Shown one piece after another: positions 1 to 32,000 of a stretch of DNA of 32,000 nucleotides (positions within the stretch are counted from its first letter, which is position 1; each line of letters starts with the position of its first letter). Origin of the DNA: an uncultured Candidatus Saccharibacteria bacterium (GTDB lineage: Bacteria; Patescibacteriota; UBA1384; XYA2-FULL-43-10; 1-14-0-10-43-13). Under the pieces are notes generated by a model, which did not search any database, was not told where the DNA came from, and saw only the letters and a program-made list of their open reading frames with translations. Location: the NCBI GenBank assembly GCA_964543385.1, contig CAZIYE010000004.1, forward strand, positions 17,233 to 49,232. The letters run 5' to 3'. Made by a program: the position numbers and the translations under genes.

Positions 1-110
1 AGTGAGCCCACGGGACGAGTATCGTCAGCCGCCTTAACAAACTCAGGCAAAAAATATGTTGCCGAGAAACAAATAACGAACAATAAAGTTTTTACTATTT
101 TTCCCCTCAT
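1..110 (-). CDS. 5' end of a putative exported protein (partial, runs off the left edge)
   Basis: ATG at 110-108 (minus), 20 nt downstream of the queA stop, opens a frame that stays open to position 1: MRGKIVKTLLFVICFSATYFLPEFVKAADDTRPVGS. This has a basic N-terminus, a hydrophobic core and a VKA/A-like cleavage site. It is too short for the ORF track and has no clear SD. Confidence 0.3.
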   Translation of the reverse strand, partial: MRGKIVKTLLFVICFSATYFLPEFVKAADDTRPVGS

Positions 111-130
111 AAAGCTATCTTTATTTTCCC

Positions 131-1189
131 CTATTCCATATTTACAAACATAGCATCGCCATAAGAATAGAAACGATAATTATGCTTTATTGCCTCGTCA
201 TACGCGTGTAAAACATTTTTTCTGCCGGCAAGAGCCGAGACTAAAAACAAGAGGGAAGAAGCCGGAAGGTGAAAGTTTGTTATAAGGCTATCAACAAATT
301 TGAATTTATAACCAGGATAAATGTATATATCGGTCCAGCCACTCAGCGATGGTAATGGTCGAACATCATTAGACAGCGACTCGGTGAATATTGTTTCCAA
401 TACACGGGTAGTTGTTGTTCCAACAGCGATAATCCTATGTCCGTTTTTTTTCAGCTCGAGCAAGCTATTATAAGAATCCTGGGAAATCGAATAAAATTCC
501 TGGTGGATTTTATGATCCTCAACTTCTTTCGCCTCAACATGAGCAAAAGTCCCCAGACCGACATGTAATGTTAATTCTAAGGTTTTTACACCCTTGATTC
601 TTATTTGGTCCAAAAGACTTGCGCTGAAATGCAAACCTGCCGTTGGCGCAGCAATGCTTCCTCTCTTTTTTGCATAAATTGTTTGATATCTTTCTTTATC
701 TTTTTCATACAAAGTATGATTTATTTTTCTCTTTGCCTCTATATACGGTGGCAAAGGGATGAGACCAATTTTTTCTAGCTCAGAAAAGAATTCTTCTTCC
801 TTAAAATTAAAATCCAAAACGAAAGTTTTATCATTCCTAGAGATAACATTGGCTTTCAAATCCGAGTTCTCAAAGATAATACTTTGATTGATACTTAAAT
901 TCTTGCCGATAACTTCCCAATAATTACCATCAATTTGGTGATTCAATAAAATTTCGACCCTACCTCCAGTGCTCTCCTTTTTTCCTATCAACCTTGCTGG
1001 AAAGACTTTTGTATTATTGAATACAAGGACATCTTTATCTGACAGGAGTGAAAGAAGATCGGAGAATTTCCGATGACTAATATGGCCCATGCTATCTAGA
1101 ACTAGCAGTTTTGATTCATCACGTTTATCAGTTGGTTTCTCCGCAATTAATTCGCTTGGCAGATTGAAATTATAATCAGACACTTTCAT
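131..1189 (-). CDS. queA: S-adenosylmethionine:tRNA ribosyltransferase-isomerase (queuosine pathway)
   Basis: 352-aa ORF with a QueA-typical layout recognised by eye: N-terminal DYNFNLPSELIAEKP, PLPPYI, AAPTAGLHF, VGTTTTR, C-terminal YGDAMF. Its ATG (1189-1187) overlaps the upstream TGA (1188-1186) as ATGA. Confidence 0.95.
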   Translation of the reverse strand: MKVSDYNFNLPSELIAEKPTDKRDESKLLVLDSMGHISHRKFSDLLSLLSDKDVLVFNNTKVFPARLIGKKESTGGRVEILLNHQIDGNYWEVIGKNLSINQSIIFENSDLKANVISRNDKTFVLDFNFKEEEFFSELEKIGLIPLPPYIEAKRKINHTLYEKDKERYQTIYAKKRGSIAAPTAGLHFSASLLDQIRIKGVKTLELTLHVGLGTFAHVEAKEVEDHKIHQEFYSISQDSYNSLLELKKNGHRIIAVGTTTTRVLETIFTESLSNDVRPLPSLSGWTDIYIYPGYKFKFVDSLITNFHLPASSLLFLVSALAGRKNVLHAYDEAIKHNYRFYSYGDAMFVNME

Positions 1190-2034
1190 GGCGTTAGATC
1201 TATTTCCCTTCCTTCGGTTAATTCACCTTGACTATCTGATACTTTTTTATTCACTTTTGAATCATTCTTTGTATTAGAATCCGTAGCTACTAAAATCTTG
1301 TTATTTTGAGCAAGCTTTTTAATATTATCTTTCTCTGTCCTATCCTCCTGCGTTATTACCATCCCTCCGTATTTCACACGATCAATGAATCGTGATTCAC
1401 CGAGAACGTTTTTTGCCTGTCTTTCTAATTCTCCAAAAGGTAATTCAGCTTCACTATCTCTAGCTCTTTCTCCCAGACCAACATCTCTTCTGTTAGATCT
1501 TCTATTCGTCCTCTCAATATGTGCTTCATGGAGACTAATTATTTGTTTGGCGACTAAATAAGGATGTGGAATTGACTTGAAAACAAAATTCTCTCTTTCT
1601 CCGGCGGTTTGGATATGGACATCTCCAAAATGCAGTAATGTCTGCCAGATACCCTCAACTCGAGCATTTACATCCTGTACTTGGTGTAAATGCAATTCAG
1701 ATATTTGTCGTTTGAAATAACCTTCTTGACTGATATCGACAATTCTTTGATCAGTGACTATGTAAACATCAAGATAGTAGTCAACGAAGCCATAGAGCTG
1801 GGCAGCTAGTACAACTAAAACAAAAATAGCAAGAAAAATTACTAAGATTTGTCCGCCAACTGGCGTTATAAGTGTTGGGTTATTTACCCAGACAAAAAGA
1901 GCTATAAGCACAGGGATTACTGCAAGAAAATCCAGAAAGAAAAAGATCACATAGTTAAACCAGTGCTTTCTAATAAGAAGAAATATTCGCTCTTCTTGTG
2001 ATTGATTTGGAAATAATTTTTCTCTTACTGACAT
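1186..2034 (-). CDS. membrane protein with a bacterial PH (bPH_2, YdbS/YdbT-like) domain and a charged C-terminal tail
   Basis: 282-aa ORF. Two N-terminal hydrophobic helices are followed by a YIVTDQRIVDI...GDVHIQTAG...F segment typical of membrane-anchored bPH_2 domains. The Lys/Asp/Glu-rich tail is unassigned. Confidence 0.65.
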   Translation of the reverse strand: MSVREKLFPNQSQEERIFLLIRKHWFNYVIFFFLDFLAVIPVLIALFVWVNNPTLITPVGGQILVIFLAIFVLVVLAAQLYGFVDYYLDVYIVTDQRIVDISQEGYFKRQISELHLHQVQDVNARVEGIWQTLLHFGDVHIQTAGERENFVFKSIPHPYLVAKQIISLHEAHIERTNRRSNRRDVGLGERARDSEAELPFGELERQAKNVLGESRFIDRVKYGGMVITQEDRTEKDNIKKLAQNNKILVATDSNTKNDSKVNKKVSDSQGELTEGREIDLTP

Positions 2035-2035
2035 A

Positions 2036-2242
2036 TTATGCTCCCGTTTCTAAAGCCGTTAAAATCAATACTGAGGACATGATTATCACTATGGAAATAA
2101 CTGAATATAAAATAATAATAACTTTTGATAAATCGCCAGAATACCCAAATCTCCAGAGATGGTAGATACCGAAAAGGCTGAAGATTATATAGGCGAATAG
2201 AAATAGTCCGTAAAAGAAGAAAAGGAGATTAAATGAATTCAT
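2036..2242 (-). CDS. small two-helix membrane protein, unknown function
   Basis: 68-aa ORF that is almost entirely hydrophobic (two predicted TM helices). It is packed between queH (4-nt overlap) and the PH-domain gene (1-nt gap), consistent with a real operon member. Confidence 0.45.
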   Translation of the reverse strand: MNSFNLLFFFYGLFLFAYIIFSLFGIYHLWRFGYSGDLSKVIIILYSVISIVIIMSSVLILTALETGA

Positions 2243-2814
2243 TCCAGCCTCCTCTCTTTTAGGGATTCAAGACATCCACAATATGCTGGCAATGATACGC
2301 CATGATTTCTAGCATAATTTCTTCCCATCCAATAGCCCTTACGAAAGTCTTGATAATAGAAATTTACCCCGTAGTCTAAAGCAATTTCATTGCTAATCTC
2401 GACTATCTCATCATGATTTTTATATGGGGAACAAAGCAATGTGGTAGTAAAATATTTGATCCTTCTTTTTTTTGCCTGTTCAATTGTTTTTTGCATTACC
2501 ATCGAATTGCAGAGAAAACAACGTTTTCTTCGATACCGCTCCTTATCACTGATATACTTCATCGAGGCAGGATCTTTAAAGGGATTGGTCAAATTAGAAA
2601 AATCGCTTGGGTCATAGTTTGCTTCGACGAATTCTATTTTGTTATTTAGGCAGTATTCTATTAGTCCTTGCTTGCGCTGGTTATATTCTTGCGCCTCATC
2701 GATCTCTGGATTGTAAAAAAAGGCTACTACTTTAAAACCAACTTTTTCTAGCTCCGAAAAAACATGACTGGCACAAGCTGTGCAGCAACTATGTACAAAA
2801 ATTTTTTTGCTCAT
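2239..2814 (-). CDS. queH: epoxyqueuosine reductase QueH (DUF208 family)
   Basis: Contains HSCCTAC near the N-terminus, FFYNPEI, FTTTLLCSPYKNH and C-terminal YCGC, the cysteine pattern and spacing of QueH. Start chosen at ATG 2814 (MSKKIFVHSCC), with AAGGA about 9 nt upstream and downstream of the ruvB stop. The ORF-track start at 2841 would overlap ruvB. Confidence 0.85.
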   Translation of the reverse strand: MSKKIFVHSCCTACASHVFSELEKVGFKVVAFFYNPEIDEAQEYNQRKQGLIEYCLNNKIEFVEANYDPSDFSNLTNPFKDPASMKYISDKERYRRKRCFLCNSMVMQKTIEQAKKRRIKYFTTTLLCSPYKNHDEIVEISNEIALDYGVNFYYQDFRKGYWMGRNYARNHGVSLPAYCGCLESLKERRLE

Positions 2815-2825
2815 AGCCGATATCC

Positions 2826-3872
2826 TTATATTAATTGGCACTGATCTACTGGCTTTTGTATTCTGAGGTGTTTATAAGCCAGAAGTGTGGCGATTCTACC
2901 ACGATTAGTACGATTAATAAACCCCAGCTGTAGAAGATATGGCTCTATAACGTCCTCTATTGTGTCTTTGTCTTCGGAAATTGCCGCGGAGATAGTCTCT
3001 AACCCAACTGGACCGCCACTAAATTTATTGATTATAGTATCCAGATAAAAACGATCATTTCTATCCAGACCTAATTCATCAATATCTAACTTATTGATTG
3101 CTTCAAAAGCTACAGCCTTATTCACAACACCATTATGCTTTACTTCTGCATAGTCTCTCACTCTCTTGAGAAGACGATTAGCTATACGTGGAGTCTTCCT
3201 TGATCTTTTGGCAATTTCTAGAATACCGCTATCATCTATCTTTATCCCAAGTATCTGTGCCGACCTTCTGATAATTTCTGAAAGTTCTTTATCTTCATAA
3301 AATTCAAGTCTATGTACAAAACCAAAGCGATCACGCAAAGGAGATGAAAGCGAACCAAACTTTGTAGTAGCACCGATTAAGGTAAACTTTGGAAGATTCA
3401 TTCTCATTGCTTTTGCAGAAGGCCCCTTACCTAATATTAGGTCAACGGCGTAATCCTCCATGGCAGAATACAAAATTTCCTCGACTGTGGTATTGAGACG
3501 ATGAATCTCATCGATGAAAAGAATATCGCTCTCAGATAAATTCGTCAGCAGAGACACCAGATCTCCTGATCTTTGGATGGCTGGACCTGACGTTATTCTA
3601 ATATTTACTCCCATCTCAGAGGCAATAATATTTGCAAGAGTAGTTTTGCCAAGCCCTGGAGGACCATAAAAAAGCATATGTTCAACTGGTTCGCTTCTTT
3701 TTCTGGCGGCTTCTATAAATATAACTAGATTTTCTTTGATTTGATTTTGTCCGACGTATTCTGCAATTTTTTTAGGCCGCAAAGAAAAATCGAGCACTTC
3801 ATCATCATTAGTAAAAGAAGTGGAGGTTAAATCAGACTCGAAATTTTCGCTATCACTTTTTTTCATATACAA
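2826..3872 (-). CDS. ruvB: Holliday junction branch-migration ATPase RuvB
   Basis: AAA+ Walker [12 protein letters not shown] and Walker B FIDEIHRL, with RuvB-type sensor and winged-helix C-terminus (GPVGLETI...[14 protein letters not shown]). Confidence 0.97.
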
Positions 3873-3941
3873 AATAATAAGTCATTGGAGATCTTAGGCT
3901 TATTATAGATAGTCTGTCTGGATATGTAAAATAATAAATAA

Positions 3942-4526
3942 TTACTTCGCTGATAAGTTTTTTAAACACCACCGAACTCTTTCTTCGGTGGAGATTATAT
4001 CGGATGGGATTTTACTAACCAACCCCTGTATTTCTGATTTTTTATAGCCCAAAGATTGCATTGCATCCATTAAATCATCTGCTTCATCAATTTTCCCGAT
4101 GACGTTAATGCTTTTATCAGAAGATATTTTTGATTTAAGATCAAGGATTATTTTGGCTGCTACTTTCTTACCTATTCCAGAAATTGCAGTAAAGAAACTC
4201 ATGTCATCGCTGATTATTGCATGAAGAATTTTATCTGTCCCCGCATAGCTCATAATATTTAAACCAGCTTTTGGACCGACACCATTAACAGAAATCAATT
4301 TCTCAAATAACTCTAATTCTTGGTAGCTCAAAAAACCATAAAAATCATCGGCATCCTCCCTGATATGCTCATAGATATATAGCTCTACATCTTCTCGCGT
4401 ATCGACGATGTTATTCTTTATTTTGATTTGCGGATTGACAAAAACTTTATAACCGACTCCTCTAGTTTCCAGGATAATAAGACCCCATTTAAATAAAACT
4501 ACTCTACCTTTTAGATAAGAAATCAT
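3942..4526 (-). CDS. ruvA: Holliday junction DNA-binding protein RuvA
   Basis: 194 aa. N-terminal OB-like MISYLKGRV, two helix-hairpin-helix motifs (LISVNGVGPKAGLNI and ISGIGKKVAAKIILDL), and a C-terminal domain III. The ATG directly abuts the TAA of the upstream ATP-grasp gene (4527-4529). Confidence 0.93.
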   Translation of the reverse strand: MISYLKGRVVLFKWGLIILETRGVGYKVFVNPQIKIKNNIVDTREDVELYIYEHIREDADDFYGFLSYQELELFEKLISVNGVGPKAGLNIMSYAGTDKILHAIISDDMSFFTAISGIGKKVAAKIILDLKSKISSDKSINVIGKIDEADDLMDAMQSLGYKKSEIQGLVSKIPSDIISTEERVRWCLKNLSAK

Positions 4527-5531
4527 TTATTTGTCCTTCTTGGTTTCAGGAAAAGCAATATCTAGTATATCTCCTGCGACATTTCGAGACTCACCCTCGT
4601 AAGGGAAATGATGCATAAATATTCCAGGACTTGAGTTTATCTCCACAATAATGTGATTGTCGGGTGTTTGCTCTACTGTAATATCCCTTGAAAGAAAATC
4701 CATGCCGCCATAGGCAAGGCCGGGGATTGCCTTAATTACTTTTACTGCAATTTCGTGCACTGAAGGATGAACCTTATCGGTAAAATCGATGCTGTCACCC
4801 CCAGTTGAAAGATTGGAATTTTCACGCAGGAATACTTGTTCGCCAGCTTGCGGCTTATAATTGATGTCTCTGTTAGACTTTTTTAATGTTTCAATAACAA
4901 TGTCATCTATATCAATTTTTACGAGGCATTTTTTAAAATCCTTATATGAGTCATCACCTCTTCTGGGATCAGAATTTTTAATCTCCACTAATTCTTTTAT
5001 TGTGTGGATGCCATCGCCGATCACATTAGCAGGAACACGATTAGTAATTCCCAGTACTTTGTCCTGACTAGCAACTACTCGATACTCCGTACCGCCATCA
5101 AAATAGCGCTCGACAAGAATATTATTGAATTTAATTGATACTTTCTGCCAGTGTTTAATAAAATCATCCTCGTCGGCAATATTTGCAAAAACACAATTTC
5201 CATGACTTGAATTTGTCGGTTTAATAACAACCGGATATCCTATTTTCTTTGCAAAGGCCAGCGCTTCATCTAACTGCATTTTGGTAAATTTTTCGCCTTC
5301 GGCTATTGATAGGCCAGCCTCTTTTAGAACCTGCTTCGTCAAATTCTTATTGTTAACTAACTCATAAGCAACCGATGTTGTTTTGGAAATAAATTGGCAA
5401 CACAGGTATTCTTCATGACCTCCATAGCTTAGTTTGGCAACTTTTCCTGGGCATAAGTCATCTACCTTGACACCACGTTTATTTGCTTCATTAACAATGA
5501 TCTGAGTTGAGATTGTATAATTTTCTTTCAT
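4527..5531 (-). CDS. stand-alone ATP-grasp ligase, cyanophycin-synthetase G-domain-like / GshF C-terminal-like (paralog A)
   Basis: 334 aa. Motifs: GYPVVIKPTNSSHG, EYRVV, PANVIGDGIHTIKELVEIKNSDPRRG, FLRENSNLSTGGDSIDFTDKVHPS, IVEINSSPGIFMHHFP, AFPE. This set is what I know from the ATP-grasp domain of CphA and bifunctional GshF. No Mur-ligase-like domain is attached. Confidence 0.8.
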   Translation of the reverse strand: MKENYTISTQIIVNEANKRGVKVDDLCPGKVAKLSYGGHEEYLCCQFISKTTSVAYELVNNKNLTKQVLKEAGLSIAEGEKFTKMQLDEALAFAKKIGYPVVIKPTNSSHGNCVFANIADEDDFIKHWQKVSIKFNNILVERYFDGGTEYRVVASQDKVLGITNRVPANVIGDGIHTIKELVEIKNSDPRRGDDSYKDFKKCLVKIDIDDIVIETLKKSNRDINYKPQAGEQVFLRENSNLSTGGDSIDFTDKVHPSVHEIAVKVIKAIPGLAYGGMDFLSRDITVEQTPDNHIIVEINSSPGIFMHHFPYEGESRNVAGDILDIAFPETKKDK

Positions 5532-5538
5532 TCTTTAC

Positions 5539-6519
5539 CTATTTAATTGTTTCTGGAAAATTGACATCGATAATTGCTGACGCAATATCAACCGGTTTGC
5601 CAATCGTTGGCTGATGGTGCAAAGCAATTCCAGGAATAGAATTTACTTCGATCACAACATAATTATCTTTATTCTGAAGTTTGGTGATATCTTTTGTCAT
5701 AAAATCAACCCCGCCATATTGCAAACCTGGTATTGCCTCAATAGCTTTCCTGGATATCTCTAAAACTGAAGGGTGTGCAATTTCATTACAGTCAAGACTT
5801 TCACCCCCTGTAGCAATATTAGAGTTTTCACGTAAGAATATTTGTTCATCCTTTTTTGGGATATAGTCTAAATCGTGTCCTTCTTTCTTAATCGTTCCGC
5901 GCACAACATCATCAATTACAATTTGTGCTAGTGGTGTAAGACCGGGGCCTCGTCTAGGATCCTGATTTTTTATGCCGATAAGTTCGCGCAGATTGTGAGT
6001 ACCGTCACCAACTACATTAGCAGGAATTCGGTGTATGACAGATAGAGATTTATCTCTGGTAGCGAATACGCGGTATTCTTTGCCAATAAACATCTTTTCA
6101 ACAATAATTTCGCTATATTTTTGGCCAATTTTTTTCCAGGCAGATAAAAACTGCTCCTTGTCCGATATGTTTGGAAACACAAGATCACCTTCCATGCCGG
6201 TAGTTGGCTTTACCACAACTGGCCAACCATTTTTTTCCACGTATGACAAAGCTTCATAGATTTGATCATTTAAGAAATTCATGCCTTTAGGGACTTCAAC
6301 CCCTGCTTCCTCGAGCAACATTTTTGTAAAATTTTTGTTCAGGCAAAACTTCGAAGCAAGTGCAGTCGTTTTAGATGAAAGAGTTTCATTGAAATACTCT
6401 TTATGTCCTTGATACTCCAAAACAAAGTAGTCCCTATGGTAAAATCTGACACTTATTCCCCGCTTTATTGCTTCATCTGTGACATATTTGACTGCCAAAC
6501 GCATGACTTTGTGACTCAT
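5539..6519 (-). CDS. stand-alone ATP-grasp ligase, cyanophycin-synthetase G-domain-like (paralog B)
   Basis: 326 aa, alignable end to end with paralog A. Motifs: GWPVVVKPTTGMEG, EYRVF, PANVVGDGTHNLRELIGIKNQDPRRG, FLRENSNIATGGESLDCNEIAHPS, VIEVNSIPGIALHHQP, NFPE. Lies 7 nt upstream of paralog A. Confidence 0.8.
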   Translation of the reverse strand: MSHKVMRLAVKYVTDEAIKRGISVRFYHRDYFVLEYQGHKEYFNETLSSKTTALASKFCLNKNFTKMLLEEAGVEVPKGMNFLNDQIYEALSYVEKNGWPVVVKPTTGMEGDLVFPNISDKEQFLSAWKKIGQKYSEIIVEKMFIGKEYRVFATRDKSLSVIHRIPANVVGDGTHNLRELIGIKNQDPRRGPGLTPLAQIVIDDVVRGTIKKEGHDLDYIPKKDEQIFLRENSNIATGGESLDCNEIAHPSVLEISRKAIEAIPGLQYGGVDFMTKDITKLQNKDNYVVIEVNSIPGIALHHQPTIGKPVDIASAIIDVNFPETIK

Positions 6520-6607
6520 CAGTACTCCTTTTTGTTGTCTTATTTCTCTCTTATCAAGATAACGGTAATGACCGCTTAAATCAAGTGATTTATCTTATTG
6601 CTTAGGG

Positions 6608-6636
6608 TTGAAAAAGTTAGGAAAATATTGTATAGT
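6608..6636 (+). promoter_or_regulatory. sigma70-like promoter for the PGM1-like ligase gene
   Basis: TTGAAA (6608-6613), a 17-nt spacer, then TATAGT (6631-6636) preceded by TG (extended -10), in the divergent intergenic region. Confidence 0.4.
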
Positions 6637-6696
6637 TTTGGCTTACTCTATATCAAAAAGCTTGCCCTTAAGGGCCAAATAGTGGACAATACAATT

Positions 6697-8256
6697 ATGA
6701 AAACCGAAGAGCAGATAATCTTTTCGAATCTTCAAAAAAGATTGAAAAAAAATAAGAAGCTTTCTAACTACAATTATCGTGGCGAAAGAACTTTTGTAGT
6801 TGTCTCGGGCTTAAATTCTGACAAATTTAACCTTTCAAAAGTTAAGGGCTTAAGATTTTATGAAGAGAGAATGTTGTTTATCCTTTTTCTTCTCAAATAT
6901 AAGAATACGAAGATTGTATATGTAACTTCTGATAATTTTGACACCACTCTATTCGATTATTATCTAGGCTTGATATCAGGCAAGCCAAAAGAGATTGCCG
7001 ATATGAAATCAAGATTGACCCATATTCAGGTAAAAGACAGCCAGCACCTGAGTCTTACCGAAAAGCTATACAATTCTCATGCCGCTCTCAAAAGAATTGC
7101 TAAGGCTATTACAAATGAAAAGACCACCGTTTTACGTTGCTATAATCCAACTATTCTTGAAAGAAAATTAGCAGTAAGAATTGGTATACCCCTCTTCGGA
7201 TCTGCCGAGAAATTTGATTACGTTGGCAGTAAAAGTGGCGGACGCAAGGTATTTAAATTAGCCGACCTAAATGTCATCCCCGGAATTACTAGCTTGAAAA
7301 GTTTTACTGAACTTTATGGGGCAATCGCGAAATTAATGAGAGACTACCCAAAGTTCAAGAAATTGGTAATTAAACTTGAACAGGGTGCTTCTGGTAGGGG
7401 GAATTGTCTCTTTTCTGTAGAAGATTTTTTGAATGACAATGATATCGAGATTTCTATTAGAACAGATCTGGCCAAACTCACCTCTTTAATCAAAAAGAAT
7501 TTCCATAAATATTGCAGGTTAGAAGCGGATGACTTAGAGATAGAGAGATATATCAGGGAATTCAATAGGATTGGCGGCATAGTTGAGGGTTATGTCGATG
7601 GAAAAATAAAATATTCTCCTAGCGCACAGTTGTTTTTATCGACAGAAGGAAAAGTCTCTATTGCTTCTACCCATGAGCAAATTCTCGGTGGTTCTGACGG
7701 TCAAAAATATCTTGGCTGTACATTTCCGGCTTTGGACGTTCATCGCAAGCTAGTTATTCGAGAGGCCAAAAAAGTCGGTGACTGGATGATAAAGAAGGGT
7801 ATGGTTGGTCATTTCTCGATTGATTTTGTTACGGTTCAGTCAAATGAGTTAGAAATACCGAAGATATACCCAATTGAGATAAATTTACGTAAAGGCGGCA
7901 CAACTCATCCTTTTAGAATTGCTTACTATCTGACTAAATCAAAATATAATAAGCGGGACGGCATTTTATACTGTGGCAAAACTCCAATTTATTATATGGC
8001 CAGAGATATCGTAGAATCAGAGAAATACAAAGTTTTATCATCATCCGAGCTGATTAAGATGATTGATAAGAGCAAAATTAGTTTCAATAAAAATACCAAA
8101 AAAGGCGTTATGGTCTATATGCCAGGAATGATCTCGGAGTATGGAAGATTTGGCGCATTATCGGTTGGCCATACCAAAGAGGAAGCAGAAGAATACTTTA
8201 AAAAACTTATAAAAGCTATCAACCTACACTCTAATAGAAAAATAAATAAAATTTAG
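6697..8256 (+). CDS. PGM1-like peptide ligase (pre-ATP-grasp + ATP-grasp domains)
   Basis: Start taken at ATG 6697 (MKTEEQ); the ORF-track start at 6598 is TTG and lies inside the promoter region. The N-terminal half resembles the pre-ATP-grasp region of the pheganomycin ligase PGM1 family: FYEERMLFILFLLKYKNTKIVYVTS, SLTEKL, YNPTILERKLAVRIGIPLFGS, VGSKSGGRKVFK. The C-terminal half carries an ATP-grasp core (VIKLEQGASGRGN, HFSIDF, EINLRKGGTTHP). Confidence 0.7.
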   Translation: MKTEEQIIFSNLQKRLKKNKKLSNYNYRGERTFVVVSGLNSDKFNLSKVKGLRFYEERMLFILFLLKYKNTKIVYVTSDNFDTTLFDYYLGLISGKPKEIADMKSRLTHIQVKDSQHLSLTEKLYNSHAALKRIAKAITNEKTTVLRCYNPTILERKLAVRIGIPLFGSAEKFDYVGSKSGGRKVFKLADLNVIPGITSLKSFTELYGAIAKLMRDYPKFKKLVIKLEQGASGRGNCLFSVEDFLNDNDIEISIRTDLAKLTSLIKKNFHKYCRLEADDLEIERYIREFNRIGGIVEGYVDGKIKYSPSAQLFLSTEGKVSIASTHEQILGGSDGQKYLGCTFPALDVHRKLVIREAKKVGDWMIKKGMVGHFSIDFVTVQSNELEIPKIYPIEINLRKGGTTHPFRIAYYLTKSKYNKRDGILYCGKTPIYYMARDIVESEKYKVLSSSELIKMIDKSKISFNKNTKKGVMVYMPGMISEYGRFGALSVGHTKEEAEEYFKKLIKAINLHSNRKINKI

Positions 8257-8287
8257 TGACTTTTCGATAAGTGATAAGCTGCTAAGA

Positions 8288-9277
8288 CTAAGATCTCCCC
8301 TTTAAATACTCTGCGGCTTCTTCTGGCGGCATAGTATTGATGACAATATCGCTACTCAACTCAAAACCACCGTATCTAGAGACTCTTGGCACAATTTCAA
8401 TATGCCAATGGTACGAATCGGAGTTCTCGTGAATCGTTGGCAATGTATGGATGTAAAAGTTTAGAGGTGGGTTTTCTAGGGTTTTGTCGATCATTTGGAA
8501 AACAGTGGTCAAAGCATCTGCACAATCTTTCATATAAGTTTTTGAAGTATTCTCGAACTGACTTTCGTGTTTTTTGGGCATAACCCAGGTCTCAAAAGGA
8601 AATCTAGGTGCATAAAAATTGAAGGCGATGAAGTGCTCATTTTCATATACAACTCTGATTTTTTCTTTGATCTCATGATGAATAATATCGCAGTAAACAC
8701 AAGCCCCATTTATGCCATAGTAGCGGTCTGCGCCCTCTAACTCTCTGCCGACTTCATTTGTTACAATTCCTGAAGCAAATATCTGAGCATGCGGATGATC
8801 GATAGATGCTCCAGCTTCGGCCCCATGATTGTAGATAGGAACAATAGAGGCAACTTTCTCATGCTCTTTCATCCATAGATATCTTTCTCTTATAACCTCA
8901 AGGACTTCATCCATGAGAGATTTACTAAACTTCAATAATGGGGTTGTGTGATCTTTTATGATAATTACTTCGTGATCCCCCACGGAGGCACGTGCGCGAT
9001 AAAAACCCTCTTCAGGATAAAAACTTCTGATTGATTTTTTGGATTCATCTTCAACAAAAGCCGGAAAACGATTCTCAACTACATAAACATTCTCTGTTTC
9101 ATATTTCATGTGAGCTTTATTCTGTTTGTATCCTACAGAATCCACACAAAATGGACAGTTATCCTTATTAGAAACTTTCACACTTTTTGGAATAACGAAA
9201 TCTTTTGGACGCTTTGCTCTTTCTGGCGCTACGACTACCCAATCACCAGTTATGATATTTTGTCTTAGTTCTGGCAT
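8288..9277 (-). CDS. galT: GalT-family HIT nucleotidyltransferase (galactose-1-phosphate uridylyltransferase-like)
   Basis: N-terminal ELRQNIITGDWVVVAPERAKRP, a CPFC zinc motif and the HPHAQI active-site motif (HxHxQ). Start set at ATG 9277, preceded by GGAGGG; the ORF-track start at 9292 is upstream of this SD. The true sugar/nucleotide specificity cannot be read from the sequence. Confidence 0.8.
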   Translation of the reverse strand: MPELRQNIITGDWVVVAPERAKRPKDFVIPKSVKVSNKDNCPFCVDSVGYKQNKAHMKYETENVYVVENRFPAFVEDESKKSIRSFYPEEGFYRARASVGDHEVIIIKDHTTPLLKFSKSLMDEVLEVIRERYLWMKEHEKVASIVPIYNHGAEAGASIDHPHAQIFASGIVTNEVGRELEGADRYYGINGACVYCDIIHHEIKEKIRVVYENEHFIAFNFYAPRFPFETWVMPKKHESQFENTSKTYMKDCADALTTVFQMIDKTLENPPLNFYIHTLPTIHENSDSYHWHIEIVPRVSRYGGFELSSDIVINTMPPEEAAEYLKGRS

Positions 9278-9309
9278 CTTCCCTCCGATCAAATTTTCAA
9301 TTTTATTTT

Positions 9310-9813
9310 TTAAACTATCTTTTGATTTGTTTGGCCATGGCAGATTGCAATAGCCAATGCATCAGCAGCATCATCTGGCTTTGGACAATCTTTGAGTTTG
9401 CATGTAACCTTTACCATTTCTTGTATCTGATTTTTGTCTGCCCTGCCATAACCAGTTAAGGCCTGTTTTACCTGTAAAGGCGTATACTCGAAGACTGGCA
9501 GACTGAAATTTTTTGCGACAACGATTGCCACCCCTCTTGCCTCGGCAACCGAAATTATTGTTTTCTGGTTTTTAAAGAAAAATAGTTCTTCAATCGCAAA
9601 TTCATCTATCTGGTTTGTCCTAATTATATCAGATAAGGAATTGAAAATATGCAAAAGACGCTCGCTGCGCTCGCTATTTGCCGGAGTTCTTACACAACCA
9701 TATTTTATAGGGATTATTTCAGATCCCCTTTTCTCTATTATCCCCCAGCCCATTATACCAGTCCCTGGATCAATACCAAGAATTCTAATCGAGTTATTTT
9801 TTAATTTTTCCAT
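9310..9813 (-). CDS. ruvC: crossover junction endodeoxyribonuclease RuvC
   Basis: ILGIDPGTGIMGWG (catalytic Asp), AIEELFF (Glu) and DAADALAIAICH (C-terminal Asp pair): the canonical RuvC layout. 167 aa. Confidence 0.95.
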   Translation of the reverse strand: MEKLKNNSIRILGIDPGTGIMGWGIIEKRGSEIIPIKYGCVRTPANSERSERLLHIFNSLSDIIRTNQIDEFAIEELFFFKNQKTIISVAEARGVAIVVAKNFSLPVFEYTPLQVKQALTGYGRADKNQIQEMVKVTCKLKDCPKPDDAADALAIAICHGQTNQKIV

Positions 9814-10544
9814 TATAGATTAGCGTTTGAGTACACATTATTTACATCATCGAGATCATCGAGCGCTTCAAGTAAGATTTCGATTGATTCCATCTTGTCA
9901 GCCGGCACATCATTGTAAACTTTTGCCATTTGTATAGCCTCAGCACTGGTGACAACCACTCCGGCTGCCTCAAGATTAGATTTAACTGAATTTATATCAG
10001 GGAATTCGCAAGTAACTACGACAAGACCATCATCAACAGAAAAATCTGTAGCGCCAGAATCAATGATTGCCATTTGCATTTCTTCGCCCTTGAGAGGATT
10101 ATTTGTCTCATCAATAATGATTTGACCAACCTTATTAAAAAGATAATTAACACTGCCAGCGGAGGCCAGAGTACCACCCTTTTTATTCAGAACAGCCCTG
10201 ATTTCGCCTAGTGCTCGGTTCTTTGAGTCAGTTAGACATTCAATCATAATAGCGATACCTGCTGGTCCGTAGACTTCATAGATAATCTCTTCGAGTGCCG
10301 CACCACCATCAAGTCCCCCAAGACCTTTTTTGATTGCTCTATCGATATTGTCTTTTGGCATACTTACGGATTTTGCATTGTCGATGGCAATTCGAAGTCC
10401 TGGATTCATTGCTACGTCGCCGCTTTTACCATCACGAGCCGCGATAGTAATAAGTTTGGCTGCCTTGGTAAAAACCTTGGCGCGCTTAGAATCGATAATT
10501 GCTTTTTTATGTTTAGTTGTTGCCCATTTACTATGTCCCGACAT
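9813..10544 (-). CDS. yebC: YebC/PmpR family DNA-binding regulator
   Basis: Starts MSGHSKWATTKHKKA, the family signature. 243 aa. Lies immediately upstream of ruvC (1-nt overlap), a common arrangement. Confidence 0.95.
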   Translation of the reverse strand: MSGHSKWATTKHKKAIIDSKRAKVFTKAAKLITIAARDGKSGDVAMNPGLRIAIDNAKSVSMPKDNIDRAIKKGLGGLDGGAALEEIIYEVYGPAGIAIMIECLTDSKNRALGEIRAVLNKKGGTLASAGSVNYLFNKVGQIIIDETNNPLKGEEMQMAIIDSGATDFSVDDGLVVVTCEFPDINSVKSNLEAAGVVVTSAEAIQMAKVYNDVPADKMESIEILLEALDDLDDVNNVYSNANL

Positions 10545-10584
10545 GATAAATCCCTAGTTTGTTAATTTTAACTCTACTCTAGCC

Positions 10585-11481
10585 TCAAATGGACGTTTTT
10601 TCAAGCTTACTATCCTTATTTTCGATTTTATCATTGTTCAAGATAAAGTTGACGTTATCATCTGTTTTGTCCGTCCTTAGTATCTCTATCGACGCTTGAT
10701 TAAAATAATCGATCACAGCCTGATGCGGATGGCCGAATTGGTTATCTTTGCCAGCCATGACTATCACTGTTTTAGGCGTAGAAATCTCGTAAAGTCTTGG
10801 AAGCAAAGCATTACTGGAGCCATGATGAGGCACTTTGATAATTTCGCTCTGAAAGATATCTATCTTGCCAACTTTTTCATAATATTCCAACATGGCTTGT
10901 TGACCGTTTTTTTCTAGATCCCCCAGAGATAAAACACAATTGTCAAAATAGCAAATTTTTGACACAAGAGAGGTATCATTAAGATTACTTGTGCTTTTAC
11001 TTACAAATTGATCTCCTGGCCAAATAAAGGCAATACTGGCGTTGGCTGCAAATTGTCTTCGATCCCCTATTTTAGGTACATTGAAGGGAATCTTCTTGAT
11101 TTTTATTTTTTCGAGAAATTCGATGTATTGGGAGGAGCTAGAAATAACGCCTGTACTCAATATCTCCCCTATCTCATACCGATCCATTAGTTGATTGATT
11201 CCAATAAGGTGATCGGCATGTGGATGCGTCAATACAACTAGTTCTATCTTGCGATCCATGGGTGGCATCAGATCGCTAATTCTCGATAAAATACTATCAT
11301 CAGGTCCACCGTCAATAATGATTTGGAAGTTATCTTTCTGAACGAGAGCTGCATCACCTTGGCCGACATTCAAGAAACTGACTGAGAGCATATCCTTTTT
11401 TGGGATACGGAAAATATTTGCCGTTAGGAAGATAGCAATGCACAGCAAGATGCTAAATAATGATATAAGATAGCGGTTCAA
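10585..11481 (-). CDS. ComEC C-terminal metallo-beta-lactamase domain, encoded as a separate ORF
   Basis: One N-terminal TM helix, then LNVGQGDAALV, LTHPHADHLIG and VPHHGS (MBL motifs of the ComEC nuclease domain). The only start that keeps the TM helix is TTG 11481; the first ATG is at codon 31. Confidence 0.75.
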   Translation of the reverse strand: MNRYLISLFSILLCIAIFLTANIFRIPKKDMLSVSFLNVGQGDAALVQKDNFQIIIDGGPDDSILSRISDLMPPMDRKIELVVLTHPHADHLIGINQLMDRYEIGEILSTGVISSSSQYIEFLEKIKIKKIPFNVPKIGDRRQFAANASIAFIWPGDQFVSKSTSNLNDTSLVSKICYFDNCVLSLGDLEKNGQQAMLEYYEKVGKIDIFQSEIIKVPHHGSSNALLPRLYEISTPKTVIVMAGKDNQFGHPHQAVIDYFNQASIEILRTDKTDDNVNFILNNDKIENKDSKLEKTSI

Positions 11482-11483
11482 TA

Positions 11484-12941
11484 CTATTTCCCAAAATTAA
11501 TTGATGAAAGCGGGATATTAGCAAGAAATTCAACCATCCGCAGAATATATTCAAGACCTGGCCATAATGCTGCAACTGCAACTTTGCCAATTGGATAACA
11601 AATAATACCAAGTAAGCCAGTGGCAAATGTGGCAAGCATAATCCAAGGAACTATCCAGACTACGAGGATATTGGCGATTGGCGAAATTATAGAAACTAAG
11701 CCAAATTGGCAGAGAATCAGTGGAGTAACCGCAAATTGTGCACCCAAAGTTTCAGATAATGCTAACCTTACATTTTCCGGTAAGAAATTTGTCCTTTTCT
11801 TCTCTAGATATCGGGCTATCACCGGAGCCAAATAAATCAATCCGGCAAAGGCCAAGAAGGATAACTGGAAGCCAATATCATATGGCAAAATGTATGGATT
11901 CATCAAGACCATAACCATTGCTGCAAGAAGTAATAAATTAGTTTGATCTGCTCTTCTTCCGATGGTTGAGCCGAATAAGATGAGTAAAGAAAATATTGCT
12001 GCTCGAACTACGCTCGCCGAACCTCCGGTCATGACAACAAAGAGTGTAACTAAAATTATGCCCAGCAAAAAAGTTTGTCGACGGCCAAGATATATGACTA
12101 AAGATTTGGCGAATATTGCGATTAGGATTGTGACGTTAAAGCCCGACAAGGCAATAATATGAGTAAGTCCTGTTTTCTGGAGATCAAGCATCAGATCGTC
12201 CGGAATATTTTTCTTGACACCCAGCAATATACCAGAAGCTAAAGATGAGTGTGGCTCTGGCAATAATCTATTGAGAGAATTTTCAAAAGTGTTTGCTATG
12301 TTGTATAGAAAACCATATACCCTATCTGTTGGATTGGCTGAAAAACCTTGGAAACTAATTTTTGTAGGGCTTTTTATCTCTCCGACAATATGCCATCTCT
12401 TGAGATAGTTTTTATAGTCAAAACCAGAAAAATTCTCTGGTTCTGAAATTTTACCCTGCAAATTTAAATATTCACCGAAATGATATTCTGGAAATGTAGG
12501 AAGACGAACAATTACTTTTGCCCCAATCATCTCTTCTGAAGTGGCACCGTCTGCTAAGCATTTCTCGATGCTAATAACGACCTTTTGATTTTTGTAGTTT
12601 GGCTCAGGCCTCTGAGATATCTTTCCGACTATCTCTAAATCCTTTTCAAATGTTATATTTCGCTGATTTTTCCAATCATTGTATGAATAAAATCCAGATC
12701 CCAAAAAAAGAAAAAACAGACAAAAAGAGATAAGAACCAAAATTTTTGATTTGAACAAATAGTTAAAGAGTGCGGCACAAAGTAGTGCAATAATTACATA
12801 TAAAAATATCTGCCACGACACGGAAAAATTAATATTTACGAGAGAGGCAATAAAAATACCAGCAAGAAACGATGAACAGAGGACCGTAAAAATACGGTAT
12901 GGATAATAAATATCTTTAAAGATTTTAGCTAGAGAAGCCAT
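11484..12941 (-). CDS. comEC: ComEC/Rec2 DNA-uptake channel protein (DUF4131 + competence domain), lacking the MBL domain
   Basis: 485-aa polytopic membrane ORF with the OB/DUF4131-like N-terminal region and a competence-domain motif (GLTHIIALSGFNVTIL). It stops at TAG 11486-11484, 2 nt before the MBL ORF, which is in a different frame. Confidence 0.85.
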   Translation of the reverse strand: MASLAKIFKDIYYPYRIFTVLCSSFLAGIFIASLVNINFSVSWQIFLYVIIALLCAALFNYLFKSKILVLISFCLFFLFLGSGFYSYNDWKNQRNITFEKDLEIVGKISQRPEPNYKNQKVVISIEKCLADGATSEEMIGAKVIVRLPTFPEYHFGEYLNLQGKISEPENFSGFDYKNYLKRWHIVGEIKSPTKISFQGFSANPTDRVYGFLYNIANTFENSLNRLLPEPHSSLASGILLGVKKNIPDDLMLDLQKTGLTHIIALSGFNVTILIAIFAKSLVIYLGRRQTFLLGIILVTLFVVMTGGSASVVRAAIFSLLILFGSTIGRRADQTNLLLLAAMVMVLMNPYILPYDIGFQLSFLAFAGLIYLAPVIARYLEKKRTNFLPENVRLALSETLGAQFAVTPLILCQFGLVSIISPIANILVVWIVPWIMLATFATGLLGIICYPIGKVAVAALWPGLEYILRMVEFLANIPLSSINFGK

Positions 12942-12998
12942 TGGCCACAGCTTATATTAGGTTAACTTCACTATATCATAAAAAGTTTTTGGCGCGGA

Positions 12999-13028
12999 TT
13001 GCTGTTGAATATTATGGCAAGTTATACT
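12999..13028 (+). promoter_or_regulatory. candidate grpE promoter
   Basis: TTGCTG (12999-13004), an 18-nt spacer, then TATACT (13023-13028), 38 nt upstream of the grpE ATG. No CIRCE-like inverted repeat nearby. Confidence 0.35.
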
Positions 13029-13066
13029 ATTAATAGATTAAGGATTATTAAATTTATTTAAAGATT

Positions 13067-13561
13067 ATGAAAAAAGAAGATAAAAAAACCGTAAAACAGG
13101 AAGAAGCTCCCGAGGTTTCTGAAAATGAGCAAAAAATCGGCGAACTAACGCTTGGATGGCAACGCTGTCAGGCTGATTTTCAAAATTACCGCCGCCAAGT
13201 TGAAGAAGACCGTAAAAAATTACTTAAACTAGCTAATGCCGACCTTATGATGGAGATATTACCGGTATTAGACAATTTTCAGCTTGCAGCTAAACATGTG
13301 CCGACAGAATTAGAAACCAACAATTGGGCACAAGGAATCAGACAAATCGAAAAGCAACTTGAGACTATATTGGAGAGCGAGGGCCTGACTCGAATACAGA
13401 CTGTTGGCTCTGAATTTAATCCCCATCTTCACGAAGCTATAGAACACGTTGAGTCCAATCAGCCAGAGGGTATAATTACCGAAGAAATCTCTGCCGGTTA
13501 TGAATTTGATGGTACATCACTTCGACCGGCTAAAGTGAAAGTCTCATGCGGAAATAAATAA
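13067..13561 (+). CDS. grpE: nucleotide exchange factor GrpE
   Basis: 164 aa with the coiled-coil signature FQNYRRQ.E.....L, then LPVLDNF, FNPHLHEA and a C-terminal beta domain. Confidence 0.93.
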   Translation: MKKEDKKTVKQEEAPEVSENEQKIGELTLGWQRCQADFQNYRRQVEEDRKKLLKLANADLMMEILPVLDNFQLAAKHVPTELETNNWAQGIRQIEKQLETILESEGLTRIQTVGSEFNPHLHEAIEHVESNQPEGIITEEISAGYEFDGTSLRPAKVKVSCGNK

Positions 13562-13598
13562 TTTGCGTAATATATAGCAGACTTAATTAGCTATCGAC

Positions 13599-13628
13599 TT
13601 AGACAGCTTGTCTTTTTTGTGTTATAAG
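13599..13628 (+). promoter_or_regulatory. promoter-like element of GC-rich cassette 1
   Basis: TTAGAC (13599-13604), an 18-nt spacer, then TATAAG (13623-13628) preceded by TG. It contains the 12-mer TTTTGTGTTATA (13615-13626), which recurs at 19775-19786. Confidence 0.4.
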
Positions 13629-13679
13629 GAATTCAGTGCCAATCATGGCCGAAACTCCCCTTTTCAAAAGGAGCCCCAT

Positions 13680-13988
13680 ATGTTGTTTGTGGACACATCA
13701 CTGCTGTCAGCAGCAGGGGCAGTGATCTTCCGTGTCGGAGGTGGATTAGAAAGCATCACCATCGATGACGTTGCACGGATCGTTGAACTTTACAACGGCG
13801 AAAGCAAGGAGCGACTCCTTGCACTGGCCTACATCGACGCGATCAAGGCGCGTGCCGCCTCGGACGGCAACACCGGCAAATTCGCCGAAATCGCCGCTGC
13901 GCTCGATGCTGCGCTCACCCCACGCGAGAAGGACATAACTCCCCTTCTCGAATCACTCCATCTGCCCGGAATGGGTGATGAGGGATAA
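13680..13988 (+). CDS. hypothetical small acidic protein (102 aa) in a compositionally foreign cassette
   Basis: ATG 13680 lies 6 nt after AAGGAG (13668-13673). The ORF uses GC-rich codons (GCC, GCG, CTG, ATC). Sequence: MLFVDTSLLSAAGAVIFRVGGG...LHLPGMGDEG. I recognise no family. The ORF-track TTG start at 13608 falls inside the promoter and is unlikely. Confidence 0.6.
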   Translation: MLFVDTSLLSAAGAVIFRVGGGLESITIDDVARIVELYNGESKERLLALAYIDAIKARAASDGNTGKFAEIAAALDAALTPREKDITPLLESLHLPGMGDEG

Positions 13989-14022
13989 CATCCTCGAAAG
14001 CAAAAAGAGAGGGATCTCCACG

Positions 14023-14054
14023 CCGCCCATGGATTGGGCGGTTTTGCTTTTCTG
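14023..14054 (+). terminator. intrinsic terminator of cassette 1
   Basis: Perfect 7-bp stem CCGCCCA (14023-14029) / TGGGCGG (14035-14041) with loop TGGAT, followed by TTTTGCTTTTCT. Confidence 0.7.
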
Positions 14055-14119
14055 GTCTTAATTTTGTCAATTACACACAATAAAATCGGATTGTCGCTTA
14101 TAAAAAATCAAAAAAGGTC

Positions 14120-14168
14120 TTGACAAAATGTAAAGTCTACTTTACATTTTATATGTATTGGTTATAAT
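14120..14168 (+). promoter_or_regulatory. dnaK promoter region (two candidate -10 boxes)
   Basis: TTGACA (14120-14125), a 17-nt spacer, then TACATT (14143-14148). Further downstream is TATAAT (14163-14168), for which TTTACA (14141-14146) is a possible -35. The dnaK SD AGGAG is at about 14229. Confidence 0.5.
14125..14150. promoter_or_regulatory. perfect palindromic operator candidate in the dnaK promoter
   Basis: AAAATGTAAAGT (14125-14136), then CT, then ACTTTACATTTT (14139-14150). The arms are exact 12-bp reverse complements. The palindrome fills the spacer of the TTGACA promoter and overlaps both candidate -35/-10 elements. Confidence 0.55.
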
Positions 14169-14238
14169 ATAATCAAGCAATAACAATTGCCTTCGGGCAA
14201 GATTAACAAAGAAATTAAGTAATAAATAGGAGAACGAT

Positions 14239-16104
14239 ATGTCAAAGATCATCGGTATTGACCTTGGTACTACAAATTCAGCCGTGGCTGTAATGGAAGG
14301 TGGCGAGGCAAAGATCATTACTTCAAGCGAAGGTGGACGCACAGTACCATCGATAGTTGCAGAAACTAAAAAGGGAGATAGATTAATTGGCCAACTAGCC
14401 AAGAGACAAGCTGTCACAAATGGTGATAATACTATTTTTTCGGTCAAACGTTTTATTGGTCGCAAATTTGATGATCCAGAAGTTCAGGCAGACCTCAAGA
14501 AAATGCCTTATGAGACCAAAAAGGCCTCTGATGGCTCCGTCCGAGTAATTATGAATGGCAAGGAATATAGTTCTCAGGAAATCTCTGCTTTCATTCTACA
14601 AAAAATTAAGGCTGATGCTGAAACCTATCTAGGTGGCAAAGTAACAGAAGCTGTTATCACTGTACCTGCGTATTTCAATGATGCACAACGCCAAGCTACC
14701 AAAGACGCCGGTAAGATTGCTGGGCTTGAGGTAAAAAGAATTATCAACGAGCCAACAGCTGCGGCTCTGGCTTATGGTTTGGACAAAAATAAAAATGAAA
14801 AGATCGCTGTTTATGACCTTGGTGGTGGTACTTTTGATATCACTATACTTGAGCTTGGAGATGGTGTCTTTGAAGTAAAAGCTACCAATGGTGATACTCA
14901 TCTTGGTGGTGATGATTTTGATCAGGTCATTATGGATCATATTATTGATGAATTCAAAAAAGATCAGGGAATTGATCTACATTCCGACAAAGCTGCTATC
15001 CAGCGTGTCAAAGAAGCTGCTGAGAAAGCTAAAATTGAGCTTTCAACAGCTGTCGAATCAGAAATCAATCTACCCTTTGTTACCGCTGATGCCTCCGGTC
15101 CTAAACATCTGCAAATGACTATCACTAGATCAGATTTGGAAAAGATGATCGGTTCATTGATCGAGCAAACCCTCAAACCTTGTGAACTTGTCTTGAAAGA
15201 TTCGAAACTACAAAAAAGCGAGATTAATGAAGTTATTCTTGTTGGTGGTATGACTCGTATGCCAGCTGTCCGCGAGGCCGTCAAGAAGTTCTTTGGCAAA
15301 GAGCCAAATCATTCAGTCAATCCTGATGAAGCAGTTGCTCTCGGCGCTGCAATCCAGGGTGGTGTTCTAGGTGGTGAAGTCAAAGATCTTTTACTCCTCG
15401 ATGTTACCCCCCTATCTCTAGGTATCGAAACACTTGGCGGAGTCTTCACCAAATTAATTGAGAGAAATACGACTATCCCAACCTCAAAATCAGAGACATT
15501 TTCTACTGCTGCCGACAATCAAACAAGTGTAGAAATCCATGTTTTACAGGGAGAGCGCGAATTTGCTAAGGATAATAAGACTCTCGGAAGATTCACTCTC
15601 GATGGTCTACCTCCTGCGCCTAGAGGCGTTCCTCAAGTAGAAGTAACTTTTGATATCGATGCCAACGGCATTGTAAATGTAAAGGCTATGGACAAGGCGA
15701 CCAGCAAAGAACAAAAAATTACTATCACTTCATCTTCTGGTTTATCAGAACAAGAAATCGAGCGTATGAAGAAGGAAGCCGAAGAGCATGCTGACGAAGA
15801 CAAGCAAAAGAAAGAGCTAATCGAAGCACGAAATATGGCTGACAGCTTGATTTACACCGCAGAGAAGTCCCTCAAAGATGCCGGCGACAAAGCTGATTCA
15901 AATTTGAAAGCTGATGTTGAGCAAAAGATCCAAGCGCTAAAAGATGTCAAAGACAAAGAAGTGCTTGATGAGATCAAAACTCAGACAGAGGGTTTGAGTA
16001 AATCACTCCAAGAGCTTGGCGCTGCAATGTACAAACAAGCAGAGCAACAGCCTAAGGGAGAGGAAGTAAAGCCAGAGGAAGAGAATAAAGAAGAAAATAA
16101 ATAA
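14239..16104 (+). CDS. dnaK: molecular chaperone DnaK (Hsp70)
   Basis: 621 aa with [29 protein letters not shown], the substrate-binding domain and a charged C-terminal tail. Good SD (AGGAG) upstream. Confidence 0.98.
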
Positions 16105-16118
16105 TTCCGTTTCTATCA

Positions 16119-16140
16119 TCGCCCCTTGCTAGAGGGGCGA
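16119..16140 (+). terminator. terminator-like hairpin after dnaK (no U-tract)
   Basis: TCGCCCCT (16119-16126) / AGGGGCGA (16133-16140), loop TGCTAG, flanked by an outer TCTATC/GATAGA pairing. It is not followed by a T-run, so termination efficiency is uncertain. Confidence 0.4.
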
Positions 16141-16236
16141 GATGGAGATAGAATAATATTAGTTAATTCTTATTTTTAAATTATGATTGGGATTAGCTAA
16201 TAAACGGAGGGTCTCGATAAACATCGAGATGTTTAG

Positions 16237-16887
16237 ATGAATTTTCGCCAACCGGCAATTTATATCATCATTTTTATTTCCTTGGCCATTGCGTTGGGCT
16301 GGTCATACTTCAGTAAGAAGAAAGACACTAAGACAACTACCAAAACAACGACAACTCAGCAACCAACCGAGGAAAAGATTTCTAATTTGACCAACATTGA
16401 CCCTGCTGATTTTGATTCTATTACCAAAGATACTTATGCCCTGGCAAGTTCAAAATCTTTGGAGGCTAGTAGTGGTAACAAGCTCGCCGCTGTAGAAGTA
16501 AAAATTGATGGTAATTTGTCGCCAGATACAATCACAACACGATATGTCTTTAGTTCATCAGGGGATACTGATAACAATTGGGTGATAGCATTTTCCGGCA
16601 AGAGTAATAAATATGTTCGGATGCTCACACCTGTCAAAGATTTTATGGGAGTACTTAGCCCCATGAATACTAAGGCCTGGAAATATAATTTTGTGACTGC
16701 ACTTCAACTGGCTGAGAAAAACGGTGGATTAGCTTGGCGAGAAAACCAGAAGCTTCAGGGAATAAAGTTGACATTGAAACATACTGGCAAGAAAGCATGG
16801 CTGCTGTGGGTCGTCGAATACGAAGGAGAAACTGATAAATTCGCTATCCAACTTGATGCTAATTCTGGTAGAGTAGTTGAGGAATAA
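16237..16887 (+). CDS. membrane-anchored hypothetical protein with a Thr/Lys-rich linker and a PepSY-like C-terminal fold (tentative)
   Basis: 216 aa. N-terminal TM helix (IYIIIFISLAIALGWSYF), linker TKTTTKTTTTQQPTEE, and C-terminal ...WVVEYEGETDKFAIQLDANSGRVVEE, which resembles the end of PepSY-type domains. Sits between dnaK and dnaJ. Confidence 0.55.
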   Translation: MNFRQPAIYIIIFISLAIALGWSYFSKKKDTKTTTKTTTTQQPTEEKISNLTNIDPADFDSITKDTYALASSKSLEASSGNKLAAVEVKIDGNLSPDTITTRYVFSSSGDTDNNWVIAFSGKSNKYVRMLTPVKDFMGVLSPMNTKAWKYNFVTALQLAEKNGGLAWRENQKLQGIKLTLKHTGKKAWLLWVVEYEGETDKFAIQLDANSGRVVEE

Positions 16888-16897
16888 TTAACATTTT

Positions 16898-16970
16898 AAT
16901 GTCATTCCGATCACCTACCCGCAAATACTAGAAGATCGATTTGCAGGCAGTAATTAGGATGACATTTTTT
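16898..16970 (+). promoter_or_regulatory. nested hairpin plus T-run between the membrane-protein gene and dnaJ (terminator/attenuator candidate)
   Basis: Outer arms AATGTCAT (16898-16905) / ATGACATT (16959-16966), extendable by CC/GG with a bulge. Inner arms GCAAAT (16921-16926) / ATTTGC (16939-16944). Followed by TTTTTT. The structure ends 10 nt before the dnaJ ATG. Confidence 0.35.
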
Positions 16971-16979
16971 AAGACATTT

Positions 16980-17609
16980 ATGGCAACAGATCATTATAAA
17001 ACACTAGGCATTTCCAAAAATGCCACCACAGAAGAGATAAAGAAGGCTTATAGAAAGCTTGCTTTGCAATACCATCCTGATCGAGGCGGAGACAAAGAAT
17101 CGGAAAAAAAGTTCAAGGAAGTAAATGAAGCCTATCAGATCCTCTCGGATCCAGAAAAGAGGAAAAGATACGATCAATTCGGCGACGCAGCTTTCAAGGG
17201 AGGCGGATATAGCAGAGGTCAGGAATACGGAGGCTTTGACTTCTCCGGTTTTGGCGGAGGTGATTTTTCTGGTTTTGGCGGAGGGCTCGGGGATATTTTT
17301 GAAGATTTCTTTGGCCAGCAACTTTCACAAGTTCAGGCCGAGTTAAATATTACTCCTTCACAGGCTGTATTGGGTGACAAGATAAATCTAGAGGTTGGCG
17401 GAGAAAAAGTATCTCTTGATATTCCAGCAGGAGTCCAAAGCGGCATGTCATTTCGCTTTCCCGGAAAAGGTAGAGCATATAGAGGTGGCAAAAAGGGCGA
17501 TCTGATATTGACTATAAATATTCAAATGCCAAAACATATCTCCAAAGAGCAGCGTGAATTATGGGAAAAGCTTCGGGAATCTGAATCGAAGAAAAAGTGG
17601 TGGGGATAA
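16980..17609 (+). CDS. dnaJ: minimal DnaJ-like co-chaperone (J domain + G/F region + single C-terminal beta domain, no zinc finger)
   Basis: [12 protein letters not shown]...[15 protein letters not shown] (HPD motif), a G/F repeat ([15 protein letters not shown]), then one CTD-like segment ([23 protein letters not shown]). No CxxCxGxG repeats. Start at ATG 16980; ATG 16959 is an alternative; the ORF-track start at 16941 is TTG. Confidence 0.85.
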
Positions 17610-17624
17610 GCCTTGGATAATTTG

Positions 17625-17653
17625 TTGACTTTACCCACCAATTATCCGATAAT
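17625..17653 (+). promoter_or_regulatory. candidate promoter for the two downstream membrane-protein genes
   Basis: TTGACT (17625-17630), a 17-nt spacer, then GATAAT (17648-17653). An 8-bp inverted repeat, GGATAATT (17615-17622) / AATTATCC (17640-17647), brackets the -35. Confidence 0.35.
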
Positions 17654-17703
17654 TAAATAAACAAATCTGGTGCTTTGCTTTATTACTTCGGAGGGATATA
17701 TTA

Positions 17704-18210
17704 ATGCAGCTTCCCAGTGTGGATGTGTTTATAGGTCTGTTTTTCCTTGTTGGTGTTGTTTATAGCTTTCTGTTGCAACGCGGCAGGACTATTACAACGC
17801 TATGTTCTGTATATATTGGCATCGTGATAGCCTCTAGTTTTTCGCAAACTGTGTTTGAATTTTTCAATGGCAATAAGGTGATCGCCAATCAAGTTTGGAT
17901 CAGGGGCAATACTTCCACATCTACTATTGCTATAGTGCTTTTCTTGGCCTCGATAGTGCTGGTCTCAGGAGCAATCAATTCTAAAAACAGTAAATCTGAT
18001 GATATTTCTGTCACAGAGGTTCTGGTCTATAGCGTCTTGATGATCGCATTGATGATCACTACCGTAATGGGATTCCTGCCAGAAGCAGCTAGAAATCACT
18101 ACATTGAATCATCCATAGTCGCCAAGTATATTTATGCATGGAGGACATTTTTTGTGATCATGCCACCCATCATGCTCATTATCTTAAACTGGAGAAAAGA
18201 TAAAAAATAA
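17704..18210 (+). CDS. polytopic membrane protein, CvpA-like (tentative)
   Basis: 168 aa with 4 predicted TM helices. The N-terminal pattern (VDVFIGLFFLVGVVYSF...RG) recalls the CvpA/colicin V production family. GGAGGG SD lies 8 nt upstream. Confidence 0.5.
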   Translation: MQLPSVDVFIGLFFLVGVVYSFLLQRGRTITTLCSVYIGIVIASSFSQTVFEFFNGNKVIANQVWIRGNTSTSTIAIVLFLASIVLVSGAINSKNSKSDDISVTEVLVYSVLMIALMITTVMGFLPEAARNHYIESSIVAKYIYAWRTFFVIMPPIMLIILNWRKDKK

Positions 18211-18221
18211 CTGGAGAAATT

Positions 18222-18575
18222 ATGCTCTTGCTTCGTTGGATTTTGAATACACTTATACTTATTTTAGTAGCTAGACTGACCCCTGGTATCGAGTTTACCT
18301 CTTTTTGGTCTGCATTGATTGCCTCGCTAGTTCTAGGACTCTTAAATGCGTTAATTAGACCTCTTATCCTATTATTAACACTTCCAATTAACATCTTAAC
18401 TCTCGGACTTTTCACTTTGATTATAAATGCACTGATGTTTTGGATAGCCAGCAATATTGTTAGGGGTTTTAATATCACTGACTTTACTTCAGCCTTTTTC
18501 GGTGCTTTAATTTATAGTGCAATTGTGATGATCATAAATTATCTCGAAAAACCAAGCATTAAGAAGATTAGATAG
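18222..18575 (+). CDS. DUF360 / YvlD-type (Phage_holin_4_2 family) membrane protein
   Basis: 117 aa with 4 TM helices. The sequence pattern (LRWILNTLILILVA.L.PGI....FWSALIASLVLGLLNALIRPLILLLTLPINILTLGLFTLIINALMFW) is typical of this family. Confidence 0.7.
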   Translation: MLLLRWILNTLILILVARLTPGIEFTSFWSALIASLVLGLLNALIRPLILLLTLPINILTLGLFTLIINALMFWIASNIVRGFNITDFTSAFFGALIYSAIVMIINYLEKPSIKKIR

Positions 18576-18612
18576 GCCTCATATTATATATTTGCTGAAC
18601 CCTGTTTTTCAA

Positions 18613-18641
18613 TTGACTTTATCGCCCAAAAGAGGTATTAT
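18613..18641 (+). promoter_or_regulatory. promoter for tRNA-Lys
   Basis: TTGACT (18613-18618), a 17-nt spacer, then TATTAT (18636-18641), about 27 nt upstream of the mature tRNA 5' end. Confidence 0.45.
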
Positions 18642-18668
18642 TCTATCAGTAAATTCACCTACCATTGT

Positions 18669-18743
18669 GGGCCGTTAGCTCAATGGTAGAGCAGTGGCCT
18701 TTTAAGCCATTGGTTCTGGGTTCGATCCCCAGGCGGCCCACCA
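18669..18743 (+). tRNA. tRNA-Lys (anticodon UUU), CCA encoded
   Basis: Manual cloverleaf: acceptor GGGCCGT/GCGGCCC, D arm GCTC-AATGGTA-GAGC, anticodon arm GTGGC-CTTTTAA-GCCAT, variable TGGTT, T arm CTGGG-TTCGATC-CCCAG, discriminator A, then CCA. Confidence 0.9.
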
Positions 18744-18751
18744 ATAAAAAC

Positions 18752-18777
18752 GCATCACAAAAGTGGTGTTTTTTTAT
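18752..18777 (+). terminator. intrinsic terminator after tRNA-Lys
   Basis: CATCAC (18753-18758) / GTGGTG (18763-18768) with one G-U pair, loop AAAA, followed by TTTTTTTAT. Confidence 0.6.
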
Positions 18778-18922
18778 TGTTTTTTATGTTCGACTCCTCG
18801 CTTGTCAACCAAAGATTTAATATCCCTAGAGATATTTTTTAAAACGGTAATTGCTTGACTATATCAATGCAAGGCTTTAGATTAGTAACTTGCTACTTTT
18901 ATTAATATACAAGAGATTACCA

Positions 18923-19669
18923 ATGAAATTAAATAAAAGATTAATATTGAAAAATTGGCGTGCTTATCTACTAGTCTTGTTTCTGCTTTTAGTTCTCGGT
19001 ACAAGAGGCGTTATCTACGCTAAAGATTTTAAAAATGCAAAACAGATAATCAGTAAAAATGAAGAAACTGCTGCAATCGCAACAGCAGCTGCCCCAGACA
19101 CAGCAAAGGAACTGGAACTCCCAGTCGAAATTCCGGTAGAGACTCCGAAGGCAGAAGTAGTATCTCCGCCAGCCACGAAAAAGACGACTACGTCGAGCAC
19201 TCCTGCCCCAACCCGCCGGCAAGCAACACCACTTAAAAATAATGTTGCACCATCAACTCCTACACCAGTGACAGCTCCTGTCCCAAAAGATGTTAATTTT
19301 TCTGTCAGTCAAATTATTGCACTTATAAACAATGAAAGAGCCAGGAATGGACTGCAACCAGTAATTGAAAATGGTCTTTTAAATCAAGCCGCCTATCTTA
19401 AGACTAAAGATATGTCAGACAATAATTATTTTGCTCATACTGCTCCAGATGGAACGGCTGATGTATATTTTGTAGAAAAAGTTGGCTACAAATACCAATC
19501 AATCGGATTCAATATAGCAAAGGGCGATTTCGGCAACTCTGCTGGTCTCGTACAAGCATGGATGGATAGTACGGGACATCGAGCAAATATTTTGGCAAAT
19601 TATGGCCAACAAATTGGGATCGGTATTTATGGTAAATACTACGTAATGATGATCGCAAAGGTGCTGTAA
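18923..19669 (+). CDS. secreted/anchored CAP (SCP/YkwD-like) domain protein with a Pro/Thr/Ala-rich linker
   Basis: Start at ATG 18923 (MKLNKRL; the ORF-track start at 18890 is TTG). Signal-anchor helix, low-complexity linker, then a CAP domain: INNERARNGLQP, YFAHTAPDG, WMDSTGHRANIL. Confidence 0.8.
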   Translation: MKLNKRLILKNWRAYLLVLFLLLVLGTRGVIYAKDFKNAKQIISKNEETAAIATAAAPDTAKELELPVEIPVETPKAEVVSPPATKKTTTSSTPAPTRRQATPLKNNVAPSTPTPVTAPVPKDVNFSVSQIIALINNERARNGLQPVIENGLLNQAAYLKTKDMSDNNYFAHTAPDGTADVYFVEKVGYKYQSIGFNIAKGDFGNSAGLVQAWMDSTGHRANILANYGQQIGIGIYGKYYVMMIAKVL

Positions 19670-19759
19670 TTGATTATAAGATAATTGTTATGCTCCGATA
19701 AAACTATCCTTTTTTTGCTACTTTTATTTCTTTCAAGCACAAAACTATTGTATTTTTCT

Positions 19760-19788
19760 TTGACACAATATTGATTTTGTGTTATACA
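19760..19788 (+). promoter_or_regulatory. promoter-like element of GC-rich cassette 2
   Basis: Consensus TTGACA (19760-19765), a 17-nt spacer, then TATACA (19783-19788) preceded by TG. It contains the same 12-mer TTTTGTGTTATA (19775-19786) as cassette 1. Confidence 0.45.
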
Positions 19789-19816
19789 TATGACATCCAA
19801 AAAGGAGGTTACCCCC

Positions 19817-20260
19817 ATGAGTATCTTTTCCTGTCCGACCCTCTGGATTGCCGTGATCGGTGCCCTTGGCGGCATCATTGCGCTGATCAAATCATTGGTG
19901 GCCAAATTTCGCAAGTCCAAAAGCAGCAATGCAACCCAGGACATAACAGTAGAGACAGAACAACTGTCACAGCAAGATATCGAGTATCTCATCCGGTGCC
20001 TGAATGATTCTTGCTATCGTGCGAGGATTCGCGCTGTCCATAACCTTGGCGAATTCAAAATCGCCTCATCATTACCAGCGCTGATAAAGCGAGCCGAAAA
20101 AGAAGACGATGAAGATGTCAAGGAAGAAATCGTCTACGCCTTGTCAAAAATCGCGACGCCAGAAGCAATCGAATATATCCGCGAAATGATTGAGGACGAT
20201 TGCGAAAATGTCCGCGAGGCTGCTGAAAGGTGCCTAAAAGCATTTACAGTAACCGCCTGA
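19817..20260 (+). CDS. N-terminally membrane-anchored HEAT-repeat (PBS-lyase HEAT-like) protein, compositionally atypical
   Basis: ATG 19817 lies 8 nt after AAGGAGG (19802-19808). TM helix LWIAVIGALGGIIALIKSLV followed by KFRKSK. HEAT-like repeats follow: ...RARIRAVHNLGEF...ALIKRAEKEDDEDVKEEIVYALSKI.TPEAIEYIREMIEDDCENVREAAERCL. The ORF-track ATG at 19790 sits in the -10 box with no SD. Confidence 0.65.
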   Translation: MSIFSCPTLWIAVIGALGGIIALIKSLVAKFRKSKSSNATQDITVETEQLSQQDIEYLIRCLNDSCYRARIRAVHNLGEFKIASSLPALIKRAEKEDDEDVKEEIVYALSKIATPEAIEYIREMIEDDCENVREAAERCLKAFTVTA

Positions 20261-20265
20261 TCCTG

Positions 20266-20304
20266 CCCCTAGCACAGAAACTCGTGCGAGGGGTTTCTGT
20301 TTTT
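20266..20304 (+). terminator. intrinsic terminator of cassette 2
   Basis: CCCCTAGCAC (20266-20275) / GTGCGAGGGG (20284-20293), 9 of 10 paired, with an 8-nt loop, followed by TTTCTGTTTTT. Confidence 0.6.
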
Positions 20305-20309
20305 AATGG

Positions 20310-20528
20310 CTATTTTTTGATTCTAAATATTATCTTTTTGTCGCTCTTAGCTGACTCCCCTGTTTCCAATTTCCGTGGGGACATAGCTCGAACTTTTTTT
20401 AGATCTATTATTTTGCCATCTTCGAGTATTACTTTGCCACTTTTGTGATCGGAAAACTTTCCGGTCATGGTCTGGCCGTCTTTAAAAATAATAAATATCG
20501 TAGTACCTTTTGAAAAACTAGTATGCAT
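20310..20528 (-). CDS. hypothetical 72-aa Lys-rich protein
   Basis: ORF with native (low-GC) composition, 6 nt downstream of the EamA gene stop and co-directional with it. No SD and no recognisable family (MHTSFSKGTTIFIIFKDGQTMTGKF...). Confidence 0.35.
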   Translation of the reverse strand: MHTSFSKGTTIFIIFKDGQTMTGKFSDHKSGKVILEDGKIIDLKKVRAMSPRKLETGESAKSDKKIIFRIKK

Positions 20529-20534
20529 ATTCGG

Positions 20535-21404
20535 TTATATTTTTGTCCTCTCCGCATATATACCGCCAGAAATTACCAATAATCCTCCGATCAATTGAAT
20601 AATAGTAATAGTCTCTCCTAGCAAAATAAAAGCCATCAGAGCGACAAAGACTGGTGTTGTAGAGTAAATCATCGATAGAAAAGATGCGGTGCAATATTTA
20701 TAAGCCTTAAACCTCACTGTCGCAGAGAGGATGCCAAAAAAGCTTAACAAGAGAAGAAGCCAAAGGGTATGCGGTATCGCAAATGACTTGGTCATAAAGG
20801 TCACTGCCACAACAGGCAGAAGTCCGAAAAGGAAGCTTCCCGAAGCGCTCAGCCCAGGACTCATGGTTTTTGCGGCAATTTTACCAAGTATTGTATTTCC
20901 AAAAGCGATTAAAGCAGCATTAAATAGAGTTAAGCCATCACCAATGCTTAGGCTTATGACTTTTCCACCGGTGGCGACAAGATATGCCCCTGTGAGTATC
21001 AACACCACAAGGATTATTTTTTTAAACGTAATCTTCTCTTTTAAGAAAATAGCAGCAAAACCGACAGTAAAAATCATCACTGATCTAATTAGAAATGAAT
21101 AGTTGATAGCTTGAGAATATTTGAGGGCATAGAATTCAACCATTGTTGCTAGAAGTGTTGCAATAATTCCAATTGATATAAGGATTAGATAATCCTTCTT
21201 GCTTGCTTTTTTGGCTTCTTCTTTTTTAGTAATAAATCTTCCAATCCAGAATGGCAATGAGATTATAGTTATCCAAAACATTATGTTTACTGGGTTCTCA
21301 CCAGCCCTAAGAATATATTTCGTTATTATAATGTTGACCGCCCATAAAAAAGCAGCCGATAAAGCTAGGATTGTGCCAGTTCTGAATTTAGATTCTTTAC
21401 TCAT
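20535..21404 (-). CDS. EamA/DMT-superfamily transporter
   Basis: 289 aa with about 10 TM helices arranged as two EamA-like halves. Overlaps the lepA stop by 8 nt. Confidence 0.8.
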   Translation of the reverse strand: MSKESKFRTGTILALSAAFLWAVNIIITKYILRAGENPVNIMFWITIISLPFWIGRFITKKEEAKKASKKDYLILISIGIIATLLATMVEFYALKYSQAINYSFLIRSVMIFTVGFAAIFLKEKITFKKIILVVLILTGAYLVATGGKVISLSIGDGLTLFNAALIAFGNTILGKIAAKTMSPGLSASGSFLFGLLPVVAVTFMTKSFAIPHTLWLLLLLSFFGILSATVRFKAYKYCTASFLSMIYSTTPVFVALMAFILLGETITIIQLIGGLLVISGGIYAERTKI

Positions 21405-23193
21405 TCCTTAGGACTTTTATAAAAACATCACTTGGTATTTCTACTTTACCAATCGATTTCATTTTTTTCTTACCCTTTTTTTGTTTATCTAAAAGCTTGT
21501 TTTTTCGAGTAATATCACCGCCATAAAGACCGATTGTTACATCTTTTCGAAAAGGCGAAATCCGTTCAGATCCGATGATCTTAGCACCGACTGAGGCCTG
21601 TATTTTTATTTCAAAATTTTGTCTAGGAATCAGTTCTTTTAAACGCTCAACTATTCTTTTTCCTTCGGAAAAAGTTTTACTTTTATGAGTAATGAAACTT
21701 AGTGCATCTACTCTCTCGAGGTTTATCAAGATATCTACACGCTCCAACTCTGCCGCACGATAGTCAATCATTTCATAACTCATAGAGGCATAGCCTTTGG
21801 AAACACTTTTGAGAGAATCATAGAGGTCAATGATGACTTCTGCTAATGGCACCTCATATCGAATTATTGCCCGAAGCTCATCAAGATATTCTAAATTTTT
21901 GAATACTGCTCTCTTTTTTTGAACAAGATCCATTAAATTACCTACGTAATCCTTAGGGGTAAATACTTCTAGTGAGACCCATGGTTCGCTAATTTCCCGA
22001 TAACAACTACGTTCCGGAAGATCACCGGGTTTTTCGAGCTCTGATTTTTCGCCAGAATTTAAGGTAAGAAAATATCGAACAGACGGGCTAGAAACTACAA
22101 GACCAAGATTGTATTCTCTTTCGAGTCGCTCTTTGACAATATCCATGTGCAAGAGCCCCAAGAAACCACAGCGAAAGCCGAAACCAAGTGCGTCAGATCG
22201 TTCAGTTTCATAGGTCAGAGAAGAATCATTTAGCTTAAGTTTTTCTATCGCCACCTTCAGTTCAGGATAGTCATCACCTTCCGTGCAATAAATAGAAGCA
22301 AAAACCGATGGTTGAATTCGTTTGTATCCAGGCAGGGGATAGATAGCAGGATTTTCTTTTAAAGTAATAGTATCGCCAACATGAGCCTCAGCAACTGATT
22401 TAAATCCAGTAACAATGTAGCCGATTTCGCCATCAGATAGGGGAGTGCAAGGAGAATATTTTGGTTTGAAATATCCGACCTCTATCGCCTCTCCCTCACT
22501 CTTTGTTTCCATCAAGAAAAATTTACTGCCTCTTTGGAGTTTGCCATCTATAACCCTGACATAGGCGACTACTCCGCGATAGGGATCGTAAACTGAGTCG
22601 AATATTAATGCCTTAGTTGGACTACTCGCCTCTCCTTTTGGTACGGGTATTTTTTCTACAATTTTATCGAGGATTTCTGCAACGCCCTGACCTGTTTTAC
22701 CAGAAGCCAAAAGGATATCCTCTTTTTTACAACCCAATATCTTGATAATTTCCTCAGAAACTTCATCTGGTCTTGCAGCTGGCAGATCAATTTTGTTTAG
22801 AACAGGAATGATATCGAGGTTATTTTCAATAGCTGAATAAAGCACGCTCAGAGTTTGTGCTTCCACTCCTTGCGAAGCGTCGACTAGCAAAATTGCCCCT
22901 TCGACAGCCGCGAGAGAGCGAGATACTTCGTATTGAAAATCGACGTGCCCCGGAGTATCAATCAAATTTAGGATTGTCCCCTTCCAATCCATTCTTACAG
23001 GGGCAAGCTTGATAGTAATGCCGCGTTCACGTTCGATATCCATCTGATCAAGAAGCTGCTCCTTCATTTCGCGCTTTTGGATAGTACCGGTAATTTCAAG
23101 CATTCGGTCAGCCAAAGTCGACTTACCGTGATCAATATGAGCAATAATACAGAAATTTCTGATATTTTTGTGGTTTTTTTCTTCCATGAGCAA
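21397..23193 (-). CDS. lepA: translation elongation factor 4 (LepA)
   Basis: IRNFCIIAHIDHGKSTLADR, DTPGHVDF, NKIDLP, and the LepA-specific C-terminal domain (...GGDITRKNKLLDKQKKGKKKMK). Confidence 0.97.
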   Translation of the reverse strand: MLMEEKNHKNIRNFCIIAHIDHGKSTLADRMLEITGTIQKREMKEQLLDQMDIERERGITIKLAPVRMDWKGTILNLIDTPGHVDFQYEVSRSLAAVEGAILLVDASQGVEAQTLSVLYSAIENNLDIIPVLNKIDLPAARPDEVSEEIIKILGCKKEDILLASGKTGQGVAEILDKIVEKIPVPKGEASSPTKALIFDSVYDPYRGVVAYVRVIDGKLQRGSKFFLMETKSEGEAIEVGYFKPKYSPCTPLSDGEIGYIVTGFKSVAEAHVGDTITLKENPAIYPLPGYKRIQPSVFASIYCTEGDDYPELKVAIEKLKLNDSSLTYETERSDALGFGFRCGFLGLLHMDIVKERLEREYNLGLVVSSPSVRYFLTLNSGEKSELEKPGDLPERSCYREISEPWVSLEVFTPKDYVGNLMDLVQKKRAVFKNLEYLDELRAIIRYEVPLAEVIIDLYDSLKSVSKGYASMSYEMIDYRAAELERVDILINLERVDALSFITHKSKTFSEGKRIVERLKELIPRQNFEIKIQASVGAKIIGSERISPFRKDVTIGLYGGDITRKNKLLDKQKKGKKKMKSIGKVEIPSDVFIKVLRNE

Positions 23194-23229
23194 ATACTAT
23201 AGCAGATTTGAGTTCAAATAGCCACTTTA

Positions 23230-24051
23230 TCAATCAGCAAAAATACTTGCCCAGAAACCCTTGTGATCCTTCTTTTTGATTTCCTGCTTCAGAAAAATAA
23301 TTTGAGTCTTTGCATATTCATCTGAAATTTGCCTTATCTCCTGCAAACGATCGAAACTATACCAGTTGAAATTATCAACCGGCGGCGCAAACAGAAAATC
23401 ACAATGTTTTGCTTCCAAATCTGCTAGTTCTTTTTGCATAATATCAAGCGCACGAAGAACAGTAGAGAATCTATTCAATTTATTTTTACCATTTTCCTGC
23501 TTGTTTATCTTGCCGACTTTATATAAAGATGATCCAATGACGAAATCAGATTTCTTATTTTTTAAAAGTCCGGCTGGTAGATTTCTGGTAATTGCTCCAT
23601 CAACCAATAATTTTCCATTAATCTCCTGGGGGGCAAAAACACCAGGATAGGCCGCTGATGCCATAATTGCATCAACTAAATTGCCAGACTTCAAAACAAC
23701 CATCTCACCATTTAGCATATCGCTCGCTACACAGGAAAAATCGATATCTAAATCATAAAACTTTTTTGCCTTAAGCGTTTTATCCAAGCTTTGTCTTACT
23801 TGAGCAAATAGTTTATCAGGCAAAGCAAACTTTAGGCTCGCCTTAGTAAAAACACCAGCCTTTTCTAAATCATCAAGAAACAATTCAGTTGATTTAGTTC
23901 CACCATCGGCAAAAAGAGCCCCTATGATAGCTCCGGCAGAGCAACCAGAGATAGAGCTTATTTTTATATTATTTCTTTCAATCTCTTTTAAGATGCTAAT
24001 GTGAGCAGCGCCCAAGACACCACCACCAGATAAAGCTAAACAAATTTTCAT
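23230..24051 (-). CDS. patatin-like phospholipase
   Basis: Start at ATG 24051 (MKICLALSGGGVLGAAH), preceded by GGAGGAG and overlapping the nfo TGA as ATGA. Oxyanion GGGxxG, nucleophile elbow GCSAG, and catalytic Asp in VDGAI. Confidence 0.85.
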   Translation of the reverse strand: MKICLALSGGGVLGAAHISILKEIERNNIKISSISGCSAGAIIGALFADGGTKSTELFLDDLEKAGVFTKASLKFALPDKLFAQVRQSLDKTLKAKKFYDLDIDFSCVASDMLNGEMVVLKSGNLVDAIMASAAYPGVFAPQEINGKLLVDGAITRNLPAGLLKNKKSDFVIGSSLYKVGKINKQENGKNKLNRFSTVLRALDIMQKELADLEAKHCDFLFAPPVDNFNWYSFDRLQEIRQISDEYAKTQIIFLKQEIKKKDHKGFWASIFAD

Positions 24052-24884
24052 TTCTCCTCCATACTTCTCAATGTTTTCAACTGCTCCGCCCAACTTAAAT
24101 TATCCTGTGGTGTTTCTAAAATACCAAATTTGTCTTTCAATTCTGGATGATTTATTATCCATCTAAACATCTCCAATCCGATCTCGCCGCTACCGATATC
24201 TGCATGACGATCTCTTTTCGAATTAATTGGCGTTTTAGAATCATTTAAATGGAATCCTACCAGTTTGTCTAAGCCAATTTCTTTTTCAAATTTAGCTATA
24301 AAATCATCAAGACCAGTTTTAGTATTTATACCATAGCCAGATTCAAAAGCATGTGCTGTATCCACCAAGACTTTGACCCTGGGTGAATTCACACTTTGTA
24401 TGATTTTACCGATTTCTTCGATAGTATCACCGATAATATTGCCTGCTCCGGCAGCATTTTCGATAATAAAAAAGGTTTCTTCTTCAGTTGCTGATAGAAT
24501 ATCTTTTATTGCTAAAGTCACTTTTGTCAGAACCTCATCAAAATCACGACCCTTTGTCGAGCCAAGATGCGTATTAACACCGAGGGCGCCAAGACTCTTT
24601 GCTTTTTTCATATCATCTATGAGCGATTTAATTGATTGCTCATAGAAAAAAGGATTTTCGCTAGCTAGATTAATCAGATAGATACTATGAATAATGATCG
24701 GTAGAATATTCGCTTTTTCATTTAGGCTATTGAATCTTGATATTTCCATCTCGGTAATTGCGACAGGATTCCATCGTTGTGGAGCATTAGCAAAAATTTG
24801 CATGCAATCGCAACCAATCTCCTGAGCTCGAAGCACAGAATCAGAGAAAGGTTTCGCTACTGAGATGTGGGCGCCGAATTTCAT
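24048..24884 (-). CDS. nfo: endonuclease IV (AP endonuclease family 2)
   Basis: 278-aa xylose-isomerase-like TIM barrel with Nfo-type metal ligand motifs (GAHIS, IHSIYLINLAS, VNTHLGS, IENAAG, DTAHAF, HLNDSK...DRHA.IG.GEIG). Confidence 0.9.
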   Translation of the reverse strand: MKFGAHISVAKPFSDSVLRAQEIGCDCMQIFANAPQRWNPVAITEMEISRFNSLNEKANILPIIIHSIYLINLASENPFFYEQSIKSLIDDMKKAKSLGALGVNTHLGSTKGRDFDEVLTKVTLAIKDILSATEEETFFIIENAAGAGNIIGDTIEEIGKIIQSVNSPRVKVLVDTAHAFESGYGINTKTGLDDFIAKFEKEIGLDKLVGFHLNDSKTPINSKRDRHADIGSGEIGLEMFRWIINHPELKDKFGILETPQDNLSWAEQLKTLRSMEEK

Positions 24885-24909
24885 AGTTTTATTTCGATTA
24901 ATTAAATCA

Positions 24910-25527
24910 CTAAAATCTGCCGAATTCTACTGCTAAAGATTCTAAATTCAGTATAGCATAAAAGCCACGATCAGCCGGAGCGAGCTTGATAATCTTTGTT
25001 TCGCCTAAATATGTGCATCCCCACTGGCTATGAACATGCCCACAGATATGGATTATTGGGGAATCAGAAAATTTTTTATTTGAGGTAGGGGATTGGCAAT
25101 CATTTCTTTGATAATTATGAACACCTGGGGGCGGCACATGGGAGATAAAGATACTGCCAGCAATACTTTTCCGATCAATCATGCTCTCGCCAGCATATTG
25201 CCCAGACCACGAGGCAGGGGACCCCCCTACTCCGGTAAAATTACGGCCTCCAAAATTTACAACTTTGCCCTCAAGTGTTTTGAATACATTATCAAGTTTA
25301 TAATAGCCACGACCGAAATCATTATTACCAGGCACCCAAAGAAAATTAAGCTTAGTATTTTTTACAACTTCAATAAATTTTTGCACAAAACCGACTGGCT
25401 CCCCCATATTTATTAGATCGCCAGCAAAGATAATTAGCCCAATTTCTTTATTATTGTTTAGATATTTGCCAATGTTATCGAGCTCACGGTAATTTGCATG
25501 AAGATCAGAGAATAGAAAAGCCTTCAT
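24910..25527 (-). CDS. calcineurin-like metallophosphoesterase
   Basis: SDLHAN, FAGDL, PGNNDF, SHVPP, CGHVH: the five conserved metallophosphoesterase blocks. 205 aa. Confidence 0.8.
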   Translation of the reverse strand: MKAFLFSDLHANYRELDNIGKYLNNNKEIGLIIFAGDLINMGEPVGFVQKFIEVVKNTKLNFLWVPGNNDFGRGYYKLDNVFKTLEGKVVNFGGRNFTGVGGSPASWSGQYAGESMIDRKSIAGSIFISHVPPPGVHNYQRNDCQSPTSNKKFSDSPIIHICGHVHSQWGCTYLGETKIIKLAPADRGFYAILNLESLAVEFGRF

Positions 25528-25528
25528 A

Positions 25529-26119
25529 TTAACTCTCGATTTCGATGATCATATAACCGACAAGAGTTCTTACATCTCTTACTTTTAATTTATCCAGATC
25601 AGAGAAAGAATTACTATAAAATAGACTATTCATCTTCGGTGATAAAGTATCGGCGATCTTTGGGGGGGCTACAACTCCAGCTGCCTTTATTTCTTTGAGG
25701 TTAAATAGAATTTTTCCGTTATTACTGATTGGGACAAACAGCACATCAACTGGGACACCCCAAAAACCGTTAGCCGTTTTCCCAGAAATAATAATTCCCT
25801 CTGATTTTATTTTAAGAGTTGGGCTTTTCAACGGAAAATCCGAACGAGATATGCCAATTGTCTTCGATAATTCTTCTTCTGATATCTTTATCTCAATTGT
25901 TTTTAATTCTCCAGACTTTGCTTTTTCGCCATTAAATAGATCGGCGAAAGATACCCCCTTAGGTATGTTTTTGATATAAAAGCCATTAAGGGGTGACCAG
26001 CTACTAAACCTAAGGTAAAATAACATGCCGACAATTAGAACAAAAATAGAACCTAAGAATATAAATACAGCTGTTAGGGTTATGCCCTCCTTGTGAGGCG
26101 CTATGTCATTATGTTTCAT
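25529..26119 (-). CDS. membrane-anchored hypothetical protein
   Basis: 196 aa with a single N-terminal TM helix (LTAVFIFLGSIFVLIVGMLFYL) and a soluble beta-rich remainder. Packed 1 nt from the phosphoesterase gene. No family recognised. Confidence 0.5.
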   Translation of the reverse strand: MKHNDIAPHKEGITLTAVFIFLGSIFVLIVGMLFYLRFSSWSPLNGFYIKNIPKGVSFADLFNGEKAKSGELKTIEIKISEEELSKTIGISRSDFPLKSPTLKIKSEGIIISGKTANGFWGVPVDVLFVPISNNGKILFNLKEIKAAGVVAPPKIADTLSPKMNSLFYSNSFSDLDKLKVRDVRTLVGYMIIEIES

Positions 26120-26133
26120 CTTCCCTCCGTTAT

Positions 26134-27180
26134 TTATTCATTCGCCTCTTCTAATATTCTTTGATATATAGGGTCTTTCCCGCATCCACCGGCTATAACT
26201 TCGCATAAGCCTAGGTGAAAATCATGATTACCTTCGATTAGAATAGGACCTTCCTTAGTAATTGCGATATCCCAGCCAGCTAATTTTACTGGAAGGATCT
26301 CAACAGTATCCCTAACTAGTTGTTTTACCTCTTCATAAAGAGGAATTTGGAAACCGTCAAAAACAAATTTTGTCTCAGGATGCTCTGTAAATATTTTACC
26401 GCCGGAATCTAATAGCTGAAGGGCTAACTTATTTAATTTTCCAGTTTCCAAGTCAAATCCAACCGAACCACCTCCGGCACAACCGTTGTCAACGCAACTC
26501 TTTCCACTACCAAAGCGAAAATATCCACCGATAAATTTTACTTCACTCTGATCATAATAAGAAACCAGCCTGACAGTGTTCACACTACCCGGAAAGACCT
26601 TTGCCAAGTCTGGATGCTGTACAATACATTTTTGAAAAACAAAGTTTGCTTTGCCAAGAATATTGAAGAAGTTAGAATCGCCTGTAAGATCTGACAGATT
26701 AATACGGTGGTGATTTCCTCCGCCGGACCCGTGTATCGGCTTAATAAATACCTCCGAAATGCCATCTTTAAAAATATTTTTCTTAAAGAAAGCAACTAAA
26801 TCATCTTGATTTCTAATCTTTGCTACTGTATTTCCAGAATAAAAAATATTTTGCATATTGAACCCAAGCATTTTTGGCGTTGCTACTTTCTTGCCATCAA
26901 AAAAATAGCTAAATAGTAGTTTATTCTCCAATATTTCTTCGACGCAAGGATTATGTATTTTTCTTGAACGATGAATCTTCGAAACGTTTTTATATGTCGA
27001 GATATAATCATTAATATTTTTGACGCCCTGTCGGTATAAAAAACGAGTAAAATAATATTTTGGCAGCTCACCATTTTTAAAGCCTAGATAAATAGCTTCC
27101 AAAATTATTCGGCAGATACTTTTACGCTCTGAATCACTTAAAACGCTTCTGATAATATTTGATTGACTATGATTGCTCAT
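26134..27180 (-). CDS. ATP-grasp ligase of the sugar-transfer-associated (ATPgrasp_ST) / alpha-L-glutamate-ligase-related type
   Basis: VFIKPIHGSGGGNHHRI, RLVSYY, GGYFRFG and GWDIAITKEGPILIEGN resemble this ATP-grasp subfamily. Start ambiguous: ATG 27180 (1 nt after the murJ stop) is chosen; ATG 27207 (ORF track) would overlap murJ by 26 nt. Confidence 0.65.
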   Translation of the reverse strand: MSNHSQSNIIRSVLSDSERKSICRIILEAIYLGFKNGELPKYYFTRFLYRQGVKNINDYISTYKNVSKIHRSRKIHNPCVEEILENKLLFSYFFDGKKVATPKMLGFNMQNIFYSGNTVAKIRNQDDLVAFFKKNIFKDGISEVFIKPIHGSGGGNHHRINLSDLTGDSNFFNILGKANFVFQKCIVQHPDLAKVFPGSVNTVRLVSYYDQSEVKFIGGYFRFGSGKSCVDNGCAGGGSVGFDLETGKLNKLALQLLDSGGKIFTEHPETKFVFDGFQIPLYEEVKQLVRDTVEILPVKLAGWDIAITKEGPILIEGNHDFHLGLCEVIAGGCGKDPIYQRILEEANE

Positions 27181-27181
27181 C

Positions 27182-28765
27182 TTATTCTTTATTGTTAGAC
27201 TCACCATTAATTTTTCTTGTGACTGCCCATTTCATTTCTTCTTGATCAAAGAAATAGCTAAGGGTAAAGAAGACAATTGCGCCGGAGACACAAGCAATAA
27301 TAGTTTGTGTTAAAACGCCAAAAAATCTGGTCATATCAACATAGAGAGATGCAATATGCATAGATGACCAAACTGCAACGCCCATAGCCATTGAGATTAT
27401 AAATGTAACCGCATAAGACCGAAGAAGATTCTTGTCCAAAACACCAGGGTATTTTTTATTGAGGAAATAGCTCAAGGTAAAAGCATTAAAATAACTACCT
27501 ATAGTGAATGCAAGTGCAAGGCCAGCAACTGAATAATATTTTGCCAAAGGAAAAGCAATTACGATGCTGACAACTACCGTTGCAATAGAACAGTACATTG
27601 GCGTTCTAGTATTTTTCATTGCATAGAAAGCCCTGCTAAAAAGGGGTACAAGGCCCTGAGCCAAAATGGACAATGAAAAGAATCCAAGCGCCAGAGCTGT
27701 CATCCTAGTATCACTCCAATCAAATTTACCTGACCCATAAAGAAGCCTGACAATTTGAGCCCTTAGAAGAATAAAGACAAAAGTTGATGGAATCAAAAAG
27801 TAGCCTATTGCTCTCAAGGCTCTGTTTAGATAAAAAGCAAATTCTTTTTCTTTTTTCTGAGCGATTTTGATGGCTAGCGTTGGGAATATCGCCGAAGAAA
27901 AGGCACTGCCCAAGACCATTACTGGGACAGATTGGATATTGTTGGCCAAAGTAAAAGCTGAAATGGAGCCGAAAGCCAGTGCTGAAGCAATGGCTGTATA
28001 GACTACTAGCATTACCTGGCCTGCTCCCATACTTATTGACCGCGGAACCATCAGTTTGATTATCTTTATAATATTCTCGTCTTTAAAAGAAACTATTGGT
28101 CTATATCTATAACCTAATTTTATAATTGACGGAATAATAATTAACAGATGAAGAAATGAACCAGCGACAACGGCGTACACGACCCCTGTTATCCCATATT
28201 GGGGGGCTAAAAAGACAGCGCCACAAATAATTGCTATATTGTAGAAAATCGGAGAAAGCGAATATATGAAAAAACGCTTGAAACAATTTAACATACCGCC
28301 CAAAACATAGGAGACCGAGAAGAATATCGGTGTTAACATCAACAGCCTAGACAAACGTACAGCCTCTTGCATACGATATTGATCAAATTTTGGCACTACT
28401 ACAGCCATCAAATAAGGCATAATAGCAATCAAGATGACGGCCGAAATACTGACGAAAATAAGTCCTGCATTAATCAACATATTGGCTACTTTAAAACCAT
28501 CTTCTTCTTTCTTGTGAGCGATAAACTCTGAAAAAACCGGAATAAACGCGGAAACGATGGCACCGAGAATCAAAAGATTAAAAATAAGATCAGGAATACG
28601 AAAAGCAGCATAGTAGATATCAAGATTGTAGAGATCAATATTTTTTGTCAGGAAACGATCACGAAGAAGCCCTAGGACATTACTAATAGTCAAAGTAACT
28701 ATCAAGATAATGCTGGCGCCACGGACAGAATTATCCTTATTAAAAAGGTTTAAAATCCTTTTCAT
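27182..28765 (-). CDS. murJ: lipid II flippase MurJ (MviN family)
   Basis: 527-aa polytopic membrane protein. N-terminal pattern ...ISNVLGLLRDRFLTKN... and overall MOP-superfamily topology. ATGA overlap with the ftsH stop. Confidence 0.88.
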   Translation of the reverse strand: MKRILNLFNKDNSVRGASIILIVTLTISNVLGLLRDRFLTKNIDLYNLDIYYAAFRIPDLIFNLLILGAIVSAFIPVFSEFIAHKKEEDGFKVANMLINAGLIFVSISAVILIAIMPYLMAVVVPKFDQYRMQEAVRLSRLLMLTPIFFSVSYVLGGMLNCFKRFFIYSLSPIFYNIAIICGAVFLAPQYGITGVVYAVVAGSFLHLLIIIPSIIKLGYRYRPIVSFKDENIIKIIKLMVPRSISMGAGQVMLVVYTAIASALAFGSISAFTLANNIQSVPVMVLGSAFSSAIFPTLAIKIAQKKEKEFAFYLNRALRAIGYFLIPSTFVFILLRAQIVRLLYGSGKFDWSDTRMTALALGFFSLSILAQGLVPLFSRAFYAMKNTRTPMYCSIATVVVSIVIAFPLAKYYSVAGLALAFTIGSYFNAFTLSYFLNKKYPGVLDKNLLRSYAVTFIISMAMGVAVWSSMHIASLYVDMTRFFGVLTQTIIACVSGAIVFFTLSYFFDQEEMKWAVTRKINGESNNKE

Positions 28766-30573
28766 TTTTGTTTTTTATTTTCAGTAAAGTATTGATTGAA
28801 TTCAGTATCATTGATTGTTTCTTTTGCGAGAAGATCATCAGCAATCTTCTCAATAACTTTTTTATGAGTTTTTATGATATCGTCAGCACTTTTCTTGCCT
28901 ACGCGAATAAAGTTGGTGACTTCTTCGTCAATGATCTTGGCAATTTCTTCACTATAATTTCTATGTTCAGTATATTCCTTACCAAGAAATGGCATTTCAT
29001 CTCTGTGTCCATATATTTGAGGACCGAGCTTATCACTCATACCGAAGTCGGTTACCATTTTTCGCGCTAATTCGGTTGCTTTTTTCATATCATTAGAAGC
29101 ACCGGTAGTTATATTTTCTTTACCAAAGAATTCTTCTTCCGCGACTCGGCCAGCCATCAACGTTGCAATCTCATCCATGAAATGAGCCTTTGTTTGGAGA
29201 CGACGTTCTTCTGTCGGCATATTCCAAGTATAACCTAGAGCCATTCTTCTAGAAATAATTGAGATTTTGTGGACAGGATCTGCATTTGGCGATATGTGAC
29301 TAACTACTGCATGTCCAGCCTCATGGATAGCAGTTATGCGTCTTTCTTTCTCTGAGAGAACTCTGTTCTTTTTCTCAGGTCCCATCATGACTTTTTCAAT
29401 AGAGCTATTGAGATTATCCTGCGAAATAGTCTTTTTACCATCTCTAGCAGCCAATATTGCGGCTTCATTTGTCAAATTCTTTAAATCGGCGCCAGAAAAA
29501 CCAGGAGTTGACGCAGCTATTTTTTCTAATTTGACCTCGCCTTCAATAGGTTTATTTTTAGTATGAACTTTCAATATTTGCTCTCTTTCCTTACGATCTG
29601 GAAGATCAATATAAACTTGACGATCAAACCTACCTGGACGGAGAAGGGCAGGATCAAGTACGTCAGGACGATTTGTAGCAGCAACTATGATCACATTGTC
29701 TGTAGACTCAAATCCATCCATCTCAACCAATATTTGATTGAGTGTTTGTTCTCTTTCATCATGAGAACCGCCAAGACCGGAACCACGCTGACGCCCAATA
29801 GCGTCTAACTCATCGATAAAAATAATGGCTGGGGCATTTCTTTTTGCCTTTTGAAATAAATCTCTCACCCGGGAAGCACCAACACCTACAAACATCTCTA
29901 CGAACTCTGATGCGGAAATTGAAAAGAAGGGGACACCGGCTTCGCCAGCAACAGCCCTAGCCATCAAAGTTTTGCCAGTGCCCGGAGAACCTACAAGTAG
30001 AACACCTCTAGGTATTTCGGCGCCCAGATCTCGATATTTCTTCGGACTCTTTAGAAAATCAACTACTTCAAATAACTCTTGTTTGGCTTCTTCTGCACCT
30101 GCTACATCACCAAATGTAAATTTCTTGTTGCCAGCAAAAAGCTTGGCTGTGGATTTGCCAAAACTCATCGCCTTTGTATTTGCTCCCTGTGCAGATCTTA
30201 ACATGAAGAAGATGAAACCGCCTATCAACAAGATAGGTATGATAATTTGTAGTACCGAATACCAAGCAAAAGTGCTAGAAGTATCTTTGACATCGATTTG
30301 AACCTTGTCAGGTGTAATACCATAGTCCTTAATGCCTCCCTGAGTTGACTCTTTTATAGCCTTTATCTTCTGACCATTTTTCTTTGTGGCAGTGACTTCA
30401 TTGTTTTTTACTTCAACCTTGCTGATTTCACCTTTATCAACTTCTTGAGCAATTTCAGAGATAGAAACGCTTTTTATCTCAGGAGTCTTAGCAATAAAAC
30501 GATTTGAGATAAGGAAAAGCGCAACAATAATTATAATTATATAGATAACTGAGCGGTTGTAGTTTGTCTTCAC
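28762..30573 (-). CDS. ftsH: ATP-dependent zinc metalloprotease FtsH
   Basis: Two TM helices, AAA+ Walker [19 protein letters not shown], Walker [13 protein letters not shown], and HEAGHA zinc site. Start proposed at GTG 30573, with AAAGGA 7 nt upstream and just after the tilS stop. The ORF-track ATG at 30633 would overlap tilS by 50 nt. Confidence 0.95.
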
Positions 30574-30583
30574 GATAAATCCT

Positions 30584-31576
30584 TTATGAAATATTAATGT
30601 TGGATATAATAATTTTACCATCAAGGAGTTCAATTATCAACGAATGGGGAAGGAGCTTAAACTTTTTCCCTATGCCCTTTTTTAGCATCAATGCAGCTTC
30701 GTCTAAATGCTTGATAGTGATATTGTCAAGAGAGTACAACTGTTCGAGACCAAGACGCAATATCATAGCCTGGATGGAGGGGTGGAGGCTAAGCCATTTC
30801 TTATAATCAAAACAGATTTTATCACTCTTCGACTCTACAACAATTTTGTACATCTCTTGTTTTGCAATTTGTTCAATAAAATCATAATCACAGGAGGCAT
30901 TCTTTGATATATTTACCAGAGCAGAGGTAATACTGGGATTTAATTTTGCAAGATATGGGATAAGATTGGCACGAATTTCATTTCTAAAATAGTCCTGCGA
31001 AAGATTGGTCTTATCGATAACAAAAGGTATGCCTTCTTTTTCGAGAAAATCTTCCACCTCTTTTCGACAAATATCCAAAAGGGGACGAACAAAATTTTTC
31101 CTTTTGTAGGGGATCGATTTAAGTCCTCTGATTCCGGTACCACGGATAAATCTCATCATCACTGTTTCAGCCTGATCATTTTGATTGTGTGCAATAGCGA
31201 TGAGATCTCCTCTCCCCTCTTTTAGAATTTTTTCAAAAAAGTCATATCGGGCATTCCTGGCACTATTTTCCCCGATTAATTTTATTTTTTTATCAGCGCT
31301 ACCGACGACACAATCAATTCCAAGATCATGGCACTTTTCCTGAACAAATTTTTCATCAGCGTCGCTCTCCGCTCCCCTGAGTCGATGATTAAAATGGCAA
31401 GCCGAAACTTGTATGGAAAGTTTATCTCTCAAAGCTAAAAGTACAAAAAGTAAAGCGATGGAATCTGGTCCACCACTCAAGGCAACGACTACTCTATCGC
31501 CTATCTTAATCAGATCATGTTTGCAAATAGTCTGATAAACTTTGCCATAAATAGATTTTTGGGAAAATTGGTTCAT
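30584..31576 (-). CDS. tilS: tRNA(Ile)-lysidine synthase
   Basis: PP-loop VALSGGPDS near the N-terminus, NH..D.AET, and a short substrate-binding C-terminal domain. 330 aa. Classic tilS-ftsH adjacency. Confidence 0.92.
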   Translation of the reverse strand: MNQFSQKSIYGKVYQTICKHDLIKIGDRVVVALSGGPDSIALLFVLLALRDKLSIQVSACHFNHRLRGAESDADEKFVQEKCHDLGIDCVVGSADKKIKLIGENSARNARYDFFEKILKEGRGDLIAIAHNQNDQAETVMMRFIRGTGIRGLKSIPYKRKNFVRPLLDICRKEVEDFLEKEGIPFVIDKTNLSQDYFRNEIRANLIPYLAKLNPSITSALVNISKNASCDYDFIEQIAKQEMYKIVVESKSDKICFDYKKWLSLHPSIQAMILRLGLEQLYSLDNITIKHLDEAALMLKKGIGKKFKLLPHSLIIELLDGKIIISNINIS

Positions 31577-31600
31577 TATGCAGCCGGAATAGAATGTCTT

Positions 31601-31628
31601 TTTAAAAAAATCGGACTCTCTCCGATTT
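31601..31628 (-). terminator. intrinsic terminator downstream of the tRNA/tRNA-like unit, just upstream of tilS
   Basis: On the minus strand: AAATCGGA, loop GAGAG, TCCGATTT, followed by TTTTTTT (plus-strand arms 31608-31615 / 31621-31628, A-run 31604-31610). Confidence 0.55.
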
Positions 31629-31658
31629 ATTATATAACAATTTTTTAATACTAACTTG

Positions 31659-31686
31659 CCAACTTGTCTTTGGTAGCAGGGGGAGA
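31659..31686. repeat. direct repeat copy 1 (tRNA 3' end plus 3' flank)
   Basis: CAACTTGTCTTTGGTAGCAGGGGGAGAT matches 31814-31842 (CAACTTGTCCTTGGTAGCAGGGGGGAGAT) except for one C/T change and one G fewer. Confidence 0.8.
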
Positions 31687-31789
31687 TCTTGAGCGTCGCT
31701 TGCGCTCCTTCTAAAAACCGACGGTTTTTAGTATTTTCCTACACGGGAAACTCCCGTTTCCCGACCCCTTCCCTGTTCAAATCATCTGC
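31670..31789 (-). other. tRNA-derived structured element (degenerate tRNA-Met copy or possible small RNA)
   Basis: Minus strand reads GGCAG...GGGGTCGGGA...TCAAGATCTCCCCCTGCTACCA. It therefore keeps the 5' acceptor start, the variable/T-stem junction, a T-loop-like segment, the 3' acceptor and CCA of the neighbouring tRNA. It lacks D and anticodon arms. It carries three extra hairpins (plus-strand 31690-31706, 31710-31730, 31743-31762). Confidence 0.3.
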
Positions 31790-31827
31790 CAAGGACAAGC
31801 AGGCACTTTATGTCAACTTGTCCTTGG
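31788..31827 (-). other. 11-bp hairpin joining the tRNA CCA end to the tRNA-like element
   Basis: CCAAGGACAAG (31788-31798) and CTTGTCCTTGG (31817-31827) are exact reverse complements with an 18-nt loop. On the minus strand the 5' arm starts with the CCA of tRNA(CAU) and the 3' arm ends in the first GG of the tRNA-like element. Confidence 0.5.
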
Positions 31828-31842
31828 TAGCAGGGGGGAGAT
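31814..31842. repeat. direct repeat copy 2 (3' end of tRNA(CAU) plus 3' flank)
   Basis: See copy 1. This copy overlaps the 3' acceptor/T-stem of the intact tRNA. Confidence 0.8.
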
Positions 31843-31901
31843 TTGAACTCCCGACCCCAGGCTTATGAGTCCTGTGCTCTAACCAACTGAGCTACCCTGC
31901 C
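31825..31901 (-). tRNA. tRNA with CAU anticodon, elongator-Met-like (tRNA-Ile2/lysidine type cannot be excluded), CCA encoded
   Basis: Minus strand: GGCAGGG TA GCTC AGTTGGTTA GAGC A CAGGA CTCATAA GCCTG GGGTC GGGAG TTCAAAT CTCCC CCCTGCT A CCA. Has a G1-U72 pair and an A31/G39 mismatch. The D arm and anticodon loop match the elongator tRNA-Met pattern I remember from E. coli. Confidence 0.85.
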
Positions 31902-32000
31902 ATATTAAAAATGAATCAAGAATTATAAATCTAGAATCAGGGGATAAAACTAACGCCCACAATTCCCAATTCATGACTCATGATTCAAATTTTTTGGTAG

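Follow-up and report, generated by a model that had tools for sequence, protein, structure and literature searches.

The C-terminal ATP-grasp domain of GshF (GshAB), a glutathione synthetase, lengthens an N-blocked dipeptide at its C-terminus by a single residue, and the reaction of Ngg is likewise of the C-terminal extension type. The G domain of cyanophycin synthetase CphA1 adds Asp to the C-terminal carboxylate of the polymer, Arg458 holding the incoming Asp by its alpha-carboxylate (PMC9427784), and in CphA2 a G domain is by itself able to polymerise dipeptides (PMC10273328). BesA (L-propargylglycine--L-glutamate ligase, 8YI6) and PGM1 (pheganomycin peptide ligase, 3WVQ) are carboxylate-amine ligases of the ATP-grasp type that begin with a pre-ATP-grasp region; PGM1 ligates a ribosomal peptide (PMC8939145). 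The TupA-type (teichuronopeptide) locus of Halalkalibacterium halodurans carries tandem CphA-G-like ATP-grasp genes, evidence that stand-alone proteins of this clade function in cassettes of several ligases. TupA itself is associated with teichuronopeptide, a wall polymer of glucuronate and poly-glutamate.

The window analysed here, 32,000 nucleotides in length, comes from a tiny-genome bacterium of the Patescibacteria (CPR), which keeps three intact and conserved amide-bond-forming enzymes between the DNA-repair genes ruvC and ruvA (Table 1). Along the minus strand yebC, ruvC and the GalT-like gene are followed by ATP-grasp B, ATP-grasp A, ruvA, ruvB, queH and queA; a PGM1/BesA-like gene lies between the GalT-like gene and B on the plus strand, convergent with the former (31 nt between stops). 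Genes B and A are 7 nt apart, and the ATG of ruvA follows directly upon the TAA stop of A. In gene identities, gene order and this last junction the first-pass annotation, made from the sequence alone, was accurate. The scores behind the family assignments given below greatly exceed what chance would produce.

Table 1. Features of the window, with positions counted from its first nucleotide
Feature	Position	Strand	Remarks
queA	131-1189	minus-strand series	
queH	2239-2841	minus-strand series	
ruvB	2826-3872	minus-strand series	
ruvA	3942-4526	-	TIGR00084, 165 bits; downstream border of variable slot
ATP-grasp A	4527-5531	-	334 aa; stop codon abuts ruvA start
ATP-grasp B	5539-6519	-	326 aa; paralogue of A; heads the B-A-ruvA-ruvB... 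unit
Divergent intergenic region, B / PGM1-like	6520-6696		177 nt; presumed promoter region for both genes
PGM1/BesA-type ATP-grasp carboxylate-amine ligase (putative)	6697-8256	+	519 aa from ATG 6697
GalT-family (HIT branch III) nucleotidyltransferase, At5g18200 type (putative)	8288-9277	-	329 aa; last gene of yebC-ruvC unit
ruvC	9310-9813	-	PF02075, 2.5e-51; NF000711, 223 bits; upstream border of variable slot
yebC	9813-10544	minus-strand series	
Fourth ATP-grasp (ATPgrasp_ST)	26134-27207	-	PF14397, 2.6e-41; outside block

The GalT-like ORF extends over 8288-9292 (-) and the maximal PGM1-like ORF over 6598-8256 (+), starting at TTG 6598; the public gene calls begin at ATG 9277 and ATG 6697, respectively. 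Promoter-like hexamers occur in both directions between B and the PGM1-like gene (+ 6608-6636, - 6656-6627), though these are matches to the consensus alone and no more numerous than expected by chance in a region of this kind. None of the four genes is disrupted, and purifying selection on each of them is strong. Compared with the nearest MAG (L007) they show 86-88% identity and a dN of 0.06-0.08 (0.063 for A) with synonymous sites saturated, the same as is seen for ruvA, ruvC and yebC. No plausible small or precursor-peptide ORF was found in the block, whose intergenic spaces measure 0, 7, 31 and 177 nt, nor was a transporter, both of which the first-pass annotation had also failed to recognise; it likewise holds no peptidase, acceptor protein, exporter, other membrane protein or Rfam element.

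Judged from their sequences, ATP-grasp A and B belong, as stand-alone proteins, to the CphA-G / GshF-C / Ngg clade. Both align with the ATP-grasp portion of TIGR02068 (cyanophycin synthetase), with 309 bits (A, E 7e-92) and 267 bits (B, E 3e-79), against an equivalog cut-off of 850 bits; the matches begin only at model position 156-163, that of A covering 156-476. The best PDB matches of A are to CphA1 [7lgn, 7e-53] and GshAB [3ln7, 2e-49]. With the G domain of CphA1 (7WAC, 7LG5, 7LGN) A and B share the fold with Gcore, Glid and the G-omega "large loop" motif (NSNLSTGGDS), and all the residues defined in TeCphA1 as binding ATP, Mg or carboxylate, namely K220, K261, E300, R309 and R323 (which bind carboxylate), R390, N394 and the D/E/N Mg ligands. 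A also retains H267, which is Glu in B; R458 is replaced in both, by Phe (A) and by Ala (B). The resemblance to GshF includes, in the A family, the "STGGDSID" loop and the C-terminal motif "MH.FPY.G..R"; in this motif the two proteins are nearer GshF than CphA1. They differ from GshF in having His or Glu in the P-loop where it has Tyr, in being two paralogues instead of one domain, and in lacking the fused gamma-glutamylcysteine ligase domain; their scores of 255 and 215 bits compare with a GshF cut-off of 425 and cover model positions 429-756 only.

The N and M domains of CphA, the first of which anchors the polymer while the second adds Arg, are missing as well. A search with the CphA N-domain HMM gave nothing in the window and, among 29 further Patescibacterial loci, nothing in 28, and in place of a Mur-ligase-like M domain the two proteins (326-334 aa) simply stop at the end of the G domain, with no Mur-ligase gene in the block. 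Since A and B lack these domains and Arg458, they are neither cyanophycin synthetase, the name given to B in the JGI annotation, nor GshF. Strictly speaking, what the trio makes would be neither cyanophycin nor glutathione. One might still propose a split synthetase of a cyanophycin-like storage polymer, A and B acting as iterative polymerases that provide an auxotrophic symbiont with a poly-amino-acid reserve of nitrogen or amino acids. The CphA1 G domains as best family and PDB matches, the His267, Arg309, Arg323 and Asn394 kept in A, the JGI name of B, the precedent of the CphA2 G domain (PMC10273328) and a stand-alone CphA N-domain gene (PF18921) some 9 kb away in one relative (L001) are in its favour, but we regard it as improbable in view of the missing domains, the replacement of Arg458 in both proteins and of His267 in B, and scores so far under the equivalog cut-off; nor was a cyanophycinase gene seen in the window.

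The tree places the ligases in a Patescibacterial clade of their own, separate from cyanobacterial CphA and from GshF. The CphA-G-like genes of the Bacillaceae, which in contrast to A and B are fused to acylphosphatase domains and accompanied by a TupA-like ATP-grasp gene, CapA and an Asp/Glu racemase, branch off as a clade of their own (98% bootstrap). Among close relatives B is an orthologue group apart from A (100% bootstrap), and it is only among these that the orthology of A and B is well supported. TeCphA1 positions 267 and 458 vary among A, B and their relatives and the copy number of the ligases ranges from 1 to 3, which would fit each ligase adding a different residue. The sequence does not reveal the substrate of the ligases.

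On the full-length fold of its predicted structure, the third ligase is a PGM1/BesA-type ATP-grasp enzyme, below equivalog level to BesA. The AlphaFold model (pLDDT 91.7) finds its best fold match in BesA (TM 0.77/0.86), followed by PGM1 3wvq/3wvr (3wvr_B, 0.65/0.77), the pre-ATP-grasp region included; the PDB sequence match to BesA [3e-27, 8yi6] is nearly full length. Identity is 25% to BesA and 16% to PGM1. The match to PF24923 [ATP-grasp_IQCH] (2e-25) reaches 90 bits against a cut-off of 27, whereas that to the BesA model NF042917 (5e-33) reaches 114 bits against 750. None of the three ligases attains any equivalog cut-off, and the earlier impression that this is not a pathway which can be named was correct. 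The nearest relatives outside the CPR are uncharacterised Bacteroidota singletons, homologues outside the Patescibacteria having 36-38% identity and no common context, and none of the Bes or pheganomycin partners (halogenase, PLP enzyme, hydroxylase, PKS, precursor peptide) lies nearby.

A RiPP-type pathway, in which the PGM1-like enzyme would join a non-proteinogenic acid to a ribosomal peptide as in pheganomycin, or alternatively a role in anti-phage defence, seems to us highly improbable. The reaction of PGM1 (PMC8939145) and the fact that CPR bacteria do harbour graspetide clusters speak for the former, but the intergenic spaces hold no plausible precursor and the ligases are not of the graspetide type. 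A PADLOC search gave no significant matches, and the block is chromosomal and vertically inherited, with the same composition as its flanks, which argues against both proposals.

The sequence of the GalT-like protein suggests a putative NDP-hexose / hexose-1-phosphate nucleotidyltransferase that most resembles the At5g18200 "ADP-glucose phosphorylase" type. The protein passes the cut-off of TIGR00209 (123 bits against 102) and possesses the zinc motif CPFC (CxxC), the nucleophile motif HPHAQ (H-x-H-x-Q, in DHPHAQ) and two HIT-like halves. At5g18200 (1Z84), the ADP-glucose phosphorylase of McCoy et al. 2006, is matched end to end at 2e-49, with about 37% identity as estimated from the printed alignment; it is nearer than the Leloir enzyme, represented by E. 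coli GalT at 3e-25, and neither galK nor galE is present in the window. More than 120 Patescibacterial clusters contain this protein at 62-88% identity, far above the 43-50% found for A. Among relatives its gene is a constant neighbour of ruvC, and it ends the yebC-ruvC transcription unit. It looks like a widely kept housekeeping neighbour, separate from the ligase pathway.

The content of the ruvC-ruvA interval varies among Patescibacteria. In six relatives (L094, L097, L098, L099, L100 and L101) a GalT-like gene of 68-73% identity stands beside ruvC without any ATP-grasp gene, and is followed, in a pairing which sets it apart from At5g18200 and GalT, by APH-type kinases, GT4/GT2, PMM and HAD/S6PP-like phosphatases. 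The trio is therefore a separable module. The ligases in turn occur without the GalT-like gene in L010, whose locus has in its place genes for a ManC-type NTP-transferase, a PMM, an epimerase and a ROK kinase. The PGM1-like gene with B and A, or with A only, has the same divergent arrangement in L001, L003, L007, L086, L087 and L010, and the same start of the block is seen in L092, whose contig ends within the PGM1-like gene. For at least 17 of 30 PGM1-like clusters (at least 50% identity) the longest contig is of the same size as that of an A-family cluster, an indirect sign of a shared contig. Synteny is in general very stable in this lineage, other conserved orders being comEC-MBL-yebC-ruvC and ruvA-ruvB-queH-bPH-queA, so that conserved order alone is weak evidence for the trio forming one pathway.

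The first-pass annotation had regarded the nucleotidyltransferase as one unit with the ligases, and had taken the junction with ruvA as a sign that the ligase pair is tied to the recombination/queuosine operon and is no loose island. The first of these views fails on the separability just described and on the different transcription unit of the GalT-like gene. Nor is the coupling of A to ruvA conserved, as a GT4, PMM or uncharacterised gene separates the two in L003, L086 and L087; the junction in this genome is positional, and nothing links the ligases to the recombination/queuosine genes. It had also been considered that the enzymes might fall in clades of known function and lack synteny in relatives. 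For the ligases this is not the case, since they form their own Patescibacterial clade and are syntenic down to about 50% identity.

Our preferred explanation, which we put forward tentatively, is that the lineage-specific slot between ruvC and ruvA holds two separable modules, the GalT-family enzyme and an ATP-grasp trio of stepwise peptide ligases. The former would serve sugar activation and glycoside or glycan synthesis. The latter consists of the divergent PGM1/BesA-type ligase together with the paralogues B and A, which head a unit running on into ruvA-ruvB-queH-queA. Most likely the three enzymes assemble a small non-ribosomal peptide or a short poly-amino acid through stepwise acyl-phosphate ligation. 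The data show that the genes are intact, to which families they belong, that catalytic residues are retained, that synteny is kept and that the modules can be separated, whereas we infer which substrates are used, in what sequence and to what end product, as follows. Each ligase would phosphorylate a carboxylate with ATP and couple the acyl-phosphate to an amine. The PGM1-like enzyme would form the first, N-blocking amide, which may, as with BesA, be a gamma-glutamyl bond. A and B would then each add one amino acid to the free C-terminal alpha-carboxylate, a step assigned to them because it is the reaction common to the characterised members of their clade. The product may be a cytoplasmic tri- or tetrapeptide, or a short poly-amino acid if the steps repeat.

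One coupled glyco-peptide pathway might also be imagined, the GalT-like enzyme (with GT4 and PMM where these occur) supplying an activated sugar or glycoside to which the ligases add amino acids, or the reverse; its product would be akin to an acidic wall polymer of the teichuronopeptide type or to a glycoside-amino-acid conjugate of the mycothiol/bacillithiol kind. Every flavour-1 locus has sugar-nucleotide genes next to the ligases, and so does L010, though there the enzymes are different, non-homologous ones (ManC, epimerase, ROK). An MshA-like GT4 gene (TIGR03449, 313 bits) follows directly upon A in L086, a diverged second GalT-family gene follows two A-like ligases in an Rlo-type cassette of L014, and in H. 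halodurans the CphA-G-like ligases keep company with the TupA-like ATP-grasp, CapA and the racemase. We nevertheless consider this pathway unlikely. All presence/absence combinations of sugar genes and trio occur, the window contains no glycosyltransferase in or near the block, the GalT-like gene is convergent with the PGM1-like gene and belongs to another transcription unit, and an exporter or membrane protein is wanting.

Unlike the block studied here, which has neither partner, other Patescibacteria combine A-like ligases at the same post-ruvC site with a RloB-like 7TM inactive transglutaminase and a retropepsin-like peptidase (L005, L008, L009, L011-L015, L020 and L088), recalling RloABC/RimBK of Pseudomonas (PMC12239564). 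These cassettes also carry a RloC-like ATP-grasp fused to a RloA/RimB-like retropepsin and often RimK; the Pseudomonas rlo operon as described has no CphA-G-like ligase (PMC12239564). Such neighbours bring to mind C-terminal tailing of proteins like that by RimK or tubulin-tyrosine-ligase, in which the ligases would add residues to a ribosomal or other protein. C-terminal carboxylates are the targets of the clade, RimK genes are found together with A-like ligases in L010, L005 and L088, retropepsin domains occur at the same site, and in L009 a MATCAP-like carboxypeptidase gene follows three A-like ligases. However, RimK, a peptidase and a candidate target are all absent from the block in the window, and we know of no characterised member of the CphA/GshF/Ngg clade that modifies proteins; tailing is accordingly a doubtful explanation next to the stepwise synthesis of a small peptide.

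A gene for a class A PBP comes after the Rlo-type cassettes of L005 and L088, and Pseudomonas Rlo mutants have envelope and morphology defects (PMC12239564). Together with the overlap of the fourth ATP-grasp gene of the window with murJ, this might suggest cell-wall precursor ligases which, like the enterococcal ATP-grasp D-aspartate ligase, provide the stem peptide of peptidoglycan with amino acids of the side chain or cross-bridge. We think this very unlikely, for mur, fem and PBP genes are absent in and next to the block, and the murJ-linked enzyme is of a different family and at a different locus. The first-pass count of four ATP-grasp ligases in 32 kb was right as to number, but the fourth, for which no PDB relative was found, does not belong with the trio. 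It is part of an ftsH-murJ-ATPgrasp_ST operon, where it overlaps the stop of murJ, whose product matches TIGR01695 with 288 bits, by 26 nt.

In the order of genes previously read from the sequence, two paralogous stand-alone ATP-grasp ligases (A and B), a third ligase of the PGM1/BesA type (PGM1-like) and a GalT-family nucleotidyltransferase gene (GalT-like) lie between ruvC and ruvA, and this order was borne out by the ORF coordinates and junctions. The window, which has a G+C content of approximately 37%, otherwise carries genes typical of Patescibacteria/CPR, including comEC, a short dnaJ, queA/queH and murJ. Beyond A the minus strand continues with ruvA, ruvB, queH, a bPH-domain gene and queA. 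The ATG of ruvA directly abuts the TAA stop codon of A, B and A are separated by 7 nt, and 31 nt lie between the stop codons of the convergent GalT-like and PGM1-like genes. The 177-nt spacer between B and the divergent PGM1-like gene contains promoter-like hexamers in both directions, these being consensus matches only; scans for promoters and terminators gave no excess over shuffled expectation. Based upon gene orientations and junctions the region comprises three transcription units, namely yebC-ruvC-GalT-like, the PGM1-like gene alone, and B-A-ruvA-ruvB onward.

Coordinates of the ruvC–ruvA block and of other features of the window
Feature	Position	Strand	Remarks
bPH_2 (bacterial PH-domain) protein	1186-2034	-	between queH and queA
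ruvA	3942-4526	-	
ATP-grasp A	4527-5531	-	
ATP-grasp B	5539-6519	-	
PGM1/BesA-like ATP-grasp	6598-8256	+	public call from ATG 6697, 519 aa; convergent to GalT-like
GalT-family gene	8288-9292	-	public gene call from ATG 9277, 329 aa
ruvC	9310-9813	-	
yebC	9813-10544	-	
ftsH to metallophosphoesterase run	24910-30633	-	tight, same-strand
ATPgrasp_ST ligase	26134-27207	-	26-nt overlap with murJ stop

Where the PGM1-like gene starts is ambiguous: its longest ORF opens with a TTG (6598; 552 aa), while the ATG start is that of the NCBI/Logan call and of the majority of homologs; the N-terminal extension is kept in one Logan call (542 aa) and in that of locus L007 (543 aa). L007, from a MAG labeled Candidatus Saccharibacteria, is the closest public genome fragment, with an identical block and protein identities of 84-88%. 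Between the window and L007 all four genes show a dN of 0.06-0.08 with saturated synonymous sites, indistinguishable from yebC, ruvC and ruvA; selection on the amide ligases of this lineage is thus as strong as on its DNA-repair genes. A mobile island was rejected, since the composition of the block matches its flanks and the block is vertically conserved. As the first-pass annotation had noted, the block holds no precursor-peptide ORF, and PADLOC gave no meaningful match; both absences speak against the block serving in RiPP production or in defense, which we disfavor. An Rfam scan at a permissive threshold returned chance-level matches only.

Related loci were fetched via A and via the GalT-like protein and annotated by tblastn and Pfam. 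The ruvC–ruvA interval is a variable slot. In loci of the first type (the window, L001, L003, L007, L086, L087 and L092) it holds the GalT-like gene, the PGM1-like gene and B and/or A, and ahead of ruvA some of these loci have in addition a GATase, one or two GT4 genes (of which one is MshA-like, with 313 bits), PMM or an unknown gene. L010 belongs here only in part: it has PGM1-like, RimK, B and A, together with a ManC-type nucleotidyltransferase, PMM, an epimerase and a ROK kinase, the GalT-like gene being absent. In six further relatives (L094, L097-L101), some of which are labeled Berkelbacteria, ruvC is followed by a GalT-like gene whose product is 68-73% identical to that of the window, and then, up to ruvA, by APH-type kinases, MshA/SPS-like GT4, GT2, PMM and HAD/S6PP-like phosphatases, with zero ATP-grasp genes in the locus. 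In layout these six match a two-step pathway to a glycoside (compatible-solute-type) or a glycan, with a sugar-1-kinase/uridylyltransferase pair feeding it. The ligases and the nucleotidyltransferase had been regarded as a single unit, which the comparison does not support: the GalT-like gene occurs without ATP-grasp genes in these six loci, and the trio of ligases without the GalT-like gene in L010. The GalT-like gene is a constant neighbor of ruvC, associated with sugar activation and glycoside/glycan genes, and the three ligases form a module separable from it. Nor could we sustain the proposed link of the ligases, through ruvA, to recombination and queuosine; the A-ruvA junction exists only where nothing intervenes (window, L001 and L007) and says nothing on either process.

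In loci of the second type (L005, L008, L009, L011-L015, L020 and L088) ruvC is followed directly by an RloB-like 7TM inactive transglutaminase carrying PKD domains, and then by an RloC-like ATP-grasp to which an RloA/RimB-like retropepsin is fused. These genes are often accompanied by RimK, between one and three A-like ligases come next, and L005 and L088 additionally possess a PBP. In a study of the Pseudomonas Rlo system (PMC12239564) 96% of RloB matches were found in Proteobacteria, and the Patescibacterial cassettes therefore look like an unrecognized distant branch. Partner genes in other cassettes suggest that the ligases might tail the C-termini of proteins, or ligate peptidoglycan side chains, but the partners on which either suggestion draws are absent from the block of the window. 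In L009 (13164-18030) three tandem A-like ligases precede a MATCAP-like (PF08014) metallocarboxypeptidase, a hexapeptide-repeat acyltransferase and two MFS transporters, which hints that the peptide product is trimmed and exported in that genome. Literature searches (Patescibacteria/CPR/Saccharibacteria together with cyanophycin or ATP-grasp) produced no description of the cassette or of a post-ruvC ATP-grasp site; work on CPR graspetides deals with a different ATP-grasp family.

The GalT-like protein, in which a CxxC zinc motif and an HPHAQ nucleophile motif are present, aligns end-to-end with Arabidopsis At5g18200 [2e-49], described as an ADP-glucose phosphorylase (McCoy et al. 2006), and is nearer to it than to E. 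coli GalT [3e-25]. Its TIGR00209 score exceeds the cut-off, so that under the NCBI rule the protein would be named galactose-1-phosphate uridylyltransferase, the label which pipelines give to these genes. With 62-88% identity across more than 120 clusters it is far more conserved than A (43-50%). This one of the four genes probably encodes an ordinary sugar enzyme; plain galactose salvage as an account of the entire block was rejected. A coupled pathway, in which sugar and peptide are joined, is possible: sugar-nucleotide genes lie alongside the ligases in every locus of the first type (though the enzymes differ in L010), and in L014 a diverged GalT-family gene follows the A-like ligases. A further parallel is found in Halalkalibacterium halodurans DSM 497 (L041, 23-10975), where four CphA-G-like genes are fused to a C-terminal acylphosphatase domain and occur with a TupA-like ATP-grasp, CapA (PGA_cap) and an Asp/Glu racemase. 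Similar arrays of four to five CphA-G-like ATP-grasp genes are present in other alkaliphilic/halophilic Bacillaceae (L025, L029, L039 and L072); that of L041 looks like an acidic wall-polymer (teichuronopeptide-type) locus.

The best solved relatives of A and B are CphA1 [7e-53], GshAB [2e-49] and CphA2 [about 1e-30], and 774 relatives of A were returned at E ≤ 1e-10. Against TIGR02068 (cyanophycin synthetase; cut-off 850) A and B score 309 and 267 bits, through the ATP-grasp (G) part only. With the C-terminal glutathione-synthetase domain of GshF they score 255 and 215 bits against a cut-off of 425, and an identity as bifunctional GshF was rejected accordingly. Both also match the ligase part of N-acetylglutaminylglutamine synthetase (Ngg). 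The profile searches and tree suggested in the first-pass annotation set the ligases apart from the known enzymes: none of the three reaches an equivalog cut-off, and by neighbor-joining the Patescibacterial genes form a loose group of their own, separate from cyanobacterial CphA and Pasteurellaceae GshF, within which the orthologous groups of A and B are solid only among close relatives. When residues were mapped onto the experimentally defined positions of Trichodesmium CphA1 (PMC9427784), Lys220, Lys261, Glu300, Arg309, Arg323, Arg390, Asn394 and the three Mg ligands proved to be kept in A and B, from which both should be active ligases. His267 is present in A and replaced by Glu in B. Arg458, which in CphA1 holds the alpha-carboxylate of the incoming aspartate (PMC9427784), is replaced by Phe in A and by Ala in B. 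At the Gcore-Gcore interface of CphA1, Glu215' of the partner also contacts the substrate. Unlike CphA, neither protein has the N or M domain, and A-family proteins carry a C-terminal motif (SPxIxMHHFPYxG) that is GshF-like rather than CphA-like. On these domain and residue tests an identity as true cyanophycin synthetase was rejected, and the name, which pipelines apply to such genes, is unjustified for the stand-alone A/B family. A recent Saccharimonadia preprint reports, from genome annotation, 'cyanophycin synthetase' genes in some MAGs, which may be of this family. Cyanophycin synthesis as the function of the block is likewise unlikely, cyanophycinase being missing as well, and a stand-alone N-domain gene was found only in L001. 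There, in a genome that carries the ligase block too, an 84-aa gene (548-802, plus strand) lying between dnaK and grpE matches PF18921, the N domain of cyanophycin synthetase, and resembles the N domains of cyanobacterial CphA. Neither tblastn nor a purpose-built HMM found such a gene in the window or in any other locus searched, and we therefore rejected it as part of the system.

BesA aligns with the PGM1-like ligase over nearly its full length [3e-27]. The AlphaFold model (pLDDT 91.7) is closest in fold to BesA (TM 0.77/0.86), with PGM1 next. The 4,177 relatives returned at E ≤ 1e-5 include 30 clusters of homologs with ≥50% identity, Patescibacterial without exception; in at least 17 of the 30 the longest contig equals in size that of an A-family cluster. 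Distant homologs (36-38%; Bacteroidota and others), examined on three long non-CPR contigs (Chitinophagaceae and others), are singletons whose neighbors are neither conserved nor shared; hence they offer no functional lead.

The ligase module plausibly carries out stepwise non-ribosomal peptide assembly. To our knowledge, the characterized CphA-G/GshF-C/Ngg members all take an N-blocked amino acid or peptide, activate its C-terminal alpha-carboxylate and extend it by one amino acid. For GshF and Ngg the reactions are well established, and that of CphA is described in PMC9427784. BesA forms a gamma-glutamyl amide, yielding the dipeptide gamma-L-glutamyl-L-propargylglycine, and PGM1 couples a carboxylic acid to a peptide N-terminus (PMC8939145). 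By analogy with these reactions the PGM1-like enzyme would first make the N-blocking bond, after which B and A would each add one residue. The product would be a peptide of three or four residues or, should the steps repeat, a short poly-amino acid. The variable specificity positions, and a ligase copy number of one to three across loci, fit enzymes which each add a different residue. More speculatively, and we think it rather improbable in its full form, the interchangeable post-ruvC ligase cassettes may be an NRPS-independent assembly line of Patescibacteria, here with a PGM1/BesA-type starter and two extenders producing a novel gamma-glutamyl-type tri-/tetrapeptide or short poly-amino acid, maybe joined to the product of the neighboring NDP-sugar genes, which could serve an auxotrophic episymbiont as compatible solute, redox buffer or amino-acid store.

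Each of the four proteins falls within a known superfamily, and the cassette is an uncharacterized multi-ATP-grasp peptide-ligase cassette rather than a categorically new kind of system. The biosynthetic capacity of Patescibacteria is minimal, yet this lineage retains three to four ATP-dependent amide ligases, making the cassette a promising biochemical lead in a phylum that is little understood. The identity of its product would reveal a metabolite or polymer relevant to the episymbiotic lifestyle (storage compound, osmolyte, thiol or envelope component) and would give a function to two large orphan families, the stand-alone CphA-G-like and the PGM1-related ligases.

A fourth ATP-grasp gene, ATPgrasp_ST, is found elsewhere in the window in the run ftsH, murJ, ATPgrasp_ST, an unknown 196-aa gene and a metallophosphoesterase. 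Its product has no solved relative; the coupling of an ATP-grasp to the lipid II flippase gene suggests that it modifies a cell-wall precursor. Finally, the bPH_2 gene occupies the same position in every relative examined (L001, L003, L086, L087, L097 and L099).

Follow-up and report, generated by a model that had tools for sequence, protein, structure and literature searches.

A lineage-specific GC-rich orphan gene in an apparent turnover hotspot between grpE and dnaK of a Patescibacteria genome

Introduction

Several described systems bear on the locus analyzed here. In the heat shock operon of the Firmicutes type, hrcA, grpE, dnaK, and dnaJ follow one another and are accompanied by CIRCE. 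Morons are autonomous units of promoter, gene, and terminator, deviant in composition, that lie between the genes of prophages. For accessory hotspots that are flanked by core genes and lack mobile elements, recombination within the conserved flanking sequence has been given as the cause (Oliveira et al. 2017, PMC5635113).

Here we analyze a 32-kb stretch of DNA, called the window throughout, in which a GC-rich segment lies between grpE and dnaK. A first-pass annotation had described this segment as a foreign, moron-like expression unit that splits a normally adjacent gene pair and leaves dnaK on a promoter of its own. Our analysis supports the insert and its deviant composition, and comparison with related genomes points to a site of gene turnover rather than a broken operon and to a dnaK promoter that is older than the insert.

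Results

A GC-rich segment between grpE and dnaK

The host genome is AT rich, with a mean G+C of 38.3% over the window (sd 0.051), and the other genes of the window are all housekeeping genes, among them queA/queH, ruvABC, yebC, comEC, grpE, dnaK, dnaJ, lepA, murJ, ftsH, and tilS. The conserved left flank of the segment is grpE (13067..13561, plus strand; PF01025 GrpE), to which relatives are 44-85% identical, and the conserved right flank is dnaK (14239..16104, plus strand; PF00012 HSP70), to which they are 87-92% identical. From the grpE stop (13561) to the dnaK start (14239) there are 677 bp. Within this spacer, positions 13640-14052 have 55% G+C, and in 150-nt windows G+C peaks at 0.63 at 13776-13975, ~4.8 sd over the mean, making this the top G+C island of the 32 kb. 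The sharp jump in composition claimed in the first-pass annotation is confirmed by windowed G+C (0.63 versus 0.383 +/- 0.051), and its hand counts (37/60 and 40/60 in the island, 23/60 in grpE) proved exact on recount.

Similarity to other genomes delimits a lineage-specific segment of ~540 bp (13569..14110, no strand assigned) that begins immediately past the grpE stop and ends where the conserved block with the dnaK promoter starts, with boundaries that are approximate. On the left, similarity to the relative whose GrpE is 85% identical (L036) stops ~10-20 nt past the grpE stop; on the right, similarity to L039, L041, L045, and L006 restarts at ~14110-14115. The exact protein encoded by the segment's open reading frame, ORF102, is found on five contigs, and all five copies are identical. 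Four Logan assemblies of separate runs (SRR12261223, SRR12261225, SRR12261226, and SRR12261227) have the same junctions base for base and match the window at 100% identity along stretches of 1.7-15 kb that take in both junctions and the flanking host genes. The ORF102 protein is also listed in the database from an NCBI record. The ~0.5-kb insert is real and specific to one lineage.

ORF102 and its coding signature

ORF102 (13680..13988, plus strand) comprises 102 codons and a TAA stop at 13986-13988, with an AAGGAG Shine-Dalgarno (SD) sequence at 13668-13673, 6 nt ahead of the ATG at 13680; both the SD and the 102-codon frame are present as first described. Its three codon positions are unlike in nucleotide use (chi2 = 36, p = 2.7e-6), with 46% G at first positions and GC1/2/3 of 0.66/0.44/0.60. 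A frame of at least 102 codons occurs in 8% of dinucleotide shuffles, and length alone is therefore not significant. We consider ORF102 very probably to be a protein-coding gene, now or until recently. The five copies, which come from one population, held no variation for dN/dS.

Measured against 31 host genes, ORF102 is an outlier in G+C (z = +6.9), in GC3 (z = +5.5), and in host-referenced codon adaptation (z = -7.7), in keeping with the foreign composition that had been proposed. The product is an acidic orphan protein (pI 4.5, 10.7 kDa) predicted to be all helical. A single-sequence AF2 model has 4-5 helices with a pLDDT of 62, rising to ~75 over residues 30-80.

Searches for homologues covered sequence, structure, and RNA. 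Pfam, NCBIfam, PHROGs, and PADLOC gave no match for ORF102. Among 5.8 billion clusters, a word-indexed search recovered nothing but ORF102 itself, and a full HMMER search of 1.84 billion representatives returned ORF102 and three long tandem-repeat proteins, which we rejected as spurious on reading the sequences, their E-values being summed over repeats. No match was obtained by tblastn against phage and plasmid records or by a back-translated scan of viral and JGI metagenome contigs with ORF102. When the AF2 model was compared to PDB and BFVD with Foldseek, no match had an E below 3.8. The suggestion that the protein belongs to no known family holds in the sequence libraries and in these two structure collections. 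For the roles put forward along with it, a chaperone modulator or an anti-defense or accessory factor, PHROGs and PADLOC gave no lead. Neither a donor nor a homologue turned up in ~15 billion predicted proteins, in phage and plasmid records, or in viral and metagenome contigs, and the case for a foreign origin of ORF102 therefore rests on its composition and its absence from relatives.

For RNA, no Rfam 15 family was found in the island at gathering score or at E <= 10, and in the whole window only two tRNAs elsewhere reach gathering. Within 13400-14300 the best Rfam matches are at E = 0.47 or worse, far under gathering. ARAGORN found no tmRNA or tRNA in the island, and Rfam on five related loci gave nothing.

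Signals around the gene

Upstream of ORF102, on the plus strand, a promoter-like site can be read from the sequence (13600..13628): TAGACA at 13600-13605, a 17-nt spacer, and TATAAG at 13623-13628 preceded by TG-n, with 10 of 12 positions matching. It had been registered as TTAGAC-N18-TG-n-TATAAG; the promoter-like site itself stands, but TAGACA-N17 is the better register, and the -10 hexamer does not end in the T that is usually invariant there. The site was omitted from our consensus promoter scan because the scan requires T at the last -10 position. Overlapping the -35 element is a weak hairpin after grpE, AGACA-GCU-UGUCU followed by a T-run (13601..13618, plus strand; -2.9 kcal/mol), which the terminator scan did not report and which, as folded, may be a leaky terminator at best. 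Farther along the leader, a CUCC/GGAG hairpin (13656..13673, plus strand) overlaps the SD. A hairpin able to sequester the SD, as had been envisaged, does exist, but at -3.3 kcal/mol it is too weak to argue for regulation.

Directly after the gene lies a compound GC-rich hairpin with a T-run (13996..14052, plus strand; fold of -25.9 kcal/mol), an intrinsic terminator ahead of the dnaK promoter. Its stem-loop at 14022-14042, reported by the terminator scan, has 8 pairs, 6 of them G-C, and is followed by TTTGCTTTTC, matching the GC-stem terminator with T-run first described. These signals support the reading of the segment as a putative self-contained unit of promoter-like site, SD, ORF, and terminator. 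In the complete expression unit of the first-pass annotation, the SD, the ORF, and the strong terminator are upheld; the promoter-like site matches at most positions but has an imperfect -10.

The site after grpE in related genomes

By its GrpE homologues the host belongs in the Patescibacteria (CPR), close to genomes labelled Berkelbacteria or "Patescibacteria group." To place the insert, we compared the contigs of the closest GrpE homologues, which come from metagenome-derived genomes whose GrpE proteins are 44-85% identical. Two of these contigs, L050 and L051, stop at or just past grpE and are uninformative for the site. The order ComEC-grpE...dnaK-216/221 aa-dnaJ is common to the window, L041/L042, and L045. 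In L041/L042 (GrpE 79%) the synteny RuvC-YebC-MBL-ComEC / grpE ... dnaK-219 aa-dnaJ-...-holin is as in the window, but grpE and dnaK are just 285 bp apart and ORF102 is absent; L045 (GrpE 71%), also syntenic, has a 1.3-kb spacer with other small ORFs, again lacking ORF102. The absence of the gene from these syntenic loci bears out its lineage specificity.

Elsewhere the site holds different cargo. A 409-aa GGR-like FAD oxidoreductase lies between grpE and dnaK in L037-L040 (GrpE 78%), a membrane protein follows grpE in L036, and a cupin does so in L049 (GrpE 80%). L043/L047 and L046 (GrpE 74% by BLASTP and 71%) have a 340-aa FAD oxidoreductase and then a small ORF. The GTDB genomes L005-L007 (GrpE 44%) have a 216-aa protein encoded on the other strand, a pair of genes of ~2 kb, or, in L007, Hsp20. 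At least seven different states follow grpE among the relatives examined. With unrelated cargo at this position in nearly every one of them, the site is best read as a hotspot of gene turnover and not as a broken operon, and the idea that a cassette splits a normally adjacent grpE-dnaK pair does not hold in this clade. ORF102 thus appears to be one lineage's cargo in a core-flanked turnover hotspot.

Signs of a mobile element were sought at the locus. Pfam scans found no integrase, transposase, or phage gene in the 32-kb window. Between 13400 and 14300 there are no convincing border repeats or target duplications, the best candidate being 24 nt at 71%, and BLAST found no second copy of the segment in the window. 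An insertion sequence or MITE was rejected, there being no terminal inverted repeats, target-site duplication, or second copy in the window. We also rejected an integron gene cassette: no integrase is present in the 32 kb, the cassette is single, and the downstream hairpin is of the terminator type, with a G-C stem and T-run (attC core sites were inspected by eye only).

A conserved promoter and operator ahead of dnaK

Outside the insert, on the plus strand, dnaK is preceded by the putative promoter TTGACA-N17-TACATT with a palindromic operator, AAAATGTAAAGT-CT-ACTTTACATTTT (14120..14150). The -35 hexamer at 14120-14125 is perfect, the spacer is 17 nt, and the TACATT -10 lies at 14143-14148; the operator is a perfect inverted repeat of 12 + 12 nt at 14125-14150 that fills the spacer and the -10. 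CIRCE is absent. The block that contains these elements (14110-14172) is the sole part of the spacer conserved among relatives, with identities of 88-100% for the promoter and operator along stretches of 30-60 nt. Aligned without gaps, seven lineages read TC-TTGACA-AAATGTAAAGT-NN-ACTTTACATT. Even L006, with a GrpE of only 44% identity and a locus of 52% G+C, matches the block at 100% over 34 nt. The block occurs once per locus and always ahead of dnaK.

In L041, with its 285-bp spacer, the block lies ~50 nt past the grpE stop. Conservation in seven lineages, this one included, indicates that the promoter predates the insertion. The view that the insert forced dnaK onto its own promoter is contradicted by the near base-for-base conservation of promoter and operator, which extends to L041, where ORF102 is missing. 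The dnaK promoter and operator are thus ancestral, with the insert having landed upstream. What may have changed is transcription from grpE: the strong terminator of ORF102 should stop read-through, while the hairpin after grpE is weak, so that grpE and dnaK are probably more insulated from each other in this lineage than in L041.

Possible relatives in sister genomes

Two genes in the comparison set deserve separate attention. P0125 is a 110-aa ORF (L043/L047) and P0126 a 109-aa ORF (L046), the latter found by a search with an alignment of ORF102 and P0125; both lie two genes downstream of grpE. They share 71% amino acid identity, and their differences fall by codon position as 15/20/39, from which we regard them as clearly coding. 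Like ORF102, they are GC rich for their surroundings, with G+C of 0.535-0.54 in genomes of 0.385-0.42 and GC1/2/3 of ~0.64/0.40/0.57-0.58. In L043, P0125 forms a GC-rich island after grpE, at 0.53-0.57 in a 0.385 genome.

Evidence that these proteins are related to ORF102 is mixed. A Smith-Waterman comparison of ORF102 to P0125 gives z = 6.6, a score that none of 1000 shuffles reached. In phmmer and hmmsearch against 2972 six-frame ORFs, ORF102 and P0125/P0126 are reciprocal best matches at E = 0.03-0.05, the next being at E > 1. With hhalign, P is 0.0017 at a probability of 16%, with 30% identity over 57 columns, a region that spans segments of the form S/T-[IL]-[DE]-D-V-x-x-I-V and I-x-x-R-A, and helices are predicted at matching positions. 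BLASTP found no match between ORF102 and either protein. Identity is 24-28%, versus the ~60% expected for orthologues given the divergence of GrpE and the rate between P0125 and P0126. A back-translated scan of viral and metagenome contigs with the three-sequence alignment yielded nothing new.

P0125 and P0126 resemble ORF102 in size, acidity, helical prediction, G+C excess over the host, strand, neighborhood, and shared motifs. They differ in their low identity to it and in being set off from grpE by an FAD oxidoreductase gene, and L043 lacks a following dnaK. We regard them as only possible relatives; judged from these comparisons, homology is about as likely as not. Should it be real, the genes would be paralogues or separately acquired cassettes and not conserved members of an operon.

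Discussion

The reading we favor, with a probability of about 0.6, is that one lineage has a ~0.5-kb segment carrying a complete coding gene of foreign composition, placed in a hotspot between the grpE stop and the conserved, operator-controlled promoter of dnaK. Transcription of ORF102 would start at its own TAGACA-N17-TGnTATAAG promoter, and transcripts probably also reach it from grpE by read-through, the sole hairpin downstream of grpE being weak. Translation from the AAGGAG site would yield a cytoplasmic, acidic protein of 10.7 kDa with roughly four helices, which most plausibly binds a partner rather than performs catalysis. The terminator at 14022-14052 would halt these transcripts ahead of dnaK, leaving dnaK under its own repressor-controlled promoter. 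As to arrival, recombination anchored in the highly conserved flanking sequences probably brought the gene in, as at hotspots free of mobile elements. Since relatives hold unrelated cargo at the site after grpE, the chaperone neighborhood of ORF102 is most likely incidental, a judgment to which we give modest preference.

ORF102, P0125, and P0126 may instead form a small, fast-evolving, and intrinsically GC-rich family tied to the grpE neighborhood, whose members serve as a regulator or cofactor of the chaperone system and are not random cargo. GC-rich ORFs of 109-110 aa two genes after grpE in L043/L047 and L046, the clear coding signature of that pair, and GC1/2/3 values resembling those of ORF102 speak in its favor, as do the Smith-Waterman score, the reciprocal best phmmer matches, the hhalign P value, and the matching helices. 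We nevertheless find it improbable, given the negative BLASTP result, an hhalign probability of only 16%, and identity far below the ~60% that orthologues would give at the observed GrpE divergence (70%). The gene is also missing from closer relatives (L041, L037-L040, L049, and L045), no dnaK follows the small ORF in L043, and the family would have just three members in all databases searched. A stronger version is more doubtful again: the three would be the first known proteins, small, acidic, and helical, of a family restricted to this clade that resides downstream of grpE and modulates DnaK/GrpE of ultra-small bacteria, and their G+C, 15-18 points above the host, would be actively maintained, for example by mRNA hairpins through which temperature tunes expression.

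Even so, the GC-rich 109-110-aa ORFs near grpE in sister genomes hint at a family that resides or circulates in the clade, in contrast to a single import. If the three genes are related, GC-rich members would have persisted in three AT-rich genomes, and G+C excess alone would then be no proof of recent import from a GC-rich donor. A true link would also establish a lineage-specific, chaperone-associated family that keeps its GC excess in AT-rich genomes.

The segment may instead be inert passenger DNA, a gene fragment from a GC-richer organism fixed in a permissive spacer, retaining the coding signature of its donor while being unexpressed or nonfunctional. A composition far from that of the host and without amelioration, the imperfect promoter, an ORF length that is not significant alone, the lack of homologues that could show conservation, and the presence of ComEC encoded next door are all compatible with such an origin. 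A random gene fragment, however, should have donor homologues among 15 billion proteins, and none was found. The unit moreover has all its parts: an ideally spaced, strong SD leads to an ATG, and the stop is followed at once by a terminator. Four samples carry the sequence in the same, fixed form. We hold this account to be unlikely, to much the same degree as a chaperone-linked family.

Less likely by a clear step is that the GC-rich island is a structured noncoding RNA on either strand, such as a regulatory RNA of the heat shock locus, with the ORF incidental. GC-rich islands in AT-rich genomes frequently mark structured RNAs, and the whole segment folds with z = -3.3 on the plus strand and -4.9 on the minus strand. 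The strong three-base periodicity (p = 2.7e-6) argues against this, as does the third-position-biased divergence of P0125 and P0126, which shows selection at the protein level; there is no Rfam match even at E <= 10 and no tmRNA or tRNA. When the ORFs are folded on their own, z is -2.0 for ORF102 and otherwise -3.1 and -1.2, only slightly below the -1.4 to +0.3 of five host gene segments. An RNAalifold alignment of the L043/L046 pair has several perfect hairpins with three compensatory changes, but the covariation is not significant (57 of 500 shuffles as high), and with only two sequences aligned the test has no power, so we rejected these hairpins as evidence.

The weakest account, an assembly or binning chimera in which DNA of a GC-rich organism was joined into the contig, would explain the abrupt composition change at both edges and had been flagged for checking in the first-pass annotation, but it is already effectively refuted by four Logan assemblies of different runs that repeat the junctions with host genes on either side, and by the NCBI record that carries the protein.

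Returning to a foreign-composition gene lodged in a hotspot, the locus offers a clean example from Patescibacteria (CPR) of a site, bordered by two highly conserved chaperone genes, at which cargo appears to be exchanged with no mobility gene present. The by-product of the comparison may be more useful in practice than ORF102 itself: a dnaK promoter and operator that are almost invariant across lineages in which GrpE is only 44% identical give a handle on heat shock regulation in the CPR.

Set against the Firmicutes-type operon, the locus has the same order, grpE...dnaK...dnaJ, and an inverted-repeat operator that overlaps the dnaK promoter. The palindrome is a different one from CIRCE, AATGTAAAGT-N2-ACTTTACATT, and stands only before dnaK. 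Unlike the hrcA type, grpE and dnaK appear here as units of their own, set apart by cargo that varies, and dnaK and dnaJ have an additional gene between them, for a 216-aa membrane protein.

The likeness to a prophage moron lies in a single gene with a promoter-like site before it, an intrinsic terminator after it, and a composition unlike that of both neighbors. The unit is not in a prophage, however; its neighbors over 32 kb are housekeeping genes, and there is no match to PHROGs or phage records. "Moron-like," as the first-pass annotation put it, is therefore apt by analogy in layout and composition, but no phage, integrase, or transposase gene in the 32 kb backs a literal reading.

The core-flanked hotspots were defined within species pan-genomes, whereas the comparison here is between metagenome-derived genomes with GrpE identities of 44-85%, and the recombination mechanism described for them (PMC5635113) is for this locus an inference. 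In both, two core genes, here grpE and dnaK, flank a region of rapid turnover in which the cargo differs and mobility genes are lacking. ORF102 is, in these terms, an orphan accessory gene in a core-flanked hotspot, a kind of locus that is already known.

Conserved dnaK promoter and putative operator

The block that carries the dnaK promoter (window 14120-14150, TTGACA-N17-TACATT) holds a palindrome, AATGTAAAGT-NN-ACTTTACATT, which occupies the promoter spacer and the -10 element. Sequence comparison shows this block to be nearly unchanged in seven Patescibacteria lineages, among which GrpE identity falls to 44% and G+C spans 38 to 52%; on contigs of relatives it lies at L005 4789-4824, L006 6430-6465, L037 5787-5822, L039 5777-5812, L041 5556-5591, and L045 6696-6731. 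CIRCE was ruled out as the identity of the palindrome. It was found before dnaK only, and is probably an operator for a heat-shock repressor.

The dnaK leader and the dnaK-dnaJ unit

The 5' leader that follows is short in the window, with a UUCG-capped hairpin at 14187-14200, and long in L041 and L039, at about 200 nt. Both of these relatives have a GC-rich, hairpin-forming stretch in the leader (L041 5600-5800 and L039 5858-5957, up to 61% G+C), and theirs may be a structured leader; a search of Rfam returned no match for the dnaK leader.

Between dnaK and dnaJ lies a gene (window 16237-16887) whose 216-aa product has a membrane anchor at its N terminus and a sole family match, to DUF7537, which is below threshold. 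A counterpart of 216-221 aa is kept at the same position in L039, L041/L042, and L045, and the gene appears to be a lineage-specific component of the dnaK-dnaJ unit. The dnaJ gene itself (window 16941-17609) encodes a short protein, 209-222 aa; domain searches identified its J domain and a portion of DnaJ_C and detected no zinc finger.

Variable DNA at the hotspot and possibly beyond

Where the insert between grpE and dnaK ends on its right-hand side, a repeat search revealed a perfect 10-nt inverted repeat, ATTTTGTCAA / TTGACAAAAT, pairing window 14061-14070 with 14120-14129. The copy at 14061-14070, directly at the border, is an inversion of the dnaK -35 element and operator edge, and it may reflect either chance in AT-rich DNA or the footprint of the insertion event. 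Several independent contigs in the clade (L003, L050, and L051) terminate at grpE, a few dozen bases past it, or inside the dnaK promoter block, which is the pattern to expect if assemblies break on strain-level variation at this hotspot.

A further repeat is seen in L046, where P0126, a GC-rich gene downstream of grpE, is flanked by a perfect 49-nt inverted repeat (3519-3567 and 3976-4024). The first arm begins at the stop codon that ends the oxidoreductase gene upstream, and the second extends to the contig end; the orthologous L043 locus lacks the repeat. Such a repeat could be the signature of a cassette that inverts or moves, or it could stem from the assembly.

Downstream in the window, a tRNA-Lys gene (18669-18743) is followed by two genes, one for a CAP-domain secreted protein and one for a 156-aa HEAT-repeat protein. 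A second GC peak, at 19076-19275, is accounted for by the Pro/Thr/Ala-rich linker of the CAP-domain protein. At about 0.47, the G+C of the HEAT-repeat gene (19790-20260) is probably higher than that of any other gene in the comparison set of 31 host genes, and the region as a whole, 18669-20260, may be another small variable region.

Follow-up and report, generated by a model that had tools for sequence, protein, structure and literature searches.

A GC-rich single-gene unit in a core-flanked slot of a Candidatus Saccharibacteria genome, probably acquired horizontally, encodes a predicted membrane-anchored HEAT-repeat protein

Introduction

How does a short GC-rich gene with expression signals of its own come to stand among genes of host-like composition in an uncultured Candidatus Saccharibacteria bacterium, and what might its product do there? 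The gene belongs to a 0.55-kb unit within a stretch of 32,000 nucleotides (GCA_964543385.1 CAZIYE010000004.1:17233-49232; hereafter the window), taken from a genome of 902,808 bp that is assembled in four contigs and has 38% GC. A first-pass annotation, made from the sequence alone, had described it as an atypical single-gene unit for a membrane-anchored HEAT-repeat protein (hereafter the HEAT unit, gene and protein) and had paired it with a second GC-rich cassette at 13.6 kb. Many hot spots of horizontal transfer are without mobile-element genes, recombination occurring at the flanking core genes (PMC5635113), and in Patescibacteria individually transferred genes are common and are exchanged mostly within that group (PMC12455944). 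Our overall reading, which we consider probable, is that the HEAT unit was horizontally acquired into such a hot spot, carries autonomous expression signals and encodes a membrane-tethered binder.

Results and Discussion

A GC-rich gene between host-like neighbours

The ORF, composition, signals and domains of the unit were all recovered where the first-pass annotation had placed them (Table 1). The HEAT ORF has a GC content of 0.478 and a GC3 of 0.52-0.53, whereas GC3 has its median at 0.335 and its 95th percentile at 0.517 in 925 crudely called, non-overlapping ORFs that together make up 91% of the genome. When the expectation is conditioned on the ORF's own amino-acid sequence and on genome-wide synonymous usage, the expected GC3 is 0.327 +/- 0.038 and the observed value lies at z = 5.1, which bears out the elevated G+C that had been read from hand counts (30/60 and 28/60, against 19/60 in the adjacent CAP gene). 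By codon likelihood it ranks among the lowest 4.7% of the 794 ORFs that reach 100 aa or more. The neighbours are host-like by the same codon z (CAP -1.1, 72-aa gene 0.1, EamA 0.2). Within the ORF the transmembrane (TM) part reaches a GC3 of 0.64 and the HEAT repeats 0.48; we considered a mosaic origin on this account and set it aside, as the gap is too weak (42 codons).

Table 1. Features of the locus, numbered from the first nucleotide of the window
Feature	Position	Strand	Basis
tRNA-Lys(UUU), conserved left anchor of the slot	18669-18743	+	ARAGORN; Rfam tRNA, 69.4 bits
Terminator hairpin of tRNA-Lys	18742-18779	+	repeat search; common to relative G008
14-nt direct repeat, first copy, bracketing the CAP gene body	18890-18903	+	repeat search
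CAP/YkwD-type secreted-protein gene, 248 aa from ATG 18923	18923-19669	+	Pfam CAP, E 5e-12; TIGR02909 YkwD domain, E 1e-26
14-nt direct repeat, second copy, between CAP stop and HEAT promoter	19715-19728	+	repeat search
Promoter-like site: -35 TTGACA (19760-19765), 17-nt spacer, TG (19780-19781), -10 TATACA (19783-19788)	19760-19788	+	base-by-base reading
Shine-Dalgarno (SD) AAGGAGG, 8 nt before ATG	19802-19808	+	read from sequence
HEAT gene (TM + HEAT protein, 147 aa)	19817-20260	+	ORF translation, Pfam, codon analysis
Codons of single hydrophobic helix (about residues 8-33)	19838-19915	+	AF2 single-sequence model, hydropathy scan
Three alphaRep/PBS-type HEAT repeats (six helices, residues 52-143)	19970-20245	+	Pfam, phmmer, AF2, Foldseek
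Intrinsic-terminator-like GC-rich hairpin (20265-20294) and U-tract (20295-20305)	20265-20305	+	scanner, minimum-energy fold
Family-less 72-aa gene, convergent with the HEAT gene and anchoring the slot on its right; then EamA gene and lepA	20310-20528	-	tblastn to relatives

Foreign GC-rich DNA joined into a Patescibacteria contig by faulty assembly or binning might be suspected, given that the genome is metagenome-assembled and that both assemblies of the G007-type copy described below break at the 5' end of the gene. Against such an artefact, the HEAT unit stands within a 49-kb contig and is flanked by conserved genes in synteny; an independent Logan assembly of SRR12261227 matches at 100% identity for 4576 bp, across both junctions and the CAP, HEAT, 72-aa, EamA and lepA genes; and the exact HEAT protein was found on four contigs. 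An AT-rich promoter and an SD matched to the host's 16S also fit the host, and we regard an artefact as hardly credible.

Expression signals of the HEAT unit

The first-pass annotation had claimed a consensus promoter for the gene, a claim that stands in part: the TTGACA-17-TGnTATACA arrangement is present, but the final base of the -10 hexamer is A and not T, which is why the consensus promoter scanner made no call there. We describe it as a putative, promoter-like element, that is, a good but imperfect sigma-70-like site. The SD reported upstream of the ATG is present, and since the 16S 3' end of this genome carries the canonical anti-SD complementary to it, the two can pair fully. An alternative start at ATG 19790 was rejected, because only 2 nt separate it from the -10 hexamer and no SD precedes it, and because the G007 copy starts directly after its own SD.

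Downstream of the ORF, the terminator scanner called a 10-pair stem at 20274-20300, as had been proposed, and the minimum-energy fold also supports a terminator, giving a 6+4-pair GC-rich stem followed by UUUCUGUUUUU (-19.1 kcal/mol, z = -2.2). A 16-mer is common to this terminator and to that of an unrelated GC-rich gene of the UbiA family (G000:C1:132016-132825). An integron-like cassette was considered and set aside, as the GC-rich units have their own promoters and their 3' hairpins do not form a conserved site, the 16-mer shared with that one unit being the exception. Rfam scanning returned tRNA only.

Judged from these motifs, transcription of the unit would probably start at a host-type extended -10 promoter and end at the unit's own hairpin, and translation would probably be efficient, as the SD is perfect and such sites are rare among the native genes here.

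A variable slot between tRNA-Lys(UUU) and lepA

The borders of the locus are conserved among relatives. DNA searches and tblastn gave the order of a dnaJ-like gene, two membrane-protein genes, tRNA-Lys(UUU), a variable slot, the 72-aa and EamA genes where present, and lepA. The tRNA-Lys(UUU) flanks the slot in eight relatives, and the 72-aa gene, for which Pfam, PADLOC, PHROGs and NCBIfam give no family, is 86%, 81% and 69% identical in amino-acid sequence to its counterparts in G001 (a genome of the same genus), G008 and G010, respectively. Slot content was different in each of the nine genera compared: the CAP/YkwD and HEAT genes in the source genome (G000); genes of 495 and 350 aa, glycosyltransferase-like as named by eye from sequence, in G001; a tiny GC-rich unit of 297 bp with its own promoter, SD and hairpin in G008; a 136-aa ORF with a GC3 of 0.66 in G002; other ORFs in G010, G003, G006 and G014; and an almost empty 93 bp in G013. 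The source genome and G008 share the tRNA terminator, then diverge, and re-converge at the stop codon of the 72-aa gene.

This arrangement resembles the core-flanked hot spots of horizontal transfer described by Oliveira, Touchon, Cury and Rocha in 2017 (PMC5635113) in its conserved flanks, the quick turnover of its unrelated cargo and its lack of mobility genes, whereas our comparison is between genera of one family and uses MAGs, not strains of one species. An integrase-free, core-flanked slot with changing cargo fits both those hot spots and the individually transferred genes of Patescibacteria (PMC12455944). The slot running from tRNA-Lys(UUU) to the 72-aa gene beside lepA is a well-defined hot spot, through which the family's pool of flexible genes could be surveyed.

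The CAP gene, which the first-pass annotation took for a native low-GC neighbour, has host-like codons (GC3 0.30), yet it is better described as accessory cargo that shares the slot with the HEAT gene, being a second paralogue of patchy occurrence that was not found at the slot locus in the relatives compared. Closer CAP relatives (51-53% identity) occur in 4 of the 22 family genomes, on contigs other than that of the tRNA-Lys slot where both contigs were fetched. A functional CAP-HEAT pair is unlikely, given separate promoters, GC3 values of 0.30 and 0.52, and CAP relatives that occur without HEAT. The 14-nt direct repeat listed in Table 1 has only these two exact copies in the 903-kb genome, and its second copy marks how far left the edge of the HEAT unit could plausibly lie.

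A gene of deviating composition beside a tRNA also recalls a decayed mobile element. In phage biology a moron, in the concept of Hendrix and Juhala, is one additional gene that brings its own promoter and terminator and stands out in base composition, and the HEAT unit is like a moron in all of these respects. It might thus be a moron that survived the decay of an element or prophage once resident at tRNA-Lys, a view to which the 14-nt repeat around the CAP gene and the match of the CAP protein to phrog_16914 (moron/host-takeover category, E 1e-23) could be added. It is the location that fails: the unit does not sit inside a prophage, no phage genes surround it, and the slot (18744-20310) contains neither an integrase or transposase ORF nor a repeat of the tRNA 3' end at its far border, so that a tRNA-integrated genomic island or prophage was rejected. 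The tRNA terminator, conserved in G008, separates the tRNA from the cargo. PHROGs gave no meaningful match to the HEAT protein, and 2.9 million viral contigs contained no relative. We consider an element remnant improbable, and return to acquisition into a core-flanked hot spot.

Distribution of the HEAT gene and its single true relative

Homologues of the HEAT protein at E <= 1e-10 were detected in 2 of 44 genomes of the order and in 3 of 162 of the class, one of these three being weak (27% identity, with an internal stop), and none at E <= 1e-12 was detected in 400 further genomes sampled from the phylum. The same-genus genome G001 has no relative of the protein, and the gene was found at the locus neither there nor in eight other genera, with the reservation that the compared genomes are MAGs, so that a HEAT gene that was not found is not proved absent. 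A word-indexed search of 5.8 billion clustered proteins returned no more than the HEAT protein itself and, from the G007 copy, a fragment of 71 aa, while an exhaustive phmmer search of 1.84-billion representatives returned only long generic HEAT proteins at 26-35% identity. GTDB genome contigs, like the viral contigs, held no close homologue, and metagenome contigs yielded only a near-identical copy of the G007 contig. On these searches the nearest proteins outside both lineages are generic long HEAT proteins at about 30% identity, which do not point to a donor. That the HEAT gene is an acquired accessory gene of few lineages we regard as very likely.

The sole true relative lies on contig C101 of G007 (GCA_037131475.1 JBAXQZ010000101.1), a genome from another genus of the same family, and shares 53% identity over residues 45-141. 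Its neighbours are SIMPL, SpoIIM-like, DNA-alkylation-repair and argininosuccinate-synthase genes, and as neither the SIMPL nor the SpoIIM-like protein has a homologue in the source genome, the G007 copy stands at a different locus. It has kept a AAAAGGAGG SD and a terminator homologous to that of the HEAT unit, which indicates that SD, ORF and terminator travel together. The G007 copy has no TM segment, and its ATG is one base out of frame with the HEAT frame owing to one extra base after the ATG, an apparent frameshift that reflects either decay or sequencing error. From this degraded-looking relative, the HEAT family could be dispensable or decaying.

The two copies also differ in composition. 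The G007 copy has a host-like GC3 of 0.32, so GC-richness is not a trait of the HEAT family, and over the 55 residues that both proteins share and that allow a synonymous choice, GC3 comes to 0.58 in the source genome against 0.36 in G007 (20 versus 8 discordant sites, p = 0.036). In this homologue, then, SD and terminator have moved with the ORF whereas codon composition has not persisted, and the pair bears on the question of whether the cassettes are GC-rich as a relic of transfer or because this composition is actively kept up. These data also speak to an old native HEAT gene whose GC-rich codons are kept for an internal reason, for example its mRNA structure or its level of expression. 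The host-type promoter would suit such a gene. Its distribution in the same genus and in the eight other genera, and the host-like codons of its only homologue, argue against it, as does a 5' untranslated region in which we found no unusual, possibly regulatory fold (z = +0.8). An old native origin therefore appears to us a minor prospect, and acquisition the better account.

If acquired, the mobile unit would comprise at least the SD, the ORF and the terminator. It has no mobility gene, and would most likely have entered as DNA that was taken up and then either recombined across the conserved flanks or inserted at a short homology. The window also contains a competence gene of the ComEC type, at 11484-12941.

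The HEAT protein as a predicted membrane-tethered binder

The first-pass annotation proposed one TM helix and two to three HEAT repeats of the PBS type, and the product was called a scaffold as opposed to an enzyme; both descriptions agree with our results, with three repeats, one TM segment and no catalytic signature. A hydropathy scan gave the single TM segment, and the helix boundaries come from a single-sequence AF2 model with an overall pLDDT of 51. The seven residues before the helix carry no charge and the flank after it carries four Lys/Arg (KFRKSK), which by the positive-inside rule suggests an N-out/C-in orientation and a cytoplasmic HEAT domain.

The repeat domain is recognized by HEAT_2 (PF13646) over residues 55-141 with 58.9 bits (gathering threshold 27.7, E 6e-16), by HEAT_PBS (PF03130) over residues 101-127 with 24.2 bits (threshold 20.9) and by HEAT (PF02985) with 35.0 bits (threshold 23.5). 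The best sequence matches in the PDB were alphaRep proteins (phmmer, E 6e-19 to an alphaRep fusion), aligned in register over 87-88 residues, that is, slightly less than three 31-residue repeats. An AF2 model built from a two-sequence alignment has six helices and a pLDDT above 90 for residues 50-140, and Foldseek superposed it on alphaRep 4jw3 with an rmsd of 1.6-1.7 Å over 94 columns (TM 0.87 normalised to the target, 30% identity); CpcE/F, MTH187 and deoxyhypusine hydroxylase ranked far below.

The 31-residue repeat and the fold are thus common to the HEAT protein, to alphaRep (PDB 3ltj, 4jw3) and to MTH187, a natural small member (PDB 1te4). AlphaReps are artificial consensus proteins, soluble binders derived from thermostable HEAT-like repeats of the PBS type; like them the HEAT protein is small and non-catalytic, and its fold suggests the binding for which alphaReps were built. 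Unlike them it is natural, has only three repeats and bears an N-terminal TM anchor with a linker.

Several more specific identities were examined and rejected. With the PBS lyase HEAT-like repeat proteins CpcE, CpcF and NblB the HEAT protein shares the Pfam repeat types HEAT_PBS and HEAT_2, and the CpcE/F structure 5n3u is a weak fold match (rank 31). It is however half their size or less, has no partner subunit gene in the slot, and scores far below the NCBIfam equivalog cut-offs (NblB 27.5 versus 300, CpcE 23.7 versus 330, CpcF 16.6 versus 220), so it is neither a phycobilin lyase nor NblB. Nor would a phycobilisome be expected in a non-photosynthetic Patescibacterium. A HEAT metalloenzyme of the deoxyhypusine hydroxylase type was dismissed because the match to 4d4z reaches at most E 0.001 over residues 60-140, and because the only His of the protein is residue 75, with no His-Glu pair present. 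PADLOC matches were local and at the level of the repeats only, one covering 81 residues of a HEAT-ARM model with 1972 positions (E 1.5e-7) and the other falling on WGR_XIII (E 1.8e-4), and no partner genes are present, which does not make a known anti-phage defence system. At the N-terminus, a lipoprotein or Sec signal peptide was rejected, given the lack of a positive n-region, a Cys (residue 6) without lipobox context and positive charges placed after the helix. The genome also has a family of Cys-tipped N-terminal handles (M-x-C-x-x-hydrophobic-T, an amphipathic helix); the HEAT N-terminus is instead a hydrophobic TM helix, and a pattern scan for the motif recovered the array on contig C3 and not the HEAT protein.

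From the models, the HEAT gene can be described as an accessory gene for a HEAT_2 family member with a predicted membrane-tethered binding role. The protein would be bitopic, with a short N-terminus outside, one TM helix and an 18-residue flexible (disordered) linker joining the helix to an acidic three-repeat HEAT solenoid in the cytoplasm. Having no catalytic motif, it would most likely act by holding or sequestering a single partner protein on the membrane's inner side. Although speculative, we offer as a tentative proposal that it is a cytoplasm-facing binder, tethered to the membrane, for a single partner.

GC-rich single-gene units across the genome

The cassette at 13.6 kb lies between grpE and dnaK, has a GC3 of 0.57-0.60, an SD and a strong terminator, and belongs to no Pfam family. 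The two cassettes do have the same build, as the first-pass annotation observed: each has an exact 12-mer (the TG and the start of the -10) and a strong SD followed by a C-rich spacer, and each ends in a GC hairpin terminator. That annotation went on to suggest a specific common origin or a common regulon, the latter through the shared promoter 12-mer, and TGTGTTATA, which occurs ahead of four GC-rich genes among eight copies with a downstream gene, might be taken to favour this. The wider genome does not set the two units apart as a special pair. The 12-mer has five copies in the genome, two of which stand 22 nt before genes of native composition (GC3 0.30 and 0.37), which makes a host extended -10 its best interpretation; the HEAT and 13.6-kb proteins are unrelated; and the GC-rich style is found in about 44 ORFs. 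Nor did the two proteins co-occur elsewhere, the 13.6-kb protein having no match in G007, the sole other genome with a HEAT relative, or in G001 and G008. The spread of GC3 from 0.50 to 0.73 over the GC-rich ORFs argues against a single donor. A special tie of origin or regulation between these two cassettes therefore has little to recommend it, and we treat the HEAT unit as one of many.

Among ORFs of at least 80 aa outside rRNA genes, 44 have a GC3 of at least 0.5; they fall into 38 islands, 33 of which are single-gene. For ORFs with a GC3 of at least 0.47 (n = 58), AGGAGG stands upstream in 24%, versus 2.8% of the rest, and a downstream fold of -12 kcal/mol or lower follows in 62%, versus 17% of the rest (Fisher p about 1e-5; Mann-Whitney p 1e-10). 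Many of the GC-rich ORFs have TTGACA/TATAAT-like promoters in AT-rich DNA, and they are not paralogues of one another. All these GC-rich units may share a mode of acquisition. One might imagine that the forty or so units form one circulating pool of portable modules, each a strong SD, an ORF and a GC hairpin terminator, that pass from one ultra-small bacterium to another by DNA uptake and settle in core-flanked slots, but we think this rather doubtful. Were it so, the HEAT unit would be seen in two states, fresh, GC-rich and TM-anchored in the source genome and ameliorated, anchor-less and decaying in G007, and a portable SD and terminator, in contrast to a mostly SD-poor host, would point to a source not yet recognised, for example some undescribed element or phage of these bacteria.

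Pfam searches with 20 of the GC-rich ORFs returned no family for 17, the exceptions being weak matches to Amidase_3, UbiA and AA_kinase. The HEAT gene is one of the few GC-rich cassettes with a recognisable fold, and offers a practical entry point to what such cassettes do.

The tRNA-Lys slot and its cargo

The slot between tRNA-Lys(UUU) and a conserved 72-aa gene near lepA, which in G000 (the genome holding the window) carries a CAP/YkwD gene beside the HEAT-repeat gene, contains a 14-nt direct repeat having just two exact copies in the 903-kb genome. These bracket the CAP/YkwD gene body, and the repeat may be a footprint of that unit's entry into the slot, whether by short-homology or by duplication-generating insertion. 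G000 possesses two CAP/YkwD paralogues: that on contig C1 (666621-666962) is retained by nearly all relatives at 40-45% identity, and that in the window (18923-19669) is patchy, being found in 4 of 22 family genomes at 51-53% identity. In the genomes where both were fetched, relatives of the window type lie on contigs other than those bearing the tRNA-Lys slot. Codons of the window paralogue are host-like.

The 72-aa gene found no match in Pfam, NCBIfam, PHROGs or PADLOC, and it also adjoins lepA/EamA in the same-genus genome G001 and in G008 and G010 from other genera, with identities of 69-86%.

Coordinates of features in the window and in the genomes compared
Feature	Location	Strand	Remarks
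14-nt exact direct repeat	window 18890-18903 and 19715-19728		Flanks CAP/YkwD gene body on both sides
72-aa gene	window 20310-20528	-	Family not recognised; conserved beside lepA/EamA
ComEC-type gene	window 11484-12941	-	Pfam Competence (E 2e-49) and DUF4131
G008 slot cargo	L016:2220-2516		297-bp mini unit, GC-rich (0.475), same tRNA-Lys slot
G002 slot cargo	L018:2153-2563		136-aa ORF, GC3 0.66
tRNA-Lys(UUU)	L017:4050-4124 (G010); L021:4263-4337 (G006)		Inverted relative to conserved flanking genes
UbiA-family gene terminator	C1:132826-132875		Compared with HEAT terminator, window 20283-20300

The ORF of the G008 mini unit is very short; the signals accompanying it are TTGACA-17-TATAAT, a small 5' hairpin, AAAGGAG as the SD, and a GC hairpin with a T run. 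Neither the mini unit nor the G002 ORF has a Pfam family; because GC3 in the latter is 0.66, GC-rich cargo occupies the slot in 3 of 9 genera. The tRNA inversion in G010 and G006 suggests local rearrangement at this hot spot.

In G007, the genome of another genus with the sole close relative of the HEAT gene, the start codon ATG is offset by one base from the frame that encodes the HEAT repeats, and both assemblies of this type (2/2) break at most ~60 nt from the gene's 5' end (L002:1-60; L024:1-10). These breaks and the offset may reflect either a left cassette junction that is polymorphic in the population or a decaying gene.

Given the ComEC-type gene, a DNA-uptake channel is encoded near the HEAT gene.

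Signals of the GC-rich genes

The HEAT terminator has a 16-mer in common with that of C1:132016-132825, an unrelated UbiA-family gene that is also GC-rich, and both terminators follow one overall design: a C-rich arm, loop, G-rich arm and TTTCTGTTT. A third, similar terminator lies 3' of C1:156653-157363. Although the 16S 3' end of G000 is canonical, AGGAGG is scarce before native ORFs; genome-wide the full motif precedes 2.8% of these versus 24% of GC-rich ORFs, and the strong SD therefore appears to be a feature carried by the cassettes.
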